From the IMG/VR virus record IMGVR_UViG_2651869695_000003: a stretch of 64,000 bases of DNA, one strand, 5' to 3'. This DNA is from a virus (Duplodnaviria > Heunggongvirae > Uroviricota > Caudoviricetes). The notes beneath the pieces were generated by a model. The model did not search any database. It worked only from the letters and a program-made list of their open reading frames with translations, and was not told where the DNA came from. Shown here in pieces: positions 1-64,000 of this stretch. Positions within the stretch are counted from its first letter, which is position 1, and every line of letters starts with the position of its first letter. The translations under genes were made by a program, and so were the position numbers.

Positions 1-591
1 TCAATGGCAACGGATAACTGTGCCCGCTGGGTGTTGTCTGTTGTGCGTCGGGATCTCGGTTTTGATGATAGTCACGTTGTGACAATACCGGAACTGTGCT
101 GGTGGCTGATTCGTAATGACCTGGCGGATGCCTTACCGGAAAGTGCAGCCCGTAAGGCACTGAGATTACCGAAGCCTGTTGTGCAGGCGGTCACCCGGGA
201 AAGTGACCTTGTGCCTTCGGTTCCTGCCACCAGCATTATCCAGGATAAAGCGAAAAAGGTGCTGGCGCTGAAAGTGGATCCGGAGTCGCTGGAGTCTTTT
301 ATGTTACGCCCAAAACGCCGCCGCTGGGTTAATGAAAAGTACACGCGCTGGGTTAAGACACAGCCGTGTGCATGTTGTGGAAAGCCTGCTGATGATCCCC
401 ACCACCTGATAGGTCACGGTCAGGGTGGAATGGGTACAAAAGCGCATGACCTCTTTGTGTTGCCTTTGTGCAGAAAGCATCACGACGAGCTGCATGCGGA
501 TACCGTGGCATTTGAAGAGAAGTATGGCTCCCAACTGGAGCTGATATTTCGTTTTATCGATCGCGCGCTGGCGATTGGGGTGTTGGCCTGA
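1..591 (+). CDS. DUF968/YdfU-like prophage early-region protein, C-terminal part (5' end left of window)
   Basis: ORF open to window edge; identical to C-terminal ~196 aa of the full 331-aa copy at 46175..47170; Cys/His-rich C-terminus (CxxC...HH...H). Confidence 0.5.
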   Translation, partial: SMATDNCARWVLSVVRRDLGFDDSHVVTIPELCWWLIRNDLADALPESAARKALRLPKPVVQAVTRESDLVPSVPATSIIQDKAKKVLALKVDPESLESFMLRPKRRRWVNEKYTRWVKTQPCACCGKPADDPHHLIGHGQGGMGTKAHDLFVLPLCRKHHDELHADTVAFEEKYGSQLELIFRFIDRALAIGVLA

Positions 592-605
592 TTTGGTGGA
601 GAAAG

Positions 606-974
606 TTGATGCGTGATATTCAGATGGTTCTGGAGCGTTGGGGAGCATGGGCGGCGAGTGATAGTTCTGGAGTAGACTATTCGCCTATAGCTGCTGGGTT
701 TAAGGGGCTTCTTCCCTACACAAGCAAAACACGTCAGGCTTGTTCAGATAGTGATGCATTAATTATTGAAGGTTGTCTTGCTCGTCTAAAGCAAAAAAAG
801 CCAGATGAGCACTCGCTGCTTGTGGCACATTATTTATACAGAATATCCAAGCGTAAGATTGCAAAGGTGCGTGGAAAGGATGAAAAATTGGTACGCATAG
901 AAATACAACTAGCCGAAGGATTTATTGATGGTTGCCTTTCAATGTTGGATTTTAACCTTGAAATGGACGCTTAG
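606..974 (+). CDS. Late-gene antitermination protein Q (QuuD-like)
   Basis: N-terminus MRDIQMVLERWGAWAA... and C-terminal ...EGxxDGxLxMLDxxLEMD match my recollection of E. coli prophage Q antiterminators; position upstream of lysis genes. Confidence 0.7.
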   Translation: MMRDIQMVLERWGAWAASDSSGVDYSPIAAGFKGLLPYTSKTRQACSDSDALIIEGCLARLKQKKPDEHSLLVAHYLYRISKRKIAKVRGKDEKLVRIEIQLAEGFIDGCLSMLDFNLEMDA

Positions 975-980
975 GGTTGC

Positions 981-1010
981 ACAGGTTGGCCCCATATGAG
1001 GCCAACCTGT
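981..1010. other. 11-bp-stem hairpin between convergent Q and cassette membrane gene (possible bidirectional terminator)
   Basis: ACAGGTTGGCC-N8-GGCCAACCTGT read directly; no clear T-run. Confidence 0.3.
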
Positions 1011-1471
1011 CACAAGTGGGGGAAGATTTTTCGTAACACTAACCAACACCTTCCGAAGGTATATAGCGAAATTATAAGGGAGGATAAGCCTAACAGTATG
1101 AACAGGAAATCAATAGGTTTGCCCGCAACAATAACATCATCAGGTAGAAACATCGCTATCAATGGAAATATACATGCGACGATGAGAGTTAACCCTGTTG
1201 AAAGTAATCTATTTACCAGAGTTGGTAACACGTTGTTTTGCTTAAGGGCATTAATTGCTCCTTCCTTATCGCTGTTTGCACTACTAAATATAGATATTGC
1301 AGCCAGAACAAAACCAAACAGGATGCCTGATATAGTCGAGAGCACCCCCGCTGTTGTGAGTACGTCAGCATGCTTCATCGGTTTAAACAGTTTTGTCGCT
1401 GCATAGGTCAACAGAATCCAGAGGACGCATTTCCAGAGAAAAGTGGCTAATTCTCTCATTGTGTCCTCCAT
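1010..1471 (-). CDS. Four-TM small membrane protein (cassette gene 2), function unknown
   Basis: 153-aa ORF with four hydrophobic helices; AT-rich; directly downstream of 313-aa ORF on same strand, antisense to phage late operon. Confidence 0.55.
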   Translation of the reverse strand: MEDTMRELATFLWKCVLWILLTYAATKLFKPMKHADVLTTAGVLSTISGILFGFVLAAISIFSSANSDKEGAINALKQNNVLPTLVNRLLSTGLTLIVACIFPLIAMFLPDDVIVAGKPIDFLFILLGLSSLIISLYTFGRCWLVLRKIFPHL

Positions 1472-1480
1472 GCTTGGTTA

Positions 1481-2422
1481 TTAGTCTCTGCTAGCGAGCT
1501 CATACTGTGCAAGATAGTTCGCGTTATCAATTTTAGCAGATATCATCGCCGTTCTGATATCAGAATCGGATGGATAACCGCTTTTGACAATGATTGTCTT
1601 TGTACTGACCAATACTTGGTCAAGTAGACTTTTGGGCGTTCTATTGGATGGCTCTGTTACATCAATTTTTTTAATTTTTAGACCTCCAGAACCTTTTGGA
1701 AAAAGTTCAAGTAGTTCCTTAATAGCATCGGTGACAGAAGTTTTTAGATAGTTAAACCCTTGTTTTTTCGGGCGAATCCGACCTCGCATATTTAATCTTA
1801 GATGCGACCCGCCCATACCAACAACCATGTCAATAATTTCATTAGCTAAAGGGTTTTTAATCTTATAATTAGCTTTGTTAAAGTTTCTTGGAGCAGCAAC
1901 TATAAGATCGAAACTACGTAGGATATTTCCGTCCTCAAGCAGTTCCTTCATGCTCTCTTGTTTCCAAATGGCTTCAAAAGTGACGCTTTTTAAATCAGTT
2001 TTGTTATACAAAATGAATGCCAGATCATTTACTTTGGGCCCTATATGGTTGAGGGTCATAGCTAATAAGTCCGTTTCGTAGTAATAGATAAAATATGTTC
2101 TTTCAACTACAGAATCTTTATCATTTAAAGGAATTGTTCTCTCACTACCTGTAGCATCCTCGATGAACGGTAGTAGGCATTCCCTTCTCCACGATACGTA
2201 ACCAAAGTAACATTGCAGTGTGGTATCTTTTTGAAGAATAACTAACTTTAACCCTCGACTTGGGGTGTCTGTTGTGTAAGTTATTGGAAAAGTTACAGTA
2301 TCTGCTGTGGTCATTTGCTCAAAGGCTAGTTTTGCAGCAGATGTGCCATATTTTTTGCTTCCATTACCAGTGAAAAAACCAACTCTCACTCGCCTGGTTT
2401 TATTCTTATTTTCTGTACTCAT
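1481..2422 (-). CDS. Hypothetical 313-aa cytoplasmic protein (cassette gene 1), candidate defence/exclusion factor
   Basis: Long AT-rich ORF, no recognised motif by eye; located in Q-to-lysis moron hotspot. Confidence 0.55.
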   Translation of the reverse strand: MSTENKNKTRRVRVGFFTGNGSKKYGTSAAKLAFEQMTTADTVTFPITYTTDTPSRGLKLVILQKDTTLQCYFGYVSWRRECLLPFIEDATGSERTIPLNDKDSVVERTYFIYYYETDLLAMTLNHIGPKVNDLAFILYNKTDLKSVTFEAIWKQESMKELLEDGNILRSFDLIVAAPRNFNKANYKIKNPLANEIIDMVVGMGGSHLRLNMRGRIRPKKQGFNYLKTSVTDAIKELLELFPKGSGGLKIKKIDVTEPSNRTPKSLLDQVLVSTKTIIVKSGYPSDSDIRTAMISAKIDNANYLAQYELASRD

Positions 2423-2544
2423 TATCGATCCGAAATAATTTTAGCAACCGTGTGAAAAATACAACAAAAAAAAGAGGAAATCATTAGCGCGGTCCGCAAA
2501 AAACATTGTAATCTGTTAAGAGTGGTTACTTCGCCACACAGCTT

Positions 2545-2575
2545 AAACCCGCCGTCGAGCGGGTTTTGTCGTTTC
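2545..2575 (+). terminator. Rho-independent terminator (tR'-like) upstream of holin
   Basis: AAACCCGC-CGTCGA-GCGGGTTT hairpin followed by TGTCGTTTCT. Confidence 0.5.
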
Positions 2576-2718
2576 TGTGGCTGGGGATTCGTTGGTCCTG
2601 GCCTATTCCGCAGTTCTCCATCGGTTCGGCTTCTTTGATGTTTCCGCTTCTGATTTGCGGTACATGATGTTCCCTCAATTTGCACCTGCTGTATCAGCGA
2701 GGTGAGAGATAACTACAA

Positions 2719-3045
2719 ATGCCTCATAACCCAAATACCTGGCTGGAGTTGGTCCAGAGCTGGTGGCGTGGAGACACACCGCTGGGCGCAGTGATTATGT
2801 CGATCGTTATGGCTGGCTTGCGCATTGCCTATTTTGGCGGTGGTGGTGGCTGGAAACGAAAAACGCTCGAGATTTTGCTCTGTGGTGCTCTGACGCTGAC
2901 TTTTGCATCCGCTCTTGAGTATGTCGGATGGCCTAAATCTCTTTCTGTTGCCATTGGTGGCGGCGTTGGGCTGATCGGGGTCGATGCTATTCGTGGGGCT
3001 GCAATGAGAGTAATCGGTAATAAGTTTGGTGGCTCTAAGGAGTAA
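2719..3045 (+). CDS. Holin, lambda S-like
   Basis: 108 aa, hydrophobic helices, charged C-terminus, immediately upstream of endolysin; pattern resembles lambda S. Confidence 0.7.
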   Translation: MPHNPNTWLELVQSWWRGDTPLGAVIMSIVMAGLRIAYFGGGGGWKRKTLEILLCGALTLTFASALEYVGWPKSLSVAIGGGVGLIGVDAIRGAAMRVIGNKFGGSKE

Positions 3046-3048
3046 TTT

Positions 3049-3531
3049 ATGCAGGTACTAAATTCCCAGCGTAAAGCTTTCCTCGATATGGTGGCATGGT
3101 CAGAAGGAACGGATAACGGGCGACAACCGACACGTAACCACGGTTATGACGTTATTGTCGGAGGTGAACTGTTCACTGATTACTCCGATCACCCTCGCAA
3201 ACTTGTCACGCTAAACCCGAAACTTAAATCAACAGCCGCAGGACGTTATCAGCTTCTTTCACGCTGGTGGGATGCTTACCGTAAGCAGCTTGGGCTGAAA
3301 GACTTCTCTCCAAAAAGCCAGGATGCTGTGGCATTGCAGCAGATTAAAGAGCGTGGTGCTTTACCGATGATTGATCGCGGCGATATCCGTCAGGCTATTG
3401 ATCGTTGCAGCAATATCTGGGCGTCATTGCCGGGCGCTGGTTATGGTCAGTTCGAACATAAGGTTGACAGCCTGATTGAAAAATTCAAAGAATCGGGCGG
3501 AACGGTCAGAGAAATTCAGCTATATGAGTAG
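3049..3531 (+). CDS. R: Endolysin, lambda R-type lytic transglycosylase
   Basis: Translation near-identical to lambda R as I recall it ([21 protein letters not shown]...[24 protein letters not shown]...). Confidence 0.85.
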
Positions 3532-3988
3532 AGTAACTGCGATTCTGTCCTCTCTGGTTATCTGCACCATCGTCTGCCTATCATGGGCTGTTAATCATTA
3601 TCGTGATAACGCCATCGCCTACAAAGAACAGCGCGATAAAGCGAAGGAAAAACTCAGCCAGGCGAACGCCACCATTACTGAGATGCAGCAGCGCCAGCGT
3701 GATGTTTCTGCGCTCGATGCGAAATACACCGGAGAACTTGCAAATGCTAAAGCAACTATTGAACAGCTTCAGCGTGATGTTGCTGTTGGCACTAAGCGGC
3801 TGTTCCTCGCCGCTAGTTGCCCGAGAGTGCAATCAACGACCATTACCACCAGCCTGGATGATGCTACCGCCCCCCGACTTACTGACACCGCTCAACGGGA
3901 TTATTTCACCCTCAGAGAGAGAATTGAAATCAGTTATAAACAGATAAGAGCATTGCAGGACTATATCTCTAGTCAGTGTGAAAAATAA
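3524..3988 (+). CDS. Rz: i-spanin Rz
   Basis: Start ATG overlaps R stop (ATGAGTAG); MSRVTAI...[15 protein letters not shown] matches lambda Rz N-terminus; ORF track start 3476 is an upstream extension. Confidence 0.8.
3744..3947 (+). CDS. Rz1: o-spanin Rz1 lipoprotein, embedded in Rz in +1 frame
   Basis: Signal peptide ending ...LLALSGC then [27 protein letters not shown], matching lambda Rz1 proline-rich motif; taken from internal Met of 114-aa ORF. Confidence 0.75.
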
Positions 3989-4069
3989 AATTGCTTTCGA
4001 TGTATGGATCTGGACATCTTTTTTTTCTACTATGCTGACTGAGAATTGAAACGTATATGGATATTCTAT

Positions 4070-4828
4070 ATGAAAAGAAAAAAATTAGAAGGTCCCGGGT
4101 GTGAATCATATGAAGGGTTAGATGTTGAATATTATATTGATTCCGAAACGGGGGAATTTAAAGCGGTTTATACATTCAATAATGAAATTGTAGATCGCAT
4201 AAAATTGAGTGGGCGTATTGCCGATAGAGCATCTTCACTGTCCCTAATTCATAGGGACTTAAAAAGTGCTAAAGAGTGGTACCAAATAGCTAATGAACTG
4301 GCAGGGAGAAACGAATTAAGGACAGATGGCAAGTTATACGGGAATATACTTGATCTAGATTTATCAAGTGAAATTAGAGCGTTATTTGTGGCAAGCCTAA
4401 CGTTTTATGGTAAAGCTTTCTCTGAAGCTAAAGGGAGAAAGTTAAAGATGGAGCGTGATTGGCTTGATTCTGAATATTTTGGGTTGCATGACTGTATTAT
4501 TAACTACAGGCATAATTTTGCAGCACATAGCGGCAACCAAGACTATGAGTCAGCAGAAACTTCATTGTTACTAATAAGGAAAAATGGGAAAACATTTTAT
4601 CAAGCAGTGACAGATAGAAAACAACTGAGCATGATTGGTGTCGAGGACGAGCATGTTGATATGATTAATTTATTTGAACATGCGATACAGGTTGTTGAGA
4701 AAAAATATAATGAAACATTAGAGAGAATTAGAACCTATGTCATGCAAAAGAGTTATTCTTTTTGGTGTTTAGCTGCCACAGGGAAAGATCCCGTCAATTT
4801 AGATAAGTTAAATAAGAAGAAAAAATAA
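4070..4828 (+). CDS. Hypothetical AT-rich moron protein between Rz and HNH
   Basis: 252-aa ORF from first ATG (ORF track starts at TTG 4046); low GC versus neighbours; no recognisable domain. Confidence 0.45.
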   Translation: MKRKKLEGPGCESYEGLDVEYYIDSETGEFKAVYTFNNEIVDRIKLSGRIADRASSLSLIHRDLKSAKEWYQIANELAGRNELRTDGKLYGNILDLDLSSEIRALFVASLTFYGKAFSEAKGRKLKMERDWLDSEYFGLHDCIINYRHNFAAHSGNQDYESAETSLLLIRKNGKTFYQAVTDRKQLSMIGVEDEHVDMINLFEHAIQVVEKKYNETLERIRTYVMQKSYSFWCLAATGKDPVNLDKLNKKKK

Positions 4829-4907
4829 ACCTACTCTTCACATTAGTAACATTAGTAGATGCTAAGCCACTAGCAATCGATGGTGGCTTTTTTATTGGAG
4901 CTTACCA

Positions 4908-5258
4908 ATGCCACCACGAACCCCAAAAGCCTGCCGTGTTCGCGGCTGCCGCTCTACAACCACAGACCCGTCAGGCTACTGCGAAAGCCACAAAAGCGAA
5001 GGCTGGAAGCAATACAAGCCAGGTCAGTCCCGTCATCAGCGCGGTTATGGTTCGAAGTGGGACGCTATCCGCGCGCGTGTGCTGAAGCGTGACAAAGGTT
5101 TATGTCAGTTATGTCTGCGTGCCGGTGTGGTGCGTGAGGCGAAAACCGTTGACCACATCATCCCTAAAGCGCATGGCGGCACTGATGCCGACTGTAATCT
5201 GCAGAGTCTGTGTTGGCCGTGTCATAAGGCGAAGACGGCCCGTGAACGGTTAAAGTGA
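4908..5258 (+). CDS. HNH endonuclease (terminase-associated)
   Basis: CxxC ... DHIIPKAHGGTD ... CWPCH motifs; position immediately upstream of terminase small subunit as in HK97-like phages. Confidence 0.75.
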   Translation: MPPRTPKACRVRGCRSTTTDPSGYCESHKSEGWKQYKPGQSRHQRGYGSKWDAIRARVLKRDKGLCQLCLRAGVVREAKTVDHIIPKAHGGTDADCNLQSLCWPCHKAKTARERLK

Positions 5259-5284
5259 TAATAACTCTCAACTGTCTGAGGGGA

Positions 5285-5344
5285 GGGGCGGGTCACATCC
5301 CTGTGACCTGACGTCTTCCGGACTGCCCGCCCCATCGTTTTTTT
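5285..5344. other. GC-rich nested palindrome plus T-run between HNH and terS (candidate cos/packaging region or terminator)
   Basis: GGGGCGGG...GGTCACA-TCCC-TGTGACC...CCCGCCCC then TTTTTTT. Confidence 0.3.
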
Positions 5345-5374
5345 ATACCCGCGAAAAATGAAATTTAACCAGGA

Positions 5375-5878
5375 GTGCCGCATATGGCTGGAACGACGGG
5401 GCGTTCCGGGCGTCGCCCCAAGCCAACGGCGCGCAAGGCGCTGGCCGGAAATCCCGGCAAGCGAGCCCTGAACAAAGATGAACCTGTTTTTACGCCCATC
5501 AAAGGTGTTGAGCCACCGGAGTGGTTCGCTGAAGAAGATCTCCCTCTCGCCACGATCATGTGGCAACTGACAACCAAAGAACTCTGCGGTCAGGGCCTGC
5601 TGTGCGTGACTGACCTCGCGGTGCTTGAGCGGTGGTGCGTGGCCTACGAGTTCTGGCGACGTGCCGTGAAAAATATTGCCAGACAGGGCAACACCATCAC
5701 CGGTGCAATGGGCGGTATGGTCAAAAATCCGGAGCTGACCGCCAAAAAAGAACAGGAGTCCGAGATGAGCAGTACGGGGGCAATGCTCGGACTCGACCCC
5801 AGCAGCCGCCAGCGTCTGATTGGCCTGGCGGGGAAGAAGAAAGCCACTAACCCGTTTCTGAAAATCATCGAATCATGA
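5375..5878 (+). CDS. Terminase small subunit
   Basis: 167-aa basic ORF between HNH and large terminase, translationally coupled to next gene. Confidence 0.7.
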
Positions 5879-7608
5879 GCCGGAAATCTTACCCCAACGT
5901 AAATGCTGCCAATCAGTATGCCCGGGATGTCGTGCGCGGAAAGATTGTGGCCTGCCAGTTTGTGATTCAGGCCTGCCAGCGCCATCTTGATGACCTGATG
6001 GCGGAAAAAAGTAAGTCGTTTCGTTACCGCTTCGACAAGGACCTGGCTGAACGGGCCGCCAAATTTATTCAGCTGTTGCCGCACACCAAGGGTGAGTGGG
6101 CATTCAAGAGGATGCCCATCACGCTGGAGCCGTGGCAGCTCTTTGTGATCTGCTGCGCGTTTGGCTGGGTCAATAAAGGCTCCCGGCTGCGCCGCTTCAG
6201 GGAGGTGTATACCGAAATCCCCCGTAAGAACGGCAAATCGGCAATCTCTGCCGGTGTCGCTCTGTATTGTTTTGCCTGTGATAACGAGTTCGGCGCGGAA
6301 GTGTATTCCGGTGCCACGACGGAGAAACAGGCATGGGAAGTCTTTCGCCCGGCGCGACTGATGTGTAAACGCACACCAATGCTGACGGAAGCGTTCGGGA
6401 TTGAGGTTAACGCCTCAAACATGAACCGTCCGGAGGATGGCGCGCGGTTTGAACCGCTGATCGGTAACCCCGGTGATGGTTCATCACCCCACTGTGCGGT
6501 GGTGGATGAATATCACGAGCACGCCACCGATGCGCTTTACACCACGATGCTTACCGGGATGGGGGCGCGACGTCAGCCACTGATGTGGGCCATTACTACT
6601 GCCGGGTACAACATTGAGGGGCCGTGCTACGACAAGCGGCGGGAAGTTATCGAGATGCTCAACGGGTCGGTGCCTAACGATGAACTGTTCGGGATCATCT
6701 ATACCGTTGATGAAGGTGACGACTGGACCGACCCGCAGGTGCTGGAAAAAGCCAATCCAAATATTGGCGTGTCGGTTTATCGCGAATTTTTGTTAAGTCA
6801 GCAACAGCGTGCGAAAAATAACGCCCGTCTGGCAAACGTCTTTAAAACAAAACACCTCAATATCTGGGTGTCGGCGCGTTCGGCGTATTTCAACCTGGTG
6901 AGCTGGCAGAGCTGCGAGGATAAATCACTGACCCTTGAGCAGTTCGAGGGGCAGCCGTGCATTCTGGCCTTTGACTTGGCGCGTAAACTGGATATGAACA
7001 GCATGGCGCGACTTTATACCCGCGAGATTGACGGTAAAACGCATTACTACAGTGTGGCCCCGCGTTTCTGGGTACCGTATGACACGGTGTACAGCGTCGA
7101 GAAAAATGAAGATCGACGGACAGCCGAACGCTTTCAGAAATGGGTGGAAATGGGCGTTCTGACCGTTACCGATGGTGCGGAAGTGGATTATCGCTACATC
7201 CTCGAGGAGGCCAAAGCGGCGAACAAAATCAGCCCGGTCAGTGAGTCACCCATCGACCCCTTCGGGGCGACCGGGCTGTCACATGACCTTGCTGATGAAG
7301 ACCTGAACCCCATCACTATCATTCAGAACTACACCAACATGTCCGATCCGATGAAAGAGCTGGAAGCGGCAATTGAATCGGGGCGCTTTCATCATGATGG
7401 CAATCCCATCATGACCTGGTGTATCGGCAACGTGGTCGGCAAAACCATTCCGGGTAACGATGATGTGGTGAAGCCCGTCAAAGAGCAGGCGGAAAACAAA
7501 ATCGATGGTGCAGTTGCGCTGATTATGGCGGTTGGCAGAGCCATGCTGTACGAGAAAGAAGACACGCTGTCTGACCACATTGAGTCCTATGGGATCCGCT
7601 CGCTTTAA
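5875..7608 (+). CDS. Terminase large subunit
   Basis: 577 aa; ATPase and nuclease regions typical of TerL (VVDEYHE ... [10 protein letters not shown]). Confidence 0.9.
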
Positions 7609-7619
7609 CTGAGGTAATT

Positions 7620-7802
7620 ATGATCATGCTGATTCTCGCGCCTCTGGTGGGCGTGCTGGGGGCGCTTTTGCTGGCGTATGGTGCCTGGCTGATTTATCCC
7701 CCGGCGGGGTTTGTTGTTGCCGGGGCGTTGTGTCTGTTCTGGTCGTGGCTGGTGGCGCGATATCTCGACCGTACACAGTCGTCTGTCGGCGGAGGTAAAT
7801 AG
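7620..7802 (+). CDS. Small hydrophobic protein
   Basis: 60-aa ORF with two predicted TM helices between terL and portal. Confidence 0.35.
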
Positions 7803-9043
7803 TGTTCTTTTCGGGATTATTTCAACGAAAAAGTGACGCACCAGTGACCACGCCAGCAGAGCTGGCGGATGCTATCGGGTTGTCCTACGACACCTATATC
7901 GGAAAGCAGATCAGCAGCCAGCGGGCCATGCGACTGACGGCGGTTTTTTCCTGCGTCAGGGTGCTGGCAGAGTCGGTCGGGATGTTGCCCTGCAATCTGT
8001 ATCACCTGAACGGCAGCCTGAAAAAGAGAGCCACCGGCGAGCGTCTGCATAAGCTGATCTCCACGCATCCCAATGGCTATATGACGCCGCAGGAGTTCTG
8101 GGAGCTGGTGGTCACCTGTCTGTGCTTGCGGGGAAACTTTTACGCCTACAAAGTGAAAGGATTTGGCGAAGTGGCTGAACTGCTGCCCGTCGATCCCGGC
8201 TGTGTGGTACCGAAGCTTAACAGTAGCTGGGAGCCGGTCTATCAGGTCACATTCCCGGACGGCTCCACGGATGTACTGAGCCAGGAAGATATCTGGCATG
8301 TGCGCACGCTGACGCTGGACGGTCTGGTGGGACTGAATCCCATCGCCTATGCCCGCGAGGCAATATCGCTGGCAGCTGCGACCGAAGAGCACGGGGCCAG
8401 ACTGTTCAGCAATGGTGCGGTGACGTCCGGTGTGTTGCGTACAGAGCAGACGCTGTCGGATCAGGCTTATGAGCGCCTGAAGAAAGATTTTGAGGAGCGT
8501 CACACCGGGCTTGGCAATGCTCACCGCCCGATGATCCTTGAGATGGGGCTGGACTGGAAGTCGATGGCGCTGAACGCCGAGGACAGCCAGTTCCTGGAAA
8601 CCCGCAAGTTTCAGCTTGAAGAAATCTGTCGTCTGTTCCGGGTGCCATTGCACATGGTGCAGAACACCGATCGCGCCACCTTCAACAATATCGAAGAGCT
8701 GGGGCTGGGATTTATCAACTATTCACTGGTGCCGTATCTGACCCGCATTGAGCAGCGGATCAACACCGGACTGGTACGAAAAAGTAAGCAGGGCGTTTAT
8801 TACGCCAAATTTAACGCCGGGGCGTTACTGCGCGGGGATATGAAGTCCCGTTTTGAAGCCTACGCCACCGGTATCAACTGGGGAATTTACTCTCCCAATG
8901 ACTGCCGCGACCTGGAAGATATGAATCCGCGTCCCGGTGGGGATGTCTATCTCACGCCGATGAATATGACCACGAAACCCTCCGATGGCAGTAAAGCCGG
9001 TAAGCAGAAGGATAACGCCAATGCAGACGAAACAACGTCTTGA
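7802..9043 (+). CDS. Portal protein (HK97-like)
   Basis: 413 aa, gene order after TerL. Confidence 0.85.
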   Translation: MFFSGLFQRKSDAPVTTPAELADAIGLSYDTYIGKQISSQRAMRLTAVFSCVRVLAESVGMLPCNLYHLNGSLKKRATGERLHKLISTHPNGYMTPQEFWELVVTCLCLRGNFYAYKVKGFGEVAELLPVDPGCVVPKLNSSWEPVYQVTFPDGSTDVLSQEDIWHVRTLTLDGLVGLNPIAYAREAISLAAATEEHGARLFSNGAVTSGVLRTEQTLSDQAYERLKKDFEERHTGLGNAHRPMILEMGLDWKSMALNAEDSQFLETRKFQLEEICRLFRVPLHMVQNTDRATFNNIEELGLGFINYSLVPYLTRIEQRINTGLVRKSKQGVYYAKFNAGALLRGDMKSRFEAYATGINWGIYSPNDCRDLEDMNPRPGGDVYLTPMNMTTKPSDGSKAGKQKDNANADETTS

Positions 9044-9671
9044 TGTACCGCTGAGTCTGAAATCTGTCAGTGACTCCGGTGAGTTTGAAGGGTATGGCTC
9101 CGTCTTTGGTGTAAAGGACAGCCACGATGATGTGGTGATGTCCGGGGCATTTGCTGCTTCCCTGCGGGCGTGGAGTGACAGAAAAGCGTTACCTGCGCTG
9201 CTCTGGCAGCACCGCATGGATGAGCCCATCGGTGTTTACACCGAAATGAAGGAAGACGATGTCGGGCTTTACGTCAGGGGGCGATTGCTCATTGATGATG
9301 ATCCCCTGGCAAAACGCGCACATGCACACATGAAGGCCGGTTCGTTAACCGGCCTTTCTATTGGGTACGTCCTGAAGGACTGGGAATACGACCGGACGAA
9401 AGAAGCCTTTCTGCTGAAAGAAATCGACCTCTGGGAAGTCAGTCTGGTGACGTTCCCGTCTAACGACGAGGCACGGATCAGCGACGTCAAGAACGCGCTG
9501 GCTCGCGGGGAAATCCCCGAACAGAAAAAAATCGAAAGAGTCCTGCGTGATGTCGGACTCTCCCGTACCCAGGCCAAAGCATTCATGGCCGGGGGCTATA
9601 GCGCACTGTCCCTGCGCGACGCTGAGGATGTGAGCTCTGCACTGAATGCACTGAAAAATCTGAACTTCTAA
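9021..9671 (+). CDS. Prohead protease (HK97-like)
   Basis: Position between portal and capsid; AAGGA 9 nt upstream of ATG 9021; ORF track start 8985 is an upstream extension. Confidence 0.8.
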   Translation: MQTKQRLDVPLSLKSVSDSGEFEGYGSVFGVKDSHDDVVMSGAFAASLRAWSDRKALPALLWQHRMDEPIGVYTEMKEDDVGLYVRGRLLIDDDPLAKRAHAHMKAGSLTGLSIGYVLKDWEYDRTKEAFLLKEIDLWEVSLVTFPSNDEARISDVKNALARGEIPEQKKIERVLRDVGLSRTQAKAFMAGGYSALSLRDAEDVSSALNALKNLNF

Positions 9672-9685
9672 TCAGGAGAAATACG

Positions 9686-10891
9686 ATGGCGGTAGATATT
9701 AAAGATGTCGAACAGGTCGCGCAGGAGCTGCAGCAGAAGTTTGACGACTTCAAAGCAAAGAACGACAAGCGCGTGGATGCGATTGAGCAGGAAAAAGGCA
9801 AGCTTGCCGGACAGGTGGAAACCCTGAACGGGAAACTCAGCGAGCTGGAAAATCTCAAAAGCGACCTTGAAAAAGAGCTGCTTGAGCTGAAACGTCCGGC
9901 AGGTGGATCGCAAAATAAACTGGCCACCGAGCATAAAGAGGCGTTTGTGGGCTTCCTGCGTAAAGGCCGTGAAGACGGTCTGCGCGATCTGGAGCGTAAG
10001 GCATTGCAGGTGGGCACCGATGAAGACGGTGGCTACGCCGTGCCGGAAGAACTGGATCGCAACATTCTTAACCTGCTGAAAGATGAAGTGGTGATGCGTC
10101 AGGAAGCCACGGTGATCACCGTTGGCGGTTCCGACTACAAAAAACTGGTGAATCTGGGCGGTACGGCTTCCGGATGGGTGGGGGAAACGGATACGCGATC
10201 CCAGACTGCCACCTCCAGACTGGAGCTGATTGAACCTCTCATGGGGGAAATCTACGGCAACCCGCAGGCTACCCAGAAAATGCTGGACGATGCCTTCTTC
10301 AACGTGGAGGCCTGGATCAACAGCGAGCTGGCGACCGAATTTGCCGAACAGGAAGAAATTGCCTTTACCACCGGCGATGGTACCAAGAAGCCAAAAGGGT
10401 TCCTGGCGTATGAATCTACTGATGAAACCGATAAGATCCGGGCGTTCGGCAAACTTCAGCATATTGTATCCGGCGAAGCGACCGCGGTGACCGCAGACGC
10501 CATTATCAAACTGATTTACACGCTGCGTAAGGCACACCGCACTGGCGCGAAGTTCATGATGAACAACAACAGCCTGTTTGCCATCCGTCTGCTGAAAGAC
10601 ACCGAGGGTAACTATCTGTGGCGTCCGGGGCTGGAACTGGGGCAGCCGTCCTCTCTGGCGGGTTACGGTATCGCTGAAAACGAACAGATGCCGGATATCG
10701 CCGCTGATGCGAAAGCCATTGCATTTGGTAACTTCAAACGGGGTTACACCATCGTTGACCGTATCGGCACCCGCATTCTGCGTGACCCGTACACCAATAA
10801 ACCGTTTGTCGGTTTTTATACCACCAAGCGCACCGGCGGGATGCTGGTCGATTCGCAGGCCATCAAACTGCTGAAGATTGCAGCGGCGTAA
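9686..10891 (+). CDS. Major capsid protein (HK97 fold family)
   Basis: 401 aa with N-terminal coiled-coil delta-like region followed by capsid domain; follows protease. Confidence 0.85.
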   Translation: MAVDIKDVEQVAQELQQKFDDFKAKNDKRVDAIEQEKGKLAGQVETLNGKLSELENLKSDLEKELLELKRPAGGSQNKLATEHKEAFVGFLRKGREDGLRDLERKALQVGTDEDGGYAVPEELDRNILNLLKDEVVMRQEATVITVGGSDYKKLVNLGGTASGWVGETDTRSQTATSRLELIEPLMGEIYGNPQATQKMLDDAFFNVEAWINSELATEFAEQEEIAFTTGDGTKKPKGFLAYESTDETDKIRAFGKLQHIVSGEATAVTADAIIKLIYTLRKAHRTGAKFMMNNNSLFAIRLLKDTEGNYLWRPGLELGQPSSLAGYGIAENEQMPDIAADAKAIAFGNFKRGYTIVDRIGTRILRDPYTNKPFVGFYTTKRTGGMLVDSQAIKLLKIAAA

Positions 10892-10898
10892 TCACTCA

Positions 10899-10918
10899 GG
10901 GGCGCGGAACCGCGCCCC
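10899..10918 (+). terminator. Stable hairpin downstream of capsid gene
   Basis: GGGGCGCG-GAAC-CGCGCCCC; weak T tract. Confidence 0.35.
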
Positions 10919-10940
10919 CTGTTCTGACGGGTGAAGAATC

Positions 10941-11141
10941 ATGATCCTGAAACAAGATCTGAAATGGTCACCGGACGGTATGCGTGTTGAGGTCATTCGG
11001 GCCGGTGAGTATGACGACGGGGCGCTTCCTGCCCGGGTGCAGGAGATTGCACTTCAGGCCGGGTTAGCAGAGCGCGGAATCAGTGCAAAAAGCAGTAAAG
11101 CGGCAAAAGAGAAAAAAGCCACGACCAGTAAAGAGGGCTGA
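10941..11141 (+). CDS. Small hypothetical head-module protein
   Basis: 66-aa ORF in operon context. Confidence 0.4.
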   Translation: MILKQDLKWSPDGMRVEVIRAGEYDDGALPARVQEIALQAGLAERGISAKSSKAAKEKKATTSKEG

Positions 11142-11143
11142 GT

Positions 11144-11467
11144 ATGCTTCTGACAATGGAAGAGATTAAAGCCCAACTCCGGCTGGATGAGGATTTCGAT
11201 GCTGATGACCGCCATCTGCAACTGCTGGCCTGTGCGGCACAAAAGCGGACGGAAACGTATCTGAACCGGAAGCTCTATGCACCGGATGAAACCATTCCGG
11301 ACAGCGATCCGGACGGGCTGCACCTGCCGGATGATATTCGTCTGGGGATGCTGATGCTTATCAGCCATTTTTACGAAAACCGCTCGTCGGTTACGGAAGT
11401 GGAGAAACTCGACATGCCGCAGAGTTTTGGCTGGCTTGTCGGCCCGTACAGGTACTTTCCGCAATGA
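11144..11467 (+). CDS. Head-tail connector (gp6-like)
   Basis: 107 aa; N-terminus MLLTMEEIKAQLRLDEDFDADD typical of this family; synteny. Confidence 0.6.
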   Translation: MLLTMEEIKAQLRLDEDFDADDRHLQLLACAAQKRTETYLNRKLYAPDETIPDSDPDGLHLPDDIRLGMLMLISHFYENRSSVTEVEKLDMPQSFGWLVGPYRYFPQ

Positions 11468-11874
11468 AAATTCGTCAGGCGCAGACCAGCGCAACCTACA
11501 TTCTGCCGGACCCCGGTGAACTGAATAAACGCGTCCTGATCCGCCAGCGGGTGGATATGCCCGCGGATAACTTTGGCGTGGAGCCTCAATACCCGGTTAC
11601 GTTCCGGACATGGGCGAAGGTTATCCAGACCAGTGCCACCACCTGGCAGGAAACCGCGCAGACCGGGGACGCCATCACCCATTACATCACCATTCGTTAC
11701 CGCCGGGGGATCACCGCTGATTATGAGGTGGTCTGCGGTGACAGTGTGTACCGGGTGAAACGTCAGCGCGATCTGAACGGGGCGCGGCGCTTTCTGCTGC
11801 TGGAGTGTACGGAGCTGGGCGAATGTGGGCAGAGTCACGGAGGCAACAATGACGACTTCCTTTTTGCACGTTGA
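11464..11874 (+). CDS. Head closure / head-tail adaptor protein
   Basis: 136 aa, synteny after connector. Confidence 0.55.
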   Translation: MKIRQAQTSATYILPDPGELNKRVLIRQRVDMPADNFGVEPQYPVTFRTWAKVIQTSATTWQETAQTGDAITHYITIRYRRGITADYEVVCGDSVYRVKRQRDLNGARRFLLLECTELGECGQSHGGNNDDFLFAR

Positions 11875-12355
11875 TTTTCAGCAGCCCGCGGAGATGCGCT
11901 TTAACCGCGCCCGTGTCCGGCGGGCGTTTGTCACGATTGGTCAGCGTCATATGCGTGATGCCCGTCGGCTGGTGATGCGCCGTGCGCGGTCGGCACCGGG
12001 TGAAAACCCCGGTTATCAGACCGGACGCCTGGCTCGTTCGATTGGTTACATGGTACCCAGAGCCAGTAAACATCGCCCTGGTTTTATGGCACGTATAGCC
12101 CCTAACCAGCGTAATGGAGAGGGAAACCGCCGTATCACCGGTGATTTTTATCCGGCTTTTTTGTTCTATGGCGTGAGGCGAGGGGCAAAGCGTCGTCGCA
12201 GCCATCATCGTGGTGCATCCGGTGGCAGCGGCTGGCGACTGGCTCCACGTAATAACTTCATGGTGGAAACGCTTGAAAAGAACCGCAGCTGGACACGCTA
12301 TTTTCTGGCGCGGGAATTGCGTAAATCACTGAAGCCGGAGCGACGACACAGATGA
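11825..12355 (+). CDS. Virion morphogenesis protein (HK97 gp10-like), start uncertain
   Basis: 176-aa basic ORF, synteny. Confidence 0.5.
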   Translation: MGRVTEATMTTSFLHVDFQQPAEMRFNRARVRRAFVTIGQRHMRDARRLVMRRARSAPGENPGYQTGRLARSIGYMVPRASKHRPGFMARIAPNQRNGEGNRRITGDFYPAFLFYGVRRGAKRRRSHHRGASGGSGWRLAPRNNFMVETLEKNRSWTRYFLARELRKSLKPERRHR

Positions 12356-12912
12356 AACTGACGCCTGTTATTGCTGCACTGCGTGCCCGCTGTCCATATT
12401 TTGAAAACCGGGTTGCAGGCGCGGCCCAGTTCAAAAATCTGCCGGAGGTCGGAAAGCTGAAACTCCCGGCGGCATATGTTGTACCGGGTGATGATTCTCC
12501 GGGAGAAAACAAAAGCCAGACCGACTACTGGCAGGAGCTGAAAGAGGGCTTCTCCGTGGTTGTCATACTGAGTAACGGGCGTGATGAGCGCGGTCAGTTT
12601 GCTTCGTATGATGTGGTGGACGATGTCCGGCAGATGCTCTTTAAGGCCCTGCTGGGCTGGAACCCGGAAGCGTGCGGTAACCCGATTAACTATGACGGCG
12701 GCACGCTGCTGGATCTGAATCGTCATGAGCTGATTTATCAGTTCGATTTTTCGATCATCAGCGAGCTGACCGAAGACGATACCCGCCAGCAGGATGACCT
12801 GAACAGTCTGGATGAACTGCGAACGCTGGCGATTGATGTTGATTATCTCGATCCCGGTAACGGGCCTGACGGCGATATCGAACATCACACCGAAATAACC
12901 CTTCCTTCCTGA
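12352..12912 (+). CDS. Tail completion / neck protein (putative)
   Basis: 186 aa, translationally coupled, precedes sheath. Confidence 0.5.
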   Translation: MKLTPVIAALRARCPYFENRVAGAAQFKNLPEVGKLKLPAAYVVPGDDSPGENKSQTDYWQELKEGFSVVVILSNGRDERGQFASYDVVDDVRQMLFKALLGWNPEACGNPINYDGGTLLDLNRHELIYQFDFSIISELTEDDTRQQDDLNSLDELRTLAIDVDYLDPGNGPDGDIEHHTEITLPS

Positions 12913-12920
12913 GAATCTTC

Positions 12921-13091
12921 ATGTTTGTGAAACCTGTTAAAGGGCGGTCAGTGCCTGACCCTGCCCGCGGTGACCTTTTGCCCGCCGAAGGGCGAAATGT
13001 TGACGAGAACAACTACTGGCTGCGCCGTGAAGCAGCGGGTGATATCCGGCGCGTGAATAAAAAGGTGAACACCGATGACGATAAGCTTTAA
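12921..13091 (+). CDS. Small protein upstream of tail sheath (56 aa)
   Basis: ORF below the track's 60-aa cutoff, read manually; overlaps sheath start. Confidence 0.35.
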   Translation: MFVKPVKGRSVPDPARGDLLPAEGRNVDENNYWLRREAAGDIRRVNKKVNTDDDKL

Positions 13092-14571
13092 CACCATTCC
13101 GTCGAATACGCTGGTTCCGCTGTTTTATGCGGAAATGGATAACCAGGCGGCGAATACTGCACAGGACAACGGAGCATCGCTGCTGATTGGTCATGCCAAT
13201 AACGGTGCAGAGATTGTTGCCAACAGTCTGGTGCTGATGCCGTCGGCAGACTATGCACGCCAGATTTGTGGTGCGGGAAGTCAGCTGGCGCGTATGGTCG
13301 AGGCTTATCGCCAGACCGACCCGTTTGGTGAGCTGTATGTGATTGCCGTTCCGGAAGCCACAGGCGCGGCGGCAACGGTTACGCTGACGGTGACCGGGGA
13401 AGCAACCGAAAGCGGCACGGTGAATGTCTATGTGGGACGTACCCGCGTGCAGGCTCCGGTGACCAACGGCGATAACGTCACGACGATTGCCAGCAGTATC
13501 AAAGATGCCATCAATGCCGTTCCGACTCTGCCGTTTACAGCTTCATCTTCGGCTGGCGTGGTCACACTGACCGCGCGTCATAAGGGGCTTTGCGGGAATG
13601 AAATTCCTGTCAGCCTCAATTACTACGGCTTCGGTGGGGGCGAAGTGCTGCCAGCGGGCGTACAGATTGCCGTGGCGACGGGGAACGCCGGAACGGGCGC
13701 TCCTGTTCTCACCGGCGCGGTGGCTGCAATGGCGGATGAGCCGTTTGATTATATCGGCCTGCCGTTCAACGACACGGCCTCCGTTAACACGCTGGTGACC
13801 GAGATGAACGATACCAGCGGTCGCTGGAGCTATGCGCGTCAGCTGTATGGTCATGTGTATACGGCAAAGATCGGCACGCTGTCAGAACTGGTGACCGCAG
13901 GTGACCAGTTTAACCAGCAGCACATTACCCTAGCGGGGTACGAAAAAGACACCCAGACGCCTGCCGACGAGCTGGCGGCAAGCCGTACCGCCCGCGCAGC
14001 GGTGTTTATCCGCAACGATCCGGCACGTCCCACGCAGACCGGTGAGCTGGTGGGTATGCTGCCTGCGCCGAAGGGGAAACGGTTCACGATGACCGAGCAG
14101 CAGACCCTGCTGTCTCATGGCGTGGCAACGGCGTATGTCGAAAGCGGGGTGCTGCGCATTCAGCGTGATGTCACCACGTACAGGAAAAATGCTTACGGGG
14201 TTGCGGATAACAGCTACCTCGACAGCGAGACGCTGCATACCAGTGCGTATGTACTGCGCAAACTGAAATCCGTCATTACCAGTAAGTACGGGCGTCACAA
14301 GCTTGCCAGCGACGGTACCCGCTTTGGTCCCGGTCAGGCGATTGTCACCCCGGCGGTAATCAAAGGGGAACTGCTGGCAACCTACCGTCAGCTTGAGCGT
14401 GCGGGGATCGTGGAAAACTACGAACTGTTTAAGCAGTACCTGGTTGTGGAGCGTGATGCCAGCGATCCGAACCGCCTGAACACGCTGTTCCCGCCTGACT
14501 ATGTTAACCAGTTGCGTGTTTTTGCCGTGGTTAACCAGTTCCGTCTTCAGTATTCAGAGGAGTCTGCATAA
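13075..14571 (+). CDS. Tail sheath protein (Mu L-like)
   Basis: 498 aa, followed by 118-aa tube gene; contractile-tail synteny. Confidence 0.85.
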   Translation: MTISFNTIPSNTLVPLFYAEMDNQAANTAQDNGASLLIGHANNGAEIVANSLVLMPSADYARQICGAGSQLARMVEAYRQTDPFGELYVIAVPEATGAAATVTLTVTGEATESGTVNVYVGRTRVQAPVTNGDNVTTIASSIKDAINAVPTLPFTASSSAGVVTLTARHKGLCGNEIPVSLNYYGFGGGEVLPAGVQIAVATGNAGTGAPVLTGAVAAMADEPFDYIGLPFNDTASVNTLVTEMNDTSGRWSYARQLYGHVYTAKIGTLSELVTAGDQFNQQHITLAGYEKDTQTPADELAASRTARAAVFIRNDPARPTQTGELVGMLPAPKGKRFTMTEQQTLLSHGVATAYVESGVLRIQRDVTTYRKNAYGVADNSYLDSETLHTSAYVLRKLKSVITSKYGRHKLASDGTRFGPGQAIVTPAVIKGELLATYRQLERAGIVENYELFKQYLVVERDASDPNRLNTLFPPDYVNQLRVFAVVNQFRLQYSEESA

Positions 14572-14927
14572 TGGCCCGTATCGGGGGAACCTGTTATTTC
14601 AAAATTGACGGTCAGCAGCTATCGCTGACCGGCGGCATTGAGGTGCCCATGAACAGGACGGTCAATGATGACATCATCGGCCTGGACGGTTCAGTGGACC
14701 GCAAGGAAACTCACCGTGCGCCTTATGTCAAAGGGACCTTCAAGGTGCCGAAGAATTTTCCGGTGAGCAAAATCACCTCGTCTGATGAGATGACCATCAC
14801 TGCCGAGCTGGCGAACGGTCAGGTCTATGTATTGTCGTCCGCCTGGCTGCACGGAGAAGCGAACCATAATGCCGAAGAAGGCACGGTTGATCTTGAGTTC
14901 CACGGTGAAGAAGGGGATTACCAGTAA
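14571..14927 (+). CDS. Tail tube protein (Mu M-like)
   Basis: 118 aa, directly after sheath. Confidence 0.75.
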   Translation: MARIGGTCYFKIDGQQLSLTGGIEVPMNRTVNDDIIGLDGSVDRKETHRAPYVKGTFKVPKNFPVSKITSSDEMTITAELANGQVYVLSSAWLHGEANHNAEEGTVDLEFHGEEGDYQ

Positions 14928-15196
14928 TGAAAGAGCTTGAGTTAAAGAAACCGATTATCGCTCATGGTGAGACACTCTCCGTACTGGAGTTTGATGAACC
15001 CACCGGGAAGGATGTCCGCGAGCTGGGGTATCCCTACCAGATGAATCAGGATGAGTCCGTCAGACTTCTGGCGCATGTGGTGTCGAAATACATTGTGCGG
15101 CTGGCGAAAGTGCCGCAAAGCTCTGTCGACCAGATGTCTCCGGCAGACCTGAATGCAGCGGCGTGGCTTGTGGCTGGTTTTTTCCTCCAGGCCTGA
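14927..15196 (+). CDS. Tail assembly chaperone (short form)
   Basis: 89 aa immediately upstream of tape measure gene. Confidence 0.6.
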   Translation: MKELELKKPIIAHGETLSVLEFDEPTGKDVRELGYPYQMNQDESVRLLAHVVSKYIVRLAKVPQSSVDQMSPADLNAAAWLVAGFFLQA

Positions 15197-15345
15197 CGGC
15201 TGAATACCTCACTGATCGCTTCTTTGACTGCGCCAGTTACTGGCGCATTAATCCCTTCGAATTGCTGAATATGCCGATCAGTGAAATTCCCTTGCTGGTC
15301 AGTCAGGCAAACAGGATAGAGCAGGAGAAACGCACACATGGCTGA
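14927..15345 (+). CDS. Tail assembly chaperone, -1 frameshift fusion product (long form)
   Basis: Overlapping -1 frame ORF 15163..15345; slippery heptamer T TTT TTC at 15178..15184. Confidence 0.5.
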
Positions 15346-17173
15346 ATTTGAGCTTAAGGCGTTGATCACCGGTGTCGACAGGCTTTCTCCCGCGCTGTCG
15401 AAAATGCAAAAGAAAATCCGGGGATTTAAACGCCAGGCGGAAGAAGCGTCACAGGGTGGGCTGGCGCTTGGTGGCGGACTGGCAGCGGGTCTGACGCTTT
15501 CCCTGAAATCTTATGCCGATCAGGAAAACGCCGCCACCGGGCTGAAAGTCGCCATGATGGATGCGAACGGCGAGGTTGGAAAGAGCTTTCAGGACATCAA
15601 TAAACTGGCTATTGGCCTGGGTAACCAGCTACCCGGTACAACGGCTGATTTCCAGAACATGATGCAGATGCTGGTGCGTCAGGGGATCCCGGCAGAAAAC
15701 ATTCTTGGTGGTGTGGGTAAAGCGACAGCTTATCTTGCGGTACAACTGAAAAAAACACCGGAAGCGGCTGCTGAGTTTGCTGCAAAGATGCAGGATGCTA
15801 CCGGAACGGCGTCAGAAGACATGATGGGGCTGTTCGACACTATCCAGAAGGCGTTTTATCTGGGCGTTGATGATACCAACATGTTGTCCTTCTTCACTAA
15901 AACCAGTTCTGTTCTGAAAATGGTGAATAAGGACGGTCTTCAGGCTGCACAGAGTCTTGCCCCCATCAGTGTCATGATGGATCAGATGGGGATGAACGGG
16001 GAGTCGGCAGGTAATGCCCTGCGAAAAGTTATCCAGTCCGGATTAAGCGTTAAGAAAATCAGGGACGTCAATAAAATCATGGCCCGCCAGAAACTCGGGG
16101 TACAGCTCGATTTTACTGATGGCAAAGGGAGTTTTGGCGGTCTTGATAACATGTTCAGGCAACTGGCAAAGCTGCGAAAACTGACCGACGTTAAGCGAAC
16201 CGGTGTACTTAAGGCAATATTTGGTGATGATGCCGAAACCCTTCAGGTGGTCAATGCGCTGATCGATAAAGGAAAGGATGGCTACGATCAGATCCAGCAG
16301 AAGATGAATAAACAGGCCAGCCTGAATAAACGTGTTCAGGCTCAGCTTGGTACGCTGTCCAACCTGTGGGAGGCAATGACGGGGACCGCAACTAACGGCC
16401 TTGCGGCTATTGGCGGCGCATTTTCTGGTGACGCTAAAAATATCACGCAATGGCTGGGGGAGTTAGGGGAAAAATTCACGAAGTTTGCGGATGAAAATCC
16501 CCGGGTTATTCGCGGCGTCGTCGGGCTTGCTGCCGGTCTTGCGATTCTGAAACTGGGATTGATGGGCGTTGGCGGTGCCATCAGTATTGTCAGCAGGATC
16601 ATGTCGATGACGCCGATTGGCATGATTGCGACGGCGATAGCCCTGGCTGCGGGATTAATTATCACTAACTGGGATGTTGTCGGACCTTATTTTAAGAAAC
16701 TCTGGGAAACCATTGGTCCTTATTTTGAGACTGGCTGGGAACTTCTTAAGAAGGTTTTTGCCTGGTCGCCGCTGGGGATGGTGATCAATAACTGGGGACC
16801 GGTTGTTAAGTGGTTTCAGGATATGTGGGACAAGCTGAAGCCAATTATTGAGTGGTTTACCGACAGTTCCGGTGACACGGTCGATGCCATTAACTCTGCG
16901 CAGTGGGGCGCGGGTGCTTATGATGCTTATGGGACGGGAATACCGGCGCGGGGATACACACCTTATCCGGCGGTAGATCCGGCTCAGTCAAACAACGCCT
17001 CCGATGCCACAGGCCTGAATCCCTTCATGATTAACAAAGCTTCTGCGCCAAAAGTTGATGGTGAGATCAAGGTCTCTTTTGTGAATTCGCCTCCGGGTAT
17101 GCGGGTTATGGAAACGCGATCCAGCGGTTTTGATGTCAGCCATGATGTTGGCTATACGCGCTTTGGCAGGTAA
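15338..17173 (+). CDS. Tail tape measure protein
   Basis: 611 aa, Ala/Gly-rich helical, hydrophobic C-terminal segment. Confidence 0.85.
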   Translation: MAEFELKALITGVDRLSPALSKMQKKIRGFKRQAEEASQGGLALGGGLAAGLTLSLKSYADQENAATGLKVAMMDANGEVGKSFQDINKLAIGLGNQLPGTTADFQNMMQMLVRQGIPAENILGGVGKATAYLAVQLKKTPEAAAEFAAKMQDATGTASEDMMGLFDTIQKAFYLGVDDTNMLSFFTKTSSVLKMVNKDGLQAAQSLAPISVMMDQMGMNGESAGNALRKVIQSGLSVKKIRDVNKIMARQKLGVQLDFTDGKGSFGGLDNMFRQLAKLRKLTDVKRTGVLKAIFGDDAETLQVVNALIDKGKDGYDQIQQKMNKQASLNKRVQAQLGTLSNLWEAMTGTATNGLAAIGGAFSGDAKNITQWLGELGEKFTKFADENPRVIRGVVGLAAGLAILKLGLMGVGGAISIVSRIMSMTPIGMIATAIALAAGLIITNWDVVGPYFKKLWETIGPYFETGWELLKKVFAWSPLGMVINNWGPVVKWFQDMWDKLKPIIEWFTDSSGDTVDAINSAQWGAGAYDAYGTGIPARGYTPYPAVDPAQSNNASDATGLNPFMINKASAPKVDGEIKVSFVNSPPGMRVMETRSSGFDVSHDVGYTRFGR

Positions 17174-17233
17174 TGAAAAATTAATCTGTTAATGAGTCCC
17201 ACTCCGGTGGGATTTTTTATGTACGGAGTTTAT

Positions 17234-18562
17234 ATGACGTGGAAAGACAGACTTCAGGACGCGTCATTTCGCGGTGTGCCGTTTAAGGTTGAAGAAGAAA
17301 GTGCGGGAACCGGTCGTCGTGTGGAAACGCACGAATACCCGAACCGCGACAAACCCTATACCGAAGACCTGGGGAAAATCACTTTCCGCCCGTCCATCAC
17401 GGCTTATGTGGTGGGAGATGACTGCTTTGACCAGCGCGATCGCCTGATTGACGCGCTGAATAAACCCGGTCCCGGCACGCTTGTCCATCCGACTTACGGT
17501 GAGCTGAAAGTCTGTGTTGACGGAGAGGTTCGGGTCAGCACATCGAAGAGTGAAGGGCGTATTGTCCGCTTTGACCTGAAGTTTGTCGAAGCGGGAGAAC
17601 TCTCTTACCCCACATCAGGTGCGGCGACGGCGCAGACGCTGATGTCATCCTGTTCTGCACTGGATGACTGCATCAGTGACAGTTTCAGTAGTTTCAGTAT
17701 CGATGGCGTGGCAGATTTTGTGCAGAACGACGTCGTCGGTAATGCCAGCACAATGCTTGGGTATGTTTCTGATGCGATGAAAGTGGTGGATTCTGCCGTA
17801 TCGGATGCCGCCAGGCTGTTGCAGGGGGATATCTCGGTACTTCTGCCGCCGCCATCGTCAGGCAAAAATTTCGTTGAGCAGGTGCAGAAAATGTGGCGTA
17901 CCGGGAAACGCCTTTATGGTAACGCCAGCGACCTGGTCACCATGATCAAAACGCTTTCCGGTGTCAGCCTCGGCAGCGATCTGCAACCGCGCGGCGTCTG
18001 GAAAACGGACAGTAAAACCACCGCCACGGCTACGCAGCAGCGTAACGTGGTTGCCAGCACCCTTCGTACGACCGCAATCAGCGAAGCGGCGTATGCCGTC
18101 ACCCGATTGCCTGCGCCAACAACTTCCGCGGTGATGCAGAATGCCGCAGTGGGGCAGGCAACAACACCTGCGCAGAGCACTGGCTGGCCTTCCGTCACGC
18201 ATCCGGCACTGAACAATGCACCGGCGGTGAAAAACACAGTTGACCTGCCGACGTGGGAAGAACTGACTGACATTCGCGACACACTGAATACGGCAATTGA
18301 TAAGGAGTTGTCCCGTACAACCAGTGATGCGCTGTTTCTGGCGCTGCGCCGGGTGAAAGCAGATCTGAATGCGGATATCAACACGCGCCTTGAACAGTCT
18401 GCACGGATCATTCAGCGCACGCCGGATGAGGTTTTACCCGCGCTGGTGCTGGCGGCGACCTGGTTTGATAACGCGGCGCGTGACGCGGACATTATCCGGC
18501 GTAATGCCATTACGCATCCCGGCTTTGTGCCGGTGATCCCTCTGAAGGTGCCAGTGCAATGA
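17234..18562 (+). CDS. DNA circularisation protein N-like (Mu gpN family)
   Basis: Motif WKDRLQDASFRGVPF at N-terminus; GGAG 6 nt upstream of ATG 17234; ORF track start 17192 is an upstream extension. Confidence 0.7.
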   Translation: MTWKDRLQDASFRGVPFKVEEESAGTGRRVETHEYPNRDKPYTEDLGKITFRPSITAYVVGDDCFDQRDRLIDALNKPGPGTLVHPTYGELKVCVDGEVRVSTSKSEGRIVRFDLKFVEAGELSYPTSGAATAQTLMSSCSALDDCISDSFSSFSIDGVADFVQNDVVGNASTMLGYVSDAMKVVDSAVSDAARLLQGDISVLLPPPSSGKNFVEQVQKMWRTGKRLYGNASDLVTMIKTLSGVSLGSDLQPRGVWKTDSKTTATATQQRNVVASTLRTTAISEAAYAVTRLPAPTTSAVMQNAAVGQATTPAQSTGWPSVTHPALNNAPAVKNTVDLPTWEELTDIRDTLNTAIDKELSRTTSDALFLALRRVKADLNADINTRLEQSARIIQRTPDEVLPALVLAATWFDNAARDADIIRRNAITHPGFVPVIPLKVPVQ

Positions 18563-19638
18563 ACGATAACGTCACGCTACGGGTAAATGGCCGGGAGTGG
18601 AATGGCTGGACATCGGTGCGCATCGGTGCCGGTATTGAACGGCTGGCGCGGGATTTCAGTGTGGAGATCACTCGCCAGTGGCCGGGAGATGAGGGTATCA
18701 CCACGCTTCAGCCGCGCATTAAAAACGGTTCAAAAGTGGAAGTGCTGATTGGTGATGAGCTGGTGATCACCGGCTGGGTGGAGGCGACGCCCGTTCGGTA
18801 CGATGCCCGTTCGGTCAGCACCGGTATTGCCGGACGTAGTCTGACGGCTGACCTGATTGACTGTGCAGCCGAACCGACACAGTTTAACGGACGCTCGCTG
18901 GTGCAGATTGCGCAGGCGCTTGCTGCGCCTTTCGGCATTGAGGTGGTGAACAGCGGTGCGCCGTCGGGTGTTATTCCTGATGTTCAGCCTGATCACGGTG
19001 AAACGGTGATTGAGGTAATCAACAAAATACTCGGTCAGCAGCAGGCGCTGGCTTACGACGACCCGCACGGCAGGCTGGTGATTGGCGGTATTGGCTCAAC
19101 GCGGGCACATACCGCGCTGGTACTTGGGGAAAACATCCTTTCCTGTGATACGGAGAAGAGTATCCGGGACCGGTTTTCTGTTTACCAGGTGGCGGGGCAG
19201 CGTGCCGGAAACGACGATGATTTCGGTGAGGCCACCACCACCGCGCTGCGGGCCCGCACAGAGGACGCATTTATTGCCCGTTACCGTCCGATGTATATCA
19301 GGCAGACAGGGCAGGCTACGGGGGCAGGCTGTATTGCGCGTGCTGACTTTGAAGCCCGGCAACGGGCGGCGCGGACGGATGAAACCACCTATGTGGTGCA
19401 GGGCTGGCGACAGGGTAACGGTACGCTGTGGCAACCCAACCAGCGGGTGATTGTCTTTGATCCGGTCTGTGGTTTTGACAATACCGAACTGCTTGTTTCG
19501 GAAGTCACGTTTACTCAGGACCAGAACGGCACCCTGACGGAAATCCGTGTCGGCCCGCCTGATGCTTATCTGCCTGAACCTGAAGCCCCCGGCGCGCGGA
19601 AAAAGAAAAAAGCCAGAGTACAGGAGGACCCGTTCTGA
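18559..19638 (+). CDS. Baseplate/tail protein (Mu gpP-like)
   Basis: 359 aa, synteny. Confidence 0.7.
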   Translation: MNDNVTLRVNGREWNGWTSVRIGAGIERLARDFSVEITRQWPGDEGITTLQPRIKNGSKVEVLIGDELVITGWVEATPVRYDARSVSTGIAGRSLTADLIDCAAEPTQFNGRSLVQIAQALAAPFGIEVVNSGAPSGVIPDVQPDHGETVIEVINKILGQQQALAYDDPHGRLVIGGIGSTRAHTALVLGENILSCDTEKSIRDRFSVYQVAGQRAGNDDDFGEATTTALRARTEDAFIARYRPMYIRQTGQATGAGCIARADFEARQRAARTDETTYVVQGWRQGNGTLWQPNQRVIVFDPVCGFDNTELLVSEVTFTQDQNGTLTEIRVGPPDAYLPEPEAPGARKKKKARVQEDPF

Positions 19639-20186
19639 TGAGGACGATTGAAGCCATGCAGCGACAACTTCTCGGCCTGATTGGGCGGGCAGTGGTGAAA
19701 AGCATCAGTGCCGCCACGAAATGTCAGACCGTGGATGTGTCCCTGATTGCCGGTGAACCCAAAGCCGGGGTTGAACATCTTGAACCCTACGGTTTTACCG
19801 CAAGGGCAAACAGCGGTGCGGAAGCGGTGGTGTTGTTTCCGGATGGCGACCGTTCTCATGCGGTGGTTGTTACGGTGTCGGACCGGCGCTACCGCCTGAA
19901 AGGGCTGCAGACGGGTGAGGTGGCTGTCTATGACGATCAGGGGCAGTCTGTGACGCTGACCCGGGAGGGGATCGTGGTGGACGGTGCAGGTAAAACGATC
20001 ACGTTTCGCAATGCGCCCAGAGCACGTTTTGAAATGGACCTGGAAGTGACCGGACAGGTGAAAGACCTGTGCGACTCCGGCGGCACCACCATGTCAGCGA
20101 TGCGGCTTGCCTATAACGGCCATTGTCACAGAGAGAACGGTCAGGGCAGTAACACCGACAAACCGGATAAAGCGATGGAGGCATGA
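19638..20186 (+). CDS. Baseplate assembly protein V (spike)
   Basis: 182 aa, synteny. Confidence 0.7.
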   Translation: MRTIEAMQRQLLGLIGRAVVKSISAATKCQTVDVSLIAGEPKAGVEHLEPYGFTARANSGAEAVVLFPDGDRSHAVVVTVSDRRYRLKGLQTGEVAVYDDQGQSVTLTREGIVVDGAGKTITFRNAPRARFEMDLEVTGQVKDLCDSGGTTMSAMRLAYNGHCHRENGQGSNTDKPDKAMEA

Positions 20187-20611
20187 TGGAACTGTGGCTG
20201 ACGGTGAACGGTAAACGCACCTGCGCCAGCGCACCGCTGGATCCGCTGACCCGCGCCGTGGTGATTTCCCTGTTTACCTGGCGGCGGGCGGAGCCTGATG
20301 ACAATGCCGACGTCCCGATGGGATGGTGGGGGGATACCTGGCCTGCGGTACAGAATGACCGTTACGGCTCCCGGCTGTGGCTGCTTCAGCGCGGCAAACT
20401 GACCAATCAGCTGGTGCAGACGGTAAGGGGGTATATCCGCGAATGCCTGCAATGGATGATTGATGACGGTGTGGTGTCCCGTATTGATCTGGATATCCGC
20501 CGCACCGGGATTAATGAACTGGGTAACAGTATCACTCTCTGGCGTCGTGACGGACCGGTAATGATTTCTTTTGATGATCTGTGGAGTGCGATAACGCATG
20601 GCGGACAGTGA
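20183..20611 (+). CDS. Baseplate protein gp25/GPW-like
   Basis: 142 aa, synteny. Confidence 0.7.
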   Translation: MMELWLTVNGKRTCASAPLDPLTRAVVISLFTWRRAEPDDNADVPMGWWGDTWPAVQNDRYGSRLWLLQRGKLTNQLVQTVRGYIRECLQWMIDDGVVSRIDLDIRRTGINELGNSITLWRRDGPVMISFDDLWSAITHGGQ

Positions 20612-21656
20612 ATTTCAGCGCCCGACGCTGGCAGAAAATATCAGTATGCTCCGTAACGATTTATTCGCCAGGCTGGACGTCAGCGACACGCTCCGGCGCA
20701 TGGATGAAGACGTGCGGGCAAAGGTGTATGCGGCGGCGCTGCATACGGTTTACGGTTACATCGATTATCTGGCAATGAACATGCTGCCTGACCTGTGCGA
20801 TGAGTCCTGGCTGGCGAGACATGCTGCGATGAAACGGTGTCCGCGCAAGGGGGCCACGTCTGCCAGCGGGTATATGCGCTGGGAAGGTGTCAGCGATGGC
20901 CTGAAGGTGACCGCCGGGAGTGTTATTCAGCGCGATGATCTGGTTCAGTACACGGCAACTTCTGATGCAACCAGCTCAGGTGGAGTCCTGCGCGTGCCGA
21001 TCGCCTGCTCAACTGCAGGCGCGGTCGGTAACGCTGACGACGGTACGGCATTAATCCTGGTCACGCCGGTGAATGGTCTGCCGTCTTCCGGTGTGGCAGA
21101 TACCCTGACTGGCGGATTCGATACTGAAGATCTGGAAACGTGGCGCGCCCGCGTCATTGAGCGGTATTACTGGACGCCGCAGGGCGGGGCTGACGGGGAC
21201 TATGTCGTCTGGGCTAAAGAAGTGCCCGGCATTACCCGCGCATGGACATACCGTCACTGGATGGGAACGGGGACTGTCGGTGTGATGATTGCCGGCAGTG
21301 ACCTGATTAATCCCATTCCGGAAGAATCAACGGAAACGGCGGCAAGACAACATATCGGGCCACTGGCCCCGGTGGCAGGCTCTGATTTGTATGTGTTCAG
21401 GCCGGCGGCGCATACGGTGGATTTTCATATCCGCGTGACGCCGGACACACCAGAAATACGGGCTGCCATTACCGCGGAGTTGCGTTCGTTCCTGCTGCGT
21501 GATGGTTATCCGCAGGGAGAACTGAAGGTATCGCGTATCAGTGAGGCGATTTCCGGTGCGAACGGGGAATACAGCCATCAATTGCTTGCACCGGCGGACA
21601 ATATCTCCATTGCAAAAAATGAACTGGCGGTTCTGGGGACGATTTCATGGACGTGA
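20598..21656 (+). CDS. Baseplate J-like protein
   Basis: 352 aa, synteny. Confidence 0.8.
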
Positions 21657-22231
21657 CAAACGATGATTACATCCGTCTGTTGTCGGCACTGCTGCCGCCC
21701 GGTCCGGCGTGGTCAGCCAGCGATCCGGCGATTGCCGGTACGGCACCGTCATTAACCCGTGTTCATCAGCGTGCGGATGCCCTGATGCGGGAGCTGGATC
21801 CGCGCACCACCACCGAACTGATAAACCGCTGGGAGCGTCTGTGCGGCCTGCCGGATGAATGTATTCCTACAGGGACACAGACCCTTCGCCAGCGCCAGCA
21901 ACGGCTGGATGCGAAGGTTAACCTGTCGGGTGGCATCAACGAGGATTTTTATCTTGCACAGCTTGCTGCCCTGGGCAGACCAGATGCTACCATCACGCGA
22001 TACGACAAAAGCACGTTCACCTGCTCATCGGCCTGTACTGACGCGGTGAATGCGCCGGAATGGCGGTATTACTGGCAGATCAACATGCCAGCCGCCACCA
22101 ACACCACCTGGATGACATGTGGCGATCCCTGTGATTCCGCACTGCGTATCTGGGGCGACACCGTTGTCGAATGTGTGCTTAACAAACTCTGCCCGTCGCA
22201 TACCTACGTAATTTTTAAATATCCGGAGTAA
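21647..22231 (+). CDS. Tail protein, YmfQ/Mu gp48-like (DUF2313)
   Basis: 194 aa; immediately upstream of tail fibre. Confidence 0.65.
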
Positions 22232-22234
22232 TCC

Positions 22235-23218
22235 ATGCATCGTATAGACACGAAAACCGCGCAGAAGGATAAGTTCGGCGCGGGTAAGAACGGTTTTACC
22301 CGTGGTAACCCCCAGACCGGCACACCTGCCACCGATCTTGATGATGACTACTTTGATATGTTGCAGGAAGAACTCTGCAGCGTGGTGGAGGCATCCGGTG
22401 CCAGCCTGGAGAAGGGGCGGCATGACCAGCTGCTTACCGCGCTTCGTGCGCTGCTGTTAAGCCGCAAGAATCCGTTTAGCGATATCAAATCGGATGGCAC
22501 GGTGAAAACGGCTCTCGAAAACCTTGGTTTGGGAGAAGCCAGATTCTCTGGTCGTTTGTTAAACACGAATATTTTTAAAAGCTCTGGAAAATATATCCCA
22601 ACACTAGGGACAAAAAAGATAAGGGTCATTGCCTCTGGTGGCGGTGGCGGCGGCGGTGGGGTTCCTGAAACAACAGAAAATCAGCAGGCAACAGCCGGAG
22701 CTGGATTGAGCGGTGCATTTATTGAAGCATTTTTCGAGGTTGATAATGATTTCGAAGTCAACGTTATTATCGGTGCTGCAGGTAAAGGGGGGGGAGCCGG
22801 AAGAAATTCAGGTAGTGAAGGTGGCACAACTTATTTCGGTTCCCTGATAACTGCACCGGGTGGTACAGGCGGTGGCGCGGGGGGAGCATCTGCAAACACA
22901 TCATATATTCAGGGTATTTCATGGGGTGCCAGTCCGACATCGTCCGGTACTGTACTAAGAGCATTTCGCTGTAGTGCAAAAACACCAGGAGCAATGGTTA
23001 TCTCTGTTAAAGCTGTTGCAGGTGGTACCGGGGGGGATACACCACTAGGTTCAGGCGGTATAGGTGGTGCAAGTTCTTCATCATTCAGCGGACGTGGTGG
23101 TGGTAAAGCTGAGGGCTTTGGTGCTGGCGGAGGCGGAGCCTGCGCACCTGCCGGAAGTGAGGCTCAATCGGGAGGTGACGGTGCCCCGGGAATAGTTATT
23201 GTTGAGGAGTATGCCTGA
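22235..23218 (+). CDS. Tail fibre protein, variant A (constant N-terminus 102 aa + Gly-rich variable C-terminus)
   Basis: First 102 aa identical to the fibre at 23869..24531; C-terminus rich in GGxGG repeats. Confidence 0.8.
22512..22537. other. Candidate Din-family invertase crossover site (left)
   Basis: CTCTCGAAAACC-TT-GGTTTGGGAGAA fits the hix/gix/cix-type pattern (TTnTCnnAAACC-NN-GGTTTnnGAnAA, from memory); lies at the constant/variable junction. Confidence 0.55.
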
Positions 23219-23481
23219 TGAGTAATTTTGCTCTGATTGAACATGGCGTGGTGAAAAATATTATTATCTGGGATGGAGAGGGTGATTTATTCTCTAACTG
23301 CGAAATTATAAATATTGATCATATAGATGCAGGCGTCGGTTGGTTCTATTCTGACGGAGAGTTTATAGCACCACCGGAACCGGAAATGACTGAATATGAT
23401 GTTGGTAATATCGACGCGGTGATGGAATCAGATACCAGCACCGCGCCGGACGTCATCTGGCCTGAACTGCCGGAGGCGTAG
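23218..23481 (+). CDS. Tail fibre assembly protein for variant A
   Basis: 87 aa; start overlaps fibre A stop (TGATG); C-terminus ...[12 protein letters not shown] resembles Tfa C-termini. Confidence 0.55.
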   Translation: MSNFALIEHGVVKNIIIWDGEGDLFSNCEIINIDHIDAGVGWFYSDGEFIAPPEPEMTEYDVGNIDAVMESDTSTAPDVIWPELPEA

Positions 23482-23872
23482 GCCATTCAATATCTGGCGC
23501 ACCGGAAGTATCGACCAGTTCCAGTGCGTCCAGGTAATCCAGCCACAAATTATATTGCGCCAGTTCCTCACCTTTCAGACGACCAATAGCGGCTTTACCA
23601 GGCCATTGCTTACTGTTCATGTATTCGTTGGCCTGTTCAATAAGTATACTTTTCATTCCCTCCGCTTCAGCTATTTCCTGTTCCTGTGTCTTCGCTGGAT
23701 ATTCAGTAAGTACAGGGTAGTTATCCGGATTATTGATAATAATTTTCCCCGTACTCTGACCATTCATAAGTTCATAATAAAGAGCATCTTCAATATCGAA
23801 AGCATCATCGGGAATATCGCTGTTATTTTCAGAGAAAAATCCCTGAACAGATGGGGACCATTTCATTTTCAT
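23453..23872 (-). CDS. Tail fibre assembly protein for variant B
   Basis: 139 aa; coupled to fibre B; C-terminus ...[15 protein letters not shown]; 3' end overlaps convergent tfa A by 29 nt. Confidence 0.7.
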
Positions 23873-24531
23873 AATTTCCCAATTCCTAAAATGTGGACAT
23901 CATCAGCCTTACGGGCATTCCAGGTGACAATTACATCGGTAGAGTGACGATTAACTGAGATTGCATATGCTTCGTTAGTCGAGCCAGAAACTTTTGTAGC
24001 AAACACAGCAAACAGGACACCAAATGACTGGGGCCATTTATAGCCTGACAGCTGATAATTACCATTATTCAGTGTTACAGCTTTGGCTGCTGCACTTGAT
24101 GGAATCGTCAGCCACTGAAGTATCAACCCTCCTGGCAAAAGTTGTTTTCCGTAATAATCCCTCACCCCACTAAATGAAGCCATGTCCGGTATCTGATTTT
24201 CCCCTGTTCCCACATTTCGTTTTGCCGCTTCTCCCAAACCAAGGTTTTCGAGAGCCGTTTTCACCGTGCCATCCGATTTGATATCGCTAAACGGATTCTT
24301 GCGGCTTAACAGCAGCGCACGAAGCGCGGTAAGCAGCTGGTCATGCCGCCCCTTCTCCAGGCTGGCACCGGATGCCTCCACCACGCTGCAGAGTTCTTCC
24401 TGCAACATATCAAAGTAGTCATCATCAAGATCGGTGGCAGGTGTGCCGGTCTGGGGGTTACCACGGGTAAAACCGTTCTTACCCGCGCCGAACTTATCCT
24501 TCTGCGCGGTTTTCGTGTCTATACGATGCAT
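23869..24531 (-). CDS. Tail fibre protein, variant B (same constant N-terminus, different C-terminal receptor-binding region)
   Basis: N-terminal 102 aa identical to variant A, then unrelated C-terminus. Confidence 0.8.
24229..24254. other. Candidate Din-family invertase crossover site (right, inverted)
   Basis: TTCTCCCAAACC-AA-GGTTTTCGAGAG, reverse complement of left site. Confidence 0.55.
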
Positions 24532-24534
24532 GGA

Positions 24535-25119
24535 TTACTCCGGATATTTAAAAATTACGTAGGTATGCGACGGGCAGAGTTTGTTAAGCACACATTCGAC
24601 AACGGTGTCGCCCCAGATACGCAGTGCGGAATCACAGGGATCGCCACATGTCATCCAGGTGGTGTTGGTGGCGGCTGGCATGTTGATCTGCCAGTAATAC
24701 CGCCATTCCGGCGCATTCACCGCGTCAGTACAGGCCGATGAGCAGGTGAACGTGCTTTTGTCGTATCGCGTGATGGTAGCATCTGGTCTGCCCAGGGCAG
24801 CAAGCTGTGCAAGATAAAAATCCTCGTTGATGCCACCCGACAGGTTAACCTTCGCATCCAGCCGTTGCTGGCGCTGGCGAAGGGTCTGTGTCCCTGTAGG
24901 AATACATTCATCCGGCAGGCCGCACAGACGCTCCCAGCGGTTTATCAGTTCGGTGGTGGTGCGCGGATCCAGCTCCCGCATCAGGGCATCCGCACGCTGA
25001 TGAACACGGGTTAATGACGGTGCCGTACCGGCAATCGCCGGATCGCTGGCTGACCACGCCGGACCGGGCGGCAGCAGTGCCGACAACAGACGGATGTAAT
25101 CATCGTTTGTCACGTCCAT
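24535..25119 (-). CDS. Tail protein YmfQ/gp48-like (copy 2)
   Basis: Reverse-complement identical copy of 21647..22231. Confidence 0.65.
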
Positions 25120-26168
25120 GAAATCGTCCCCAGAACCGCCAGTTCATTTTTTGCAATGGAGATATTGTCCGCCGGTGCAAGCAATTGATGGCTGTATTCC
25201 CCGTTCGCACCGGAAATCGCCTCACTGATACGCGATACCTTCAGTTCTCCCTGCGGATAACCATCACGCAGCAGGAACGAACGCAACTCCGCGGTAATGG
25301 CAGCCCGTATTTCTGGTGTGTCCGGCGTCACGCGGATATGAAAATCCACCGTATGCGCCGCCGGCCTGAACACATACAAATCAGAGCCTGCCACCGGGGC
25401 CAGTGGCCCGATATGTTGTCTTGCCGCCGTTTCCGTTGATTCTTCCGGAATGGGATTAATCAGGTCACTGCCGGCAATCATCACACCGACAGTCCCCGTT
25501 CCCATCCAGTGACGGTATGTCCATGCGCGGGTAATGCCGGGCACTTCTTTAGCCCAGACGACATAGTCCCCGTCAGCCCCGCCCTGCGGCGTCCAGTAAT
25601 ACCGCTCAATGACGCGGGCGCGCCACGTTTCCAGATCTTCAGTATCGAATCCGCCAGTCAGGGTATCTGCCACACCGGAAGACGGCAGACCATTCACCGG
25701 CGTGACCAGGATTAATGCCGTACCGTCGTCAGCGTTACCGACCGCGCCTGCAGTTGAGCAGGCGATCGGCACGCGCAGGACTCCACCTGAGCTGGTTGCA
25801 TCAGAAGTTGCCGTGTACTGAACCAGATCATCGCGCTGAATAACACTCCCGGCGGTCACCTTCAGGCCATCGCTGACACCTTCCCAGCGCATATACCCGC
25901 TGGCAGACGTGGCCCCCTTGCGCGGACACCGTTTCATCGCAGCATGTCTCGCCAGCCAGGACTCATCGCACAGGTCAGGCAGCATGTTCATTGCCAGATA
26001 ATCGATGTAACCGTAAACCGTATGCAGCGCCGCCGCATACACCTTTGCCCGCACGTCTTCATCCATGCGCCGGAGCGTGTCGCTGACGTCCAGCCTGGCG
26101 AATAAATCGTTACGGAGCATACTGATATTTTCTGCCAGCGTCGGGCGCTGAAATTCACTGTCCGCCAT
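25110..26168 (-). CDS. Baseplate J-like protein (copy 2)
   Basis: Identical inverted copy of 20598..21656. Confidence 0.8.
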
Positions 26169-26583
26169 GCGTTATCGCACTCCACAGATCATCAAAAGAA
26201 ATCATTACCGGTCCGTCACGACGCCAGAGAGTGATACTGTTACCCAGTTCATTAATCCCGGTGCGGCGGATATCCAGATCAATACGGGACACCACACCGT
26301 CATCAATCATCCATTGCAGGCATTCGCGGATATACCCCCTTACCGTCTGCACCAGCTGATTGGTCAGTTTGCCGCGCTGAAGCAGCCACAGCCGGGAGCC
26401 GTAACGGTCATTCTGTACCGCAGGCCAGGTATCCCCCCACCATCCCATCGGGACGTCGGCATTGTCATCAGGCTCCGCCCGCCGCCAGGTAAACAGGGAA
26501 ATCACCACGGCGCGGGTCAGCGGATCCAGCGGTGCGCTGGCGCAGGTGCGTTTACCGTTCACCGTCAGCCACAGTTCCATCAT
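26155..26583 (-). CDS. Baseplate gp25/GPW-like (copy 2)
   Basis: Identical inverted copy of 20183..20611. Confidence 0.7.
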   Translation of the reverse strand: MMELWLTVNGKRTCASAPLDPLTRAVVISLFTWRRAEPDDNADVPMGWWGDTWPAVQNDRYGSRLWLLQRGKLTNQLVQTVRGYIRECLQWMIDDGVVSRIDLDIRRTGINELGNSITLWRRDGPVMISFDDLWSAITHGGQ

Positions 26584-27128
26584 GCCTCCATCGCTTTATC
26601 CGGTTTGTCGGTGTTACTGCCCTGACCGTTCTCTCTGTGACAATGGCCGTTATAGGCAAGCCGCATCGCTGACATGGTGGTGCCGCCGGAGTCGCACAGG
26701 TCTTTCACCTGTCCGGTCACTTCCAGGTCCATTTCAAAACGTGCTCTGGGCGCATTGCGAAACGTGATCGTTTTACCTGCACCGTCCACCACGATCCCCT
26801 CCCGGGTCAGCGTCACAGACTGCCCCTGATCGTCATAGACAGCCACCTCACCCGTCTGCAGCCCTTTCAGGCGGTAGCGCCGGTCCGACACCGTAACAAC
26901 CACCGCATGAGAACGGTCGCCATCCGGAAACAACACCACCGCTTCCGCACCGCTGTTTGCCCTTGCGGTAAAACCGTAGGGTTCAAGATGTTCAACCCCG
27001 GCTTTGGGTTCACCGGCAATCAGGGACACATCCACGGTCTGACATTTCGTGGCGGCACTGATGCTTTTCACCACTGCCCGCCCAATCAGGCCGAGAAGTT
27101 GTCGCTGCATGGCTTCAATCGTCCTCAT
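26580..27128 (-). CDS. Baseplate assembly protein V (copy 2)
   Basis: Identical inverted copy of 19638..20186. Confidence 0.7.
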   Translation of the reverse strand: MRTIEAMQRQLLGLIGRAVVKSISAATKCQTVDVSLIAGEPKAGVEHLEPYGFTARANSGAEAVVLFPDGDRSHAVVVTVSDRRYRLKGLQTGEVAVYDDQGQSVTLTREGIVVDGAGKTITFRNAPRARFEMDLEVTGQVKDLCDSGGTTMSAMRLAYNGHCHRENGQGSNTDKPDKAMEA

Positions 27129-28207
27129 CAGAACGGGTCCTCCTGTACTCTGGCTTTTTTCTTTTTCCGCGCGCCGGGGGCTTCAGGTTCAGGCAGATAA
27201 GCATCAGGCGGGCCGACACGGATTTCCGTCAGGGTGCCGTTCTGGTCCTGAGTAAACGTGACTTCCGAAACAAGCAGTTCGGTATTGTCAAAACCACAGA
27301 CCGGATCAAAGACAATCACCCGCTGGTTGGGTTGCCACAGCGTACCGTTACCCTGTCGCCAGCCCTGCACCACATAGGTGGTTTCATCCGTCCGCGCCGC
27401 CCGTTGCCGGGCTTCAAAGTCAGCACGCGCAATACAGCCTGCCCCCGTAGCCTGCCCTGTCTGCCTGATATACATCGGACGGTAACGGGCAATAAATGCG
27501 TCCTCTGTGCGGGCCCGCAGCGCGGTGGTGGTGGCCTCACCGAAATCATCGTCGTTTCCGGCACGCTGCCCCGCCACCTGGTAAACAGAAAACCGGTCCC
27601 GGATACTCTTCTCCGTATCACAGGAAAGGATGTTTTCCCCAAGTACCAGCGCGGTATGTGCCCGCGTTGAGCCAATACCGCCAATCACCAGCCTGCCGTG
27701 CGGGTCGTCGTAAGCCAGCGCCTGCTGCTGACCGAGTATTTTGTTGATTACCTCAATCACCGTTTCACCGTGATCAGGCTGAACATCAGGAATAACACCC
27801 GACGGCGCACCGCTGTTCACCACCTCAATGCCGAAAGGCGCAGCAAGCGCCTGCGCAATCTGCACCAGCGAGCGTCCGTTAAACTGTGTCGGTTCGGCTG
27901 CACAGTCAATCAGGTCAGCCGTCAGACTACGTCCGGCAATACCGGTGCTGACCGAACGGGCATCGTACCGAACGGGCGTCGCCTCCACCCAGCCGGTGAT
28001 CACCAGCTCATCACCAATCAGCACTTCCACTTTTGAACCGTTTTTAATGCGCGGCTGAAGCGTGGTGATACCCTCATCTCCCGGCCACTGGCGAGTGATC
28101 TCCACACTGAAATCCCGCGCCAGCCGTTCAATACCGGCACCGATGCGCACCGATGTCCAGCCATTCCACTCCCGGCCATTTACCCGTAGCGTGACGTTAT
28201 CGTTCAT
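27128..28207 (-). CDS. Baseplate/tail protein gpP-like (copy 2)
   Basis: Identical inverted copy of 18559..19638. Confidence 0.7.
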   Translation of the reverse strand: MNDNVTLRVNGREWNGWTSVRIGAGIERLARDFSVEITRQWPGDEGITTLQPRIKNGSKVEVLIGDELVITGWVEATPVRYDARSVSTGIAGRSLTADLIDCAAEPTQFNGRSLVQIAQALAAPFGIEVVNSGAPSGVIPDVQPDHGETVIEVINKILGQQQALAYDDPHGRLVIGGIGSTRAHTALVLGENILSCDTEKSIRDRFSVYQVAGQRAGNDDDFGEATTTALRARTEDAFIARYRPMYIRQTGQATGAGCIARADFEARQRAARTDETTYVVQGWRQGNGTLWQPNQRVIVFDPVCGFDNTELLVSEVTFTQDQNGTLTEIRVGPPDAYLPEPEAPGARKKKKARVQEDPF

Positions 28208-29532
28208 TGCACTGGCACCTTCAGAGGGATCACCGGCACAAAGCCGGGATGCGTAATGGCATTACGCCGGATAATGTCCGCGTCACGCGCCGCGTTATCA
28301 AACCAGGTCGCCGCCAGCACCAGCGCGGGTAAAACCTCATCCGGCGTGCGCTGAATGATCCGTGCAGACTGTTCAAGGCGCGTGTTGATATCCGCATTCA
28401 GATCTGCTTTCACCCGGCGCAGCGCCAGAAACAGCGCATCACTGGTTGTACGGGACAACTCCTTATCAATTGCCGTATTCAGTGTGTCGCGAATGTCAGT
28501 CAGTTCTTCCCACGTCGGCAGGTCAACTGTGTTTTTCACCGCCGGTGCATTGTTCAGTGCCGGATGCGTGACGGAAGGCCAGCCAGTGCTCTGCGCAGGT
28601 GTTGTTGCCTGCCCCACTGCGGCATTCTGCATCACCGCGGAAGTTGTTGGCGCAGGCAATCGGGTGACGGCATACGCCGCTTCGCTGATTGCGGTCGTAC
28701 GAAGGGTGCTGGCAACCACGTTACGCTGCTGCGTAGCCGTGGCGGTGGTTTTACTGTCCGTTTTCCAGACGCCGCGCGGTTGCAGATCGCTGCCGAGGCT
28801 GACACCGGAAAGCGTTTTGATCATGGTGACCAGGTCGCTGGCGTTACCATAAAGGCGTTTCCCGGTACGCCACATTTTCTGCACCTGCTCAACGAAATTT
28901 TTGCCTGACGATGGCGGCGGCAGAAGTACCGAGATATCCCCCTGCAACAGCCTGGCGGCATCCGATACGGCAGAATCCACCACTTTCATCGCATCAGAAA
29001 CATACCCAAGCATTGTGCTGGCATTACCGACGACGTCGTTCTGCACAAAATCTGCCACGCCATCGATACTGAAACTACTGAAACTGTCACTGATGCAGTC
29101 ATCCAGTGCAGAACAGGATGACATCAGCGTCTGCGCCGTCGCCGCACCTGATGTGGGGTAAGAGAGTTCTCCCGCTTCGACAAACTTCAGGTCAAAGCGG
29201 ACAATACGCCCTTCACTCTTCGATGTGCTGACCCGAACCTCTCCGTCAACACAGACTTTCAGCTCACCGTAAGTCGGATGGACAAGCGTGCCGGGACCGG
29301 GTTTATTCAGCGCGTCAATCAGGCGATCGCGCTGGTCAAAGCAGTCATCTCCCACCACATAAGCCGTGATGGACGGGCGGAAAGTGATTTTCCCCAGGTC
29401 TTCGGTATAGGGTTTGTCGCGGTTCGGGTATTCGTGCGTTTCCACACGACGACCGGTTCCCGCACTTTCTTCTTCAACCTTAAACGGCACACCGCGAAAT
29501 GACGCGTCCTGAAGTCTGTCTTTCCACGTCAT
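28204..29532 (-). CDS. DNA circularisation protein N-like (copy 2)
   Basis: Identical inverted copy of 17234..18562. Confidence 0.7.
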   Translation of the reverse strand: MTWKDRLQDASFRGVPFKVEEESAGTGRRVETHEYPNRDKPYTEDLGKITFRPSITAYVVGDDCFDQRDRLIDALNKPGPGTLVHPTYGELKVCVDGEVRVSTSKSEGRIVRFDLKFVEAGELSYPTSGAATAQTLMSSCSALDDCISDSFSSFSIDGVADFVQNDVVGNASTMLGYVSDAMKVVDSAVSDAARLLQGDISVLLPPPSSGKNFVEQVQKMWRTGKRLYGNASDLVTMIKTLSGVSLGSDLQPRGVWKTDSKTTATATQQRNVVASTLRTTAISEAAYAVTRLPAPTTSAVMQNAAVGQATTPAQSTGWPSVTHPALNNAPAVKNTVDLPTWEELTDIRDTLNTAIDKELSRTTSDALFLALRRVKADLNADINTRLEQSARIIQRTPDEVLPALVLAATWFDNAARDADIIRRNAITHPGFVPVIPLKVPVQ

Positions 29533-29592
29533 ATAAACTCCGTACATAAAAAATCCCACCGGAGTGGGACTCATTAACAGATTAATTTTTCA

Positions 29593-31428
29593 TTACCTGC
29601 CAAAGCGCGTATAGCCAACATCATGGCTGACATCAAAACCGCTGGATCGCGTTTCCATAACCCGCATACCCGGAGGCGAATTCACAAAAGAGACCTTGAT
29701 CTCACCATCAACTTTTGGCGCAGAAGCTTTGTTAATCATGAAGGGATTCAGGCCTGTGGCATCGGAGGCGTTGTTTGACTGAGCCGGATCTACCGCCGGA
29801 TAAGGTGTGTATCCCCGCGCCGGTATTCCCGTCCCATAAGCATCATAAGCACCCGCGCCCCACTGCGCAGAGTTAATGGCATCGACCGTGTCACCGGAAC
29901 TGTCGGTAAACCACTCAATAATTGGCTTCAGCTTGTCCCACATATCCTGAAACCACTTAACAACCGGTCCCCAGTTATTGATCACCATCCCCAGCGGCGA
30001 CCAGGCAAAAACCTTCTTAAGAAGTTCCCAGCCAGTCTCAAAATAAGGACCAATGGTTTCCCAGAGTTTCTTAAAATAAGGTCCGACAACATCCCAGTTA
30101 GTGATAATTAATCCCGCAGCCAGGGCTATCGCCGTCGCAATCATGCCAATCGGCGTCATCGACATGATCCTGCTGACAATACTGATGGCACCGCCAACGC
30201 CCATCAATCCCAGTTTCAGAATCGCAAGACCGGCAGCAAGCCCGACGACGCCGCGAATAACCCGGGGATTTTCATCCGCAAACTTCGTGAATTTTTCCCC
30301 TAACTCCCCCAGCCATTGCGTGATATTTTTAGCGTCACCAGAAAATGCGCCGCCAATAGCCGCAAGGCCGTTAGTTGCGGTCCCCGTCATTGCCTCCCAC
30401 AGGTTGGACAGCGTACCAAGCTGAGCCTGAACACGTTTATTCAGGCTGGCCTGTTTATTCATCTTCTGCTGGATCTGATCGTAGCCATCCTTTCCTTTAT
30501 CGATCAGCGCATTGACCACCTGAAGGGTTTCGGCATCATCACCAAATATTGCCTTAAGTACACCGGTTCGCTTAACGTCGGTCAGTTTTCGCAGCTTTGC
30601 CAGTTGCCTGAACATGTTATCAAGACCGCCAAAACTCCCTTTGCCATCAGTAAAATCGAGCTGTACCCCGAGTTTCTGGCGGGCCATGATTTTATTGACG
30701 TCCCTGATTTTCTTAACGCTTAATCCGGACTGGATAACTTTTCGCAGGGCATTACCTGCCGACTCCCCGTTCATCCCCATCTGATCCATCATGACACTGA
30801 TGGGGGCAAGACTCTGTGCAGCCTGAAGACCGTCCTTATTCACCATTTTCAGAACAGAACTGGTTTTAGTGAAGAAGGACAACATGTTGGTATCATCAAC
30901 GCCCAGATAAAACGCCTTCTGGATAGTGTCGAACAGCCCCATCATGTCTTCTGACGCCGTTCCGGTAGCATCCTGCATCTTTGCAGCAAACTCAGCAGCC
31001 GCTTCCGGTGTTTTTTTCAGTTGTACCGCAAGATAAGCTGTCGCTTTACCCACACCACCAAGAATGTTTTCTGCCGGGATCCCCTGACGCACCAGCATCT
31101 GCATCATGTTCTGGAAATCAGCCGTTGTACCGGGTAGCTGGTTACCCAGGCCAATAGCCAGTTTATTGATGTCCTGAAAGCTCTTTCCAACCTCGCCGTT
31201 CGCATCCATCATGGCGACTTTCAGCCCGGTGGCGGCGTTTTCCTGATCGGCATAAGATTTCAGGGAAAGCGTCAGACCCGCTGCCAGTCCGCCACCAAGC
31301 GCCAGCCCACCCTGTGACGCTTCTTCCGCCTGGCGTTTAAATCCCCGGATTTTCTTTTGCATTTTCGACAGCGCGGGAGAAAGCCTGTCGACACCGGTGA
31401 TCAACGCCTTAAGCTCAAATTCAGCCAT
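29593..31428 (-). CDS. Tail tape measure protein (copy 2)
   Basis: Identical inverted copy of 15338..17173. Confidence 0.85.
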   Translation of the reverse strand: MAEFELKALITGVDRLSPALSKMQKKIRGFKRQAEEASQGGLALGGGLAAGLTLSLKSYADQENAATGLKVAMMDANGEVGKSFQDINKLAIGLGNQLPGTTADFQNMMQMLVRQGIPAENILGGVGKATAYLAVQLKKTPEAAAEFAAKMQDATGTASEDMMGLFDTIQKAFYLGVDDTNMLSFFTKTSSVLKMVNKDGLQAAQSLAPISVMMDQMGMNGESAGNALRKVIQSGLSVKKIRDVNKIMARQKLGVQLDFTDGKGSFGGLDNMFRQLAKLRKLTDVKRTGVLKAIFGDDAETLQVVNALIDKGKDGYDQIQQKMNKQASLNKRVQAQLGTLSNLWEAMTGTATNGLAAIGGAFSGDAKNITQWLGELGEKFTKFADENPRVIRGVVGLAAGLAILKLGLMGVGGAISIVSRIMSMTPIGMIATAIALAAGLIITNWDVVGPYFKKLWETIGPYFETGWELLKKVFAWSPLGMVINNWGPVVKWFQDMWDKLKPIIEWFTDSSGDTVDAINSAQWGAGAYDAYGTGIPARGYTPYPAVDPAQSNNASDATGLNPFMINKASAPKVDGEIKVSFVNSPPGMRVMETRSSGFDVSHDVGYTRFGR

Positions 31429-31839
31429 GTGTGCGTTTCTCCTGCTCTATCCTGTTTGCCTGACTGACCAGCAAGGGAATTTCACTGATCGGCATATTCA
31501 GCAATTCGAAGGGATTAATGCGCCAGTAACTGGCGCAGTCAAAGAAGCGATCAGTGAGGTATTCAGCCGTCAGGCCTGGAGGAAAAAACCAGCCACAAGC
31601 CACGCCGCTGCATTCAGGTCTGCCGGAGACATCTGGTCGACAGAGCTTTGCGGCACTTTCGCCAGCCGCACAATGTATTTCGACACCACATGCGCCAGAA
31701 GTCTGACGGACTCATCCTGATTCATCTGGTAGGGATACCCCAGCTCGCGGACATCCTTCCCGGTGGGTTCATCAAACTCCAGTACGGAGAGTGTCTCACC
31801 ATGAGCGATAATCGGTTTCTTTAACTCAAGCTCTTTCAT
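31421..31839 (-). CDS. Tail assembly chaperone incl. -1 frameshift extension (copy 2)
   Basis: Identical inverted copy of 14927..15345; slippery site at 31582..31588. Confidence 0.5.
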
Positions 31840-32195
31840 TACTGGTAATCCCCTTCTTCACCGTGGAACTCAAGATCAACCGTGCCTTCTTCGGCATTAT
31901 GGTTCGCTTCTCCGTGCAGCCAGGCGGACGACAATACATAGACCTGACCGTTCGCCAGCTCGGCAGTGATGGTCATCTCATCAGACGAGGTGATTTTGCT
32001 CACCGGAAAATTCTTCGGCACCTTGAAGGTCCCTTTGACATAAGGCGCACGGTGAGTTTCCTTGCGGTCCACTGAACCGTCCAGGCCGATGATGTCATCA
32101 TTGACCGTCCTGTTCATGGGCACCTCAATGCCGCCGGTCAGCGATAGCTGCTGACCGTCAATTTTGAAATAACAGGTTCCCCCGATACGGGCCAT
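31839..32195 (-). CDS. Tail tube protein (copy 2)
   Basis: Identical inverted copy of 14571..14927. Confidence 0.75.
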   Translation of the reverse strand: MARIGGTCYFKIDGQQLSLTGGIEVPMNRTVNDDIIGLDGSVDRKETHRAPYVKGTFKVPKNFPVSKITSSDEMTITAELANGQVYVLSSAWLHGEANHNAEEGTVDLEFHGEEGDYQ

Positions 32196-33691
32196 TATGC
32201 AGACTCCTCTGAATACTGAAGACGGAACTGGTTAACCACGGCAAAAACACGCAACTGGTTAACATAGTCAGGCGGGAACAGCGTGTTCAGGCGGTTCGGA
32301 TCGCTGGCATCACGCTCCACAACCAGGTACTGCTTAAACAGTTCGTAGTTTTCCACGATCCCCGCACGCTCAAGCTGACGGTAGGTTGCCAGCAGTTCCC
32401 CTTTGATTACCGCCGGGGTGACAATCGCCTGACCGGGACCAAAGCGGGTACCGTCGCTGGCAAGCTTGTGACGCCCGTACTTACTGGTAATGACGGATTT
32501 CAGTTTGCGCAGTACATACGCACTGGTATGCAGCGTCTCGCTGTCGAGGTAGCTGTTATCCGCAACCCCGTAAGCATTTTTCCTGTACGTGGTGACATCA
32601 CGCTGAATGCGCAGCACCCCGCTTTCGACATACGCCGTTGCCACGCCATGAGACAGCAGGGTCTGCTGCTCGGTCATCGTGAACCGTTTCCCCTTCGGCG
32701 CAGGCAGCATACCCACCAGCTCACCGGTCTGCGTGGGACGTGCCGGATCGTTGCGGATAAACACCGCTGCGCGGGCGGTACGGCTTGCCGCCAGCTCGTC
32801 GGCAGGCGTCTGGGTGTCTTTTTCGTACCCCGCTAGGGTAATGTGCTGCTGGTTAAACTGGTCACCTGCGGTCACCAGTTCTGACAGCGTGCCGATCTTT
32901 GCCGTATACACATGACCATACAGCTGACGCGCATAGCTCCAGCGACCGCTGGTATCGTTCATCTCGGTCACCAGCGTGTTAACGGAGGCCGTGTCGTTGA
33001 ACGGCAGGCCGATATAATCAAACGGCTCATCCGCCATTGCAGCCACCGCGCCGGTGAGAACAGGAGCGCCCGTTCCGGCGTTCCCCGTCGCCACGGCAAT
33101 CTGTACGCCCGCTGGCAGCACTTCGCCCCCACCGAAGCCGTAGTAATTGAGGCTGACAGGAATTTCATTCCCGCAAAGCCCCTTATGACGCGCGGTCAGT
33201 GTGACCACGCCAGCCGAAGATGAAGCTGTAAACGGCAGAGTCGGAACGGCATTGATGGCATCTTTGATACTGCTGGCAATCGTCGTGACGTTATCGCCGT
33301 TGGTCACCGGAGCCTGCACGCGGGTACGTCCCACATAGACATTCACCGTGCCGCTTTCGGTTGCTTCCCCGGTCACCGTCAGCGTAACCGTTGCCGCCGC
33401 GCCTGTGGCTTCCGGAACGGCAATCACATACAGCTCACCAAACGGGTCGGTCTGGCGATAAGCCTCGACCATACGCGCCAGCTGACTTCCCGCACCACAA
33501 ATCTGGCGTGCATAGTCTGCCGACGGCATCAGCACCAGACTGTTGGCAACAATCTCTGCACCGTTATTGGCATGACCAATCAGCAGCGATGCTCCGTTGT
33601 CCTGTGCAGTATTCGCCGCCTGGTTATCCATTTCCGCATAAAACAGCGGAACCAGCGTATTCGACGGAATGGTGTTAAAGCTTATCGTCAT
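32195..33691 (-). CDS. Tail sheath protein (copy 2)
   Basis: Identical inverted copy of 13075..14571. Confidence 0.85.
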   Translation of the reverse strand: MTISFNTIPSNTLVPLFYAEMDNQAANTAQDNGASLLIGHANNGAEIVANSLVLMPSADYARQICGAGSQLARMVEAYRQTDPFGELYVIAVPEATGAAATVTLTVTGEATESGTVNVYVGRTRVQAPVTNGDNVTTIASSIKDAINAVPTLPFTASSSAGVVTLTARHKGLCGNEIPVSLNYYGFGGGEVLPAGVQIAVATGNAGTGAPVLTGAVAAMADEPFDYIGLPFNDTASVNTLVTEMNDTSGRWSYARQLYGHVYTAKIGTLSELVTAGDQFNQQHITLAGYEKDTQTPADELAASRTARAAVFIRNDPARPTQTGELVGMLPAPKGKRFTMTEQQTLLSHGVATAYVESGVLRIQRDVTTYRKNAYGVADNSYLDSETLHTSAYVLRKLKSVITSKYGRHKLASDGTRFGPGQAIVTPAVIKGELLATYRQLERAGIVENYELFKQYLVVERDASDPNRLNTLFPPDYVNQLRVFAVVNQFRLQYSEESA

Positions 33692-33845
33692 CGGTGTTCA
33701 CCTTTTTATTCACGCGCCGGATATCACCCGCTGCTTCACGGCGCAGCCAGTAGTTGTTCTCGTCAACATTTCGCCCTTCGGCGGGCAAAAGGTCACCGCG
33801 GGCAGGGTCAGGCACTGACCGCCCTTTAACAGGTTTCACAAACAT
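33675..33845 (-). CDS. Small protein upstream of sheath (copy 2)
   Basis: Inverted copy of 12921..13091. Confidence 0.35.
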   Translation of the reverse strand: MFVKPVKGRSVPDPARGDLLPAEGRNVDENNYWLRREAAGDIRRVNKKVNTDDDKL

Positions 33846-33853
33846 GAAGATTC

Positions 33854-34414
33854 TCAGGAAGGAAGGGTTATTTCGGTGTGATGTTCGATATCGCCGTCAG
33901 GCCCGTTACCGGGATCGAGATAATCAACATCAATCGCCAGCGTTCGCAGTTCATCCAGACTGTTCAGGTCATCCTGCTGGCGGGTATCGTCTTCGGTCAG
34001 CTCGCTGATGATCGAAAAATCGAACTGATAAATCAGCTCATGACGATTCAGATCCAGCAGCGTGCCGCCGTCATAGTTAATCGGGTTACCGCACGCTTCC
34101 GGGTTCCAGCCCAGCAGGGCCTTAAAGAGCATCTGCCGGACATCGTCCACCACATCATACGAAGCAAACTGACCGCGCTCATCACGCCCGTTACTCAGTA
34201 TGACAACCACGGAGAAGCCCTCTTTCAGCTCCTGCCAGTAGTCGGTCTGGCTTTTGTTTTCTCCCGGAGAATCATCACCCGGTACAACATATGCCGCCGG
34301 GAGTTTCAGCTTTCCGACCTCCGGCAGATTTTTGAACTGGGCCGCGCCTGCAACCCGGTTTTCAAAATATGGACAGCGGGCACGCAGTGCAGCAATAACA
34401 GGCGTCAGTTTCAT
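33854..34414 (-). CDS. Tail completion / neck protein (copy 2)
   Basis: Identical inverted copy of 12352..12912. Confidence 0.5.
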   Translation of the reverse strand: MKLTPVIAALRARCPYFENRVAGAAQFKNLPEVGKLKLPAAYVVPGDDSPGENKSQTDYWQELKEGFSVVVILSNGRDERGQFASYDVVDDVRQMLFKALLGWNPEACGNPINYDGGTLLDLNRHELIYQFDFSIISELTEDDTRQQDDLNSLDELRTLAIDVDYLDPGNGPDGDIEHHTEITLPS

Positions 34415-34941
34415 CTGTGTCGTCGCTCCGGCTTCAGTGATTTACGCAATTCCCGCGCCAGAAAATAGCGTGTCCAGCTGCGGTTCTTTTCAAGCGTTTC
34501 CACCATGAAGTTATTACGTGGAGCCAGTCGCCAGCCGCTGCCACCGGATGCACCACGATGATGGCTGCGACGACGCTTTGCCCCTCGCCTCACGCCATAG
34601 AACAAAAAAGCCGGATAAAAATCACCGGTGATACGGCGGTTTCCCTCTCCATTACGCTGGTTAGGGGCTATACGTGCCATAAAACCAGGGCGATGTTTAC
34701 TGGCTCTGGGTACCATGTAACCAATCGAACGAGCCAGGCGTCCGGTCTGATAACCGGGGTTTTCACCCGGTGCCGACCGCGCACGGCGCATCACCAGCCG
34801 ACGGGCATCACGCATATGACGCTGACCAATCGTGACAAACGCCCGCCGGACACGGGCGCGGTTAAAGCGCATCTCCGCGGGCTGCTGAAAATCAACGTGC
34901 AAAAAGGAAGTCGTCATTGTTGCCTCCGTGACTCTGCCCAC
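34411..34941 (-). CDS. Virion morphogenesis protein gp10-like (copy 2)
   Basis: Identical inverted copy of 11825..12355. Confidence 0.5.
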   Translation of the reverse strand: MGRVTEATMTTSFLHVDFQQPAEMRFNRARVRRAFVTIGQRHMRDARRLVMRRARSAPGENPGYQTGRLARSIGYMVPRASKHRPGFMARIAPNQRNGEGNRRITGDFYPAFLFYGVRRGAKRRRSHHRGASGGSGWRLAPRNNFMVETLEKNRSWTRYFLARELRKSLKPERRHR

Positions 34942-35302
34942 ATTCGCCCAGCTCCGTACACTCCAGCAGCAGAAAGCGCCGCGCCCCGTTCAGATCGCGC
35001 TGACGTTTCACCCGGTACACACTGTCACCGCAGACCACCTCATAATCAGCGGTGATCCCCCGGCGGTAACGAATGGTGATGTAATGGGTGATGGCGTCCC
35101 CGGTCTGCGCGGTTTCCTGCCAGGTGGTGGCACTGGTCTGGATAACCTTCGCCCATGTCCGGAACGTAACCGGGTATTGAGGCTCCACGCCAAAGTTATC
35201 CGCGGGCATATCCACCCGCTGGCGGATCAGGACGCGTTTATTCAGTTCACCGGGGTCCGGCAGAATGTAGGTTGCGCTGGTCTGCGCCTGACGAATTTTC
35301 AT
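34892..35302 (-). CDS. Head closure protein (copy 2)
   Basis: Identical inverted copy of 11464..11874. Confidence 0.55.
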   Translation of the reverse strand: MKIRQAQTSATYILPDPGELNKRVLIRQRVDMPADNFGVEPQYPVTFRTWAKVIQTSATTWQETAQTGDAITHYITIRYRRGITADYEVVCGDSVYRVKRQRDLNGARRFLLLECTELGECGQSHGGNNDDFLFAR

Positions 35303-35622
35303 TGCGGAAAGTACCTGTACGGGCCGACAAGCCAGCCAAAACTCTGCGGCATGTCGAGTTTCTCCACTTCCGTAACCGACGAGCGGTTTTCGTAAAAATG
35401 GCTGATAAGCATCAGCATCCCCAGACGAATATCATCCGGCAGGTGCAGCCCGTCCGGATCGCTGTCCGGAATGGTTTCATCCGGTGCATAGAGCTTCCGG
35501 TTCAGATACGTTTCCGTCCGCTTTTGTGCCGCACAGGCCAGCAGTTGCAGATGGCGGTCATCAGCATCGAAATCCTCATCCAGCCGGAGTTGGGCTTTAA
35601 TCTCTTCCATTGTCAGAAGCAT
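35299..35622 (-). CDS. Head-tail connector gp6-like (copy 2)
   Basis: Identical inverted copy of 11144..11467. Confidence 0.6.
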   Translation of the reverse strand: MLLTMEEIKAQLRLDEDFDADDRHLQLLACAAQKRTETYLNRKLYAPDETIPDSDPDGLHLPDDIRLGMLMLISHFYENRSSVTEVEKLDMPQSFGWLVGPYRYFPQ

Positions 35623-35624
35623 AC

Positions 35625-35825
35625 TCAGCCCTCTTTACTGGTCGTGGCTTTTTTCTCTTTTGCCGCTTTACTGCTTTTTGCACTGATTCCGCGCTCTGCT
35701 AACCCGGCCTGAAGTGCAATCTCCTGCACCCGGGCAGGAAGCGCCCCGTCGTCATACTCACCGGCCCGAATGACCTCAACACGCATACCGTCCGGTGACC
35801 ATTTCAGATCTTGTTTCAGGATCAT
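35625..35825 (-). CDS. Small hypothetical head-module protein (copy 2)
   Basis: Identical inverted copy of 10941..11141. Confidence 0.4.
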   Translation of the reverse strand: MILKQDLKWSPDGMRVEVIRAGEYDDGALPARVQEIALQAGLAERGISAKSSKAAKEKKATTSKEG

Positions 35826-35874
35826 GATTCTTCACCCGTCAGAACAGGGGGCGCGGTTCCGCGCCCCTGAGTGA

Positions 35875-37080
35875 TTACGCCGCTGCAATCTTCAGCAGTT
35901 TGATGGCCTGCGAATCGACCAGCATCCCGCCGGTGCGCTTGGTGGTATAAAAACCGACAAACGGTTTATTGGTGTACGGGTCACGCAGAATGCGGGTGCC
36001 GATACGGTCAACGATGGTGTAACCCCGTTTGAAGTTACCAAATGCAATGGCTTTCGCATCAGCGGCGATATCCGGCATCTGTTCGTTTTCAGCGATACCG
36101 TAACCCGCCAGAGAGGACGGCTGCCCCAGTTCCAGCCCCGGACGCCACAGATAGTTACCCTCGGTGTCTTTCAGCAGACGGATGGCAAACAGGCTGTTGT
36201 TGTTCATCATGAACTTCGCGCCAGTGCGGTGTGCCTTACGCAGCGTGTAAATCAGTTTGATAATGGCGTCTGCGGTCACCGCGGTCGCTTCGCCGGATAC
36301 AATATGCTGAAGTTTGCCGAACGCCCGGATCTTATCGGTTTCATCAGTAGATTCATACGCCAGGAACCCTTTTGGCTTCTTGGTACCATCGCCGGTGGTA
36401 AAGGCAATTTCTTCCTGTTCGGCAAATTCGGTCGCCAGCTCGCTGTTGATCCAGGCCTCCACGTTGAAGAAGGCATCGTCCAGCATTTTCTGGGTAGCCT
36501 GCGGGTTGCCGTAGATTTCCCCCATGAGAGGTTCAATCAGCTCCAGTCTGGAGGTGGCAGTCTGGGATCGCGTATCCGTTTCCCCCACCCATCCGGAAGC
36601 CGTACCGCCCAGATTCACCAGTTTTTTGTAGTCGGAACCGCCAACGGTGATCACCGTGGCTTCCTGACGCATCACCACTTCATCTTTCAGCAGGTTAAGA
36701 ATGTTGCGATCCAGTTCTTCCGGCACGGCGTAGCCACCGTCTTCATCGGTGCCCACCTGCAATGCCTTACGCTCCAGATCGCGCAGACCGTCTTCACGGC
36801 CTTTACGCAGGAAGCCCACAAACGCCTCTTTATGCTCGGTGGCCAGTTTATTTTGCGATCCACCTGCCGGACGTTTCAGCTCAAGCAGCTCTTTTTCAAG
36901 GTCGCTTTTGAGATTTTCCAGCTCGCTGAGTTTCCCGTTCAGGGTTTCCACCTGTCCGGCAAGCTTGCCTTTTTCCTGCTCAATCGCATCCACGCGCTTG
37001 TCGTTCTTTGCTTTGAAGTCGTCAAACTTCTGCTGCAGCTCCTGCGCGACCTGTTCGACATCTTTAATATCTACCGCCAT
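35875..37080 (-). CDS. Major capsid protein (copy 2)
   Basis: Identical inverted copy of 9686..10891. Confidence 0.85.
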   Translation of the reverse strand: MAVDIKDVEQVAQELQQKFDDFKAKNDKRVDAIEQEKGKLAGQVETLNGKLSELENLKSDLEKELLELKRPAGGSQNKLATEHKEAFVGFLRKGREDGLRDLERKALQVGTDEDGGYAVPEELDRNILNLLKDEVVMRQEATVITVGGSDYKKLVNLGGTASGWVGETDTRSQTATSRLELIEPLMGEIYGNPQATQKMLDDAFFNVEAWINSELATEFAEQEEIAFTTGDGTKKPKGFLAYESTDETDKIRAFGKLQHIVSGEATAVTADAIIKLIYTLRKAHRTGAKFMMNNNSLFAIRLLKDTEGNYLWRPGLELGQPSSLAGYGIAENEQMPDIAADAKAIAFGNFKRGYTIVDRIGTRILRDPYTNKPFVGFYTTKRTGGMLVDSQAIKLLKIAAA

Positions 37081-37094
37081 CGTATTTCTCCTGA

Positions 37095-37745
37095 TTAGAA
37101 GTTCAGATTTTTCAGTGCATTCAGTGCAGAGCTCACATCCTCAGCGTCGCGCAGGGACAGTGCGCTATAGCCCCCGGCCATGAATGCTTTGGCCTGGGTA
37201 CGGGAGAGTCCGACATCACGCAGGACTCTTTCGATTTTTTTCTGTTCGGGGATTTCCCCGCGAGCCAGCGCGTTCTTGACGTCGCTGATCCGTGCCTCGT
37301 CGTTAGACGGGAACGTCACCAGACTGACTTCCCAGAGGTCGATTTCTTTCAGCAGAAAGGCTTCTTTCGTCCGGTCGTATTCCCAGTCCTTCAGGACGTA
37401 CCCAATAGAAAGGCCGGTTAACGAACCGGCCTTCATGTGTGCATGTGCGCGTTTTGCCAGGGGATCATCATCAATGAGCAATCGCCCCCTGACGTAAAGC
37501 CCGACATCGTCTTCCTTCATTTCGGTGTAAACACCGATGGGCTCATCCATGCGGTGCTGCCAGAGCAGCGCAGGTAACGCTTTTCTGTCACTCCACGCCC
37601 GCAGGGAAGCAGCAAATGCCCCGGACATCACCACATCATCGTGGCTGTCCTTTACACCAAAGACGGAGCCATACCCTTCAAACTCACCGGAGTCACTGAC
37701 AGATTTCAGACTCAGCGGTACATCAAGACGTTGTTTCGTCTGCAT
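37095..37745 (-). CDS. Prohead protease (copy 2)
   Basis: Identical inverted copy of 9021..9671. Confidence 0.8.
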   Translation of the reverse strand: MQTKQRLDVPLSLKSVSDSGEFEGYGSVFGVKDSHDDVVMSGAFAASLRAWSDRKALPALLWQHRMDEPIGVYTEMKEDDVGLYVRGRLLIDDDPLAKRAHAHMKAGSLTGLSIGYVLKDWEYDRTKEAFLLKEIDLWEVSLVTFPSNDEARISDVKNALARGEIPEQKKIERVLRDVGLSRTQAKAFMAGGYSALSLRDAEDVSSALNALKNLNF

Positions 37746-38964
37746 TGGCGTTATCCTTCTGCTTACCGGCTTTACTGCCATCGGAGGGTTTCGTGGTCAT
37801 ATTCATCGGCGTGAGATAGACATCCCCACCGGGACGCGGATTCATATCTTCCAGGTCGCGGCAGTCATTGGGAGAGTAAATTCCCCAGTTGATACCGGTG
37901 GCGTAGGCTTCAAAACGGGACTTCATATCCCCGCGCAGTAACGCCCCGGCGTTAAATTTGGCGTAATAAACGCCCTGCTTACTTTTTCGTACCAGTCCGG
38001 TGTTGATCCGCTGCTCAATGCGGGTCAGATACGGCACCAGTGAATAGTTGATAAATCCCAGCCCCAGCTCTTCGATATTGTTGAAGGTGGCGCGATCGGT
38101 GTTCTGCACCATGTGCAATGGCACCCGGAACAGACGACAGATTTCTTCAAGCTGAAACTTGCGGGTTTCCAGGAACTGGCTGTCCTCGGCGTTCAGCGCC
38201 ATCGACTTCCAGTCCAGCCCCATCTCAAGGATCATCGGGCGGTGAGCATTGCCAAGCCCGGTGTGACGCTCCTCAAAATCTTTCTTCAGGCGCTCATAAG
38301 CCTGATCCGACAGCGTCTGCTCTGTACGCAACACACCGGACGTCACCGCACCATTGCTGAACAGTCTGGCCCCGTGCTCTTCGGTCGCAGCTGCCAGCGA
38401 TATTGCCTCGCGGGCATAGGCGATGGGATTCAGTCCCACCAGACCGTCCAGCGTCAGCGTGCGCACATGCCAGATATCTTCCTGGCTCAGTACATCCGTG
38501 GAGCCGTCCGGGAATGTGACCTGATAGACCGGCTCCCAGCTACTGTTAAGCTTCGGTACCACACAGCCGGGATCGACGGGCAGCAGTTCAGCCACTTCGC
38601 CAAATCCTTTCACTTTGTAGGCGTAAAAGTTTCCCCGCAAGCACAGACAGGTGACCACCAGCTCCCAGAACTCCTGCGGCGTCATATAGCCATTGGGATG
38701 CGTGGAGATCAGCTTATGCAGACGCTCGCCGGTGGCTCTCTTTTTCAGGCTGCCGTTCAGGTGATACAGATTGCAGGGCAACATCCCGACCGACTCTGCC
38801 AGCACCCTGACGCAGGAAAAAACCGCCGTCAGTCGCATGGCCCGCTGGCTGCTGATCTGCTTTCCGATATAGGTGTCGTAGGACAACCCGATAGCATCCG
38901 CCAGCTCTGCTGGCGTGGTCACTGGTGCGTCACTTTTTCGTTGAAATAATCCCGAAAAGAACAC
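37723..38964 (-). CDS. Portal protein (copy 2)
   Basis: Identical inverted copy of 7802..9043. Confidence 0.85.
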   Translation of the reverse strand: MFFSGLFQRKSDAPVTTPAELADAIGLSYDTYIGKQISSQRAMRLTAVFSCVRVLAESVGMLPCNLYHLNGSLKKRATGERLHKLISTHPNGYMTPQEFWELVVTCLCLRGNFYAYKVKGFGEVAELLPVDPGCVVPKLNSSWEPVYQVTFPDGSTDVLSQEDIWHVRTLTLDGLVGLNPIAYAREAISLAAATEEHGARLFSNGAVTSGVLRTEQTLSDQAYERLKKDFEERHTGLGNAHRPMILEMGLDWKSMALNAEDSQFLETRKFQLEEICRLFRVPLHMVQNTDRATFNNIEELGLGFINYSLVPYLTRIEQRINTGLVRKSKQGVYYAKFNAGALLRGDMKSRFEAYATGINWGIYSPNDCRDLEDMNPRPGGDVYLTPMNMTTKPSDGSKAGKQKDNANADETTS

Positions 38965-39146
38965 TATTTACCTCCGCCGACAGACGACTGTGTACGGTCG
39001 AGATATCGCGCCACCAGCCACGACCAGAACAGACACAACGCCCCGGCAACAACAAACCCCGCCGGGGGATAAATCAGCCAGGCACCATACGCCAGCAAAA
39101 GCGCCCCCAGCACGCCCACCAGAGGCGCGAGAATCAGCATGATCAT
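38964..39146 (-). CDS. Small hydrophobic protein (copy 2)
   Basis: Identical inverted copy of 7620..7802. Confidence 0.35.
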
Positions 39147-39157
39147 AATTACCTCAG

Positions 39158-40891
39158 TTAAAGCGAGCGGATCCCATAGGACTCAATGTGGTCAGACAGC
39201 GTGTCTTCTTTCTCGTACAGCATGGCTCTGCCAACCGCCATAATCAGCGCAACTGCACCATCGATTTTGTTTTCCGCCTGCTCTTTGACGGGCTTCACCA
39301 CATCATCGTTACCCGGAATGGTTTTGCCGACCACGTTGCCGATACACCAGGTCATGATGGGATTGCCATCATGATGAAAGCGCCCCGATTCAATTGCCGC
39401 TTCCAGCTCTTTCATCGGATCGGACATGTTGGTGTAGTTCTGAATGATAGTGATGGGGTTCAGGTCTTCATCAGCAAGGTCATGTGACAGCCCGGTCGCC
39501 CCGAAGGGGTCGATGGGTGACTCACTGACCGGGCTGATTTTGTTCGCCGCTTTGGCCTCCTCGAGGATGTAGCGATAATCCACTTCCGCACCATCGGTAA
39601 CGGTCAGAACGCCCATTTCCACCCATTTCTGAAAGCGTTCGGCTGTCCGTCGATCTTCATTTTTCTCGACGCTGTACACCGTGTCATACGGTACCCAGAA
39701 ACGCGGGGCCACACTGTAGTAATGCGTTTTACCGTCAATCTCGCGGGTATAAAGTCGCGCCATGCTGTTCATATCCAGTTTACGCGCCAAGTCAAAGGCC
39801 AGAATGCACGGCTGCCCCTCGAACTGCTCAAGGGTCAGTGATTTATCCTCGCAGCTCTGCCAGCTCACCAGGTTGAAATACGCCGAACGCGCCGACACCC
39901 AGATATTGAGGTGTTTTGTTTTAAAGACGTTTGCCAGACGGGCGTTATTTTTCGCACGCTGTTGCTGACTTAACAAAAATTCGCGATAAACCGACACGCC
40001 AATATTTGGATTGGCTTTTTCCAGCACCTGCGGGTCGGTCCAGTCGTCACCTTCATCAACGGTATAGATGATCCCGAACAGTTCATCGTTAGGCACCGAC
40101 CCGTTGAGCATCTCGATAACTTCCCGCCGCTTGTCGTAGCACGGCCCCTCAATGTTGTACCCGGCAGTAGTAATGGCCCACATCAGTGGCTGACGTCGCG
40201 CCCCCATCCCGGTAAGCATCGTGGTGTAAAGCGCATCGGTGGCGTGCTCGTGATATTCATCCACCACCGCACAGTGGGGTGATGAACCATCACCGGGGTT
40301 ACCGATCAGCGGTTCAAACCGCGCGCCATCCTCCGGACGGTTCATGTTTGAGGCGTTAACCTCAATCCCGAACGCTTCCGTCAGCATTGGTGTGCGTTTA
40401 CACATCAGTCGCGCCGGGCGAAAGACTTCCCATGCCTGTTTCTCCGTCGTGGCACCGGAATACACTTCCGCGCCGAACTCGTTATCACAGGCAAAACAAT
40501 ACAGAGCGACACCGGCAGAGATTGCCGATTTGCCGTTCTTACGGGGGATTTCGGTATACACCTCCCTGAAGCGGCGCAGCCGGGAGCCTTTATTGACCCA
40601 GCCAAACGCGCAGCAGATCACAAAGAGCTGCCACGGCTCCAGCGTGATGGGCATCCTCTTGAATGCCCACTCACCCTTGGTGTGCGGCAACAGCTGAATA
40701 AATTTGGCGGCCCGTTCAGCCAGGTCCTTGTCGAAGCGGTAACGAAACGACTTACTTTTTTCCGCCATCAGGTCATCAAGATGGCGCTGGCAGGCCTGAA
40801 TCACAAACTGGCAGGCCACAATCTTTCCGCGCACGACATCCCGGGCATACTGATTGGCAGCATTTACGTTGGGGTAAGATTTCCGGCTCAT
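39158..40891 (-). CDS. Terminase large subunit (copy 2)
   Basis: Identical inverted copy of 5875..7608. Confidence 0.9.
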
Positions 40892-41391
40892 GATTCGATG
40901 ATTTTCAGAAACGGGTTAGTGGCTTTCTTCTTCCCCGCCAGGCCAATCAGACGCTGGCGGCTGCTGGGGTCGAGTCCGAGCATTGCCCCCGTACTGCTCA
41001 TCTCGGACTCCTGTTCTTTTTTGGCGGTCAGCTCCGGATTTTTGACCATACCGCCCATTGCACCGGTGATGGTGTTGCCCTGTCTGGCAATATTTTTCAC
41101 GGCACGTCGCCAGAACTCGTAGGCCACGCACCACCGCTCAAGCACCGCGAGGTCAGTCACGCACAGCAGGCCCTGACCGCAGAGTTCTTTGGTTGTCAGT
41201 TGCCACATGATCGTGGCGAGAGGGAGATCTTCTTCAGCGAACCACTCCGGTGGCTCAACACCTTTGATGGGCGTAAAAACAGGTTCATCTTTGTTCAGGG
41301 CTCGCTTGCCGGGATTTCCGGCCAGCGCCTTGCGCGCCGTTGGCTTGGGGCGACGCCCGGAACGCCCCGTCGTTCCAGCCATATGCGGCAC
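40888..41391 (-). CDS. Terminase small subunit (copy 2)
   Basis: Identical inverted copy of 5375..5878. Confidence 0.7.
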
Positions 41392-41421
41392 TCCTGGTTA
41401 AATTTCATTTTTCGCGGGTAT

Positions 41422-41481
41422 AAAAAAACGATGGGGCGGGCAGTCCGGAAGACGTCAGGTCACAGGGATGTGACCCGCCCC
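41422..41481. other. GC-rich nested palindrome / candidate cos region (copy 2)
   Basis: Inverted copy of 5285..5344. Confidence 0.3.
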
Positions 41482-41507
41482 TCCCCTCAGACAGTTGAGA
41501 GTTATTA

Positions 41508-41858
41508 TCACTTTAACCGTTCACGGGCCGTCTTCGCCTTATGACACGGCCAACACAGACTCTGCAGATTACAGTCGGCATCAGTGCCGCCATGCGCTTT
41601 AGGGATGATGTGGTCAACGGTTTTCGCCTCACGCACCACACCGGCACGCAGACATAACTGACATAAACCTTTGTCACGCTTCAGCACACGCGCGCGGATA
41701 GCGTCCCACTTCGAACCATAACCGCGCTGATGACGGGACTGACCTGGCTTGTATTGCTTCCAGCCTTCGCTTTTGTGGCTTTCGCAGTAGCCTGACGGGT
41801 CTGTGGTTGTAGAGCGGCAGCCGCGAACACGGCAGGCTTTTGGGGTTCGTGGTGGCAT
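41508..41858 (-). CDS. HNH endonuclease (copy 2)
   Basis: Identical inverted copy of 4908..5258. Confidence 0.75.
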   Translation of the reverse strand: MPPRTPKACRVRGCRSTTTDPSGYCESHKSEGWKQYKPGQSRHQRGYGSKWDAIRARVLKRDKGLCQLCLRAGVVREAKTVDHIIPKAHGGTDADCNLQSLCWPCHKAKTARERLK

Positions 41859-41937
41859 TGGTAAGCTCCAATAAAAAAGCCACCATCGATTGCTAGTGGC
41901 TTAGCATCTACTAATGTTACTAATGTGAAGAGTAGGT

Positions 41938-42696
41938 TTATTTTTTCTTCTTATTTAACTTATCTAAATTGACGGGATCTTTCCCTGTGGCAGCTAAACA
42001 CCAAAAAGAATAACTCTTTTGCATGACATAGGTTCTAATTCTCTCTAATGTTTCATTATATTTTTTCTCAACAACCTGTATCGCATGTTCAAATAAATTA
42101 ATCATATCAACATGCTCGTCCTCGACACCAATCATGCTCAGTTGTTTTCTATCTGTCACTGCTTGATAAAATGTTTTCCCATTTTTCCTTATTAGTAACA
42201 ATGAAGTTTCTGCTGACTCATAGTCTTGGTTGCCGCTATGTGCTGCAAAATTATGCCTGTAGTTAATAATACAGTCATGCAACCCAAAATATTCAGAATC
42301 AAGCCAATCACGCTCCATCTTTAACTTTCTCCCTTTAGCTTCAGAGAAAGCTTTACCATAAAACGTTAGGCTTGCCACAAATAACGCTCTAATTTCACTT
42401 GATAAATCTAGATCAAGTATATTCCCGTATAACTTGCCATCTGTCCTTAATTCGTTTCTCCCTGCCAGTTCATTAGCTATTTGGTACCACTCTTTAGCAC
42501 TTTTTAAGTCCCTATGAATTAGGGACAGTGAAGATGCTCTATCGGCAATACGCCCACTCAATTTTATGCGATCTACAATTTCATTATTGAATGTATAAAC
42601 CGCTTTAAATTCCCCCGTTTCGGAATCAATATAATATTCAACATCTAACCCTTCATATGATTCACACCCGGGACCTTCTAATTTTTTTCTTTTCAT
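41938..42696 (-). CDS. Hypothetical AT-rich moron protein (copy 2)
   Basis: Identical inverted copy of 4070..4828. Confidence 0.45.
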   Translation of the reverse strand: MKRKKLEGPGCESYEGLDVEYYIDSETGEFKAVYTFNNEIVDRIKLSGRIADRASSLSLIHRDLKSAKEWYQIANELAGRNELRTDGKLYGNILDLDLSSEIRALFVASLTFYGKAFSEAKGRKLKMERDWLDSEYFGLHDCIINYRHNFAAHSGNQDYESAETSLLLIRKNGKTFYQAVTDRKQLSMIGVEDEHVDMINLFEHAIQVVEKKYNETLERIRTYVMQKSYSFWCLAATGKDPVNLDKLNKKKK

Positions 42697-42777
42697 ATAG
42701 AATATCCATATACGTTTCAATTCTCAGTCAGCATAGTAGAAAAAAAAGATGTCCAGATCCATACATCGAAAGCAATT

Positions 42778-43242
42778 TTATTTTTCACACTGACTAGAGA
42801 TATAGTCCTGCAATGCTCTTATCTGTTTATAACTGATTTCAATTCTCTCTCTGAGGGTGAAATAATCCCGTTGAGCGGTGTCAGTAAGTCGGGGGGCGGT
42901 AGCATCATCCAGGCTGGTGGTAATGGTCGTTGATTGCACTCTCGGGCAACTAGCGGCGAGGAACAGCCGCTTAGTGCCAACAGCAACATCACGCTGAAGC
43001 TGTTCAATAGTTGCTTTAGCATTTGCAAGTTCTCCGGTGTATTTCGCATCGAGCGCAGAAACATCACGCTGGCGCTGCTGCATCTCAGTAATGGTGGCGT
43101 TCGCCTGGCTGAGTTTTTCCTTCGCTTTATCGCGCTGTTCTTTGTAGGCGATGGCGTTATCACGATAATGATTAACAGCCCATGATAGGCAGACGATGGT
43201 GCAGATAACCAGAGAGGACAGAATCGCAGTTACTCTACTCAT
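42778..43242 (-). CDS. Rz: i-spanin Rz (copy 2)
   Basis: Identical inverted copy of 3524..3988. Confidence 0.8.
42819..43022 (-). CDS. Rz1: o-spanin Rz1 (copy 2)
   Basis: Identical inverted copy of 3744..3947. Confidence 0.75.
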
Positions 43243-43717
43243 ATAGCTGAATTTCTCTGACCGTTCCGCCCGATTCTTTGAATTTTTCAATCAGGCTGTC
43301 AACCTTATGTTCGAACTGACCATAACCAGCGCCCGGCAATGACGCCCAGATATTGCTGCAACGATCAATAGCCTGACGGATATCGCCGCGATCAATCATC
43401 GGTAAAGCACCACGCTCTTTAATCTGCTGCAATGCCACAGCATCCTGGCTTTTTGGAGAGAAGTCTTTCAGCCCAAGCTGCTTACGGTAAGCATCCCACC
43501 AGCGTGAAAGAAGCTGATAACGTCCTGCGGCTGTTGATTTAAGTTTCGGGTTTAGCGTGACAAGTTTGCGAGGGTGATCGGAGTAATCAGTGAACAGTTC
43601 ACCTCCGACAATAACGTCATAACCGTGGTTACGTGTCGGTTGTCGCCCGTTATCCGTTCCTTCTGACCATGCCACCATATCGAGGAAAGCTTTACGCTGG
43701 GAATTTAGTACCTGCAT
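43235..43717 (-). CDS. R: Endolysin, lambda R-type (copy 2)
   Basis: Identical inverted copy of 3049..3531. Confidence 0.85.
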
Positions 43718-43720
43718 AAA

Positions 43721-44047
43721 TTACTCCTTAGAGCCACCAAACTTATTACCGATTACTCTCATTGCAGCCCCACGAATAGCATCGACCCCGATCAGCCCAA
43801 CGCCGCCACCAATGGCAACAGAAAGAGATTTAGGCCATCCGACATACTCAAGAGCGGATGCAAAAGTCAGCGTCAGAGCACCACAGAGCAAAATCTCGAG
43901 CGTTTTTCGTTTCCAGCCACCACCACCGCCAAAATAGGCAATGCGCAAGCCAGCCATAACGATCGACATAATCACTGCGCCCAGCGGTGTGTCTCCACGC
44001 CACCAGCTCTGGACCAACTCCAGCCAGGTATTTGGGTTATGAGGCAT
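43721..44047 (-). CDS. Holin (copy 2)
   Basis: Identical inverted copy of 2719..3045. Confidence 0.7.
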   Translation of the reverse strand: MPHNPNTWLELVQSWWRGDTPLGAVIMSIVMAGLRIAYFGGGGGWKRKTLEILLCGALTLTFASALEYVGWPKSLSVAIGGGVGLIGVDAIRGAAMRVIGNKFGGSKE

Positions 44048-44190
44048 TTGTAGTTATCTCTCACCTCGCTGATACAGCAGGTGCAAATTGAGGGAACATC
44101 ATGTACCGCAAATCAGAAGCGGAAACATCAAAGAAGCCGAACCGATGGAGAACTGCGGAATAGGCCAGGACCAACGAATCCCCAGCCACA

Positions 44191-44221
44191 GAAACGACAA
44201 AACCCGCTCGACGGCGGGTTT
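44191..44221 (-). terminator. tR'-like rho-independent terminator (copy 2)
   Basis: Inverted copy of 2545..2575. Confidence 0.5.
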
Positions 44222-44343
44222 AAGCTGTGTGGCGAAGTAACCACTCTTAACAGATTACAATGTTTTTTGCGGACCGCGCTAATGATTTCCTCTTTTTTTT
44301 GTTGTATTTTTCACACGGTTGCTAAAATTATTTCGGATCGATA

Positions 44344-45285
44344 ATGAGTACAGAAAATAAGAATAAAACCAGGCGAGTGAGAGTTGGTTTTTTCACTGGT
44401 AATGGAAGCAAAAAATATGGCACATCTGCTGCAAAACTAGCCTTTGAGCAAATGACCACAGCAGATACTGTAACTTTTCCAATAACTTACACAACAGACA
44501 CCCCAAGTCGAGGGTTAAAGTTAGTTATTCTTCAAAAAGATACCACACTGCAATGTTACTTTGGTTACGTATCGTGGAGAAGGGAATGCCTACTACCGTT
44601 CATCGAGGATGCTACAGGTAGTGAGAGAACAATTCCTTTAAATGATAAAGATTCTGTAGTTGAAAGAACATATTTTATCTATTACTACGAAACGGACTTA
44701 TTAGCTATGACCCTCAACCATATAGGGCCCAAAGTAAATGATCTGGCATTCATTTTGTATAACAAAACTGATTTAAAAAGCGTCACTTTTGAAGCCATTT
44801 GGAAACAAGAGAGCATGAAGGAACTGCTTGAGGACGGAAATATCCTACGTAGTTTCGATCTTATAGTTGCTGCTCCAAGAAACTTTAACAAAGCTAATTA
44901 TAAGATTAAAAACCCTTTAGCTAATGAAATTATTGACATGGTTGTTGGTATGGGCGGGTCGCATCTAAGATTAAATATGCGAGGTCGGATTCGCCCGAAA
45001 AAACAAGGGTTTAACTATCTAAAAACTTCTGTCACCGATGCTATTAAGGAACTACTTGAACTTTTTCCAAAAGGTTCTGGAGGTCTAAAAATTAAAAAAA
45101 TTGATGTAACAGAGCCATCCAATAGAACGCCCAAAAGTCTACTTGACCAAGTATTGGTCAGTACAAAGACAATCATTGTCAAAAGCGGTTATCCATCCGA
45201 TTCTGATATCAGAACGGCGATGATATCTGCTAAAATTGATAACGCGAACTATCTTGCACAGTATGAGCTCGCTAGCAGAGACTAA
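44344..45285 (+). CDS. Hypothetical 313-aa cassette protein (copy 2)
   Basis: Identical inverted copy of 1481..2422; here in context of the complete prophage. Confidence 0.55.
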   Translation: MSTENKNKTRRVRVGFFTGNGSKKYGTSAAKLAFEQMTTADTVTFPITYTTDTPSRGLKLVILQKDTTLQCYFGYVSWRRECLLPFIEDATGSERTIPLNDKDSVVERTYFIYYYETDLLAMTLNHIGPKVNDLAFILYNKTDLKSVTFEAIWKQESMKELLEDGNILRSFDLIVAAPRNFNKANYKIKNPLANEIIDMVVGMGGSHLRLNMRGRIRPKKQGFNYLKTSVTDAIKELLELFPKGSGGLKIKKIDVTEPSNRTPKSLLDQVLVSTKTIIVKSGYPSDSDIRTAMISAKIDNANYLAQYELASRD

Positions 45286-45294
45286 TAACCAAGC

Positions 45295-45756
45295 ATGGAG
45301 GACACAATGAGAGAATTAGCCACTTTTCTCTGGAAATGCGTCCTCTGGATTCTGTTGACCTATGCAGCGACAAAACTGTTTAAACCGATGAAGCATGCTG
45401 ACGTACTCACAACAGCGGGGGTGCTCTCGACTATATCAGGCATCCTGTTTGGTTTTGTTCTGGCTGCAATATCTATATTTAGTAGTGCAAACAGCGATAA
45501 GGAAGGAGCAATTAATGCCCTTAAGCAAAACAACGTGTTACCAACTCTGGTAAATAGATTACTTTCAACAGGGTTAACTCTCATCGTCGCATGTATATTT
45601 CCATTGATAGCGATGTTTCTACCTGATGATGTTATTGTTGCGGGCAAACCTATTGATTTCCTGTTCATACTGTTAGGCTTATCCTCCCTTATAATTTCGC
45701 TATATACCTTCGGAAGGTGTTGGTTAGTGTTACGAAAAATCTTCCCCCACTTGTGA
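45295..45756 (+). CDS. Four-TM membrane protein (cassette gene 2, copy 2)
   Basis: Identical inverted copy of 1010..1471. Confidence 0.55.
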   Translation: MEDTMRELATFLWKCVLWILLTYAATKLFKPMKHADVLTTAGVLSTISGILFGFVLAAISIFSSANSDKEGAINALKQNNVLPTLVNRLLSTGLTLIVACIFPLIAMFLPDDVIVAGKPIDFLFILLGLSSLIISLYTFGRCWLVLRKIFPHL

Positions 45757-45791
45757 CAGGTTGGCCTCATATGGGGCCAACCTGTGCAACC

Positions 45792-46160
45792 CTAAGCGTC
45801 CATTTCAAGGTTAAAATCCAACATTGAAAGGCAACCATCAATAAATCCTTCGGCTAGTTGTATTTCTATGCGTACCAATTTTTCATCCTTTCCACGCACC
45901 TTTGCAATCTTACGCTTGGATATTCTGTATAAATAATGTGCCACAAGCAGCGAGTGCTCATCTGGCTTTTTTTGCTTTAGACGAGCAAGACAACCTTCAA
46001 TAATTAATGCATCACTATCTGAACAAGCCTGACGTGTTTTGCTTGTGTAGGGAAGAAGCCCCTTAAACCCAGCAGCTATAGGCGAATAGTCTACTCCAGA
46101 ACTATCACTCGCCGCCCATGCTCCCCAACGCTCCAGAACCATCTGAATATCACGCATCAA
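45792..46160 (-). CDS. Antitermination protein Q (copy 2)
   Basis: Identical inverted copy of 606..974. Confidence 0.7.
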   Translation of the reverse strand: MMRDIQMVLERWGAWAASDSSGVDYSPIAAGFKGLLPYTSKTRQACSDSDALIIEGCLARLKQKKPDEHSLLVAHYLYRISKRKIAKVRGKDEKLVRIEIQLAEGFIDGCLSMLDFNLEMDA

Positions 46161-46174
46161 CTTTCTCCACCAAA

Positions 46175-47170
46175 TCAGGCCAACACCCCAATCGCCAGCG
46201 CGCGATCGATAAAACGAAATATCAGCTCCAGTTGGGAGCCATACTTCTCTTCAAATGCCACGGTATCCGCATGCAGCTCGTCGTGATGCTTTCTGCACAA
46301 AGGCAACACAAAGAGGTCATGCGCTTTTGTACCCATTCCACCCTGACCGTGACCTATCAGGTGGTGGGGATCATCAGCAGGCTTTCCACAACATGCACAC
46401 GGCTGTGTCTTAACCCAGCGCGTGTACTTTTCATTAACCCAGCGGCGGCGTTTTGGGCGTAACATAAAAGACTCCAGCGACTCCGGATCCACTTTCAGCG
46501 CCAGCACCTTTTTCGCTTTATCCTGGATAATGCTGGTGGCAGGAACCGAAGGCACAAGGTCACTTTCCCGGGTGACCGCCTGCACAACAGGCTTCGGTAA
46601 TCTCAGTGCCTTACGGGCTGCACTTTCCGGTAAGGCATCCGCCAGGTCATTACGAATCAGCCACCAGCACAGTTCCGGTATTGTCACAACGTGACTATCA
46701 TCAAAACCGAGATCCCGACGCACAACAGACAACACCCAGCGGGCACAGTTATCCGTTGCCATTGATTCCAGCCGTTCCGTGAACTGATCGCGCAGCTGGT
46801 TATCGCAGTGCCAGCACAAACGGATTGCGCCCGGAGCGTGTCGCATTGTTGTCATGTTCTCGCTGTGCCAGTCGGAATGAGGCCACTGGCAGCCTTTTTC
46901 ACGAAGTAACCAGCTTTCAAGACATTCCACGCCACCAGCACGACGGATCACTGCCTCATTGCGGAATACGGCCCGAACGGCAGGATCATCCGCCAGCGGT
47001 TGTGATGCCGCCGGAACGGCACCACTGGCGAAAGATGAATAACGTTCCGGCTCAGGCTCCAGCAGGACACGCCCCTGCATAAACAGGGGCATCAACTCTG
47101 AACCTGGCCTGAACAATACGATCCCCATACGCGGGGCAATTTCAGGGGTCAGTAGTGCTCTCACGGTCAC
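46175..47170 (-). CDS. DUF968/YdfU-like prophage protein, full length (331 aa)
   Basis: C-terminal 196 aa duplicated at 1..591; Cys/His-rich C-terminus. Confidence 0.5.
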   Translation of the reverse strand: MTVRALLTPEIAPRMGIVLFRPGSELMPLFMQGRVLLEPEPERYSSFASGAVPAASQPLADDPAVRAVFRNEAVIRRAGGVECLESWLLREKGCQWPHSDWHSENMTTMRHAPGAIRLCWHCDNQLRDQFTERLESMATDNCARWVLSVVRRDLGFDDSHVVTIPELCWWLIRNDLADALPESAARKALRLPKPVVQAVTRESDLVPSVPATSIIQDKAKKVLALKVDPESLESFMLRPKRRRWVNEKYTRWVKTQPCACCGKPADDPHHLIGHGQGGMGTKAHDLFVLPLCRKHHDELHADTVAFEEKYGSQLELIFRFIDRALAIGVLA

Positions 47171-47171
47171 C

Positions 47172-47969
47172 TCAATGAACGGTATCGAGCAGCTTTAACA
47201 GCTCAGAGAATCGGGATTCGAAGAAATGCGGCTGCGTCTCGCGCGGATTTGCGGGACTGGTGATGTTCTTGCCGAACATGCAGCCTTTCGCTGTCAGCGA
47301 CCAGAATTTTTTGATGTTGTTAATCGCGGTACGGCTGTATCGTTCGCGCTGCTCGACGATCCCCAGCTTCACCATCTGGTGATATGCCTGATTAGCCGTC
47401 AGGCGGATACCATACTGTTTCAGCAGTGCACTCAGTGACAGCGTAGGGCGACTTGAGCCATCGTGTGCATCAGCAGGAGCATCAATGGCATAGCGCGGTG
47501 CCAGATTCGGTAAGCCAACAGCCTCCTGAAGTTTCTGACAGGCTCCAAGCACTGAAGAGTTAGACAGATTTAACTCCCGGCGCATAAAGTCCAGCAGAAT
47601 CACGCCAGCCTGCATCTTGTCAGCAGCCTGTCCGGATAATTTTTCAGGTGCGCTGGTTACCATGTCGAAAGTACGGATCACCTTCAGATGGAATGACGGG
47701 CTGATCCACATTGCATAGGCATACACCAGTTCTTTGCAGACATACGTCCCCTGGTTATTTCCGCCACGAATAACGTTAACTGGCGCTATATTGACCGAGT
47801 TGCAAATCTGCAACTCGCTTATTAAACGTTCGGTTTGCTCATTGCGGAGCCAGAATGCAGGCTTATGTTTATCCAGAGAACCGGCAGCCCTGTGCAAATC
47901 GTTCAGGCTGTAACGCCCATAAGCATCACGACGAACTTCAATACCATCAATAACCATCAGATTATTCAT
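47172..47969 (-). CDS. KilA-N domain protein (antirepressor-like)
   Basis: N-terminal region (MNNLMVIDGIEVRRDAYGRYSLNDLHRAAG...) resembles KilA-N/Bro-N domains; nin-region position. Confidence 0.6.
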   Translation of the reverse strand: MNNLMVIDGIEVRRDAYGRYSLNDLHRAAGSLDKHKPAFWLRNEQTERLISELQICNSVNIAPVNVIRGGNNQGTYVCKELVYAYAMWISPSFHLKVIRTFDMVTSAPEKLSGQAADKMQAGVILLDFMRRELNLSNSSVLGACQKLQEAVGLPNLAPRYAIDAPADAHDGSSRPTLSLSALLKQYGIRLTANQAYHQMVKLGIVEQRERYSRTAINNIKKFWSLTAKGCMFGKNITSPANPRETQPHFFESRFSELLKLLDTVH

Positions 47970-47988
47970 ACTTCGTTTCTCCTCTTAA

Positions 47989-48378
47989 TCAGGCGGCTGC
48001 ACCCGCCGGTTTCTCGTACTTACTGATAGTGATCTCGACCTTCCCTTCCGGGATAACCGGTCCCCACTCCACCAGCATTCTTTTCACCTGACTGTCGTCT
48101 TCCCACACACCCGCGTGGGTCAGGGCGTCAAACAGCGCCTTGTTATAGTTGTCCAGATCGCGGATCCGGTTATCCGGAGGAAACAACACGATCTCCACTG
48201 AAGCAGGTGCCGACGTTGGTTTTGGCAGACGACGTAACTGCTCAAATATTGCTGCACACGCCGCGCTCTGGAATTTGCGCCCCGCCGCGCTTATCAGGCT
48301 CTTACCAGCAAACGCCCCTTTGTTGGGGTGTCGCCAGTACGTGTTCACGCTGGGCGGAAAAGGCAGGATCAGCTTCAT
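47989..48378 (-). CDS. rusA: Holliday junction resolvase RusA
   Basis: PFPPSVNTYWR ... RDLDNYNKALFDALTHAGVWEDDSQV matches conserved RusA motifs. Confidence 0.8.
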   Translation of the reverse strand: MKLILPFPPSVNTYWRHPNKGAFAGKSLISAAGRKFQSAACAAIFEQLRRLPKPTSAPASVEIVLFPPDNRIRDLDNYNKALFDALTHAGVWEDDSQVKRMLVEWGPVIPEGKVEITISKYEKPAGAAA

Positions 48379-48701
48379 ACTTTCAGGCCCCTCTCATGTA
48401 ACCAGTGGGCTGCACGCAGCCTGGCGTTTTCCTCACCGGCAAGCAGTGAGCGGATAATCCCGACCGCCTCGCTGTCGTCGTCCTTCACCGCGGTATGAAG
48501 CGTTATCCCCCGTGCCACGCCACGCTTTATCGTGATGACGCCTTTTTTCTCCAGTGCGCGAAGATGCTCCACCGCTGCATTCACTGAACGGTATCCCAGC
48601 ATGGTAGCCACCTCCTGATTGGTTGGTGGGAAGCCACGTTCTTTCTGGTAAGAAATCAGCATATCCAGCACCTGCTGCTGGCATTGAGTTAACGTCGTCA
48701 T
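48375..48701 (-). CDS. LexA-like N-terminal DNA-binding domain protein (no peptidase domain)
   Basis: LTQCQQQVLDMLISYQKERGFPPTNQEVATMLGYRSVNAAVEHLRALEKKGVI resembles LexA winged-helix domain; start taken at internal Met coupled to upstream stop (TAATG). Confidence 0.55.
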   Translation of the reverse strand: MTTLTQCQQQVLDMLISYQKERGFPPTNQEVATMLGYRSVNAAVEHLRALEKKGVITIKRGVARGITLHTAVKDDDSEAVGIIRSLLAGEENARLRAAHWLHERGLKV

Positions 48702-49195
48702 TAAGCCCCCACGTAATTCCCTGACAGATACCACTCTTCACCTGATGCAGCCCGCTTACTGCTTTTCCGTAAACACCGTTCACGACGCGCCAGAAAATTG
48801 TTTCGTTCTGGCTGGGAGTGGCTTTCACGGAATGCCGCCATCCACACCGTTGCAGCACGACGGTATAAGCCCCTGGACTCCAGTTCTTCCGCCTGGCGGG
48901 TCAGGCACAAAATCACCCGCGGGTCGTTAGTGCCGACATAGAAATTGCGCACAGGTCTGGTTTCACGAACTGGTTGTGGTTCCGGATCCTGCGCTCTCTC
49001 AGTCAGGCGCGGGAAATGTCTGTGTGTATCTCCTTCACAACGGTGAGCCACACGCCCACTCTGACGTAACTTGCTTGCTGACTGCAGAACGCGCTGCCGT
49101 GAGTAACCTGCAAAAGCATCCGCAATGTCTCCGGAAGTACAGCCCGGATGGGCTTCAATGAATTTCTGAACGTCATTCAAAAGACTCATGCTCAC
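48701..49195 (-). CDS. Hypothetical early-region protein (164 aa)
   Basis: ORF translationally coupled to flanking genes; function not recognised. Confidence 0.4.
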   Translation of the reverse strand: MSMSLLNDVQKFIEAHPGCTSGDIADAFAGYSRQRVLQSASKLRQSGRVAHRCEGDTHRHFPRLTERAQDPEPQPVRETRPVRNFYVGTNDPRVILCLTRQAEELESRGLYRRAATVWMAAFRESHSQPERNNFLARRERCLRKSSKRAASGEEWYLSGNYVGA

Positions 49196-50133
49196 CCCCT
49201 GAATCCTGCCGGGATCTGGCTGTAGTCCACATTGTCGTAACTGGCTTTGAAGTACGGGTCTTCGCGTTTTTCTGTGTACGTGCTGACGGACGGCGATAAG
49301 CGCAGGGAAAGCTCATCCCATTTTTCCCGCAGCTTCGACGGGCTGAGCACGTTACGGCACCAGAACGGATCGCGGCTGACGCGGCTGTACATCTCGCAGA
49401 TTTGTTTGTGAGTACGACCATCCTGCACACACATCAGGCGAATTTCGTTTGCCCAGGCTGTCCAGTTCGGTTCTTTGGGACGAACCACCTCGCCGTCACA
49501 TTCGGCAGCCTGCTCGTACAGGGCGATGATTTTTTTCCAGAGCCACTGTGCGCAGGTCAAATCATCCTGCGTCCCCCACTGGCGCTTTTTAGGGCTGAAT
49601 ACAACCGCATCAGGATGGCGAGTTAAAAAATCCTGTTCAGCCGTCTGCGTGTCCGGTTGCGAAGCGTCCGGACGAGAAGGTTTTTTATCTGACGGATCAT
49701 GTTTTGATTTTACTGACGGATCCCCGCCAGATTCTGACGGGTGAAAACCCGCTTTTTTGCCAGATTTCGACGCATCAAATTTTGACGGGTCAGATTTTGA
49801 TGCGTCAGATTTTGACGGGTCAGAATCTGACAGTTGAGAAAATGCCGCTGCCTGAAGCTTCGCAACGTTAAGCTGATAAACATTCGACGCATTGCGGTTA
49901 CCCTGGCGACGCGCCTTACGCGTTAACCAGCCTTCTGCTTCCAGCCGTGCGATAGCCGTTCTGACGGTACTCATCCCCGCGCCAATCTGACGGGCAATGG
50001 TTTCAATTGATGGCCAGCACACACCTTCGTCATTACTGAAATCAGCCAGGCGGGCCATAATTGCCACGCTGGATAACTTCATGCCTGATGCAGCGCAACC
50101 ATCCCATACATAGCCGGTTAATTTAGTGCTCAT
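49192..50133 (-). CDS. Replication initiation protein (O-like; HTH N-terminus, internal pentapeptide repeats)
   Basis: N-terminal winged-helix-like region; internal tandem 15-bp DNA repeats; position downstream of cro/cII-like genes. Confidence 0.55.
   Translation of the reverse strand: MSTKLTGYVWDGCAASGMKLSSVAIMARLADFSNDEGVCWPSIETIARQIGAGMSTVRTAIARLEAEGWLTRKARRQGNRNASNVYQLNVAKLQAAAFSQLSDSDPSKSDASKSDPSKFDASKSGKKAGFHPSESGGDPSVKSKHDPSDKKPSRPDASQPDTQTAEQDFLTRHPDAVVFSPKKRQWGTQDDLTCAQWLWKKIIALYEQAAECDGEVVRPKEPNWTAWANEIRLMCVQDGRTHKQICEMYSRVSRDPFWCRNVLSPSKLREKWDELSLRLSPSVSTYTEKREDPYFKASYDNVDYSQIPAGFRG
49728..49835. repeat. Iteron-like tandem 15-bp direct repeats inside replication gene (candidate ori)
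   Basis: CAGATTTTGAYGSGT units at 49728, 49761, 49776, 49791, 49806, 49821 read directly. Confidence 0.5.
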
Positions 50134-50142
50134 GACCGACCT

Positions 50143-50481
50143 CTATTTCCCTGAATTTACGACGAAACTGTTCGAGCGGACTGAAGCATTCATGCTCATA
50201 ACCTTCGCGGAGGTAGATAACCCGTTGTGTTTCCGGCTCCCAACGAATGACTCTGACGGGTACTCCGTAGTGATCTTTGAACCAGCGGTTAACTTGTCGC
50301 AAAGGACTGTCTCCTTCTGCCGGTTGAAATCACCCACAGCCCACTCTGCAAAGCTGTGGGTTACAATTTCCCTGTCACCTGGTACATTCACTGCATAGCA
50401 ATATTCCACCTTCGCTTTTCCACCCGGAACAGGAAGCGCAATCAGTTGCGAGCGACGGTAGTGTGTTGTTAAACTGTTCAT
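50143..50481 (-). CDS. Hypothetical early protein (112 aa)
   Basis: Start overlaps upstream stop; otherwise unsupported. Confidence 0.3.
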
Positions 50482-51047
50482 GCGTTAGTTTCTCCACAAC
50501 CAGAAGCAATCGACGCCACGACGCCCGGAGCTGCACACTCGCGGGCGTCATTACTTTCTGAAATGCAAAAAATTTTGTAGACCAGTGCTGCATGCTCCTG
50601 CAGCTTCGAAATTGAGAGATACAGCTCGTCGTTAATTGCTGTCTTCTCATGCGGTTCCACTACACCGTCTTCGATTGCTGAACGAATCTGTTTTGAATAA
50701 CTGCCGATCTGTTCAATGACTTCCAGCAGACGCTGGTTAATATCGGCGTTGTCCACATCCTCGACGTCAGGAAGAGACACAAAGACGCCATTTGCAGACT
50801 GCGCCACAGCATCAGCAATGAAGTGAGTGCCACCAGCACGCTGTAAAACCATTGCCCATCCCAGCGGGAAAATCTGATCGCCATCTGCACGAAGGCGGTT
50901 GAATAAAGCGTTTTCTGTTACATCGAGCCAGTCAGCCGCTTCAGCGTAACCACCCGGCAACGCCGCGATAGTTTTTCTGACAGCTTTCACGTACCACTCA
51001 GGCTGTTTTTCTATTTTCCAGTGATGCTTACCCACAATTAGCCTCAT
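50478..51047 (-). CDS. CII-like phage regulatory protein (putative)
   Basis: 189 aa directly downstream of cro-like gene; weak resemblance to enterobacterial phage CII-type regulators. Confidence 0.4.
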
Positions 51048-51078
51048 CGTTCTGTGGTTAAAAATTGAAAGTGTTCTG

Positions 51079-51279
51079 CTAATCTTTCGGATAGATATCC
51101 GGTCTTAAGTCAGATTTCGTAATTGCACCTGACGTGCATTGCTCAAGTTTTTTAGCCAGCACAAAACTGGCTTTTTTATAGCCATTGAAAACCAGCCGTA
51201 AGTAGCCAGGTGTTGAGCCAACTTTTCCGGCCAACTCGCCCTGCTGTTCTTTGGTTAAAGAGTCCCAATACGCTTTCAT
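51079..51279 (-). CDS. Cro/YdaS-like HTH regulator
   Basis: 66-aa HTH protein divergent from cI-like repressor; start at first ATG of the longer ORF 51079..51582. Confidence 0.6.
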   Translation of the reverse strand: MKAYWDSLTKEQQGELAGKVGSTPGYLRLVFNGYKKASFVLAKKLEQCTSGAITKSDLRPDIYPKD

Positions 51280-51282
51280 ACA

Positions 51283-51354
51283 ATATGTACCTCCGATGTA
51301 CATATTACATGATTGAAATGAACCTTCAAGATACTTGTACCTTAACGGTACAAG
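51283..51354. promoter_or_regulatory. Operator region (OR-like): two TGTAC-N7-GTACA inverted repeats between cro and cI
   Basis: ATATGTAC-N7-GTACATAT at 51283..51305 and CTTGTACC-N5-GGTACAAG at 51334..51354. Confidence 0.45.
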
Positions 51355-51369
51355 GGTTTTAATTTCGTT

Positions 51370-52044
51370 ATGAAAACAATCCATGACATCCGGCGGTCTA
51401 ACGCCAGAAAACTGAGAGATGGTGTTGGCGGGAATTCTTCCTTTGCCACTATGATTGATCGCGAGCCAACCCAGACCAGCAGGTTTATGGGAGATGGTGC
51501 TACTAAAAATATCGGTGACAGCATGGCACGACACATCGAAAAATGTTTCGACCTGCCTGTCGGATGGCTCGATCAAGAACACCAGACAACGAACATCACA
51601 AAAAAACCTGATGTTTCAATCACTAATAAACAAATCACATTAGTCCCTGTCATATCATGGGTACAGGCCGGAGCATGGAAAGAAGTTGGATATTCTGAGG
51701 TTGATTTGAGCACAGCAGAAACGTATCCCTGCCCTGTACCCTGTGGGGAAATGACTTATATCTTGCGGGTGATAGGTGATTCAATGATTGATGAGTACCG
51801 CCCGGGAGACATGATTTTTGTCGATCCTGAAGTACCTGCCTGCCACGGTGACGACGTTATTGCATTGATGCACGATACAGGTGAAACCACCTTCAAAAGG
51901 TTGATAGAAGATGGGACACAGCGTTATCTCAAAGCGTTAAACCCAAACTGGCCTGAGCCTTACATTAAGATCAACGGTAATTGCTCTATAATTGGTACAG
52001 TGATTTTCTCAGGAAAACCAAGAAGATACAAAATCAAAGCCTAA
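51370..52044 (+). CDS. CI-like repressor (HTH + S24 LexA-type peptidase domain)
   Basis: C-terminal ...VIGDSMIDEYRPGDMIFVDP... autocleavage domain motif; divergent from cro; no SD (possibly leaderless like lambda PRM transcript). Confidence 0.8.
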   Translation: MKTIHDIRRSNARKLRDGVGGNSSFATMIDREPTQTSRFMGDGATKNIGDSMARHIEKCFDLPVGWLDQEHQTTNITKKPDVSITNKQITLVPVISWVQAGAWKEVGYSEVDLSTAETYPCPVPCGEMTYILRVIGDSMIDEYRPGDMIFVDPEVPACHGDDVIALMHDTGETTFKRLIEDGTQRYLKALNPNWPEPYIKINGNCSIIGTVIFSGKPRRYKIKA

Positions 52045-52057
52045 TCAATGTTTATGA

Positions 52058-52079
52058 ACCTGCTTCGGCAGGTTTTTTT
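52058..52079 (+). terminator. Rho-independent terminator after repressor gene
   Basis: ACCTGC-TTCG-GCAGGT followed by TTTTTTT. Confidence 0.55.
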
Positions 52080-52083
52080 ATAC

Positions 52084-52115
52084 TTGACAATGTACCTTTG
52101 AGATACATAATGTAC
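52084..52115 (+). promoter_or_regulatory. PL-like promoter with overlapping operator half-sites
   Basis: TTGACA (52084..52089), 16-bp spacer, CATAAT (52106..52111); TGTAC/ATACA half-sites overlap. Confidence 0.45.
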
Positions 52116-52216
52116 CCAAGCGAAACAACGAACAGGCAGGACGCCCACGAAGTAGCCGCCTGGGGCATATGAAGTCCAGGATGATTCGTTGAGTCATGTT
52201 GTGCCACTAGGCACTC

Positions 52217-52513
52217 ATGTTAAAGCAGGTGTATGAAATGAAAGTCCAGATTTTAAACAATAACTGTGAAGTCGTTTGGTCATACGACATAGCCGCCCCT
52301 GTAGATCAGAGCGGCGATAGCTGGACCAATGGGAAACATCAGATTATGGCTGGAGTTGTGTTCTCTTTACGCCGTGCTTTGGAACAGGCTGAAGTATTTC
52401 CATCAGACCCTGAATGGAAATGGCCTTTTTCTATTTGTCCAAATTCGGAGAGCACATTTCAGAAAATTGGTCAGAAAGTCGCACTCGAAGAGCATCAGCC
52501 AACTGTTTCCTGA
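52217..52513 (+). CDS. Hypothetical early-left protein (98 aa)
   Basis: First ORF downstream of PL-like promoter; overlaps a competing minus-strand ORF. Confidence 0.3.
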   Translation: MLKQVYEMKVQILNNNCEVVWSYDIAAPVDQSGDSWTNGKHQIMAGVVFSLRRALEQAEVFPSDPEWKWPFSICPNSESTFQKIGQKVALEEHQPTVS

Positions 52514-52676
52514 TTTTTTCAGGTAACTCGTCGGCATCGCAGAAACAACAACGCTCGATCATGTTGAAAGCCGATTCGTAGAACTGTTTTTGCTGAGTGT
52601 CGCTGAGACAGGAAAAGAGCGACGTTACGATGATTTTATTAATTGCATTATCAAGTTCTTTTTCATCAAAAGTCAT
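52431..52676 (-). CDS. Hypothetical protein (81 aa), alternative to overlapping plus-strand ORF
   Basis: Protein-like composition; only one of the two overlapping ORFs is likely real. Confidence 0.25.
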   Translation of the reverse strand: MTFDEKELDNAINKIIVTSLFSCLSDTQQKQFYESAFNMIERCCFCDADELPEKIRKQLADALRVRLSDQFSEMCSPNLDK

Positions 52677-53095
52677 TTGATTTTCCTTTTATGTATACGG
52701 GCTTAAAAGGATACCACCGAGCCTGAAGTGGTGAAAAGACAGGCACATAACAGCTAAGTATTTTCAACCAGAGAGAATCCTTAGCGTTGTGGTGAATGCG
52801 GCTCAGCGCACGCGGGTTAAGGTTGAGGCTGACAGTCGACCTTCTGTGGATACCCACCCGTCTGGTGTGCAACCTTCGCCAGGCACCGGGAGGCACCCGG
52901 CACCACAACTTTATGCTGTGTGTAGTCCTGGCGGTACCAGTTTGTACCCTTGCTTCCGGCTGGTACCGTCCTTTTTACAAAACAGAGAAGAGCATCACCG
53001 GACGACGGGCTCATAACCCAATCCATCCGGGCGGCTGCCACCGCAGGTGTTCTTCTCTGTTTTGTGGAGAAACTAATCGGCCTTGCAGGGTCGAT

Positions 53096-53476
53096 ATGAT
53101 GAGGAGCAGCAAAATGGCTAGCGAACGCAGTACTGATGTGCAGGCATTTATCGGGGAGCTGGACGGCGGCGTATTTGAAACCAAAATCGGCGCAGTTCTC
53201 AGTGAAGTCGCTTCCGGTGTGATGAACACGAAAACCAAAGGTAAGGTCTCACTCAACCTGGAAATCGAACCATTTGATGAGAACCGTGTGAAAATCAAAC
53301 ACAAACTCTCATATGTTCGCCCGACTAACCGCGGGAAAATTTCTGAAGAAGACACCACCGAAACGCCGATGTATGTCAATCGCGGTGGTCGCCTGACTAT
53401 TCTGCAGGAAGACCAGGGACAATTACTGACTCTTGCCGGTGAACCTGACGGAAAACTCCGCGCAGCAGGTCATTAA
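53096..53476 (+). CDS. Hypothetical early protein (~126 aa)
   Basis: Start taken at internal MMRSSKMASER...; upstream part of ORF 52796..53476 looks non-coding. Confidence 0.4.
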   Translation: MMRSSKMASERSTDVQAFIGELDGGVFETKIGAVLSEVASGVMNTKTKGKVSLNLEIEPFDENRVKIKHKLSYVRPTNRGKISEEDTTETPMYVNRGGRLTILQEDQGQLLTLAGEPDGKLRAAGH

Positions 53477-53541
53477 TATCGTTTTTAATTAACTGATTAT
53501 TTATCTCATCACTGAATATTTTTATATAGTGAGGACTTATT

Positions 53542-54366
53542 ATGTCTCAGAACTTAGACGCAACCGCAATTAATCAAATCCATGCCCTTATTTCTGCTCA
53601 GGGTGTTAATGAAATTATCAGTAAGATTGGTGCCGACGCAGTGGCATTACCTGAAAATTTCCGCATTCATGATCTGGAAAAATTTAATTTAAATCGCTTC
53701 CGTTTCCGTGGTGCGCTTTCCACTGCCAGCATCGATGACTTTACCCGTTATTCTAAAGATCTTGCAGATGAAGGCACCCGCTGCTTTATCGATGCCGATA
53801 ATATGCGAGCCGTCAGTGTGCTTAACCTGGGTACTATTGATGAACCAGGTCACGCAGATAACACTGCCAATCTCAAACTGAAAAAGACAGCACCGTTCTC
53901 TGCCCTGTTGTCTGTTAACGGCGAGCGTAACTCCCAGAAGTCACTGGCAGAATGGATTGAAGACTGGGCCGACTACCTTGTGGGCTTTGATGCTAATGGT
54001 GACGCCATTCAGGCAACCAAAGCGGCTGCGGCGATCCGTAAAATCACAATTGAAGCGAACCAGACCGCTGATTTTGAAGATAATGACTTCAGCAGCAAAC
54101 GCTCCCTGATGGAGTCTGTCGAAGCGAAGACCAAAGACATTATGCCAGTGGCATTTGAATTTAAATGCGTTCCGTTTGAAGGTCTGAAAGAACGTCCGTT
54201 TAAATTACGCCTCAGCATTATCACTGGCGATCGTCCTGTACTGGTTCTGCGCATTATTCAGCTGGAAGCGGTACAGGAAGAAATGACTAACGAATTTCGT
54301 GATCTGCTTGTTGAGAAATTCAAGGACAGCAAAGTAGAAACCTTTATTGGTACTTTCACCGCCTGA
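53542..54366 (+). CDS. YfdQ-like prophage protein (DUF2303)
   Basis: 274 aa; recalled resemblance to E. coli prophage YfdQ family; followed by YfdR-like gene. Confidence 0.5.
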
Positions 54367-54493
54367 TTTCATTACTGCAAATGCCCCTGCGGGGGCATTT
54401 ATGGAAACGTAATTAACTCAATAATCACCGGATGGTGAGGGCTTCCTTTTACCAGAATTCAGCGCGGTGCAGTGCATATACGTGGAGAACAAA

Positions 54494-55018
54494 ATGTCAT
54501 TTATTAGAACTTTTTCCGGGAAGCATTTTTATTATGAAAGGATAAATAAAGACGACATCGATATTAACGATATCGCGGTTTCCCTTTCAAATATCTGTCG
54601 CTTTGCCGGTCATCTTTCGCACTTCTACAGCGTCGCCCAACATGCGGTTCTTTGCAGCCAGCTGGTGCCGCAGGAATTTGCTTTTGAAGCGTTAATGCAT
54701 GATGCAACAGAAGCGTATTGCCAGGACATTCCCGCACCACTGAAACGCCTTCTTCCTGACTATAAACGAATGGAAGAAAAAATAGACGCCGTAATCCGTG
54801 AGAAATACGGGTTACCCCCGGTTATGAGTACGCCCGTGAAATATGCCGATCTCATCATGCTGGCAACCGAACGCCGCGATCTCGGGCTTGATGATGGCTC
54901 TTTCTGGCCCGTACTGGAAGGTATCCCGGCAACAGAGATGTTCAAAGTTATTCCACTGTCGCCAGGCCATACCTATGGGATGTTTATGGAACGCTTTAAA
55001 GAGTTAACTGAGTCGTAA
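54494..55018 (+). CDS. HD-domain phosphohydrolase (YfdR-like 5'-deoxynucleotidase)
   Basis: H...HD...E motifs (HFYSVAQHAV ... MHDATEAY ... D); start at internal Met. Confidence 0.55.
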   Translation: MSFIRTFSGKHFYYERINKDDIDINDIAVSLSNICRFAGHLSHFYSVAQHAVLCSQLVPQEFAFEALMHDATEAYCQDIPAPLKRLLPDYKRMEEKIDAVIREKYGLPPVMSTPVKYADLIMLATERRDLGLDDGSFWPVLEGIPATEMFKVIPLSPGHTYGMFMERFKELTES

Positions 55019-55126
55019 AAATCAGCACGTACGAATTCAAACTCTGCCATAAAAGAACATATAAGTAATTTATTAACATATAGATATAGGTTATATTACA
55101 AATTGAAAAATTATTGGAGAGCAACA

Positions 55127-55993
55127 ATGAATCAAAATCCATTCTCATTCTATGACTTTCTTGGATATTTAATACCAGGTGGTTTTTTTATCCTATTAAT
55201 GTATTTCTGTGGTTTGACATTCGATCTAGATATTGTTATTGACTTAAGTGAATTGCTCAGAGGTCAAAGTCAAATCTTTGGCATTTTGAACTACGCTTCA
55301 ATAGTTATTATATCTTATATAGCTGGACATTTTATTTCTATCACGTCAGCATTTTTTATCGAAAAATACATGAATAAAGAATTAGGATATCCTTCCAAAT
55401 ATCTATTTAAAAAATTGATAGATACCTCAGAAAGCATTTGTAGCCCATCATGCGATGAGAGAAGCGCTGATAAAAAAACAAAAATAAAGAATCGCATAAT
55501 CAAATGCGTATTATGTCCAATAATACTATGGGATTTTATAACACAAAAACTATGTTATTCTCAATCTCTACCATTTCATTTAGCTAATACAACATGGTTA
55601 ATGATCAAAGAAGGTTATGAGAAAAAGTTCATAACAAATCGCCAATTATTACAAGATAAAAACGGACTTGATGATGATCTCTTCAGATTGGCATATCATT
55701 ATGTTTATGAGTTTTCAAAACAACATCAAACAAAAATTCAAAACTATGTTGCATTATATGGTTTTTGCAGAAACATATGTTTAATCTTTATAATTTCATT
55801 TTGGGTATCAGTTCCAACCTTTATTTATCGATTATGTACTCATAGTGATTATCTTTATAGTTTACTTTCAATAATGCTTAGCTTTTTCTTCGTCTATGTC
55901 TTCTATGTTGGTTTTGTTAAATTTTATAGAAGATATACTTTAGAAGTATTAATGGCATTTGCTGTACTTCAAAGTAACGACACTATTCGTTAA
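55127..55993 (+). CDS. AT-rich multi-pass membrane protein (cargo)
   Basis: Several hydrophobic helices; GGAGA 6 nt upstream of ATG 55127; very low GC. Confidence 0.5.
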   Translation: MNQNPFSFYDFLGYLIPGGFFILLMYFCGLTFDLDIVIDLSELLRGQSQIFGILNYASIVIISYIAGHFISITSAFFIEKYMNKELGYPSKYLFKKLIDTSESICSPSCDERSADKKTKIKNRIIKCVLCPIILWDFITQKLCYSQSLPFHLANTTWLMIKEGYEKKFITNRQLLQDKNGLDDDLFRLAYHYVYEFSKQHQTKIQNYVALYGFCRNICLIFIISFWVSVPTFIYRLCTHSDYLYSLLSIMLSFFFVYVFYVGFVKFYRRYTLEVLMAFAVLQSNDTIR

Positions 55994-56034
55994 TAATGTT
56001 GCTCCCGTGTGCAGACGGGATAATGGAGAAACGT

Positions 56035-56241
56035 ATGCTGAACCTCGATTGTGTTCCTATCTCAACTTATTGCAAAGAAACTGGCGAAACTCCTGAAGCA
56101 ATAAACAAACGTGTACAGCGCGGTGTTTGGCGTGAAGGTGTTCAGGTTTTAAAGGTTGAAGGCGTTAAGGAGAGGTGGATTGATCTTAGTGAGGTTGCAA
56201 AATGGGCCAGACAAAACTGCTCAAACTACCGCGCGGCGTAA
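56035..56241 (+). CDS. Excisionase-like DNA-binding protein
   Basis: Small basic protein immediately upstream of and overlapping integrase. Confidence 0.55.
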   Translation: MLNLDCVPISTYCKETGETPEAINKRVQRGVWREGVQVLKVEGVKERWIDLSEVAKWARQNCSNYRAA

Positions 56242-57377
56242 CAATCAGGAAACACCGCCAGGGAGAAACGATCAATATAACTTTCACCTACAAAGGAGTT
56301 AGATGTCGTGAGCCACTTTCCAATCTGGAAGTAACACCAAAGAACATTAAATACGCCGAGCGTACACTCGGCGAAATCCATAATAAGATCGAAAGGGGAA
56401 CATTCATTTATGCAGAATATTTTCCCCGTTCTGCTCGTTTGAAAATTTTTGGTAATGCTGCCACTGGCAAAACGGTAAAAATGTACCTGGACGAATATCT
56501 TGAAATCTGCGAAACGAGGAAACTATCACCATCCACGATTGGTGGTTATAAAAAATGCCGGAGTGCGTTAGCCTCGCTTCACATTTGCCCTGCAAGTGAA
56601 TTAACACCAGCAACCCTGAAAGCGTGGATTCAAAGCCAAAAAACGACCTTAAAAACCATTCGCAACCAGTTATCTTTCCTGCGGTCAGCACTTGATGAAG
56701 CCGTAACCGATGGGGTACTTCAAATTAATCCCGTATCGTTAGTAACTGCTTCGCGCTACCAAAGTGATAAGTCAGAAGCAGAAAGCAGCTACGTGGTTGA
56801 TCCGCTATCACCAGCAGAAGTTGATGCATTACTAGCAGCAGCCGGAAACAAACAATGGGAGAATCTGTTCCGGTTCGCTATACATACAGGTCTGCGTAGT
56901 TCTGAATTATGTGCCCTTCGATGGCGTGATATTGACTTTGTAGGGATGACTGCCCACGTCCAGAGCGCCAGTGTTGTTGGTGTAATCAAAGGTACCAAAA
57001 CAAAAGCAGGTACTCGAAAAGTTGAACTGACAGATGAAGCAATGTCTGCACTAATAAATCAGAAACCGTTCACTTTCATGAAGGACGCGACTGTCTTTGA
57101 AGATCCAAAAACCAATAAACCTTGGGCCAGCGCAGACGCCATAAGAAAGAAGGCATGGGTGCCAACTTTACGTAAAGCCGGAGTCCGTTACCGTAATCCT
57201 TATCAAACTAGACATACATTTGCTACAAAACACATTAGTCAAGGTGTTAATTTGTTTTGGTTAGCCGCTCAAATGGGGCATAAAGGACCAGAAATGCTAT
57301 TTAGGCATTACGGCCGTTATCTTAAAGATTATGATAACAATAGCACACACAATCATTTGATAAATTGTACTAATTAA
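56202..57377 (+). CDS. Tyrosine integrase (phage integrase family)
   Basis: C-terminal catalytic region with R...HxxR...Y pattern (TRHTFATKHI ... LFRHYGRY). Confidence 0.9.
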   Translation: MGQTKLLKLPRGVTIRKHRQGETINITFTYKGVRCREPLSNLEVTPKNIKYAERTLGEIHNKIERGTFIYAEYFPRSARLKIFGNAATGKTVKMYLDEYLEICETRKLSPSTIGGYKKCRSALASLHICPASELTPATLKAWIQSQKTTLKTIRNQLSFLRSALDEAVTDGVLQINPVSLVTASRYQSDKSEAESSYVVDPLSPAEVDALLAAAGNKQWENLFRFAIHTGLRSSELCALRWRDIDFVGMTAHVQSASVVGVIKGTKTKAGTRKVELTDEAMSALINQKPFTFMKDATVFEDPKTNKPWASADAIRKKAWVPTLRKAGVRYRNPYQTRHTFATKHISQGVNLFWLAAQMGHKGPEMLFRHYGRYLKDYDNNSTHNHLINCTN

Positions 57378-57416
57378 ATGATAATCTCTACTTCTGATTG
57401 GAAGTAGAGATTTCAC

Positions 57417-58235
57417 ATGAATAACACAGATTTAATAAAAATGTTAGGTTACTCAATTACCACTACCGACTTCATAGCCATAATAAGTGTCATAATTGCA
57501 TTTTTTGCAATGTACCAAACATGGCAGCAAAGAATAATTTCAAACAAACCTCAAATCTTACCTAAGAATATAAAATTCACATGGATGCACAGAGATAACT
57601 TGAAATTATTTAAGAACATAGAAATATCACCAACCACTTTGAATATAGAGCTTCTCAACATAGGTCTTGGCCCAGCTATAAAAATAAACCACTACTGGTC
57701 TGAAGAGTATGAGAAATATATTAAGATAAACAAATTCAAAATAGATAATAACAACACACAAAAATCACATGAGATATTTTTGCAAAATGAAGAGTTTTTT
57801 ACAATCAAAGACAACAATAACTTCTTGAATGTTGATATTTTTGGTAGAGGTCCGCAAAAACATAATAGCTTTCAAAAAAAAGGAACTTTGATAGAATTTA
57901 TAACTCCGAATATTAAAGACAAAGAGAAAACAACCATACCATTTCCCCCATTGGTGCCGGAATTAATTGGTAATTATCTTGTAACCACCTCCATCTCATC
58001 GTTTATAGGGCCGGACCTTATCCTTGAATATAGAGATGTAAACAATAAGAAAAGAAAGAAAATTTTCACAACAGAATTTAAGAGCGTATCTTTTTACGGA
58101 AATGGCTTAGATCTAATTTTAGACATAGATATTCTTTTCACATCCAAACAGTGTTGGACACAGGTTGTCCTAGAAAGGATACGCAAAAGCTACGCAGATT
58201 TTATGGATGAGCATGATTTTAATAAAAACAGATAG
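57417..58235 (+). CDS. AT-rich hypothetical protein with N-terminal TM anchor (cargo between int and att)
   Basis: 272-aa ORF, Asn/Lys/Ile-rich, very low GC. Confidence 0.5.
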   Translation: MNNTDLIKMLGYSITTTDFIAIISVIIAFFAMYQTWQQRIISNKPQILPKNIKFTWMHRDNLKLFKNIEISPTTLNIELLNIGLGPAIKINHYWSEEYEKYIKINKFKIDNNNTQKSHEIFLQNEEFFTIKDNNNFLNVDIFGRGPQKHNSFQKKGTLIEFITPNIKDKEKTTIPFPPLVPELIGNYLVTTSISSFIGPDLILEYRDVNNKKRKKIFTTEFKSVSFYGNGLDLILDIDILFTSKQCWTQVVLERIRKSYADFMDEHDFNKNR

Positions 58236-58242
58236 TTAAAAA

Positions 58243-58279
58243 AATTCGGACTCGGGTTCAACTCCCGCCAGCTCCACCA
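58243..58279 (+). other. Partial tmRNA (ssrA) 3' end = prophage att core / junction
   Basis: TTCGGACTCGGGTTCAACTCCCGCCAGCTCCACCA matches my recollection of the E. coli tmRNA 3' end; no tmRNA body upstream. Confidence 0.6.
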
Positions 58280-58326
58280 AAATTCTCCATCGGTGATTAC
58301 CAGAGTCATCCGATGAAGTCCTAAGA

Positions 58327-58358
58327 GCCCGCACGGCGCAAGCCCTGCGGGCTTTTTT
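58327..58358 (+). terminator. Rho-independent terminator (native ssrA-downstream terminator)
   Basis: GCCCGCA...TGCGGGC hairpin followed by TTTTTT. Confidence 0.5.
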
Positions 58359-58412
58359 GTGCCTTGAATTTGTCCCGCGAAGTCTGATGCCAACTAATTA
58401 AATCCGAACCTT

Positions 58413-58465
58413 TTAGGCACCTTGTTAGGCACCTCATAAAGCTTTATTGTTTTTGAGGTGCCTAA
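58413..58465. repeat. Three copies of 9-mer TTAGGCACC (two direct, one inverted) upstream of integrase pseudogene
   Basis: 58413..58421, 58425..58433, inverted at 58457..58465. Confidence 0.5.
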
Positions 58466-58540
58466 AACTATGGAAACCCGGCAATGGCAAGACAAACCAA
58501 ACCTCTATCCGTTAAAGAAATCGAATCTGCTAAACCCAAG

Positions 58541-60485
<1,945 letters not shown>

Positions 60486-61721
60486 AGTGACACCAAGGAA
60501 GCGGACTACGTTCTCTATGATGGCGATGGCCTTGAGCTACTTATCAAATCCAGCGGGAGTAAAATCTGGCAGTTTCGCTACATTCGCCCTGTCACCAAGA
60601 AACGTGCGAAGAAGAGCATAGGCCCCTACCCGTCAGTTACGCTTGCCGATGCCAGAAACTACCGGGCAGAGTCACGCTCTCTCCTGGCGAAACAAATCGA
60701 TCCACAGGAACATCAGCAAGAACAACTTCGCAGTTCGCTTGAAGCTAAAACCAATACTTTCCAACTCGTGGCTGAACGATGATGGAATGTGAAGAAAGCC
60801 AGCGTGACAGAGGACTATGCCGACGATATCTGGCGCTCTATTGAAGAGATGTCTTTCCTGCAATTGGCGACGTTAGCGTTACAGATATTAAAGCTCACAC
60901 ACTGGTTCAGGCCGTCCAACCGGTTCAGGCCAGAGGAGCAAAACCGTTTGTCGCCTGTGCCAGCGCATTAATGAGGTCATGACCTATGCCCAAAACACAT
61001 GGCTGATTGATGCTGTTCCCAGCGTTAATATTGGTAAAGCCTTCGAGAAGCCTCAGTAAAAGAACATGCCCAGCATTCGACCGGATCAGCTACCTCAACT
61101 GATGCAGACAATGCGAACAGCCAGCATTAGCCTTTCCACACGCTGCCTGTTCATGTGGCAACTTCTTACTATTACCCGCCCTGCCGAAGCGGCTGAAGCT
61201 CGCTGGGAAGAGATAGACATAGAAGCACAAGAGTGGAAGATTCCTGCAGCACGCATGAAAACGAACCGCGACCATACTGTTCCATTGTCAGATGAAGCAA
61301 TTGCGATACTGGAGATGATGAAGCCGTTAAGTGGAAATCGAGAATTTATCTTTCCCAGCCGCATCAAGCCAAACCAGCCGATGAACAGTCAGACCGTAAA
61401 CGCATAGCTAAAACGCGCAGGTTTTGGTGGGGTGCTCGTTTCACACGGCCTGCGATCTATCGCCAGTACAGCCCTTAATGAACAAGGCTTTCCGCCTGAT
61501 GCCATTGAGGCAGCACTTGCCCATGTAGACAAGAATGAAGTTCGTCGCTCTTATAACCGCAGCGATTACCTGGAGCAGCGTCGTCCAATGATGCAGTGGT
61601 GGACGAATTTTGTTCAAGCGGCAGATCGTGGAAGTATTATTGAAGGTGGGATGAAAGGAATGCGATTGGTTGGATAACGATTCACTCTGCCTACGTTATT
61701 ACAAATAGCGTCCGATTAGAG

Positions 61722-62641
61722 GTGTGATTCATAGACATCGTTTCAATTTTCTCAGTTCAAGTTCAAGCTTGTAATTCTGTTCCTGTATATGCTCTTCATT
61801 GGGCTGATACTTTGCATGAACGGCATCGGAGTATGGTGTTTTCTCAGCAAGTTCAAAGTAGCGCTCCATCGGAGTTTTACCGTTGTGAGCGCTATGAGGA
61901 CGTTCCCAGTTATAGTAATGCTGCCATTCTGCCTGCAGTTCCTTCAGGTCATCAGCAGAAAGATCTACGGTAGCGTAAGACTCTGCTTTGTCTGTCTTTT
62001 GGGAACGTTCAACCTTTCCGTTAAGATGAGGTGACGCTGGCTTATTTGGACGAAACTTGATGCCGTATTATTTTAATCTTTCCTGCACTTTAACGGCAAA
62101 AAATTCTCTTCTCCGGTCTGTCTGAGAGCGCTATATCGGGAAAGGCATTTCTTCAATAACACAATCAATAAAATCCAGTGAGTTTACCGCCGTGCGACGA
62201 GAGTAGAGCCTCAGGACTCTGTAGCGAGTGCAATCATCAACAGATGTGTACTGATATAAGCCGGGGCCAATTTTACAGGTATCCATCTGAACCCGATCAC
62301 CGGGAACAGGGCGTTCGTAGCGAATGAAATCAACTTCACGCCGAAATTTAACAACAGGTTTAACCTGATTCTGGCAAAGGACTTTGTGGATTGTTGCTAT
62401 TGCCAGTGAGTCGTTTTAACTCGCTTTGAATACGTCTTGCACCCAGATTTCGCTGAGAACGTAACTCCAGAATCAGAGCGACTTCGCAAGTACCGGTTTT
62501 CGTTGATGGTGAACGCTTGAGGCGACGGCATATAAATCCCGCATCACCGGACGTTTCATAGAATTTTACCCACTGTAGCCGCTGCTGAATTTCCCTGTAC
62601 ATAGTGAGGTATTATAGTGAAACGATGTCTATGAATCACAC
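61722..62641. mobile_element. Degenerate IS (rve/DDE transposase fragments, IS481/IS3-like) with perfect 24-bp terminal inverted repeats
   Basis: GTGTGATTCATAGACATCGTTTCA at both ends in inverted orientation; minus-strand translation contains ...YNWERPHSAHNGKTPMERY (transposase C-terminus) but frame is broken. Confidence 0.55.
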
Positions 62642-62781
62642 AATTCAAAAATGACGATCAAACAATTCTGTGAACAGGAACATATTCTGGTGTCCACAGA
62701 AGGTCATTTTACTGGTGTAACGGATGAGGTACTGGCTGAGTTAAATCTCAAGCGACGTGTCGGTATTCTGTTAACAGCTTT

Positions 62782-63003
62782 TTGGTGATACCAGACATAT
62801 TACGATTAACTGACATGATTGCTGTTGTACCCAGCCGTATGGTCCCGAACAACAGTGACCTTACTATCATTCCCTTACCGATTAAAATTCCAGGCTTCAC
62901 TAAAAGCATGGCGTGGCACGAGCGTACTCATCATGATCCAGCCCATCAATGGATTCGCGCTTTGTGCTTTGAGATAAACCAGCACTCCACAACGGTGATA
63001 TAA
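62782..63003 (+). pseudogene. LysR-family regulator 3' fragment (putative)
   Basis: C-terminal-domain-like sequence in two frames, beginning right after the IS. Confidence 0.35.
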
Positions 63004-63138
63004 GTTTTCTTATTCAGATCATAAAGAATAACGATTGGCATTATAACACAATAATCTCAATAATTGTTGCTGCCACATTGAATACGGCTTCTGAAGCAAC
63101 ATGCTCAGCACAATTAATTACCGTAACTGGAGAAATTT

Positions 63139-63635
63139 ATGAACGAGATTAACTGGCCTGAAGGTTTTGTTCCTGGTTTTACTGATAACTTTGTTTCCAA
63201 TGAAATGATTATCTCTGGTCTTAATGTTAAAGATATCTGGCCGCTTCTGAGTCAGCCATTCCTGTGGCCAAAAATTGTGCTGATATTCGCTTTTACGATA
63301 ACAAAAAGCCAGAACTGGAAAATGGGGTGCGTTTCTATTTCAAAACCTTTGGTTTTCCTGTTGAAGCTCAGGTTGTGGAGTTTGTCCCACCGATGGAAGG
63401 CAAACCTGCTCGTCTGGCCTGGCACGGATGGTCCGGTGAAGAAAATACTACTCAACGTCTCGATGTACATCATGCATGGTTACTGGAGGATCTTTCCAGT
63501 AACCGGGTACGTATCCTGACGCAGGAAACACAGAACGGAGTTCCGGCAAAAGAACTGGCAAATACTCGCCCGAACCCAATGCTGAATGGTCACCAGGCAT
63601 GGCTTGATGGCCTAGTTGAAGCAGCAACGAAATAA
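63139..63635 (+). pseudogene. Frameshifted small protein (SRPBCC-like?)
   Basis: Two overlapping ORFs (63139..63519 and 63264..63635) that together give one ~165-aa protein. Confidence 0.35.
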
Positions 63636-63662
63636 TGACTGACTTTCTACTGTCATATCACT

Positions 63663-63685
63663 AAGGTTGCGCTTAATCGCAACCT
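63663..63685 (+). terminator. Hairpin followed by A/T tract downstream of frameshifted gene
   Basis: AGGTTGCG-CTTA-ATCGCAACCT then TCAAAAATTTTT. Confidence 0.35.
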
Positions 63686-63928
63686 CAAAAATTTTTATCA
63701 CTTTTTTACTCTTACTATTAGCCACGGGTAAAAAGTGGCGTTTTCGCAACCAGTGAACGGTCACCTAAAAAATCACCGAAATTCTTATCAGTAGCTGAAG
63801 TAATGGTATTGCCGAGGACCATGTAAATCGTCTGAAAATGATGAAACTACAGATGTATGGTTGTTCTGGATTCGAATTACTGAGGCGAAGGGAAATGAGT
63901 CCACTGGCATGAAAATCTCCCCTAAGTT

Positions 63929-63961
63929 CTGTCTCTTGATCAGATCTCCTGATCAAGAGAC
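63929..63961. repeat. Palindromic IS-terminus-like sequence
   Basis: CTGTCTCTTGATCAGATCT followed by inverted CTGATCAAGAGAC; the first 19 bp match my recollection of the IS50 inside end. Confidence 0.3.
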
Positions 63962-64000
63962 TTCATCACCAGGTAACCCTCAACCATATCCTGAAGTCTG

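Follow-up and report, generated by a model that had tools for sequence, protein, structure and literature searches.

The window, as we call the entire 64-kb stretch of DNA analyzed here, is the E. coli draft contig JHST01000046.1 (assembly GCA_001266115.1), and its coordinates are those of the contig. A tail-fiber locus lies downstream of a set of baseplate genes, and the features relevant to this locus are as follows.

1..22539, plus strand: left arm, the genuine left flank, with prophage head, tail, and Mu-like baseplate genes; its inner end is the constant part of the fiber gene (perfect reverse complement of 24227-46765)
21647..22231, plus strand: YmfQ, a Mu gp48-like baseplate wedge protein encoded directly upstream of the fiber gene (Pfam Phage_Mu_Gp48, 94 bits)
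22235..22539, plus strand: constant 5' part (Sc) of the tail-fiber gene, 102 codons, ending in ...ENLGLGEA and located outside the unique invertible center
22235..23218, plus strand: fiber form A, Sc joined to a glycine-rich tip, 327 aa (variable part 22540-23218)
22512..22537, plus strand: pix crossover site of the Sc-side type, CTCTCGAAAACC TT GGTTTGGGAGAA, with its central dinucleotide at 22524-22525
22540..24226, no strand assigned: unique center of the invertible P segment, 1,687 nt, with two alternative fiber 3' cassettes and their chaperone genes
23218..23481, plus strand: shortened Tfa-like ORF paired with tip A, 87 aa (alignment to Caudo_TAP relatives)
23453..23872, minus strand: TfaB, the tail-fiber assembly chaperone paired with tip B, 139 aa (Pfam Caudo_TAP, 83 bits)
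23869..24226, minus strand: variable 3' cassette B, with a predicted gp53-like beta-sandwich tip (relatives and AF2 model)
23869-24531, minus strand: fiber form B ORF as assembled, 220 aa
24229..24254, minus strand: second crossover site, which in this assembly mirrors the Sc-side site (junction alignment and pattern search)
24227..46765, minus strand: mirrored second copy of 1-22539, in which Sc (24227-24531), ymfQ, and the baseplate and tail module all recur
46766..64000, minus strand: continuation of the flank beyond the stretch that the left copy, truncated by the contig start, still covers; prophage genes (Q/replication/repressor), two integrases (one at 56202-57377, the second broken), an IS21 element (58607-60406), and E. 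coli chromosome

Scanned with PADLOC and Pfam, the window from 51 to 64 kb yielded the IS21 element and the integrases, and nothing there bears on the fiber locus.

The baseplate module upstream of the fiber gene is indeed Mu-like, as a preliminary description of this DNA had proposed. In addition to Phage_Mu_Gp48, the Pfam domains Baseplate_J, GP46, and Gp45 were found there, and YmfQ is 96% identical to the YmfQ protein of the K-12 prophage e14. The same description held that two fiber ORFs (22235-23218 on the plus strand and 23869-24531 on the minus strand) have their first 102 residues in common and then diverge, with a glycine-rich C-terminus in the former, and this is what we observe. 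The shared part is 98% identical to residues 1-101 of K-12 StfP. When the sequences of both fiber forms were searched against the PDB, the only match was a weak one between Sc and the N-terminus of phage Mu fiber protein S (5yvq/8ju3).

Because the PDB search gave only this weak match, the fiber folds were instead compared through AF2 models. The model of form A has a pLDDT of 80.6 overall and mostly >90 in the tip, which also matches the Pfam domain Gly_rich_2 (PF21722, 30.6 bits). Its best Foldseek matches are the cyanophage Pam3 fiber 7ypx (1e-9) and the Bxb1 tail tip 9d93, followed by the glycine-rich domains of ALK/LTK. For form B, the model has only moderate confidence (pLDDT 66.6 overall, 71-90 in the C-terminal domain) and suggests a gp53-like beta-sandwich; its top Foldseek matches, to the R2 pyocin fiber (6ct8/6cl6), are weak (TM 0.26) and are taken as a hint only. 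Relatives of cassette B contain the Gp53-like_C domain (PF21882). These domain matches and models mark both tips as bona fide fiber ends.

A chaperone gene of its own had also been proposed for each fiber gene, and this holds in part. The two tfa ORFs (23218-23481 on the plus strand and 23453-23872 on the minus strand) are convergent and overlap by 29 nt, and TfaB is 49% identical to K-12 TfaP. The 87-aa ORF that follows tip A scores below the Pfam threshold for Caudo_TAP. Its N-terminal ~58 aa and C-terminal ~20 aa align to Caudo_TAP chaperones of 131-133 aa that come after Gly_rich_2 tips in two other contigs (L012 and L014), the middle ~45 aa are absent, and its last 23 aa are 87% identical to K-12 TfaE. 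Judged from this alignment, it is an internally deleted Tfa.

The pix site at 22512-22537 lies within the fiber gene, where it codes for the residues ENLGLGE, and is identical to the site in K-12 e14, for which the repeat TTGGTTTGGGAGAAGG has been quoted (PMC12529663). It also conforms to the 26-bp invertase consensus tabulated in PMC4134206. A pattern search of the 64-kb window found two pix-type sites against 0.02 expected. Even with up to three mismatches allowed, these were the only two pix-like sites in the 64 kb, which rules out a multi-site system such as Min of p15B or a shufflon. In real genomes, junction alignment places the pin-side site, TTTTCATAAACG TT GGTTTGGGAGAA, at the position that matches 24229-24254. 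The Sc-side and pin-side sites share a perfect stretch of only 16 nt, and the true inverted repeat at natural loci spans ~16-21 nt within the 26-bp sites. As in the Gin, Cin, Pin, and Hin systems, the locus carries two inverted sites of ~26 bp that match the family consensus around a central dinucleotide.

The identity between the two fiber genes had been described as limited to 306 nt. This is not the case, since those 306 nt are merely the inner tip of a perfect inverted repeat of at least 22,539 nt. On comparison of the window with itself, positions 24227-46765 proved to be the exact reverse complement of positions 1-22539 (0 mismatches in 22,539 nt), and the left copy is truncated by the contig start. 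The arms terminate precisely at the crossover sites. Between them lies the unique center of 1,687 nt (22540-24226), which is not itself palindromic (25% match). As assembled, the whole tail and baseplate module is thus present in two mirrored copies around this center.

This mirrored layout was found in 0 of 5,426 complete E. coli genomes and in 0 of 50,697 phage records. Among 120 IMG/VR contigs with an Sc-type site, one (L126; IMGVR_UViG_2534681626_000009, 5,298 nt) is from end to end a perfect palindrome around another P segment, and 13 others stop no more than 130 nt past the site. A literature search for the phrase “palindromic contigs” turned up no paper that uses it.

No invertase was found in the 64-kb window by tblastn with PinE (best E = 4.7). 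The mirrored flank occupies the position of the invertase gene, which we attribute to misassembly. Five sister contigs (L005, L007, L008, L001, and L002) have flanks and a segment identical or near-identical to those here, and in each of them an invertase gene neighbors the segment: a 184-aa Resolvase/HTH_7 protein starts ~80 nt past it. This protein is 95% identical to K-12 PinE; at the DNA level, L005 pin and K-12 pinE are 91.9% identical. At the position of the mirrored arm, the sister contigs encode the Resolvase/HTH_7 protein, a GIY-YIG protein, a Dcm-like methylase, and EcoRII. In characterized invertase systems, a Fis-dependent recombination enhancer acts in cis and is located inside the 5' part of the invertase gene.

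Two of these contigs, L005 and L007, belong to other E. coli assemblies with the same encoded fiber proteins, and they differ from one another only by the exact inversion of the same 1,687 nt. No mismatch occurs in the segment or in either flank, and the flanks are identical over 6,305 nt on the left and at least 4,608 nt on the right; the left arm of the window matches L005 without a difference over the 6,400 nt compared. Among the 5,426 complete E. coli genomes, the Sc-A junction is present in 3 and the Sc-B junction in 12, and the complete genomes NZ_LR882050.1 and NZ_CP060083.1 carry one orientation each beside pinE. Both orientations thus occur in nature between unchanged flanks. All natural copies of identical sequence have a single Sc, located outside the segment, and their second cassette is truncated, to 136 or 243 aa. 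The two 3' parts lie inside the segment on opposite strands, each with its chaperone gene (that of A being the internally deleted one of 87 aa). Cassette B corresponds to the 136-aa fragment ORF in L005, and where genomes express A it is promoterless and adjoins pin.

We consider it highly probable that the window represents an e14/SfV-like E. coli prophage with a P-type invertible segment, in a contig that has undergone a mirror-image misassembly. This reading brings together the palindrome, the crossover sites, the natural inversion between identical flanks, the pin gene in sister contigs, and the modeled folds of the tips, all of which were observed here. The preliminary description had already proposed a Gin/Cin/Pin-type switch, and that assignment stands, in the form of an e14 P-type switch, on the strength of the sites, YmfQ, Sc, the sister invertase, and the inversion between L005 and L007. 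The layout with two complete fiber genes, which had been cited in its favor, is not that of such switches. Real Gin/Cin/Pin switches have one constant 5' part, and their second cassette is promoterless and adjoins the invertase gene. The apparent pair of complete fiber genes is most likely an assembly artifact, and misassembly of DNA from a culture with mixed orientations best explains why the N-terminus and the baseplate module occur twice and the recombinase is absent.

In the real genome, one Sc of 102 codons would end in a 26-bp pix site, and a second, inverted pix site would lie ~1.7 kb downstream with the pin gene directly after it. Pin, a serine DNA invertase, would swap strands at the central TT of both sites and thereby flip the segment. 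Sc would then be fused either to cassette A, with the glycine-rich tip and the short Tfa-like ORF, or to cassette B, with the gp53-like beta-sandwich and a Caudo_TAP chaperone; the unused cassette would remain silent, in antisense orientation beside pin. The two forms may correspond to two host ranges. Both orientations were most likely present in the culture that was sequenced, so that in the assembly graph each end of the segment would have been tied to one and the same left flank. We infer that the assembler proceeded from the flank through the segment and into the same flank in reverse complement. The resulting contig would contain a perfect palindrome, each arm at least 22.5 kb long, and a spurious second fiber gene of full length, but neither pin nor the right flank.

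A single contig contains both the Sc-A and the Sc-B junction. Since the Sc-side site has only 16 nt in perfect common with the pin-side site, each of these junctions would need support from reads at any usual k-mer size. If the palindrome is an artifact, it indirectly indicates that the sequenced culture contained both orientations, and the switch was then probably active there.

Sequence alone would be identical if the palindrome were real, given that a very recent genuine inverted duplication yields the same letters as a misjoin. It is nevertheless very improbable that the strain, or a sizeable subpopulation of it, carried an inverted duplication of the prophage flank centered on the P segment. 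A recombinase product would be expected to have its junctions exactly at crossover sites, as both do here, and the contig start, at which the left arm ends, could in principle be a duplication border. Such a molecule could have originated if Pin exchanged strands between an Sc-side site and a pin-side site located on different copies of the chromosome or of the prophage. However, exchange between sister chromosomes would yield an inverted dimer chromosome that could not be resolved, and a bounded duplication would require a second, unrelated event. Furthermore, short reads would be unable to place a perfect 22.5-kb repeat twice, such that the layout would be a path through the graph either way. 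The absence of this layout from the complete genomes also argues against a real molecule, and its recurrence in the unrelated small contig L126 fits a recurrent artifact. Somewhat less probable again is the full scenario, in which Pin made an inverted duplication of at least 22.5 kb, pin was lost, and the product was abundant enough to assemble. If true, it would mean that tail-fiber invertases are able to cause large palindromic rearrangements in the host chromosome.

We assign an even slighter chance to a mirror image without any relation to inversion that arose from a “hairpin” chimera, in a template or in a read, for example through a missed long-read adapter or multiple-displacement amplification. 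Hairpin artifacts at contig ends are a recognized problem and were screened for in PMC4134206, but such turns occur at arbitrary points with little or no spacer, whereas the turn seen here encloses a unique segment of 1,687 nt that is bounded by pix sites to the base on both sides. Least probable of all is the literal reading, with two complete fiber genes that have their own N-termini and 306-nt inverted repeats akin to the long repeats of the P1 C segment. Although both ORFs are intact as assembled, the great length of the repeat, the duplication of the whole tail module, and the single Sc and truncated second cassette of every natural copy of identical sequence all count against it.

If the contig is indeed a misassembled e14/SfV-like prophage, the biological addition is small. 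Pin-type tail-fiber switches in such prophages are already known as textbook cases, and both cassettes are already present in hundreds of sequenced E. coli genomes. The lesson instead concerns genome scanning and annotation, in that an invertible segment can lead an assembler to fold the contig back on itself. Folded-back contigs then display mirror-image duplications, spurious full-length genes, and a seeming absence of the recombinase, and about one-third of a 64-kb “phage” window can be artifact.

The closest known system is the P segment of the cryptic prophage e14 in K-12 (ymfQ-stfP-tfaP / tfaE-stfE-pinE), reportedly described by Plasterk and van de Putte in 1985. In addition to the protein identities given above for YmfQ, Sc, and the sister-contig invertase, it has the same crossover sites on both sides, the same gene order, and convergent tfa genes with the same 29-nt overlap. 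The segments are also similar in size, with a center of 1,687 nt here and a segment of 1,797 bp in K-12. Inside the segment, however, conservation is limited to ~200 nt at the convergent tfa ends: where K-12 has StfE/TfaE, the segment here has the Gly_rich_2 domain of tip A with an 87-aa shortened Tfa, and tip B and TfaB are only distantly related to the StfP tip and TfaP. Moreover, e14 is a remnant whereas the prophage here is full length, and the window as assembled lacks pin. The K-12 e14 repeats and their inversion are described in PMC12529663 and PMC4272514.

An SfV-like prophage with a fixed Gly_rich_2 fiber (L012; GCA_022974865.1) shares the baseplate module, and its glycine-rich tip is 38% identical to tip A. 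It differs in having no second cassette or invertase; its tip is followed by a full-length Caudo_TAP protein of 133 aa and then by gtr O-antigen modification genes.

The Mu G segment (Gin; S/U and S'/U') and the P1 C segment (Cin) likewise have a constant fiber 5' part outside the segment, alternative 3' parts with chaperones in opposite orientation inside it, and an adjoining serine invertase gene. The Mu-like baseplate module and the weak match of Sc to the Mu protein S N-terminus add to the likeness with Mu. The fiber cassettes are different and the fiber is shorter here, and the rest of the prophage is lambdoid/SfV-like. The inverted repeats of the P1 C segment are ~0.6 kb long, compared to the 16-21 nt shared here. 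A P1-like long-repeat switch was rejected, in that the repeat extends over at least 22,539 nt in the window and over 16-21 nt in natural loci rather than a few hundred base pairs.

A precedent for the assembly itself is E. coli EC958, whose prophages Phi1, Phi2, and Phi4 have invertible tail-fiber segments. Tail-fiber inversion in that strain is documented to have yielded spurious contigs and “artefactual duplications in phage regions” (PMC4134206). Its sites belong to the same 26-bp family, and those of Phi2 (TCCTCAATTACCTT GGTTTAGGAGAA and GAGAGATAAACGTT GGTTTGGGGGAA) resemble the sites here. Mixed orientations in one culture disturbed that assembly, as they probably did here. In EC958 the alternative orientation ended up in separate small contigs, whereas here it would have been joined as a mirror-image duplication within a single contig.

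Four open reading frames (ORFs) make up the feature under study (22235-24531), as the preliminary description had stated:

22235-23218, + strand: fibre ORF of form A (constant 5' part Sc, 22235-22539, plus tip A), 327 aa, glycine-rich in its C-terminal two thirds
23218-23481, + strand: short ORF after tip A, 87 aa
23453-23872, - strand: TfaB ORF, 139 aa
23869-24531, - strand: fibre ORF of form B (Sc plus tip B), 220 aa

The two short ORFs converge with a 29-nt overlap, and the two fibre ORFs have their first 102 residues in common. These residues are indeed identical, as had been described, but the shared stretch of 306 nt is just the tip of a repeat of at least 22,539 nt. A repeat search revealed that window positions 1-22539 (left arm) are the exact reverse complement of 24227-46765 (right arm), without a single mismatch over 22,539 nt, and that the repeat extends past the window start. 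The 1,687-nt centre between the arms (22540-24226) is not palindromic (25% match). The genes that precede the fibre gene, among them ymfQ/gp48, baseplate J, gp46, and gp45, are therefore all present in two mirror-image copies.

An exact-protein look-up identified the window as positions 1-64000 of the NCBI draft contig JHST01000046.1 (64,025 nt; E. coli GCA_001266115.1). The coordinates are equal, so that the left arm is truncated where the contig begins. The end of the left copy mirrors to position 46766, within a lambdoid Q / DUF968 region near which many E. coli genomes have mosaic break points (matches begin at ~46060-46195). The sequence there may be a repeat common to other prophages that terminated the assembler's path.

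Beyond the right arm lies the remaining prophage with Q, replication, and repressor genes, followed by an integrase (56202-57377). One early-region ORF (55103-55993, 296 aa) matches Csx27 weakly in PADLOC (E = 1.4e-5) and has no Pfam match. An IS21-family element (58607-60406; IstA with an rve domain, 354 aa; IstB, 244 aa) separates the prophage integrase from a second integrase, which is in fragments (60459-60782 and 61066-61407). The PADLOC "DrmD" match of IstB looks like AAA ATPase domain similarity and is no evidence for a defence system. After this element, the sequence enters E. coli chromosome that several finished genomes match at 100% identity. Nowhere in the 64-kb window is a homologue of a Pin-type serine DNA invertase encoded.

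In draft contigs of further E. coli assemblies, fibre proteins exactly identical to those of the window are encoded in a normal layout. Two sister contigs, L005 and L007, have identical left flanks over 6,305 nt and identical right flanks over at least 4,608 nt. Their sole difference is the orientation of a 1,687-nt stretch, which has the same sequence as window 22540-24226 and is exactly reverse-complemented between them. In both, the cassette that is not joined to Sc is a truncated ORF (136 or 243 aa) beside the invertase gene, and ~80 nt past the segment is a gene for a 184-aa Resolvase/HTH_7 protein, followed in order by genes for a GIY-YIG protein, a Dcm-like methylase, and EcoRII. Both orientations also occur in finished genomes in which pinE adjoins the segment, with Sc joined to cassette A in NZ_LR882050.1 and to cassette B in NZ_CP060083.1. 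The invertible tail-fibre segment proposed in the preliminary description is thus borne out by inversion between identical flanks. Among 5,426 complete E. coli genomes, 3 have the Sc-A junction and 12 have the Sc-B junction. None covers 80% or more of window 21600-25200, and the mirrored layout is therefore absent from these genomes by this measure.

The position just past pin differs by host (L005, 8687-12549; comparison contigs L001, 7321-8094, and L010, 7347-8180). Its cargo comprises a LEM-3-like GIY-YIG nuclease, the Dcm-like methylase, and EcoRII in the sister contigs, only a GIY-YIG protein in NZ_LR882050.1, and McrA in K-12 e14. This position looks like a variable slot at the prophage end for restriction or defence genes, and the mirrored join accounts for its absence from the window.

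Junction alignments identify the 26-bp crossover (pix) sites as the true inverted repeats. The Sc-side site, CTCTCGAAAACC TT GGTTTGGGAGAA, is located at window 22512-22537, and the pin-side site, read towards the segment, is TTTTCATAAACG TT GGTTTGGGAGAA. The two share perfect identity over 16 nt only, or 21 of 22 nt with one mismatch. Both are the sites of K-12 e14, whose repeat has been given as TTGGTTTGGGAGAAGG (PMC12529663), and both match the 26-bp consensus tabulated for the Mu, P1, e14, p15B, and S. boydii invertases (PMC4134206). In this known e14 P-type switch, Pin exchanges strands at the central TT of both sites, so that flipping of the segment fuses the single constant fibre 5' part to cassette A or cassette B and leaves the unused cassette antisense and adjoining pin. 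Both window sites are of the Sc type (two pattern matches, where chance would give 0.02). The right-hand outer half-site belongs to one orientation of the normal genome and the left-hand one to the other; thus, the contig combines the Sc junction of each orientation within a single molecule.

An assembly artefact is the best explanation of the mirror image. For a culture with both orientations, the assembly graph would connect both segment ends to the left flank and so permit a path from flank through segment to the same flank reversed. This reading is favored because the arms stop, to the base, at crossover sites, because the structure is absent from finished genomes, and because short reads would be unable to place two copies of a perfect 22.5-kb repeat independently. 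The two Sc junctions share just 16 nt with the pin-side site, and therefore both should be present in the reads at usual k-mer lengths. Furthermore, inversion of the e14 prophage fibre segment within a culture is documented (PMC4272514), and such inversion is known to yield spurious contigs and "artefactual duplications in phage regions" (PMC4134206).

Searching IMG/VR with the Sc-type site retrieved 120 contigs, and the outcome supports the same explanation. A single site is present in 119 of these, 13 of which (L021, L024, L028, L034, L048, L064, L070, L084, L097, L099, L125, L127, and L132) end no more than 130 nt past it, several at the very last base. Such ends are expected if mixed orientations interrupt the assembly graph at this site. 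Moreover, contig L126 (IMGVR_UViG_2534681626_000009, 1-5298) is a perfect palindrome over its whole length, running from flank through P segment to flank reversed, with 1,745-nt arms (0 mismatches) and a 1,806-nt spacer. The palindrome is built around a different, e14-like P segment whose B-side cassette starts like K-12 StfE (GSALPVGVPV). L126 is an independent instance of the artefact described here.

A real rearrangement, in which Pin mediated an exchange between two chromosome copies, would be indistinguishable from a misjoin by sequence alone. We consider it very unlikely, since it would give an unresolvable inverted dimer or require a second event, and finished genomes hold no similar structure. 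A read-level hairpin chimera unconnected with inversion is even less probable, as it leaves the 1,687-nt spacer and its exact pix-site bounds unexplained. Least credible is the layout as originally described, with two complete fibre genes flanked by 306-nt repeats, which is contradicted by the repeat length and by every natural copy. What survives of that interpretation is the e14-type invertible segment; the pair of complete fibre genes that begin identically, the doubled baseplate module, and the lack of a recombinase most likely reflect mirror-image misassembly.

Structure prediction was run for both C-termini. Tip A is a Gly_rich_2 domain (PF21722), for which an AF2 model was built on 52 relatives (pLDDT 80.6 overall, mostly >90 within the tip). 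Among PDB structures, it comes closest to the cyanophage Pam3 fibre (7ypx, E = 1e-9) and mycobacteriophage Bxb1 tail-tip proteins (9d93), with ALK/LTK glycine-rich domains next. Tip B, which belongs to the gp53-like type of C-terminal domain (PF21882) seen in SfV-type fibres, was modelled with lower, moderate confidence (pLDDT 66.6 overall, 71-90 in the C-terminal beta-sandwich) and has only weak structural matches, to the R2 pyocin fibre. Two tips that differ in this way likely confer two receptor specificities.

Each fibre variant had been assigned its own chaperone gene. This holds for TfaB, a clear Caudo_TAP chaperone (83 bits), but the 87-aa ORF is an internally deleted form of the 131-133-aa Caudo_TAP proteins found full-length 3' of related glycine-rich tips in contigs L012 (SfV-like) and L014. 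It lacks ~45 central residues that make up the conserved helical region of Caudo_TAP, and it matches K-12 TfaE at 87% identity over its last 23 residues. It may be either a minimal chaperone that still works or a deletion that is tolerated. The cassette with this ORF is widespread in E. coli at 97% identity or more.

The main value of these findings is caution over palindromic contigs at invertible segments. The locus itself is a genuine invertible tail-fibre segment of the e14 type, a system already known. YmfQ is 96%, the constant fibre part 98%, and the sister-contig invertase 95% identical to those of K-12 e14, and the flanks are 95-96% identical as far as the sites. Within the segment, conservation is limited to ~200 nt at the ends where the tfa genes converge. 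The cassettes have therefore been exchanged between anchors that are conserved, in the manner usual for mosaic fibre genes.

Follow-up and report, generated by a model that had tools for sequence, protein, structure and literature searches.

The missing invertase gene and the 22.5-kb inverted copy in this contig are very probably the result of a fold-back misassembly through an actively inverting DNA segment. The underlying element is a commonplace Pin-type (Din family) tail-fiber switch in an e14/SfV-like E. coli prophage beside ssrA. The window, which is the whole 64,000-nt stretch of DNA that was analyzed, covers a 64,025-bp draft contig (GCA_001266115.1, JHST01000046.1) from base 1 to base 64000. 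It contains the same stretch of prophage twice, in opposite directions, on either side of a tail-fiber cassette with the same crossover site at both ends.

Architecture of the contig

The left arm (1..22539, + strand) begins at contig base 1, in the middle of a DUF968 gene, and comprises the late region of a prophage that is SfV/e14-like and has a tail of the Mu type. The region includes lysis, head, sheath, tube, tape measure, baseplate, YmfQ/gp48, and fiber N-terminus genes. The right arm (24227..46765, - strand) is the reverse-complement twin of the left arm, with the same late region. Bases 1-22539 and 24227-46765 are 100% complementary over 22,539 nt, with a spacer of 1687 nt between them. 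The precomputed Pfam matches for 12-33 kb were to Mu-type tail and baseplate proteins only.

We treat the right arm as the one true copy of the prophage. It runs unbroken into the early region, a tyrosine integrase gene (56202-57377), and an ssrA-type attachment repeat (approximately 58242-58536) that resembles the 3' end of ssrA and the spacer before intA. Pfam annotation of the genes in 46-64 kb gave a lambdoid early region, the tyrosine integrase, the istA/istB genes of an IS21 element (58607-60406), and a second tyrosine integrase in fragments. The host is E. coli, and bases 60862-63928 are 100% identical to an island next to ssrA in the chromosome of strain RM14723. The complete genome of RM14723 has the same neighborhood, without a prophage at that ssrA locus.

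The integrase/ssrA-repeat end is the only prophage end present in the contig. The duplicated block has no outer boundary or second junction in the contig, since the repeat extends to the contig start; a boundary lying past the contig would give the same picture. We considered whether the arms could be two independent copies of the prophage. This was rejected because only one attachment end is present, and because the arms are 100% identical while relatives that are 99.99% identical differ by 1-2 bases in 8 kb.

Two copies of the pixL crossover site

A 26-bp Din crossover site is found next to the cassette at the end of each arm, at 22512..22537 (- strand) and, inverted, at 24229..24254 (+ strand). 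The top strand reads CTCTCGAAAACC-TT-GGTTTGGGAGAA at 22512-22537, and its reverse complement is located at 24229-24254. On the canonical strand, both sites read TTCTCCCAAACC AA GGTTTTCGAGAG, which is the pixL sequence given for e14 of E. coli in a published table of Din-family sites (PMC3241671, Table 3). The core dinucleotide of the first copy is at 22524-22525, and its outer half-site (22512-22523) lies inside the constant part of the fiber gene; the AA core of the second copy is at 24241-24242. The two sites are on opposite strands with identical AA cores, in arms that are 1687 nt apart.

Two exact copies of the 26-mer are present in the window, compared with 0.00 expected from 100 dinucleotide-preserving shuffles, even when three mismatches were allowed. 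A search with the palindromic Din consensus, allowing up to two mismatches, returned both sites and a weak one at 57871, with 0.32 matches expected by chance. The raw count in this search was five, of which four are the two sites, each scored on both strands. Each site has one mismatch to the Din consensus.

An earlier note on this DNA had proposed, on the basis of the 26-bp two-half-site pattern, that Din-type sites lie at these positions. The identification is firmer than the note supposed: aligned to the curated sites, both sequences match the published pixL at 26/26 positions. The note had also placed the end of arm identity 2 nt beyond the site, and the arms do end there, at 22539 and 24227. 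The sites are real, statistically significant, and already known as Din (pix) sites, exactly pixL of e14. The tail-fiber inversion switch in which they sit is of a known kind, as is the prophage that carries it. What sets the pair apart is that pixL, the fiber-proximal type, is present both times and pixR, the invertase-proximal type, is absent. In relatives, the counterpart of 24229..24254 is pixR (TTCTCCCAAACC AA CGTTTATGAAAA).

The invertible tail-fiber cassette

The 1687 nt between the arms (22540..24226) form an invertible tail-fiber cassette, the analogue of the e14 P segment. It contains two alternative fiber C-termini with their accessory genes, and these face each other. Fiber variant 1 (22235..23218, + strand; 327 aa) consists of a constant N-terminus, approximately aa 1-101, which runs up to the site, and a glycine-rich variable C-terminus with a weak match to the Pfam family Gly_rich_2. 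Its companion is an 87-aa gene (23218..23481, + strand), which always moves with the cassette and whose product matched no Pfam family. Fiber variant 2 (23869..24531, - strand; 220 aa) is accompanied by a gene for a tail-fiber assembly protein (Caudo_TAP; 23453..23872, - strand; 139 aa). Variant 2 is full length here because the right arm provides a second copy of the constant N-terminus.

A flip of the cassette would join the constant fiber N-terminus to either the 327-aa glycine-rich version or the 220-aa version. After each switch, the 327-aa fiber would be followed by the 87-aa gene and the 220-aa fiber by the Caudo_TAP gene. Judged by its anatomy and by what is established for Hin, Gin, Cin, and Pin, this fiber switch belongs to a well-known kind of host-range switch.

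Absence of an invertase gene from the window

Homologues of Din invertases were sought in the 64 kb with tblastn and phmmer --max, using Din invertases from two related loci as queries, and the best match had an E value of 0.84. There was no Resolvase domain among the precomputed Pfam matches for 12-33 kb and no serine recombinase among the Pfam-annotated genes of 46-64 kb. The statement in the earlier note that the 64 kb lack a serine recombinase was thus borne out by tblastn, phmmer, and Pfam alike. The pin DNA and its surroundings gave no blastn match in the window either, where Fis sites are too degenerate to rule out an unrelated enhancer. A non-Din serine recombinase or a tyrosine invertase was also considered as the missing enzyme. 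This candidate was rejected, as the recombinases in the window are the prophage integrase, the broken island integrase, and the IS21 transposase genes.

The natural form of the element in relatives

Over 8 kb, two draft prophages, L006 and L007, have 99.98-100% identity to the window. They follow the window through the right arm and the entire cassette, as far as base 22519 in the left site. Past this base, they continue as TTCTCCCAAACC AA CGTTTATGAAAA, a 26/26 match to pixR, and a 184-aa gene with Resolvase and HTH_7 domains starts 53 nt beyond pixR. The natural inverted repeat in relatives is 21 nt long with one mismatch, and its spacer is exactly 1687 nt, equal to that of the window. When genome contigs were scanned for this 21-nt repeat, only other species were matched; in some cases the contig stops at the site, as with a 2,058-bp contig from Lonsdalea. 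The same cassette is found in opposite orientations in the complete genomes of strains G1/2 (L002) and 2016-02-324 (L003), with pinE directly beside it in each.

Using the 87-aa protein, which led to the longest contigs of other assemblies, the cassette gene was found in ten further contexts on three tail backbones (P2-like, SfV/e14-like, and a third baseplate type). A full-length Resolvase gene immediately adjoins the cassette in nine of these ten, and the tenth (L031) has a 124-aa Resolvase fragment approximately 0.6 kb away. Overall, a full-length invertase gene lies directly next to the cassette in 11 of 12 natural contexts, with L031 as the exception. This agrees with the expectation in the earlier note that the invertase gene should be just beyond the distal site. 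All natural loci pair one fiber-type site with one invertase-type site, and pixL is paired with pixR in L002, L003, L006, L007, L024, L025, and others.

The joints of the window were compared with those of the natural loci. The left joint (constant part-pixL-CAGATTCTC...) is what L003 has on its fiber side, the usual arrangement for one orientation. When reversed, the right joint (constant part-pixL-GGCAAAACG...) is the one that L006 has there, the usual arrangement for the other orientation. Since L002 and L003 carry the cassette in opposite orientations, each joint in the window is natural for one orientation. The sole novelty of the contig is that the joints of both orientations are found within one sequence.

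A probable fold-back misassembly through the inverting segment

The true order of the element would be the constant part of the fiber gene, pixL, the 1687-nt cassette, pixR, and pin. A serine invertase would cut both sites at the central AA/TT, swap the inner halves, and invert the cassette. Whole-genome sequencing of single-colony cultures has found the e14 P segment in both orientations at a ratio of 1:1 (PMC4272514). The culture sequenced here probably also contained both orientations of the cassette, and its reads would then back four links, from either end of the cassette to the fiber side and to the pin side.

Since both orientations would be present in the culture, an assembler would be able to walk from the prophage through the segment and into the reversed prophage. 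It would come in from the fiber side, pass through the cassette, go out by the second joint, and continue backwards along the same prophage. This path from the fiber side through the cassette to the reversed fiber side would be backed at every k-mer, and read pairs shorter than 1.7 kb could not reject it. The pixR-pin side, TTCTCCCAAACCAACGTTTATGAAAA followed by the pin gene, was probably left on another contig of the assembly. A short-read assembler cannot truly resolve a 22.5-kb perfect repeat, and with short-read data the 100% identity of the arms would simply reflect the use of the same reads for both. We attribute to assembly both the presence of pixL in place of pixR and the loss of pin, compared with e14 of K-12. 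The contig also indicates, indirectly, that active flipping of the switch was taking place in the strain that was sequenced.

The earlier note had suggested that the invertase gene was bypassed by a fold-back, that inversion is driven in trans, or that it is driven by the long repeats themselves. Its interpretation is partly supported, as the first of these fits the structure and the other two are not needed to explain it.

Recurrence of the fold-back in draft contigs

The fold-back was not found in any of 5,426 complete E. coli genomes. Parts of the query were matched by 2,623 of these genomes, none of which spans both arms, and the best match consists of one arm and the cassette, or 79% of the query. 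Likewise, none of 50,697 phage records covers both arms.

A sample of 80 IMG/VR loci with a gene for a related assembly protein was then examined for recurrence. Eight of the 80 have two sites of the same type and a perfect inverted repeat that runs outward from the core. Five are fiber-side fold-backs (L066, L069, L081, L090, and L092). The other three (L038, L041, and L083) are mirror fold-backs, with the invertase-proximal site at both ends of the cassette. L083 has an invertase gene on both sides, and the left arms of L038 and L041, at 71-75 nt, are too short to hold one. The cassette of L041 is the 1687-nt cassette of the window.

The contig end is visible in six of the eight (L038, L041, L066, L069, L083, and L092), and the shorter arm stops exactly there in all six. 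The shorter arm is 54-75 nt in four of them (L038, L041, L066, and L092), and it measures 811 nt and 1,819 nt in the remaining two. None of the eight contigs has an internal outer boundary of the duplication, and the fold-back of L069 has no counterpart among complete genomes.

The longest contig with the 87-aa gene is shorter than 2 kb in 554 of 1,040 collection blocks. Contigs often end at or inside the cassette, as seen with L008 and many of the assembly-protein loci. Therefore, assemblers routinely fail at this segment. Judged here from the sequence, the window and the eight contigs share the features of the fold-back (hairpin or palindromic) contigs made by assemblers. The arms are identical, the turn is exactly at a natural inverted repeat, and the shorter arm stops at the contig end wherever that end is visible. 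The structure also recurs in unrelated drafts, the mirror form included, and is absent from finished genomes.

Explanations in which the duplication is real

A real head-to-head (palindromic) duplication could be formed by recombination between two copies of the prophage, on sister chromosomes or in replicating phage DNA. Pin might act between the pixL of one copy and the pixR of the other, or a RecA crossover might occur within the 1.7-kb cassette when the copies are in opposite orientations. Either route would yield A-pixL-cassette-pixL'-A' and the reciprocal pin-pixR-cassette-pixR'-pin, and both the fiber-side and the invertase-side products are indeed among the public contigs. The junction also lies inside 16 nt that include the crossover dinucleotide, and both sides have C, the pixL base, next to the core; a true exchange at the core dinucleotide would leave the identical sequence. 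A recurrent biological event would equally predict fold-backs in other contigs.

However, Din invertases such as Hin and Gin act in cis, within one supercoiled domain, in a synapse assembled by the enhancer. This need for a cis, enhancer-dependent synapse argues against an exchange between two copies. With a circular chromosome, an inverted dimer would result, and no isolate could have this as its clonal state. In addition, no finished genome has the structure, and the arms always reach the contig end, with no outer boundary. Recombination between two copies is, thus, an unlikely origin for the contig. We regard as quite improbable the general claim that the fold-back is real and that Din sites and cassettes recurrently yield perfect head-to-head prophage duplications of tens of kilobases. 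If this were true, the invertase would be lost on one product and duplicated on the other. The nine contigs, the window and the other eight, would then record a biological side reaction of tail-fiber switches and not the behavior of assemblers.

Replication snap-back (template switching) at the 21-nt pixL/pixR inverted repeat is a very improbable source of a real inverted duplication. Tandem inversion duplications have been described in Salmonella, and the snap-back would be the first junction of such a duplication. The natural 21-nt repeat with its 1687-nt loop suits these events, and the junction they predict is the one observed. Such an event is rare, though, and its clonality requires selection; a second junction is also needed, and none was seen. 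The mirror forms and the arms of 54-75 nt at contig ends fit walks through an assembly graph better than snap-back, and the structure is absent from complete genomes.

In the characterized Din systems (Hin, Gin, and Cin), a Fis-bound enhancer lies in cis in the 5' part of the invertase gene. It is extremely doubtful that the prophage truly has no invertase of its own and that its pixL-pixL cassette is inverted by a Pin paralogue acting in trans from elsewhere in the genome, or else by homologous recombination of one long arm with the other: this presupposes a real duplication, the cis enhancer is probably gone along with the invertase gene (the blastn search for pin and its surroundings was negative), and all natural relatives examined but one carry a full-length invertase gene beside the cassette. 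On the other side, two inverted pixL sites with identical AA cores would be a formally competent substrate, and trans action is documented for the Pin paralogues, as PinQ, PinR, and PinE each invert the e14 P segment in trans (PMC12529663).

Comparison with known inversion systems

The element can be placed among the known tail-fiber switches. The P segment of e14 in E. coli K-12, with its pixL and pixR sites and the PinE invertase, was reportedly described by Plasterk and van de Putte in 1985. The window shares with it the pixL sequence at both sites, and the core and inner half-site TTGGTTTGGGAGAAG match the repeat reported for K-12. The two elements also have in common the tail backbone (YmfQ/gp48 and baseplate J) and the pairing of a constant fiber N-terminus with either of two C-termini, which have an assembly gene apiece. 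They differ in the cassette, which is 1687 nt with a glycine-rich fiber in the window and 1797 nt in K-12. The contig also differs from e14 in having a second pixL instead of pixR, without pin.

The G segment of Mu (gix/Gin), the C segment of P1 (cix/Cin), the H segment of Salmonella (hix/Hin), and the shufflon-like Min system of p15B (mix) likewise have 26-bp sites with two 12-bp half-sites and a 2-bp core. The Mu, P1, and p15B systems are tail-fiber host-range switches, as here, whereas Hin is not. When compared by the site table, their half-sites and core differ from those of the window; for example, the core of gix is GA.

The baseplate and fiber region is 95-97% identical to that of SfV, SfI, SfII, SfIV, and Escherichia phage SKA5, and SKA5 has the same layout of fiber, cassette, and invertase. 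Unlike the window, these phages carry other cassette variants and have the invertase, without a fold-back.

Implications

A tail-fiber cassette that is present in two orientations can give draft assemblies a giant perfect palindrome, a second full-length fiber gene, and a prophage without an invertase, probably none of which is real. The same fold-back is present in approximately a tenth of the related public contigs in this sample. Screening for fold-backs should be part of any survey of phage structure, "orphan" inversion sites, or large inverted repeats. The value of this case is mostly as a caution, and the biology of the element in the window is ordinary.

Integrase end of the prophage

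At the integrase end, window positions 58242-58536 share 86% identity with the ssrA 3' end and the spacer preceding intA in the complete E. coli genome RM14723. This segment is probably the attachment repeat. Since no tmRNA or tRNA genes were found within the 64-kb window, an intact ssrA should lie past the absent pin (serine invertase) end of the prophage.

A second tyrosine integrase gene, which is part of an ssrA-linked island, is broken into fragments: an Arm-DNA-bind_3 fragment at 60459-60782 and a catalytic fragment at 61066-61407. An IS21-family element, with istB (58607-59341) and istA (59342-60406) both on the minus strand, adjoins or interrupts the gene, and the two together cover 58607-61407. 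A perfect inverted repeat with 24-nt arms (61722-61745 and 62618-62641) was also detected, the arms being 872 nt apart. Complete E. coli genomes annotate the surrounding stretch as degenerate "integrase core domain" pseudogenes, and therefore the arms are probably the termini of a decayed insertion sequence.

The sequence TTCAAAAAAAAGGAACTTTGATAGAA, at 57871-57896 inside the 272-aa gene following the integrase, matches the Din consensus weakly, with two mismatches. It is also found in three related loci (L009-L011). Since 0.32 matches to the consensus are expected, this one is most likely due to chance.

Contig ends and crossover sites

The contig itself begins within the prophage DUF968/HNHc_6 gene (1-591), and at 46175-47170 the right arm passes unbroken through the point matching this start. 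It is possible that the assembler stopped there due to a repeat common to other lambdoid prophages. In a 2,058-bp Lonsdalea contig (L020), the contig terminates at a pix-type site, which is a further case of an assembly break at an inversion switch. An exact pixL lies close to the end of a 5,794-bp contig (L023, JAEWTL010000032.1) from a metagenome-assembled genome binned as "Bacillota bacterium"; this is probably enterobacterial phage DNA that was wrongly binned.

Two other loci show further arrangements of Din sites. One of these (L059, IMGVR_UViG_2698536335_000014, 4724-9200) carries three Din sites together with an inverted repeat of 912 nt, and one cassette has invertase sequence at either side. 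The third site is fibre-type and lies 1.7 kb beyond. Both sides of the repeat end inside the contig, in contrast to the other fold-backs, in which the repeat reaches the contig end. Either a true arrangement with two invertases or a more involved misassembly could account for this locus. In the other (L112, IMGVR_UViG_2534681675_000025, 5578-7421), the cassette lies between two differing fibre-type sites, and no invertase was found within 6 kb on either side of it. This locus may be a portion of a multi-segment (Min-like) inversion region.

Spread of the switch module

Across another set of related loci (L024-L033), the cassette, with its 87-aa gene and 139-aa assembly protein, is joined to tail backbones of three kinds: one P2-like, one SfV/e14-like and one that has Phage_Wedge1 and Sheath_initiator. 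Whatever the backbone, all the crossover sites in these loci are of one pix-type. Here the whole switch module has been exchanged horizontally.

Follow-up and report, generated by a model that had tools for sequence, protein, structure and literature searches.

The window, a stretch of 64,000 nucleotides from a virus record of the Caudoviricetes (IMG/VR record IMGVR_UViG_2651869695_000003), carries an SfV-like prophage with a region of the nin type. On the minus strand of this region the genes follow one another in the order cro-like, CII-like, DUF4222, O-like, PerC-like, the LexA-type gene described here, rusA, KilA-N, DUF968/HNH and Q (Table 1). The locus corresponds to orf36-Q of SfV, where orf42 is the homologue of the LexA-type gene. 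The position of the gene between the O-like replication gene and the antiterminator Q agrees with the nin-region location proposed in the first-pass annotation of this DNA. The KilA-N, DUF968/HNH and Q genes form a module that has the identical order in SfV, mEp460 and mEp390, and the genes of the operon are tightly packed, with nearly no intergenic space between them.

The LexA-type gene is an intact ORF for a protein of 108 amino acids, with its ATG at 48701, preceded by a GGGGG ribosome-binding motif, and its stop codon at 48375-48377. The TAA stop of the PerC-like gene overlaps the ATG of the LexA-type gene (TAATG), and the stop of the LexA-type gene overlaps in turn the start of rusA, the gene of a Holliday-junction resolvase (ATGA). 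In this arrangement the LexA-type gene would be translationally coupled to both of its neighbours. It is noted that in many relatives a dam cassette replaces the PerC-like gene on the upstream side.

The CI-type gene, from which the cro-like gene diverges, encodes an S24 peptidase domain. Judging from this domain, the CI-type gene, and not the LexA-type gene, is the candidate SOS-responsive immunity repressor of the prophage. The intergenic region between the cro-like and CI-type genes contains GTAC-type palindromes.

Table 1. Genes of the prophage locus and segments of the LexA-type protein, with positions in the window
Feature	Positions	Strand	Basis
CI-type repressor of the prophage, with S24 peptidase domain	51370..52044	+	PF00717, E 1.5e-26
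cro-like gene, divergent from the CI-type gene	51079..51285	-	
O-like replication gene	49192..50133	-	
PerC-like regulator, upstream gene	48701..49195	-	PF06069, E 8.1e-9
LexA-type winged-helix protein (SfV orf42 / PHROG 362 family)	48375..48701	-	ORF, PF01726, phrog_362, RefSeq
Residues 1-68, predicted LexA-type winged helix-turn-helix (helices 6-22, 28-35, 40-52; strands 56-58, 66-68)	48498..48701	-	AlphaFold2 block pLDDT 76-89, Foldseek, phmmer
Residues 40-52, putative recognition helix VNAAVEHLRALEK	48546..48584	-	Alignment to LexA
Residues 69-77, acidic low-confidence linker HTAVKDDDS	48471..48497	-	pLDDT <50 at residues 71-75
Residues 78-103, predicted family-specific two-helix hairpin (helices 78-88, 93-103)	48393..48470	-	AlphaFold2 pLDDT ~90
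rusA, Holliday-junction resolvase, downstream gene	47989..48378	-	PF05866, E 9e-15
KilA-N protein	47172..47969	-	Pfam
DUF968/HNH gene	46175..47170	-	Pfam
Antiterminator Q	45792..46160	-	Pfam

LexA homology, fold and DNA-contact residues

Residues 1-65 of the protein match the Pfam profile LexA_DNA_bind (PF01726) at positions 1-65 of 65, with an E-value of 2.9e-19 and a score of 69 bits (cut-off 23.7). Assignment to an unrelated winged-helix family by a profile search had been named in the first-pass annotation as the outcome that would speak against its LexA assignment; the full-length match to LexA_DNA_bind was obtained instead. The motif PPTxxEVAxxLGxRSxNAAxEHLxALxxKGVI, by which the protein had been aligned by eye with the N-terminal domain of LexA, is indeed present. 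In a phmmer search of the PDB, residues 2-69 align without gaps with the DNA-binding domain of E. coli LexA (1lea, 3jso; E ~1e-15), and the identity between the N-terminal domain and that of E. coli LexA is 51%. [quoted passage not shown]

The Pfam search detected no S24 peptidase domain (PF00717) in the protein, which stops at residue 108, short of the positions of Ser119 and Lys156, the catalytic pair of LexA. The NCBIfam lexA equivalog (TIGR00498) is matched at model positions 1-91 of 203 only, with a score of 70.8 bits, under its cut-off of 110.95. Since the autopeptidase is absent, the protein cannot cleave itself, so that the earlier description of a LexA-like protein without S24 domain is borne out. 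PADLOC found no match to a defence system apart from a weak winged-helix similarity.

The AlphaFold2 model of the protein, calculated from a 101-sequence alignment, has a mean pLDDT of 84 and shows a winged helix-turn-helix domain, a linker of low confidence and a hairpin of two helices (Table 1). In a Foldseek comparison the modelled N-terminal domain superimposes on the LexA-DNA complex 3jso with an rmsd of 0.8 Å over 67 columns, at 51% identity. The hairpin follows the consensus EAVxxIRALLAxEENARxRAxxWLxxRG, in which A97 and L101 are invariant down to about 40% identity, and its motif is seen in the protein and in 16 relatives, the most distant of which is 39% identical. A comparison of the C-terminal tail alone with PDB sequences gave chance matches only (E >1). 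The first-pass annotation had called the protein "DNA-binding-domain-only", which is correct as to the absent protease half but leaves out the conserved hairpin at residues 78-103; the near-invariant linkage to rusA, described below, was overlooked as well. We have found no previous description of this conserved hairpin.

The hairpin sits at the place of the S24 domain in LexA, and from this position and from the analogy with winged-helix repressors having a small helical C-terminal module, it may be a module for dimerisation or for binding of a partner. It probably provides the dimerisation that in LexA is given by the S24 domain. Repressors of the BlaI/MecI type resemble the protein in combining an N-terminal winged helix with a small all-helical C-terminal module. 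The Foldseek matches of the protein to 2g9w and 1okr extend over about 100 columns, with E-values of 0.014-0.06, an rmsd of about 7 Å and 13-25% identity. In view of these weak matches and the absence of a Pfam match to such repressors, homology to BlaI/MecI was rejected, and the resemblance is one of architecture by analogy only.

LexA contacts DNA through residues S39, N41, A42, E44 and E45 (PMC3091678). The protein retains four of these five (S39, N41, A42 and E45), with valine at position 44, and G61, R64 and G65 are retained in the wing, where K59 and R60 are additional basic residues. These contact residues and the wing fit the recognition of a CTGT-type half-site, as far as can be judged by alignment. 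Compared with E. coli LexA, the protein is alike in the N-terminal winged helix-turn-helix and in these residues of the recognition helix and wing; it differs in having V44 in place of E44 and the hairpin instead of the S24 peptidase/dimerisation domain, and also in being phage-borne, inside an early operon, without an SOS box of its own.

Among the divergent lineages of the family S39 is invariant, and six of the ten retain N41 together with E45 and have either A or G, both small, at position 42. The recognition helix is altered in the other four, in which it reads NTIAGHL (P0088), NAVLLHL (P0172), NTVFIHL (P0207) or YAAYEHL (P0220). The substitutions found across the family lineages are E45 to G, L, I or D, A42 to T, and N41 to Y, and glutamate at position 44 is absent throughout the family. 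We take the Enterobacteriaceae hosts to have the E. coli SOS box in common. Since the recognition residues are altered in several Enterobacteriaceae lineages, the family as a whole cannot have SOS-box binding as its function; for the E. coli/Shigella clade, to which the protein belongs, it is plausible in view of the retained contact residues.

Distribution of the family and its linkage to rusA

The protein belongs to a family that is already catalogued. Its residues 1-108 match phrog_362, "transcriptional repressor", at profile positions 1-106 of 106 (E 1.4e-59), and the same 327-nt gene is found in near-identical prophages in RefSeq, under the name "LexA family transcriptional regulator". 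SfV orf42, PHROG 362 and RefSeq entries such as WP_000210164.1 are members of this same family, with 95-100% identity to the protein and with nothing to set them apart from it. The names given in RefSeq and PHROG 362 derive from homology only. No study of what the enterobacterial family does was found in the literature, and as it stands the protein is a family member annotated by homology and no discovery.

Of 5426 complete E. coli genomes, 2233 (41%) carry the gene at 95-99% nucleotide identity. A tblastn search against 50,697 phage records gave 61 matches, including SfV, SfII, SfIV, mEp460, the cdtI phage, and Stx2a and Stx2c phages. From an exhaustive search of representative sequences, 4563 matches were obtained at E <=0.001, mostly LexA or other proteins with a LexA DNA-binding domain, together with about nine divergent clusters that have the full architecture including the hairpin. 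The clusters with a named source all come from Enterobacteriaceae (Cronobacter, Kosakonia, Enterobacter, Cedecea, Klebsiella, Salmonella and Citrobacter). It should be mentioned that stand-alone LexA DNA-binding domains are often carried by other phages too.

The gene order around the homologues is highly constant on one side. In a sample evenly spaced among the E. coli matches, the homologue overlaps the RusA gene in all 59 full-length matches, and the other flank is occupied by Dam or PerC. The homologue and rusA overlap likewise in mEp460 and in the HK97-like mEp390, and rusA is also directly downstream in SfV. For divergent homologues (39-51% identity), seven loci were compared, and in all seven rusA is next or follows after one ORF, with DUF968 and Q behind it. 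The ATGA stop/start overlap with rusA, seen in the window, is present in five of these seven. The linked loci include two distinct RusA clades, and the upstream neighbour in the divergent loci varies, being a replication gene, Dam, a Dcm-like methylase or PerC. Just upstream of the homologue, two of the distant loci have genes for DinI and for a stand-alone RecA C-terminal domain, both of which are SOS-pathway mimics.

The LexA-like gene is less conserved than the linked rusA in four of the seven distant loci (42-50% as against 69-76% identity). DUF968, at 53-68%, is above the LexA-like gene in each of the five loci that can be compared. The linkage has exceptions in both directions. The RusA genes of the HK97/82 type (38-41% identity) are without a neighbour of the LexA-type family, the RusA gene of Yersinia phage YeP2 (61% identity) lies directly after dam, and in Klebsiella phage ST846-OXA48phi9.1 no annotated RusA gene adjoins the homologue. 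The linkage to rusA is therefore near-invariant but not absolute, and it is the strongest comparative signal obtained for the family. No earlier report of this near-invariant placement upstream of rusA was found, and the constant pairing leads to a concrete hypothesis on the organisation of the nin region.

Binding sites and possible function

A scan for CTGT-N8-ACAG boxes had been suggested in the first-pass annotation. The window contains one such match, at 59964 within a transposase gene, where 0.79 are expected by chance, and in the prophage the scan did not bear out the presence of operators of this kind. A 20-nt SOS-box PSSM, derived from 20 E. coli sites, reaches 9.5 at best over the window, as compared with at least 13.3 for the training sites and a mean maximum of 12.6 for shuffled sequences. 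Regulation of the prophage in cis by SOS boxes was rejected on the exact-core count and on these PSSM scores. Pairs of CTGT/ACAG half-sites, searched in either arrangement with spacings of 0-24, occur in the prophage at chance level, and none of them is intergenic near a promoter. In the vicinity of Q and the late region no candidate palindrome was found, only a terminator-like stem-loop after Q/before the lysis genes. Since there is no SOS box in the prophage, CTGT-type targets of the protein, if any, would have to be outside it, in the host or another element, and neither autoregulation nor control of phage promoters via LexA boxes is indicated.

No promoter-like site was found immediately upstream of the LexA-type gene on its coding strand, and an internal promoter for expression in lysogens was rejected on this basis. 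When the junctions are compared, the counterpart in the window of the weak promoter annotated for dam in SfV is, if anything, the weaker of the two. The LexA-type gene most likely belongs to the delayed-early genes of the rightward (pR-type) operon. With delayed-early transcription and coupling to the flanking genes, the protein would be expected only after induction or infection.

Of the explanations considered we favour, though at somewhat short of an even chance, that the protein is an uncleavable repressor of SOS-box-type sites, acting in trans. It would be a RecA*-insensitive DNA-binding regulator of LexA origin, composed of the winged helix-turn-helix, the flexible linker and the hairpin. 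Since the recognition helix and the wing retain the LexA contacts, its likeliest targets would be SOS-box-like sites of the CTGT type, located outside the prophage, on the host chromosome or on co-resident elements. Induction of the prophage is expected to coincide with cleavage of host LexA, given the S24 domain of the prophage CI. The protein would then keep SOS-controlled genes repressed during phage replication, with repair and mutagenesis genes, ruvAB, colicin/lysis modules and LexA-controlled antirepressors encoded by rival prophages as candidate targets, and the co-translated RusA would resolve junctions without the host.

Two known systems can be compared with this putative SOS-box repressor. 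The N-terminal fragment of LexA reportedly retains some SOS-box binding and repression, and ClpXP removes it (PMC10584840). This residual activity makes an SOS-box repressor of the present kind mechanistically reasonable, as the fragment (residues 1-84) is, like the protein, a DNA-binding domain without the LexA C-terminal domain. In the fragment, cleavage exposes a signal for ClpXP; the protein ends in ...ERGLKV and has an additional folded hairpin, and should not have this degron. Manipulation of the LexA regulon by a phage protein is described for gp7 of GIL01, which suppresses a co-resident prophage (PMC9700832). This precedent, and the DinI and RecA C-terminal-domain genes found upstream of distant homologues, also speak in favour of the SOS-box repressor.

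Several points weigh against binding of the SOS box. In four of ten lineages the recognition residues are altered, and position 44 is never Glu. A dimer formed through the hairpin may not suit the fixed spacing of the SOS half-sites. A further point comes from GIL01 gp6 of a Bacillus thuringiensis tectivirus, the one truncated LexA homologue that has been characterised, which shares 44% identity with the DNA-binding domain of its host's LexA and activates the late promoter P3 by binding not the LexA box but GaCACAnnTGTGaC, a non-LexA palindrome that overlaps the -35 element (PMC6182141). In gp6, an identity of 44% thus goes together with another binding site and with an activating role. Both gp6 and the protein are phage-borne, stand-alone LexA DNA-binding domains without protease, about 45-50% identical to the domain of the host. 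On the other hand, gp6, which comes from a Gram-positive tectivirus, consists of little more than the domain and has a changed recognition residue (K38), whereas the protein combines the hairpin and LexA-like recognition residues with a lambdoid nin-region context and the linkage to rusA. No Bacillus phage or named tectivirus is among the 61 tblastn matches, and the LexA-DNA-binding-domain proteins of tectiviruses gave weak fold matches only. The closest characterised precedent is gp6, which by sequence is nevertheless not a close relative.

With gp6 as the model, the protein could be a transcription factor specific to the phage, whether activator or repressor, which has diverged from SOS-box recognition and tunes nin-region, late or moron genes from its own operator in phage or host, an explanation that we consider somewhat unlikely. 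Such a factor would agree with the variation of the recognition helix among hosts that are all Enterobacteriaceae, with the PerC-like and KilA-N regulators in its neighbourhood, and with its divergence being faster than that of rusA (4/7 loci) and DUF968 (5/5), as expected of a regulator that shifts its specificity. However, the clade of the protein retains the LexA contact residues, the inverted CTGT/ACAG pairs are at chance with no candidate operator emerging, the operon has nearly no intergenic space to accommodate one, and late control is already served by the Q antiterminator. Alternatively, the close association with rusA could point to a role related to recombination, or to plain co-inheritance of a module. 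It is doubtful, in our estimate, that the protein is mainly a DNA-binding accessory of RusA or of phage recombination or replication, kept at a fixed ratio to RusA by translational coupling, which targets, loads or restrains the nuclease. The immediate succession of the two genes in the 59 E. coli records, mEp460, mEp390 and SfV, their proximity in the seven distant loci with at most one intervening ORF in spite of two RusA clades and a variable upstream neighbour, and the repeated ATGA overlap all suggest such a partnership. The RusA genes of the HK97/82 type and of YeP2 nevertheless do without a LexA-type neighbour, ST846-OXA48phi9.1 has the homologue without an adjoining annotated RusA gene, and the conserved order may be mere inheritance of the rusA-DUF968-Q module. 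We know of no partner protein of RusA.

Two further explanations were considered. In the HMMER alignment LLAGE (residues 86-90) falls on VAAGE, the cleavage site of LexA, so that A88-G89 lies over Ala84-Gly85 of LexA, and reportedly, as Kim and Little described in 1993, the catalytic domains of LexA and CI can perform intermolecular cleavage. The protein could then be a conditionally removable repressor, cut in trans at A88-G89 by an S24 protease of host or phage (LexA, CI or UmuD) upon RecA* activation, and would in that case still answer to SOS. We do not think that A88-G89 is a cleavage site, since the Ala-Gly pair is lost in divergent members (VERESDA, TRKENA and IDDQPGA) and the segment is modelled as a helix end and turn with no strand-loop cleavage region, and removal of the repressor in this way appears very improbable. 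Even less credible, and already disfavoured, is that the gene is a functionless, decaying remnant of a full-length gene of the LexA/CI type. Its resemblance to lexA model positions 1-91, followed by the end of the chain, could be taken in this sense, but relatives from several genera, with identities as low as about 40%, have kept the length and the C-terminal motif, 2223 genomes carry an intact ORF at 95-99% nucleotide identity, and the gene is translationally coupled to its flanking genes.

To return to the putative SOS-box repressor, an extended form of it would hold that a stable, uncleavable LexA mimic, present in prophages of about 40% of E. coli strains and co-translated with RusA, re-silences the host SOS regulon in freshly induced cells. 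We consider this extended form unlikely. If true, it would amount to a widespread SOS off-switch imposed by phages, with less mutagenic repair and less activity of LexA-controlled lysis/colicin modules and of rival antirepressors, and with a phage junction resolvase in place of the SOS-controlled RuvAB. Should SOS boxes be bound, many E. coli, Shigella and other Enterobacteriaceae would carry a potential override of the SOS response after induction. Such an override could touch stress-induced mutagenesis, colicin release and prophage competition and, given the presence of the gene in Stx2a and Stx2c phages, the output of Shiga toxin. If the protein binds sites of its own, it would be the second phage-rewired LexA DNA-binding domain after gp6, from a Gram-negative setting and far commoner.

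The 5′ junction of the LexA-like gene and its upstream neighbour

The 5′ junction of the gene encoding the LexA-like winged-helix protein was compared between the window (48675-48835, minus strand) and the SfV genome (29480-29640). In SfV-type phages, dam is an insertion/deletion cassette located exactly at a common GGGGGCTTAATG junction. Where dam is missing, as in the window, the ribosome-binding site and ATG that serve dam in SfV serve the LexA-like gene instead. The upstream gene (see table) encodes a second putative regulator, and is translationally coupled to the LexA-like gene. Its product resembles PerC, and weakly the ANR family, in the C-terminal part; in the N-terminal part it has matches to PHROG families that carry a MarR-like annotation.

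Features located in the window
Feature	Position	Strand	Remark
PerC-like gene, upstream of the LexA-like gene	48701-49195	-	164-aa product
GTAC-centred palindromes	51286-51369; 52080-52120		e.g. TTGTACC-N5-GGTACAA
Phage integrase	56202-57377		Arm-DNA-bind_2 and Phage_integrase domains
IS-type transposase, beyond the integrase	59342-60406		rve and HTH domains
Inverted repeat arms	1-22539; 24227-46765		100% complementary
Spacer between arms	22540-24226		1687 nt
GC-rich stem-loop	45756-45791		perfect 11-bp stem, ACAGGTTGGCC...GGCCAACCTGT
Opposite-strand ORFs, Q-to-lysis-gene interval	44344-45285; 45295-45756

LexA domains and SOS-pathway look-alikes in relatives

A tandem pair of LexA DNA-binding domains was observed in many proteins of ~140-350 aa in the representative library (P0132, P0133, P0148, P0152, P0153, P0156, P0160 and others), which may be single-chain equivalents of the LexA dimer. 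Distant homologues of the LexA-like gene have further SOS-pathway look-alikes directly before them (L031:4310-4597 and L035:1-234, on two sequences carrying such homologues): a stand-alone 95-aa protein that corresponds to no part of RecA but its C-terminal domain (PF21096, E 9e-10), and a homologue of DinI (PF06183, E 1.3e-25).

Operator-like sites and the prophage end

The only CTGT-N8-ACAG in the window, the core of a LexA SOS box, falls inside the IS-type transposase gene. The integrase probably marks the end of the prophage. The GTAC-centred palindromes belong to the immunity region, where they lie in the gap that separates the cro-like gene from the divergent CI gene with its S24 domain, and recur past the CI gene. 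They are unrelated to LexA boxes and are probably the CI/Cro operators.

The inverted repeat and the Q-to-lysis interval

A perfect inverted repeat with arms of 22,539 nt reaches the left edge of the window and mirrors the prophage from the 3′ part of the DUF968/HNH gene and the antiterminator gene Q through the tail-fibre genes. Its spacer carries tfa-like ORFs and two alternative C-termini for the fibre, and so resembles an invertible tail-fibre segment. In complete E. coli genomes, matches cover the spacer together with the left junction or together with the right one, and no genome matches both. The repeat more likely arose by fold-back misassembly through the invertible segment than by a real duplication.

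The stem-loop directly follows the Q stop codon. For the two opposite-strand ORFs, no match was obtained in Pfam and PADLOC (44344-45285) or in PADLOC alone (45295-45756); together they could constitute a moron insert.

Follow-up and report, generated by a model that had tools for sequence, protein, structure and literature searches.

A probable replication origin in the linker-coding part of the initiator gene of an SfII/SfIV-type lambdoid prophage

Why does the gene for a phage replication initiator carry a tandem array of short, nearly identical repeats in the middle of its coding sequence, and is that array kept for the peptide that it encodes or for the DNA itself? We address this question for a 313-residue initiator encoded by a lambdoid prophage, within a stretch of 64,000 nucleotides that was analysed as a whole and is referred to here as the window; coordinates are those of the window, and positions preceded by a plus sign are those of the gene. 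As far as can be judged from sequence, positions 49675-49835, in the part of the gene that encodes the interdomain linker, probably constitute the replication origin of this SfII/SfIV-type prophage, and the repeats are very probably binding sites for the initiator at that origin. The features on which the argument turns are collected in Table 1.

Table 1. Features of the initiator gene and of the proposed origin within it
Feature	Position	Strand	Description or sequence	Basis
Replication initiator gene, 313 aa	49192..50133	-	HTH_36 N-terminal domain and lambda-O-type C-terminal domain	
N-terminal winged-helix DNA-binding domain (aa 1-98)	49840..50133	-	Presumed iteron reader	AlphaFold2
C-terminal domain (aa 162-313)	49192..49650	-	Homologous to lambda O C-terminal domain	BLASTP
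Five contiguous 15-bp iterons	49761-49835		Inside O-like initiator gene 49192..50133(-)	Sequence read, Tandem Repeats Finder, repeat search
Cores of the five iterons	49830-49820, 49815-49805, 49800-49790, 49785-49775, 49770-49760	coding strand		
18-bp spacer	49743..49760		A6 tract; T4 tract continues into sixth unit; coding strand GGCAAAAAAGCGGGTTTTCACCC (49760-49738)	
Sixth iteron	49727..49742 (15-bp unit 49728-49742)		CAGATTCTGACGGGT; 18 bp from the five-unit block	
Two 24-bp GATC-headed AT-rich repeats	49675..49722		Coding strand GATCCGTCAGTAAAATCAAAACAT / GATCCGTCAGATAAAAAACCTTCT; candidate DNA-unwinding element	

An earlier, sequence-only reading of the locus had described five contiguous 15-bp units and a sixth copy beyond an 18-bp spacer, and the letters agree with it to the base (plus strand of the five units: CAGATTTCGACGCAT / CAAATTTTGACGGGT / CAGATTTTGATGCGT / CAGATTTTGACGGGT / CAGAATCTGACAGTT). 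Its remark that the coding strand specifies repeating SKSD(A/P) pentapeptides was equally accurate, since the array is translated within the 313-residue frame as SDSDPSKSDASKSDPSKFDASKSG and residues 100-124 read LSDSDPSKSDASKSDPSKFDASKSG. What is conserved in each unit is an 11-bp core, TCARAWTCTGA on the coding strand, with the internal dyad CAGAWTCTG, the other 4 bp being a variable spacer. Iteron 6, the most conserved copy across the family, has as its core an 11-bp near-perfect palindrome (TCAGAATCTGG). Tandem Repeats Finder assigns a period of 15 to 49761-49824 (4.3 copies, score 86), along with a period-30 super-repeat of the same segment (2.1 copies, score 100), and a repeat search recovers a six-member family with spacings of 33, 15, 15, 15 and 15. 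The array is the sole multi-copy tandem array of the 64-kb window. With up to one mismatch allowed, TCARAWTCTGR matches the window 25 times, as against 8.0 +/- 2.8 times in shuffled sequences, none of 100 of which reached 25; six distinct sites are packed within 49727-49830, and no second cluster was found elsewhere in the window.

The name O-like, which the gene had been given on first reading, fits one half of its product. PHROGs places the initiator over its full length in phrog_391, 'replication initiation O-like' (E 8e-136), and BLASTP aligns it with lambda O over residues 70-277 (E 7e-26), most strongly over 183-277, in keeping with a C-terminal domain homologous to that of lambda O. The N-terminal domain, however, is Pfam HTH_36 (42.9 bits vs a cut-off of 25) and not the Phage_rep_O domain of lambda O: a search with Phage_rep_O (PF04492) gave no match for the window initiator, whereas lambda O itself scores 123 bits. 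Nor was there a match to the Rep_3 family, and RP-C appeared only below threshold (17.2 bits vs 24.4). An AlphaFold2 model built from 32 homologues predicts that residues 1-98 form a winged-helix domain with four helices and a beta-hairpin wing at 70-74 and 84-88, that residues 102-161 (pLDDT <50) are disordered, and that residues 162-280 form a helical C-terminal domain, modelled with confidence; the iterons and the GATC elements listed in Table 1 fall wholly within the low-confidence linker. When the model was compared with the PDB by Foldseek, only generic MarR/wHTH folds were returned (E >1e-3), and a sequence search of the PDB with the initiator likewise returned only generic folds, both searches being uninformative for the C-terminal domain. 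At the DNA level, the gene is 99-100% identical to its counterpart in phages Kati, SfII and SfIV.

Deciding whether such repeats are maintained as peptide or as DNA requires a comparison of their synonymous positions with those of neighbouring sequence in the same genes. Our sample comprised 80 loci, one genome per species across Enterobacterales, plus seven phage homologues, and the codon test was run on 81 distinct genes (74 genome loci, six phage homologues and the window) that contain 397 repeats. Repeats were defined by peptide only, as [SP][KEDN][SF][DEGV] in residues 90-175, which avoids circularity. At position 1 of the repeats, Ser is encoded by TCA in 318 of 339 cases (94%, vs 16% in the background of the same genes) and Pro by CCA in 53 of 58 (91% vs 28%). 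The remaining positions behave in the same way: Lys is AAA without exception (195/195, 100% vs 62%), Glu is GAA in 128/131 (98% vs 57%), and Ser at position 3 is TCT in 315/354 (89% vs 9%), each again set against the background of the same genes. Shared ancestry was controlled for with invariant amino-acid columns of the adjacent N-terminal domain, also in the same genes. In these columns the most frequent codon reaches a mean of only 0.50 where the residue has at least four codons and 0.61 where it has two, showing that the synonymous sites of the N-terminal domain have been largely randomised.

The pattern extends from codon counts to the shape of the unit and to the sequence beyond it. The logo of the 15-bp unit, nnnTCARAWTCTGAn, holds 1.2-1.6 bits at the third codon positions of the core, compared with 0.3-0.7 bits at all three positions of the spacer codon, and the amino acids of the repeats vary (SKSD, SDSD, SESG, PESG, SKFE and others) while the nucleotides stay preserved. 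Among 88 loci of ~4.3 kb, 335 of the 347 coding-strand matches to YCRRAWTYTGR lie at +300..+499 of the gene. When the alignment was anchored on the most conserved peptide, a block of ~60 bp, GTTTTnACCCnyCAGAATCTGGnGGGGATCCGTCAGTAAAtTCAAAa..GATCCA, proved to be conserved in 74 genes whatever the codon position. In phiP27 (L007) and in a Citrobacter relative (L079), a compensated -1/+1 frameshift changes the peptide around site 6, which reads VLTLQNLDP in phiP27 instead of GFHPSESGG and is different again in the Citrobacter gene. Despite the frameshift, 19-21 of the 21 nucleotides at site 6 are identical to the window in these two genes, while the DNA of their N-terminal domains is 63% identical to the window overall and 39% identical at third positions. 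Out-of-frame copies of the motif number two among 344, both in one lineage, and we regard them as a supportive argument and not as a broad one, the weight being carried by the codon-usage test. Taken together, codon fixation, the scrambled control, the unit logo, the ~60-bp block and survival of the frameshift indicate that the repeats are conserved as DNA, not as protein, and that they form a cis-acting element laid over a tolerant linker.

If the repeats are sites for a protein, their distribution across recombinant initiator genes bears on which one. The same N-terminal domain and motif are joined to C-termini of several kinds, lambda-O-like in seven genes, Phg_2220_C-like in 58, phiP27-like in two and other in 14. 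By megablast, phiNP has gene positions 1-478 in common with the window, and mEp460_4F5 has positions 442-942, breakpoints which suggest that the origin block travels with the DNA-binding domain. In mEp460_4F5 the C-terminal half, 96.6% identical to the window in DNA, is joined to a different N-terminal domain, and at +315..+440 the gene has an unrelated repeat of 23-24 bp, present in 5.4 copies; the O-like gene of Min27 has 22-24-bp repeats at +292..+355. A variant from E. coli (P0036/L093), whose recognition helix has diverged and whose C-terminus is unchanged, carries 15-bp units of TCAAnnnTTGAC, followed by the same GATC block. These comparisons indicate that the repeat sequence is specific to the DNA-binding domain of the initiator and independent of its C-terminal domain, other DNA-binding domains being accompanied by other repeats at an equivalent point of the gene. 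In the L008/L084 lineage, residues of the putative recognition helix have changed and the core motif has not, and we therefore claim only a coarse co-variation of helix and iteron. The number of repeats, for which a comparison across related prophages had been suggested, does vary among close relatives, and it does so by whole 15-bp units, or steps of five amino acids; initiators of 303, 313, 318, 323 and 337 residues occur among them, as do deleted forms of 274-287 residues.

On the far side of the sixth iteron lies a second repeated element. Two matches to CTGACGGATC, at 49689-49698 and 49713-49722, had been taken for partial iteron copies; they are present, but are better described as belonging to a separate pair of 24-bp repeats that begin with GATC. 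GATCCRTCAG occurs in the window at these two places only (0.19 expected). Two GATCC copies are found in 67 of 82 genes of the family, successive copies are spaced by 24 bp in 71 of 75 pairs, and the density of GATC in the repeat-bearing 100-nt bin of family genes is ~6 times that of the flanks. Like the GTTTT-N-ACCC part of the spacer, the GATC repeats are conserved at all three codon positions. The 40 nt of lowest GC content in the initiator gene, 49680-49719 (GC 0.35), adjoin the array, and the AT-rich stretch near the iterons is short and moderate (65% AT over 40 nt). We consider the GATC-headed repeats a candidate unwinding element. Searches found no DnaA boxes near the initiator gene and no promoter-like site inside it, and the terminator-like hairpin that the antisense strand could form at 49738-49751 was set aside as weak and not conserved in homologues.

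Placement of an origin within the initiator gene is a textbook arrangement, long known from lambda; it is the present set of iterons that is newly described. Lambda has four iterons in O with an AT-rich region after them (PMC7466680), and, as a general rule, the initiator genes of lambda, P22 and L contain repeats particular to each phage (PMC8022706). Here as in lambda, the proposed origin is located between the parts of the gene that encode the DNA-binding and C-terminal domains, and direct repeats with internal dyad symmetry have an AT-rich stretch downstream of them. Read in the coding direction, the elements also come in the same order, the DNA-binding domain being followed by the iterons (+299..+406 here vs +349..+433 in lambda O), the AT-rich stretch (+412..+459 here) and the C-terminal domain. 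The initial suggestion that the iterons lie inside the initiator gene as they do in lambda O is supported, and all of its predictions that can be tested on sequence data gave positive results. The two loci differ in their repeats, of which there are six here with an 11-bp core and a 15-bp period and four in lambda of 18-19 bp with a period of 20-24 bp, in the composition of the AT-rich part, which here consists of the two GATC-headed 24-bp repeats, and in the P gene, which is lacking here. To the right of the AT-rich region of lambda (L089, ~1160-1190), CGTCAGAGAATTCTGGCGAATCC resembles the region of site 6 at 49722-49742 (CCGTCAGAATCTGGCGGGGATCC), the dyads being CAGAATTCTG in lambda and CAGAATCTG here, a resemblance that could be chance or an old relic.

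Other phages and plasmids provide further points of comparison. P22 and phage L encode distantly related, ori-binding initiators (gene 18), each with repeats of its own in the coding sequence. In gene 18 of phage L, where the origin was deduced from sequence only (PMC8022706), an 11-bp sequence recurs in six imprecise copies, which sets a precedent for short units. In contrast to the present locus, however, P22 and L have other repeat and initiator sequences, and their initiator is accompanied by a helicase gene of DnaB type (gene 12) that has no counterpart here. The origins of Stx phages 933W and P27 contain six lambda-type iterons, and iteron number varies among related phages; extra iterons lengthen the initiator linker, O binds as a dimer, and the iterons have been tested by synonymous mutation (PMC7466680). 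Variation in iteron number is thus common to these phages and to the relatives studied here, but the O proteins of 933W and P27 and their iterons (ATCCCTCAAAACGAGGGA) are truly of lambda type. The phage called 'P27' in that study might be taken for phiP27 (NC_003356), an identification that we rejected because the former has lambda-type iterons and the latter belongs to the present family. In iteron plasmids of the RepA/RepE/pi type, the initiator is a winged-helix protein and the direct repeats form an array beside an AT-rich element, and oriC and P1 oriR have AT-rich repeats that bear GATC sites. The locus described here shares with these replicons its winged-helix initiator, its direct repeats and its adjacent, GATC-bearing AT-rich element; it differs from them in having no Rep_3 match, no DnaA boxes nearby and an origin placed inside the gene, not beside it.

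What other forces could have shaped the array? It might be a low-complexity peptide linker, (SKSDx)n, generated by slippage and devoid of function as DNA. The region does encode a predicted disordered linker rich in Ser, Lys, Asp and Pro, its copy number changes in whole steps of five amino acids among close relatives, and 342 of the 344 motif copies share one reading frame. We nonetheless find this explanation highly improbable, because the synonymous positions of the core are nearly fixed while those of the neighbouring folded domain are scrambled in the same genes, the amino acids vary in ways that preserve nucleotides, the spacer codon varies freely at each of its positions, and one site outlives a frameshift that rewrites the peptide. 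Synonymous constraint could also reflect overlap with something else, be it an antisense or alternative-frame ORF, a structured RNA, or a hairpin in single-stranded DNA such as a primosome assembly site, and to this we give even less credence. Two ORFs of 55-60 aa overlap the array, 49704..49871(+) and 49710..49892(-), and a single strand of the array folds better than its shuffles (z = -4.6), but tandem dyads by nature keep frames open and fold well. Moreover, a pattern of 11 conserved and 4 free nucleotides, with variable copy number and indels of whole units, is ill suited to a second coding frame, and the gene has yielded no promoter-like site.

The alternative that we take most seriously, while still thinking it unlikely, accepts that the repeats are DNA binding sites and denies that they constitute the origin itself. 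On this view they could serve as operators in an autoregulated early operon, as targets of other phage or host proteins, or in copy control or incompatibility, with initiation taking place elsewhere. Constraint at the DNA level says neither which protein reads the sites nor what follows binding, no helicase loader gene is nearby, and the AT-rich element is modest. On the other hand, the position of the repeats, the order of elements and the linkage to a DNA-binding domain match those of proven lambdoid origins (PMC7466680; PMC8022706), the repeats change with the DNA-binding domain of the initiator and not with neighbouring regulators, and the motif forms no other cluster anywhere in the window. 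We favour the reading in which the initiator recognises the repeats as part of an origin within its own gene.

Under this proposal, the N-terminal winged-helix domain of the initiator would bind the six TCARAWTCTGA sites, probably with one dimer per site since each site has an internal dyad. Five sites phased at 15 bp, with the sixth 33 bp further on, would give rise to a nucleoprotein complex, and this complex, together with the A/T tracts of the spacer, may destabilise the adjacent AT-rich stretch of two 24-bp GATC-headed repeats, the presumed site of opening. The lambda-O-type C-terminal domain would then recruit the replicative helicase, by whatever route loading occurs. Because the array lies in a disordered linker that tolerates changes in length, the DNA can evolve as an array of binding sites while still being translated. 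The binding register is less certain, since, with a period of 15 bp, neighbouring sites point in nearly opposite directions around the helix, and only ~6 bp separate the two halves of the 11-bp dyad, two features that are unusual for a winged-helix dimer; dyads at the junctions between units, TCTGAC-N2/3-GTCAGA, offer an alternative register. A tblastn search of a plasmid collection revealed no natural mini-replicon, only prophages on large replicons and 15-kb excised circles (e14-like).

How the helicase might be loaded is best considered in the context of the neighbouring genes. The initiator sits in a lambdoid early-right operon, with a cI-like S24 repressor (51370..52044, +), a Cro-side gene, a CII-like gene and a DUF4222 gene on its upstream side, and PerC-like, LexA-DNA-binding-domain, RusA, KilA-N, DUF968 and Q-like genes after it. 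The gene next after the initiator (48701-49195) has a 4-nt overlap with the initiator stop. Its product, of 164 aa, is PerC-like in the C-terminal half and, in the N-terminal half, has matches solely among PHROG families of unknown function; the gene is kept beside lambda-O-type C-termini in several relatives. In lambda, the C-terminal domain of O binds P. The window contains no homologue of P, and no gene for a lambda P, DnaC-like or DnaB-like protein adjoins the initiator (45792-50133), a point against the helicase-loading step proposed above. Of 74 related loci, only 5 have a DnaC-like gene in the first 2 kb past the initiator, and 39 have an adenine-methyltransferase-like gene just downstream, within the same distance; SfII has dam in this location, and the window and SfIV do not. 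We speculate, with more doubt than conviction, that the origin may be loader-less and gated by methylation. The two near-invariant GATC repeats, which can be compared to the 13-mers of oriC or the heptamers of P1 oriR, would serve as an unwinding element controlled by Dam and SeqA, and the C-terminal domain would bring in the DnaB of the host, whether or not DnaC takes part and with no P-like protein. Such a mechanism would explain why an adenine methyltransferase gene lies downstream in about half of the modules and, if true, would place this 'initiator-solo' design among the commonest prophage replicons of E. coli.

The module is broadly distributed, as a 301-bp segment of it has matches in 2914 of the 5426 complete E. 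coli genomes. Within CPS-53/KpLE1, a cryptic prophage of K-12 (L095, E. coli BW25113, 2593-3300), the pseudogene yfdO is an N-terminally truncated copy of the initiator that has lost the DNA-binding domain and kept the iteron array at 99% identity, and its neighbour yfdN is PerC-like. Remnants that lack both iterons and C-terminal domain were also encountered: in E. coli ECDA1023 (L063) the first 79 aa of the initiator are fused to terminase-like sequence, and an e14-like 15-kb circle (L096, 6648-6989) retains only a 113-aa N-terminal remnant ORF. Our literature search found no published description of the present iteron set or origin, and a full-text search for the motif strings returned no phage paper. 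The SfIV genome paper names a replication module and no origin (PMC3851460), and papers on the replication units of non-lambdoid Stx phages make no mention of iterons or of the present module (PMC8044961).

The analysis thus supplies a probable origin and an iteron consensus for a very common replication module of enterobacterial prophages, including those of the serotype-converting Shigella phages SfII and SfIV, whose initiator is usually annotated merely as a 'helix-turn-helix domain-containing protein'. The array is also a clean natural case in which a DNA code overlies a protein code and can be read from codon statistics alone. It suggests a rule for origin annotation, namely a repeat array with fixed synonymous sites in the linker of an HTH_36 initiator, and possible uses include typing prophages by replicon, predicting whether co-resident prophages are incompatible in replication, and designing phage-derived vectors.

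The window has one further feature that concerns the state of the prophage as a whole. A perfect (100%) inverted repeat of 22,539 nt occupies 1-22539 and 24227-46765, its arms separated by 1,687 nt; the left one is truncated at the edge of the window, beyond which the duplication may extend, and the right one ends inside a DUF968-like ORF (46175..47170). Either a fold-back misassembly or a head-to-head duplication of the prophage late region could account for it, and the prophage, which sits beside the duplication, may accordingly be rearranged or misassembled. At the centre of the inverted repeat (22235-24531), two tail-fibre genes face each other, 22235..23218 (+) and 23869..24531 (-), with identical N-terminal segments of ~100 aa, different C-termini, and small tail-fibre-assembly-like ORFs between them. 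Their layout resembles an invertible tail-fibre segment, which could have seeded the fold-back.

Follow-up and report, generated by a model that had tools for sequence, protein, structure and literature searches.

Between the divergent cro-like and cI-like genes of this virus lie two inverted repeats, and a third related sequence follows the cI-like gene, which raises the question of whether these palindromes are the operators of a phage repressor and, if so, of which immunity type. The window, i.e., the whole stretch of DNA that was analysed, is 64,000 nucleotides long, and a fold-back duplication covers its first 46.8 kb. By sequence, this is the immunity module of e14/SfV type (ymfL-ymfT-ymfK): DNA identity to SfV was 96.2% over 97% of 50400-52700, and identity to many E. 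coli genomes, in which the genes are named ymfK, ymfT and ymfL, was 99.9%. Judging from the comparisons below, the palindromes are very probably operators of the cI-like repressor, located at OR and PL in a lambda-type switch of this module. Three genes frame the control regions:

50478..51047, minus strand: cII-like gene, ymfL homologue (Pfam Phage_CP76, E 1.3e-13; ymfL in RefSeq)
51079..51279, minus strand: cro-like gene, ymfT homologue, 66 aa, YdaS/HTH_3-like (from the ORF list)
51370..52044, plus strand: cI-like repressor gene, ymfK homologue, 224 aa (Pfam Peptidase_S24, E 1.5e-26)

The divergent pair is likewise annotated as cro and cI in SfV. The cro-like protein was 32% identical to the Cro of Pseudomonas phage LESphi3 (E 5e-13), and its matches to Pfam YdaS_toxin and HTH_3 were weak, falling below the curated cut-offs. 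The translation of the repressor contains Ala100-Gly101 (VQAGAW), Ser138 (GDSM) and Lys176 (TFKRL). Its C-terminal domain matched the C-terminal domain of lambda cI, UmuD and LexA in the PDB, and in the alignment to lambda cI the TFKRL was paired with TFKKL. A profile of the N-terminal domain matched the phage repressor N-terminal domains 5d50 (E 2.4e-10) and 7nkv (2.6e-5). Two results count against an operator-binding repressor: Pfam HTH models gave no recognition of the N-terminal domain, and a single-sequence AlphaFold model of the protein was uninformative (pLDDT 31). Only 14 proteins, most of them truncated, were retrieved with the N-terminal domain as query, too few to align.

The exact motif TGTAC-N7-GTACA occurred twice in the 64-kb window, both times in the 90-bp gap between cro and cI, while dinucleotide-preserving shuffles contained 0.04 copies on average and none of 100 shuffles reached two. 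This bears out the preliminary description, which had placed two inverted repeats with TGTAC/GTACA half-sites between the two genes. The copies were as follows:

51286-51302: motif copy 1, centre 51294, TGTACCTCCGATGTACA, exact match
51336-51352: motif copy 2, centre 51344, TGTACCTTAACGGTACA, exact match
52091-52107: motif copy 3, TGTACCTTTGAGATACA, the sole one-mismatch match in the window

Copy 3 is not significant by itself, because about one one-mismatch match is expected per window. The conserved half-site was found to be 7 bp long (WTGTACC), so that the full operator measures 19 bp (WTGTACC-N5-GGTACAW). When a weight matrix was trained exclusively on sites from Hafnia, Pseudomonas and Vibrio phages, 51335-51353, 51285-51303, 52090-52108 and 52110-52128 came out as the top four positions in 64 kb, with 51318-51336 in sixth place. 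By exact search and weight matrix together, the motif is limited to two regulatory regions of the window. The operator picture first proposed for OR and PL therefore holds in that sites are present at both, but its half-site was shorter than the 7 bp found here and the sites at 51318-51336 and 52110-52128 had been missed.

In the gap between cro and cI the arrangement of putative operators and predicted promoters is:

51285..51303, no strand assigned: putative OR1 operator, ATGTACCTCCGATGTACAT, exact motif, weight-matrix score 20.2, rank 2
51289-51294, minus strand: cro Shine-Dalgarno sequence, GGAGGT
51302..51329, minus strand: predicted PR promoter for cro, -35 TTGAAG at 51329-51324, 16-nt spacer, -10 TAATAT at 51307-51302
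51318..51336, no strand assigned: putative OR2, the weak middle operator, ATGAACCTTCAAGATACTT, weight-matrix score 10.7, rank 6
51335..51353, no strand assigned: putative OR3 operator, TTGTACCTTAACGGTACAA, exact motif, maximal weight-matrix score of 22.5, rank 1
51335..51370, plus strand: predicted PRM promoter, -35 TTGTAC at 51335-51340, 17-nt spacer, -10 TTTAAT at 51358-51363

The overlap of operators and promoters at OR follows from predicted hexamers. OR1 stretches from the final 2 nt of the PR -10 across the predicted start near 51295 to the cro Shine-Dalgarno, and among close relatives it changed only in its centre and by a G/A at 51298. OR2 is centred at 51327, which falls on the PR -35 and corresponds to position -43 of PRM, counted from its predicted start. 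OR3, which extends to a palindrome CTTGTACC-TTAAC-GGTACAAG (51334-51354), covers the predicted PRM -35 and spacer and is centred at -26. The three sites, one of them weak, are spaced by 33 and 17 bp, and the 17-bp spacing means that OR2 and OR3 overlap by 2 bp, which counts against the proposed layout. So does the low consensus match of PR and PRM, only 8/12 in each case, for which reason neither was listed by the promoter scan. At the equivalent place relative to its sites, LESphi3 has TTGACG-17-CATGAT, the counterpart of PR. The PR spacer contained no OL1-like site.

The predicted PRM -10 is followed by 6 nt up to the A of the cI ATG (51370), and the sequence upstream of 51370 contained no Shine-Dalgarno. 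A TnnAAT/TnTAAT hexamer 6 nt before the cI ATG, and a distance of 17 nt from operator to ATG, were both found in E. coli, Hafnia, Pseudomonas, Vibrio and most other species. This geometry suggests that PRM gives a leaderless cI mRNA.

Beyond the repressor gene, the second control region comprises:

52056..52082, plus strand: intrinsic terminator after cI, GAACCTGC-TTCG-GCAGGTT followed by a T run (terminator scan)
52084..52111, plus strand: PL promoter, TTGACA, 16-nt spacer, CATAAT, 11/12 consensus match
52090..52108, no strand assigned: putative OL1 operator, ATGTACCTTTGAGATACAT, weight-matrix score 19.1, rank 3
52110..52128, no strand assigned: putative OL2 operator, new here, ATGTACCCAAGCGAAACAA, weight-matrix score 14.1, rank 4

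The third site had been described as overlapping a promoter just after the cI terminator, and it does lie inside TTGACA-16-CATAAT, with the terminator immediately 5'. The terminator is annotated as such in the SfV and Ayreon records and was unchanged across related loci; PL is annotated as a promoter in the Ayreon record, and the PL junction TTGACAATGTACC is also found at the leftward early promoter of LESphi3. OL1 occupies the whole PL spacer and runs 3 nt into the -10; with the independently trained weight matrix, 0.03 matches at its score level are expected in the window. The score of OL2 is expected 0.4 times per 64 kb anywhere, and OL2 exactly adjoins OL1, at a spacing of 20 bp. OL2 begins within the PL -10, sharing its final 2 nt, and extends over the predicted start near 52118, a geometry like that of OR1 at PR. 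Among close relatives the half-sites of both were fixed, with a hypervariable centre in OL1 and a variable spacer in OL2. The sequence ATACA-N3-TGTAC (51278-51290 and 52103-52115) was considered as an extra half-site. At PL it is the junction of OL1 and OL2, and at OR it was rejected, its partner half (51266-51270) being mismatched and its ATACA overlapping the cro start codon.

The initial layout was thus incomplete, with OR being tripartite, PL having two sites and the region already annotated as e14/SfV immunity. In the GenBank record of SfV, a "putative operator region" maps to 51285-51353 and spans both palindromes; the records consulted carry no annotation of the PL operators, of the weak middle site or of a 7-bp half-site. 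Full-text searches of the accessible literature found no binding, footprint, transcription-start or operator data for this repressor.

The closest relatives share both repressor and operators. The first 106 aa of the repressor were 99-100% identical in SfIV, SfV, cdtI, Stx2c phages and Ayreon, and the SfIV paper describes its cI and Cro as identical to those of SfV. The repressor was 100% identical in 80 IMG/VR loci, a scan that gave identical-repressor loci only and is usable for micro-variation, not divergence. In K-12 e14 the operators and PL were identical apart from single-base differences in the centres (an operator centre of CTCCGGT in K-12 vs CTCCGAT in the window), and the operators of SfV, Ayreon and K-12 e14 were alike except for the centres, as expected for one e14/SfV immunity type. 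Across 24-29 distinct close relatives, the central 5 bp varied at 13/25 positions and the half-sites at 10/68 (Fisher p = 7e-4), making the operator centre the most variable non-coding DNA of the module. The block of homology with phage Ayreon, which includes the cII-like gene as the left part of the module, spans 50468-52127 in local alignment, and downstream of the PL leader SfV and e14 have a mosaic partner different from that of the window.

These patterns bear on the idea that the palindromes act as nucleic-acid hairpins, either as terminators or as cruciforms, with site 2 and GGTTTTAATT forming a terminator for instance. The terminator scan did list 51334-51354 with its T-rich tail on the plus strand. 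However, site 1, OL1 and OL2 have no T run, no plus-strand transcript would be expected to read through site 2, and it is the arm sequence TGTACC itself that is kept across genera, not the pairing through compensatory changes. The genuine hairpin in the PL leader, described below, behaves in the opposite way, its sequence changing with pairing kept. A hairpin function is accordingly regarded as extremely unlikely, and the palindromes are better read as protein-binding sites.

A related-locus search with a 5-sequence alignment yielded 17 prophages of other species, in all of which (17/17) a repressor with the recognition helix IDRExTQxSR was accompanied by the same operator motif. The motif search in related prophages that had been suggested as a check hence gave a clear outcome, with recurrence at matching positions in every case: in 17/17 the top three matches in ~6.2 kb were at -85/-86 and -35/-36 from the cI ATG and 43-139 nt past the cI stop, while the operator spacers differed in nearly every one of the 17. 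Sites corresponding to the weaker positions were found less regularly. A site at -51 to -53 was among the top five matches in 14/17 loci, mostly as ATGAACC-N5-GGTACTT, and an equivalent of OR2 was also present in Hafnia, CF60a and LESphi3; this conservation is confounded, because the PR -35 hexamer occupies the centre of OR2. The site 20 bp past OL1 was among the top five matches in 10/17 loci.

Since the enterobacterial loci are related by descent, part of the conservation reflects shared ancestry. The motif also occurred in Pseudomonas and Vibrio phages, in which identity of the repressor N-terminal domain was only 55-59%. A matrix trained on enterobacterial sites only placed its top six matches in 20 kb of LESphi3 in OR and the leftward-promoter region, where LESphi3 has three sites 33-34 bp apart vs two sites 20 bp apart at OL in the window. 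Repressors that were ~41% identical and carried another helix 3, those of Klebsiella phage Chronis (AALSQ) and H-19B (SQLTQ), were accompanied at OR and PL by TTTAGC-N5-GCTAAA or TTTATC-type palindromes instead. The homology shared with heteroimmune mosaics stops exactly at the last operator (52127), and it therefore supports a role in immunity specificity. Together with the helix-3 variants, this agrees with the proposal in the preliminary description that the sites set repressor and immunity specificity.

The distribution across hosts also bears on whether a host regulator acts at the sites, either LexA (with the sites as SOS boxes) or some other. A LexA box is a 16-bp palindrome, CTGT-N8-ACAG, and the motif includes TGT...ACA in the same manner; in the window, however, the spacing is TGT-N11-ACA and the flanks differ, so the sites are not of LexA-box form. 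The element is SOS-inducible and YmfK has been termed an 'SOS-sensitive repressor' (PMC8249747), but the repressor has its own S24 self-cleavage domain, which explains SOS induction. Moreover, the motif follows the phage repressor across Pseudomonas, Vibrio and Proteus hosts, and a host regulator such as LexA has very little probability as the reader of these sites.

A closer competitor is another protein of the phage, with the sites read mainly or only by the Cro-like YmfT or the cII-like YmfL and the cI-like repressor recognising something else. Homologues of Cro (32% identity, E 5e-13) are also found alongside the motif in Pseudomonas phages; because of this co-occurrence, comparison alone cannot assign the protein to the site, and cI and Cro are not separable in this way. 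In the CP-933P switch, the footprint of YdaS covers the same region as that of the repressor (PMC8630535). Against this, neither the 90-bp gap nor PL contains any other repeated motif that could serve cI, the motif follows the cI recognition helix in 17 species and shifts when helix 3 shifts, and PL adjoins cI, as in lambda. The site reported for the cII-type YdaT, TTGATT-N6-AATCAA (PMC9986795), was absent here. Recognition by YmfT or YmfL to the exclusion of cI is thus considered improbable, and the cI-like repressor remains the preferred ligand.

The locus has the general plan of lambda, with divergent cI and cro around a 90-bp gap, a repressor with HTH and S24 domains (Ala-Gly and Ser/Lys), putative operators in the gap and a second set at PL, which follows cI and points the same way. 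It further resembles lambda in its partly symmetric operators of 17-19 bp that overlap back-to-back PR and PRM, in a site at about -43 of PRM and in a probably leaderless cI mRNA. The lambda operator sequence (TATCACCGCCAGTGGTA) is nevertheless unrelated to WTGTACC-N5-GGTACAW, and lambda spaces its operators by 23-24 bp, in contrast to 33 and 17 bp (OR) and 20 bp (OL) in the window. OR1 of the window lies over the transcription start and ribosome-binding site, whereas in lambda it lies between -35 and -10. Also unlike lambda, the strongest site of the window is on PRM, only two OL sites were seen, the Cro is of the YdaS family and the cII analogue is of CP76/YdaT type. Conserved outer half-sites with a variable centre are known from the operators of 434 (ACAA-N6-TTGT) and P22, in which the repressor does not contact the central bases; these operators differ from those of the window in sequence and length.

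The PaaR2/YdaS/YdaT switch of CP-933P in E. coli O157:H7 is another analogue. There, 5' RACE showed a leaderless repressor mRNA, footprints of the repressor and of a YdaS-type Cro cover PR/PRM, and both proteins regulate a PL (PMC8630535). Both switches have a YdaS-family Cro and back-to-back PR and PRM, with an intergenic region of 97 bp in CP-933P vs 90 bp in the window; a PL is present, and sharing of OR operators by Cro and repressor, as well as a leaderless mRNA, demonstrated there, would apply to the window by analogy. The operators of CP-933P are 18-bp palindromes of the GTTTAGTAA type (PMC8630535), and with its WTGTACC half-site the window is analogous in architecture but of different specificity. 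Downstream of the repressor, CP-933P has a toxin-antitoxin pair (PMC8630535), while in the window cI is followed by the terminator and PL.

What the analysis establishes directly is that the sites exist, are confined to two control regions, are conserved and change together with the recognition helix, and that the proteins have the domains described. Building on this, we infer that the repressor binds, where the promoters start, in which order the sites are occupied and what Cro does, as follows. Dimers of the cI-like repressor would recognise the 19-bp WTGTACC-N5-GGTACAW via the N-terminal HTH, with (R)EPTQTSR as the recognition helix. Bound at OR1, they would sit across the PR start, reaching from the end of the -10 to the ribosome-binding site of cro, and turn off the early-right operon of cro and ymfL, with the weak middle site (51318-51336) lying on the predicted PR -35. 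The best palindrome, OR3, coincides with the predicted PRM -35 and spacer. From PRM a leaderless cI mRNA appears to start at 51370, and occupancy of OR3 should regulate cI negatively (autoregulation). With OL1 filling the PL spacer and OL2 covering the start, the early-left operon would be blocked. Upon DNA damage, RecA would stimulate the S24 domain (Ser138/Lys176) to cut the repressor itself at Ala100-Gly101 and so lift repression, after which the YdaS-family Cro probably binds the same sites, with a preference for OR3, and shuts off cI. As the strongest site lies on the repressor's own promoter, the model leaves the maintenance of cI in the lysogen unexplained, which counts against it.

Directly downstream of the operators, a further conserved feature was observed:

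52133..52191, plus strand: structured element in the PL leader transcript, adjoining the operator set and not part of it

Its inner hairpin (52159-52180), CCUGGG/UCCAGG, showed compensatory changes (RNAalifold and pair counts), with UA/GC/CG/AU at pair 29-46 and GC/UA/AU at pair 31-44. A covariance model found the element at the equivalent position in 7 other genera, so that it is present in at least 8 enterobacterial genera in all, with a conserved loop (GCRUAUGAAK) and 3' tail (AUGAUUCG), and in many relatives homology ends directly after it. An Rfam scan of 48-56 kb gave nothing at OR, PL or the leader, and neither a second copy of the element nor an rrn-type boxA was found in the window. 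A mini-ORF in the leader (AUG-AUU-CGU-stop) was dropped, as it was not kept in other genera. A broader, two-part reading is offered tentatively: that the leader RNA may be a new cis element, acting in antitermination, processing or translational control in phages reported without an N homologue, and, jointly, that a single operator specificity with a fixed -85/-52/-35 geometry from the leaderless cI start may extend from Enterobacterales to Pseudomonas and Vibrio, its centres being the fastest-evolving non-coding positions and hinting at selection for affinity tuning.

The finding as such is ordinary and essentially known already, with nothing conceptually new beyond the lambda paradigm. Its weight lies in the abundance of the module, which was matched in 2159/5426 complete E. 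coli genomes (~40%) and is carried by K-12 e14, the serotype-converting phages SfV and SfIV, and the cdtI and Stx2c toxin phages. The motif would define the immunity specificity of one of the commonest prophage modules of E. coli and Shigella, and WTGTACC-N5-GGTACAW would allow homoimmune phages in this group to be predicted. The operators may also guide the design of reporters or derepressed mutants, and they would mark where SOS-induced early transcription starts, including that of the e14 cell-division inhibitor operon.

The cI-like gene lies on the plus strand, divergent from a cro-like gene and a CII(CP76)-like gene on the minus strand:

50478–51047, minus strand: CII(CP76)-like protein
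51079–51279, minus strand: cro-like protein, 66 aa, YdaS/HTH_3-like
51370–52044, plus strand: cI-like protein, 224 aa, with a full-length Peptidase_S24 domain

The C-terminal domain of the cI-like protein aligned with that of lambda cI and with UmuD and LexA, and the translation contained VQA100-G101AW, GDS138M and TFK176RL, the equivalents of the lambda Ala-Gly site and Ser/Lys dyad. Pfam HTH models did not match the DNA-binding domain (51370–51594, residues 1–75), even at E values up to 10, and a profile of eight such N-terminal domains matched solved phage repressor domains (5d50_A, E 2.4e-10; 7nkv/8c3k, E 3e-5). Pfam coverage of this domain family seems poor.

Two exact TGTAC-N7-GTACA palindromes occupied the cro–cI gap, with a related site past cI:

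51286–51302: palindrome 1, TGTACCTCCGATGTACA, exact
51336–51352: palindrome 2, TGTACCTTAACGGTACA, exact
52091–52107: third site, TGTACCTTTGAGATACA, one mismatch

The exact motif occurred only twice in the 64-kb window, compared with a mean of 0.04 in dinucleotide-preserving shuffles, none of which (0/100) contained two; when one mismatch was permitted, the third site was the sole extra match. This site fills the spacer of the early-left promoter PL, TTGACA(52084)-16-CATAAT(52111), an 11/12 promoter match immediately preceded by a hairpin and T-run terminator (52056–52082). The preliminary description had reported paired inverted repeats between cro-like and cI-like genes and a third related site overlapping a promoter after the cI terminator; the observation is confirmed, as are the gene identities that it assumed.

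The region belongs to the e14/SfV prophage family, whose immunity module it forms. Across 97% of positions 50400–52700, identity to phage SfV was 96.2%; SfIV, PhiR29/49, cdtI, Stx2c-converting phages and Ayreon were 93–99% identical over most of the interval. The module was matched in 2159 of 5426 complete E. coli genomes, where its genes are named ymfK (LexA-family protein), ymfT (YdaS-family HTH) and ymfL, and e14 of K-12 MG1655 shares these operators and PL. The "putative operator region" of the SfV GenBank record maps to 51285–51353, the interval bounded by both palindromes, so the OR part became public with the deposition of the SfV genome; the Ayreon record annotates a terminator and a promoter after cI. 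No experimental operator data were found in the literature searched, which did not include the SfV and e14 genome papers.

The window itself carries an inverted duplication covering its first 46.8 kb, in which 1 to ~22550 is the exact reverse complement of ~24216–46765 (x pairs with 46766-x, 100% identity in all 1-kb bins). The unique centre of ~1.6 kb (~22550–24216) holds two tail-fibre genes with a common N-terminus and different C-termini, and a tail-fibre assembly-like ORF. The duplication probably arose in assembly, as a fold-back artefact at an invertible tail-fibre segment, which would leave only ~40 kb of unique phage sequence in the window.

Half-sites were collected from the window and from four other phages: yong2 of Hafnia, CF60a and LESphi3 of Pseudomonas, and one of Vibrio. 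Together the 26 half-sites gave W-T-G-T-A-C-C, in which G and the second T were invariant (26/26), T and A were each present in 24/26, and the Cs were present in 22/26 and 21/26. With this 7-bp half-site the operator is 19 bp long, WTGTACC-N5-GGTACAW. A weight matrix trained on the sites of other phages only was then run over the whole window.

Matches of the operator matrix in the window
51335–51353: OR3, rank 1, score 22.5 (maximum possible)
51285–51303: OR1, rank 2, score 20.2
52090–52108: OL1, rank 3, score 19.1
52110–52128: OL2, rank 4, score 14.1, ATGTACCCAAGCGAAACAA, predicted second PL operator, 20 bp from the first
51318–51336: OR2, rank 6, score 10.7, ATGAACCTTCAAGATACTT, weak site between both OR palindromes

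The block of homology with Ayreon corresponds to 50468–52127 and ends at the last base of the OL2 core, as expected if OL2 marks the edge of the immunity module.

A one-genome-per-species scan returned 20 loci, and the analysis covered 17 of them, drawn from different taxa (Atlantibacter, Pantoea, Leclercia, Enterobacter, Pseudocitrobacter, Klebsiella, Trabulsiella, Kluyvera, Limnobaculum, Entomohabitans, Proteus, two Rosenbergiella, Pseudomonas, MAGs and E. coli). The motif recurred at the same positions in all 17: relative to the repressor ATG, two of the best three matches in ~6.2 kb lay at -85/-86 and -35/-36, and the other was 43–139 nt past the stop. Weaker matches at about -52 from the ATG and 20 bp past OL1 were among the top five in 14/17 and 10/17 loci, respectively. 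Spacers differed in nearly all species. Inverted repeats could also act as a hairpin or terminator, which is unlikely here since arm sequence rather than pairing is conserved; nor do the palindromes fit LexA boxes, their spacing being mismatched.

The sites persisted in more distant repressors. Hafnia phage yong2 (N-terminal domain 74.5% identical) kept them all with the OR3 spacer wholly replaced. Pseudomonas phages CF60a, LESphi3 and LPPA33 (55–59% identity over 71 aa of the N-terminal domain) had two exact TGTAC-N7-GTACA sites 51 bp apart and a weak middle site, the first covering the cro Shine-Dalgarno sequence as in the window. In 20 kb of LESphi3, the best six matches to an enterobacterial-only matrix were confined to OR and the intergenic region 5' of the leftward early operon; TTGACAATGTACC recurs in the latter. 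The Vibrio phage had TGTAC-GCGTTTG-GTACA at an equal distance from the repressor start. By contrast, Klebsiella phage Chronis and H-19B, with N-terminal domains ~41% identical and an altered helix 3 (AALSQ and SQLTQ, versus TQTSR in the window), had, in place of the TGTACC motif, TTTAGC-N5-GCTAAA and TTTATC-type repeats at OR and past cI. This covariation supports the earlier proposal that the palindromes serve as repressor operators at OR and PL and define repressor specificity. Cro, too, is homologous between the window and LESphi3 (32% identity, E 5e-13), so the comparison cannot separate cI from Cro as reader of the sites. Binding by Cro only, or by cII, is compatible with these data and yet very improbable, as no alternative repeat is available for cI; by analogy with lambda and CP-933P, cI and Cro probably both bind.

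Two of these loci had further features. In the yong2 record (L083), cI is annotated from locus position 1618 and so lacks the entire HTH domain; counted from the homologous ATG, 17 nt past the operator, the gene spans 1501–2175, and a tRNA-Gly(CCC) gene (2367–2440) lies in the PL leader region. In LESphi3 (L087), three operator-like sites with 33–34 bp spacing (TTGAACCAAAAAGGTACAT, TAGTAGCGAAAAGGTACAT and TTGTACCTTTCTGGCTCTT; 10721–10806) precede the leftward early operon. Between them and cI lie a brnT/brnA toxin-antitoxin pair and a DUF1654 gene, and the three sites are likely a tripartite OL displaced by morons.

Among close relatives (80 IMG/VR loci with an identical repressor, SfV and Ayreon), non-coding variation clustered in operator centres: CTCCGAT/GGT/AGT/TGT/AAT at OR1, CTTTGAG/CCATGAG/CTATGAG/CCTTGAG at OL1 and CCAAGCG/CCAAGAG/CAAAGAG at OL2. 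Variable positions made up 13/25 of centres versus 10/68 of half-sites (Fisher p = 7e-4) and 11/87 of other non-coding sequence. The central 5 bp (51292–51296, 52097–52101, 52117–52122) were the most variable non-coding positions of the module among near-identical prophages, which could reflect mere absence of constraint or selection tuning operator affinity.

We infer the following mechanism for the switch. OL1 covers the PL spacer and the beginning of the -10, and OL2 overlaps the end of the -10 (2 nt) and the start region. The putative cro promoter, PR, is TTGAAG(51329–51324)-16-TAATAT(51307–51302), starting near 51295. Like OL2 at PL, OR1 overlaps the final 2 nt of the -10 and the predicted start, and it also lies over the cro ribosome-binding site. 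The weak middle site sits over the predicted -35. The candidate cI promoter, PRM, is TTGTAC(51335–51340)-17-TTTAAT(51358–51363), with the ATG 6 nt further. Both PR and PRM match 8/12 of the consensus and were missed by a generic promoter scan. No Shine-Dalgarno sequence precedes the cI ATG, and the 17-nt OR3–ATG distance and a TnnAAT hexamer 6 nt 5' of the ATG are retained from E. coli as far afield as Pseudomonas and Vibrio, which points to a leaderless cI mRNA. If so, OR3 would be centred at -26 of PRM, predicting autorepression, and the weak site would lie at -43, the position of lambda OR2. Induction would proceed via RecA-stimulated self-cleavage of the repressor; YmfK is listed as the SOS-sensitive repressor of e14 (PMC8249747). 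The closest experimental analogue is the PaaR2/YdaS switch of CP-933P, in which 5' RACE showed a leaderless repressor mRNA, PaaR2 and YdaS both footprint over PR and PRM, YdaS prefers PRM, and a PL is co-regulated (PMC8630535).

The PL leader contains a structured element (52133–52191, plus strand), an outer CGAA/UUCG helix around the hairpin CCUGGG-GCAUAUGAAG-UCCAGG. The inner helix covaries (pair 29–46, UA/GC/CG/AU; pair 31–44, GC/UA/AU), with compensatory changes in three pairs and 91.8% of cells paired versus 19–48% with partners slid. The element holds the same position in at least eight genera (taxa: E. coli, Pseudocitrobacter, Kluyvera, Atlantibacter, Enterobacter, Leclercia, Klebsiella and a MAG), and had no Rfam match and no second copy within the window. 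In many relatives homology stops just past it, after GAUGAUUCGUU. The leader element may act in cis, in antitermination, processing or translation. In many mosaics, L008 and numerous other IMG/VR loci among them, a short GC-rich hairpin and a perfect rrn-type boxA, (T/A)(C/A)GCTCTTTAACAA, come next, ~150–185 nt past the cI stop, which suggests a nut-like antitermination site in these relatives. The variant in the window and SfV had no such boxA with up to one mismatch permitted. Further along the early-left region, between orf32 and the SfV-annotated terminator after orf33, 52756–52978 (plus strand) matched Rfam STnc100, a gammaproteobacterial sRNA, over the full model length below threshold (41.2 bits versus gathering 47, E 2e-6).

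The OR and PL sites make up a standard lambdoid operator set, and as the immunity module around them is very common and was annotated before, interest is low. What appears new here, as read from sequence, is the 7-bp half-site, the predicted second PL operator, the weak middle OR site, the conserved geometry of a putative leaderless PRM, and a specificity that would extend unchanged to Pseudomonas and Vibrio phages.
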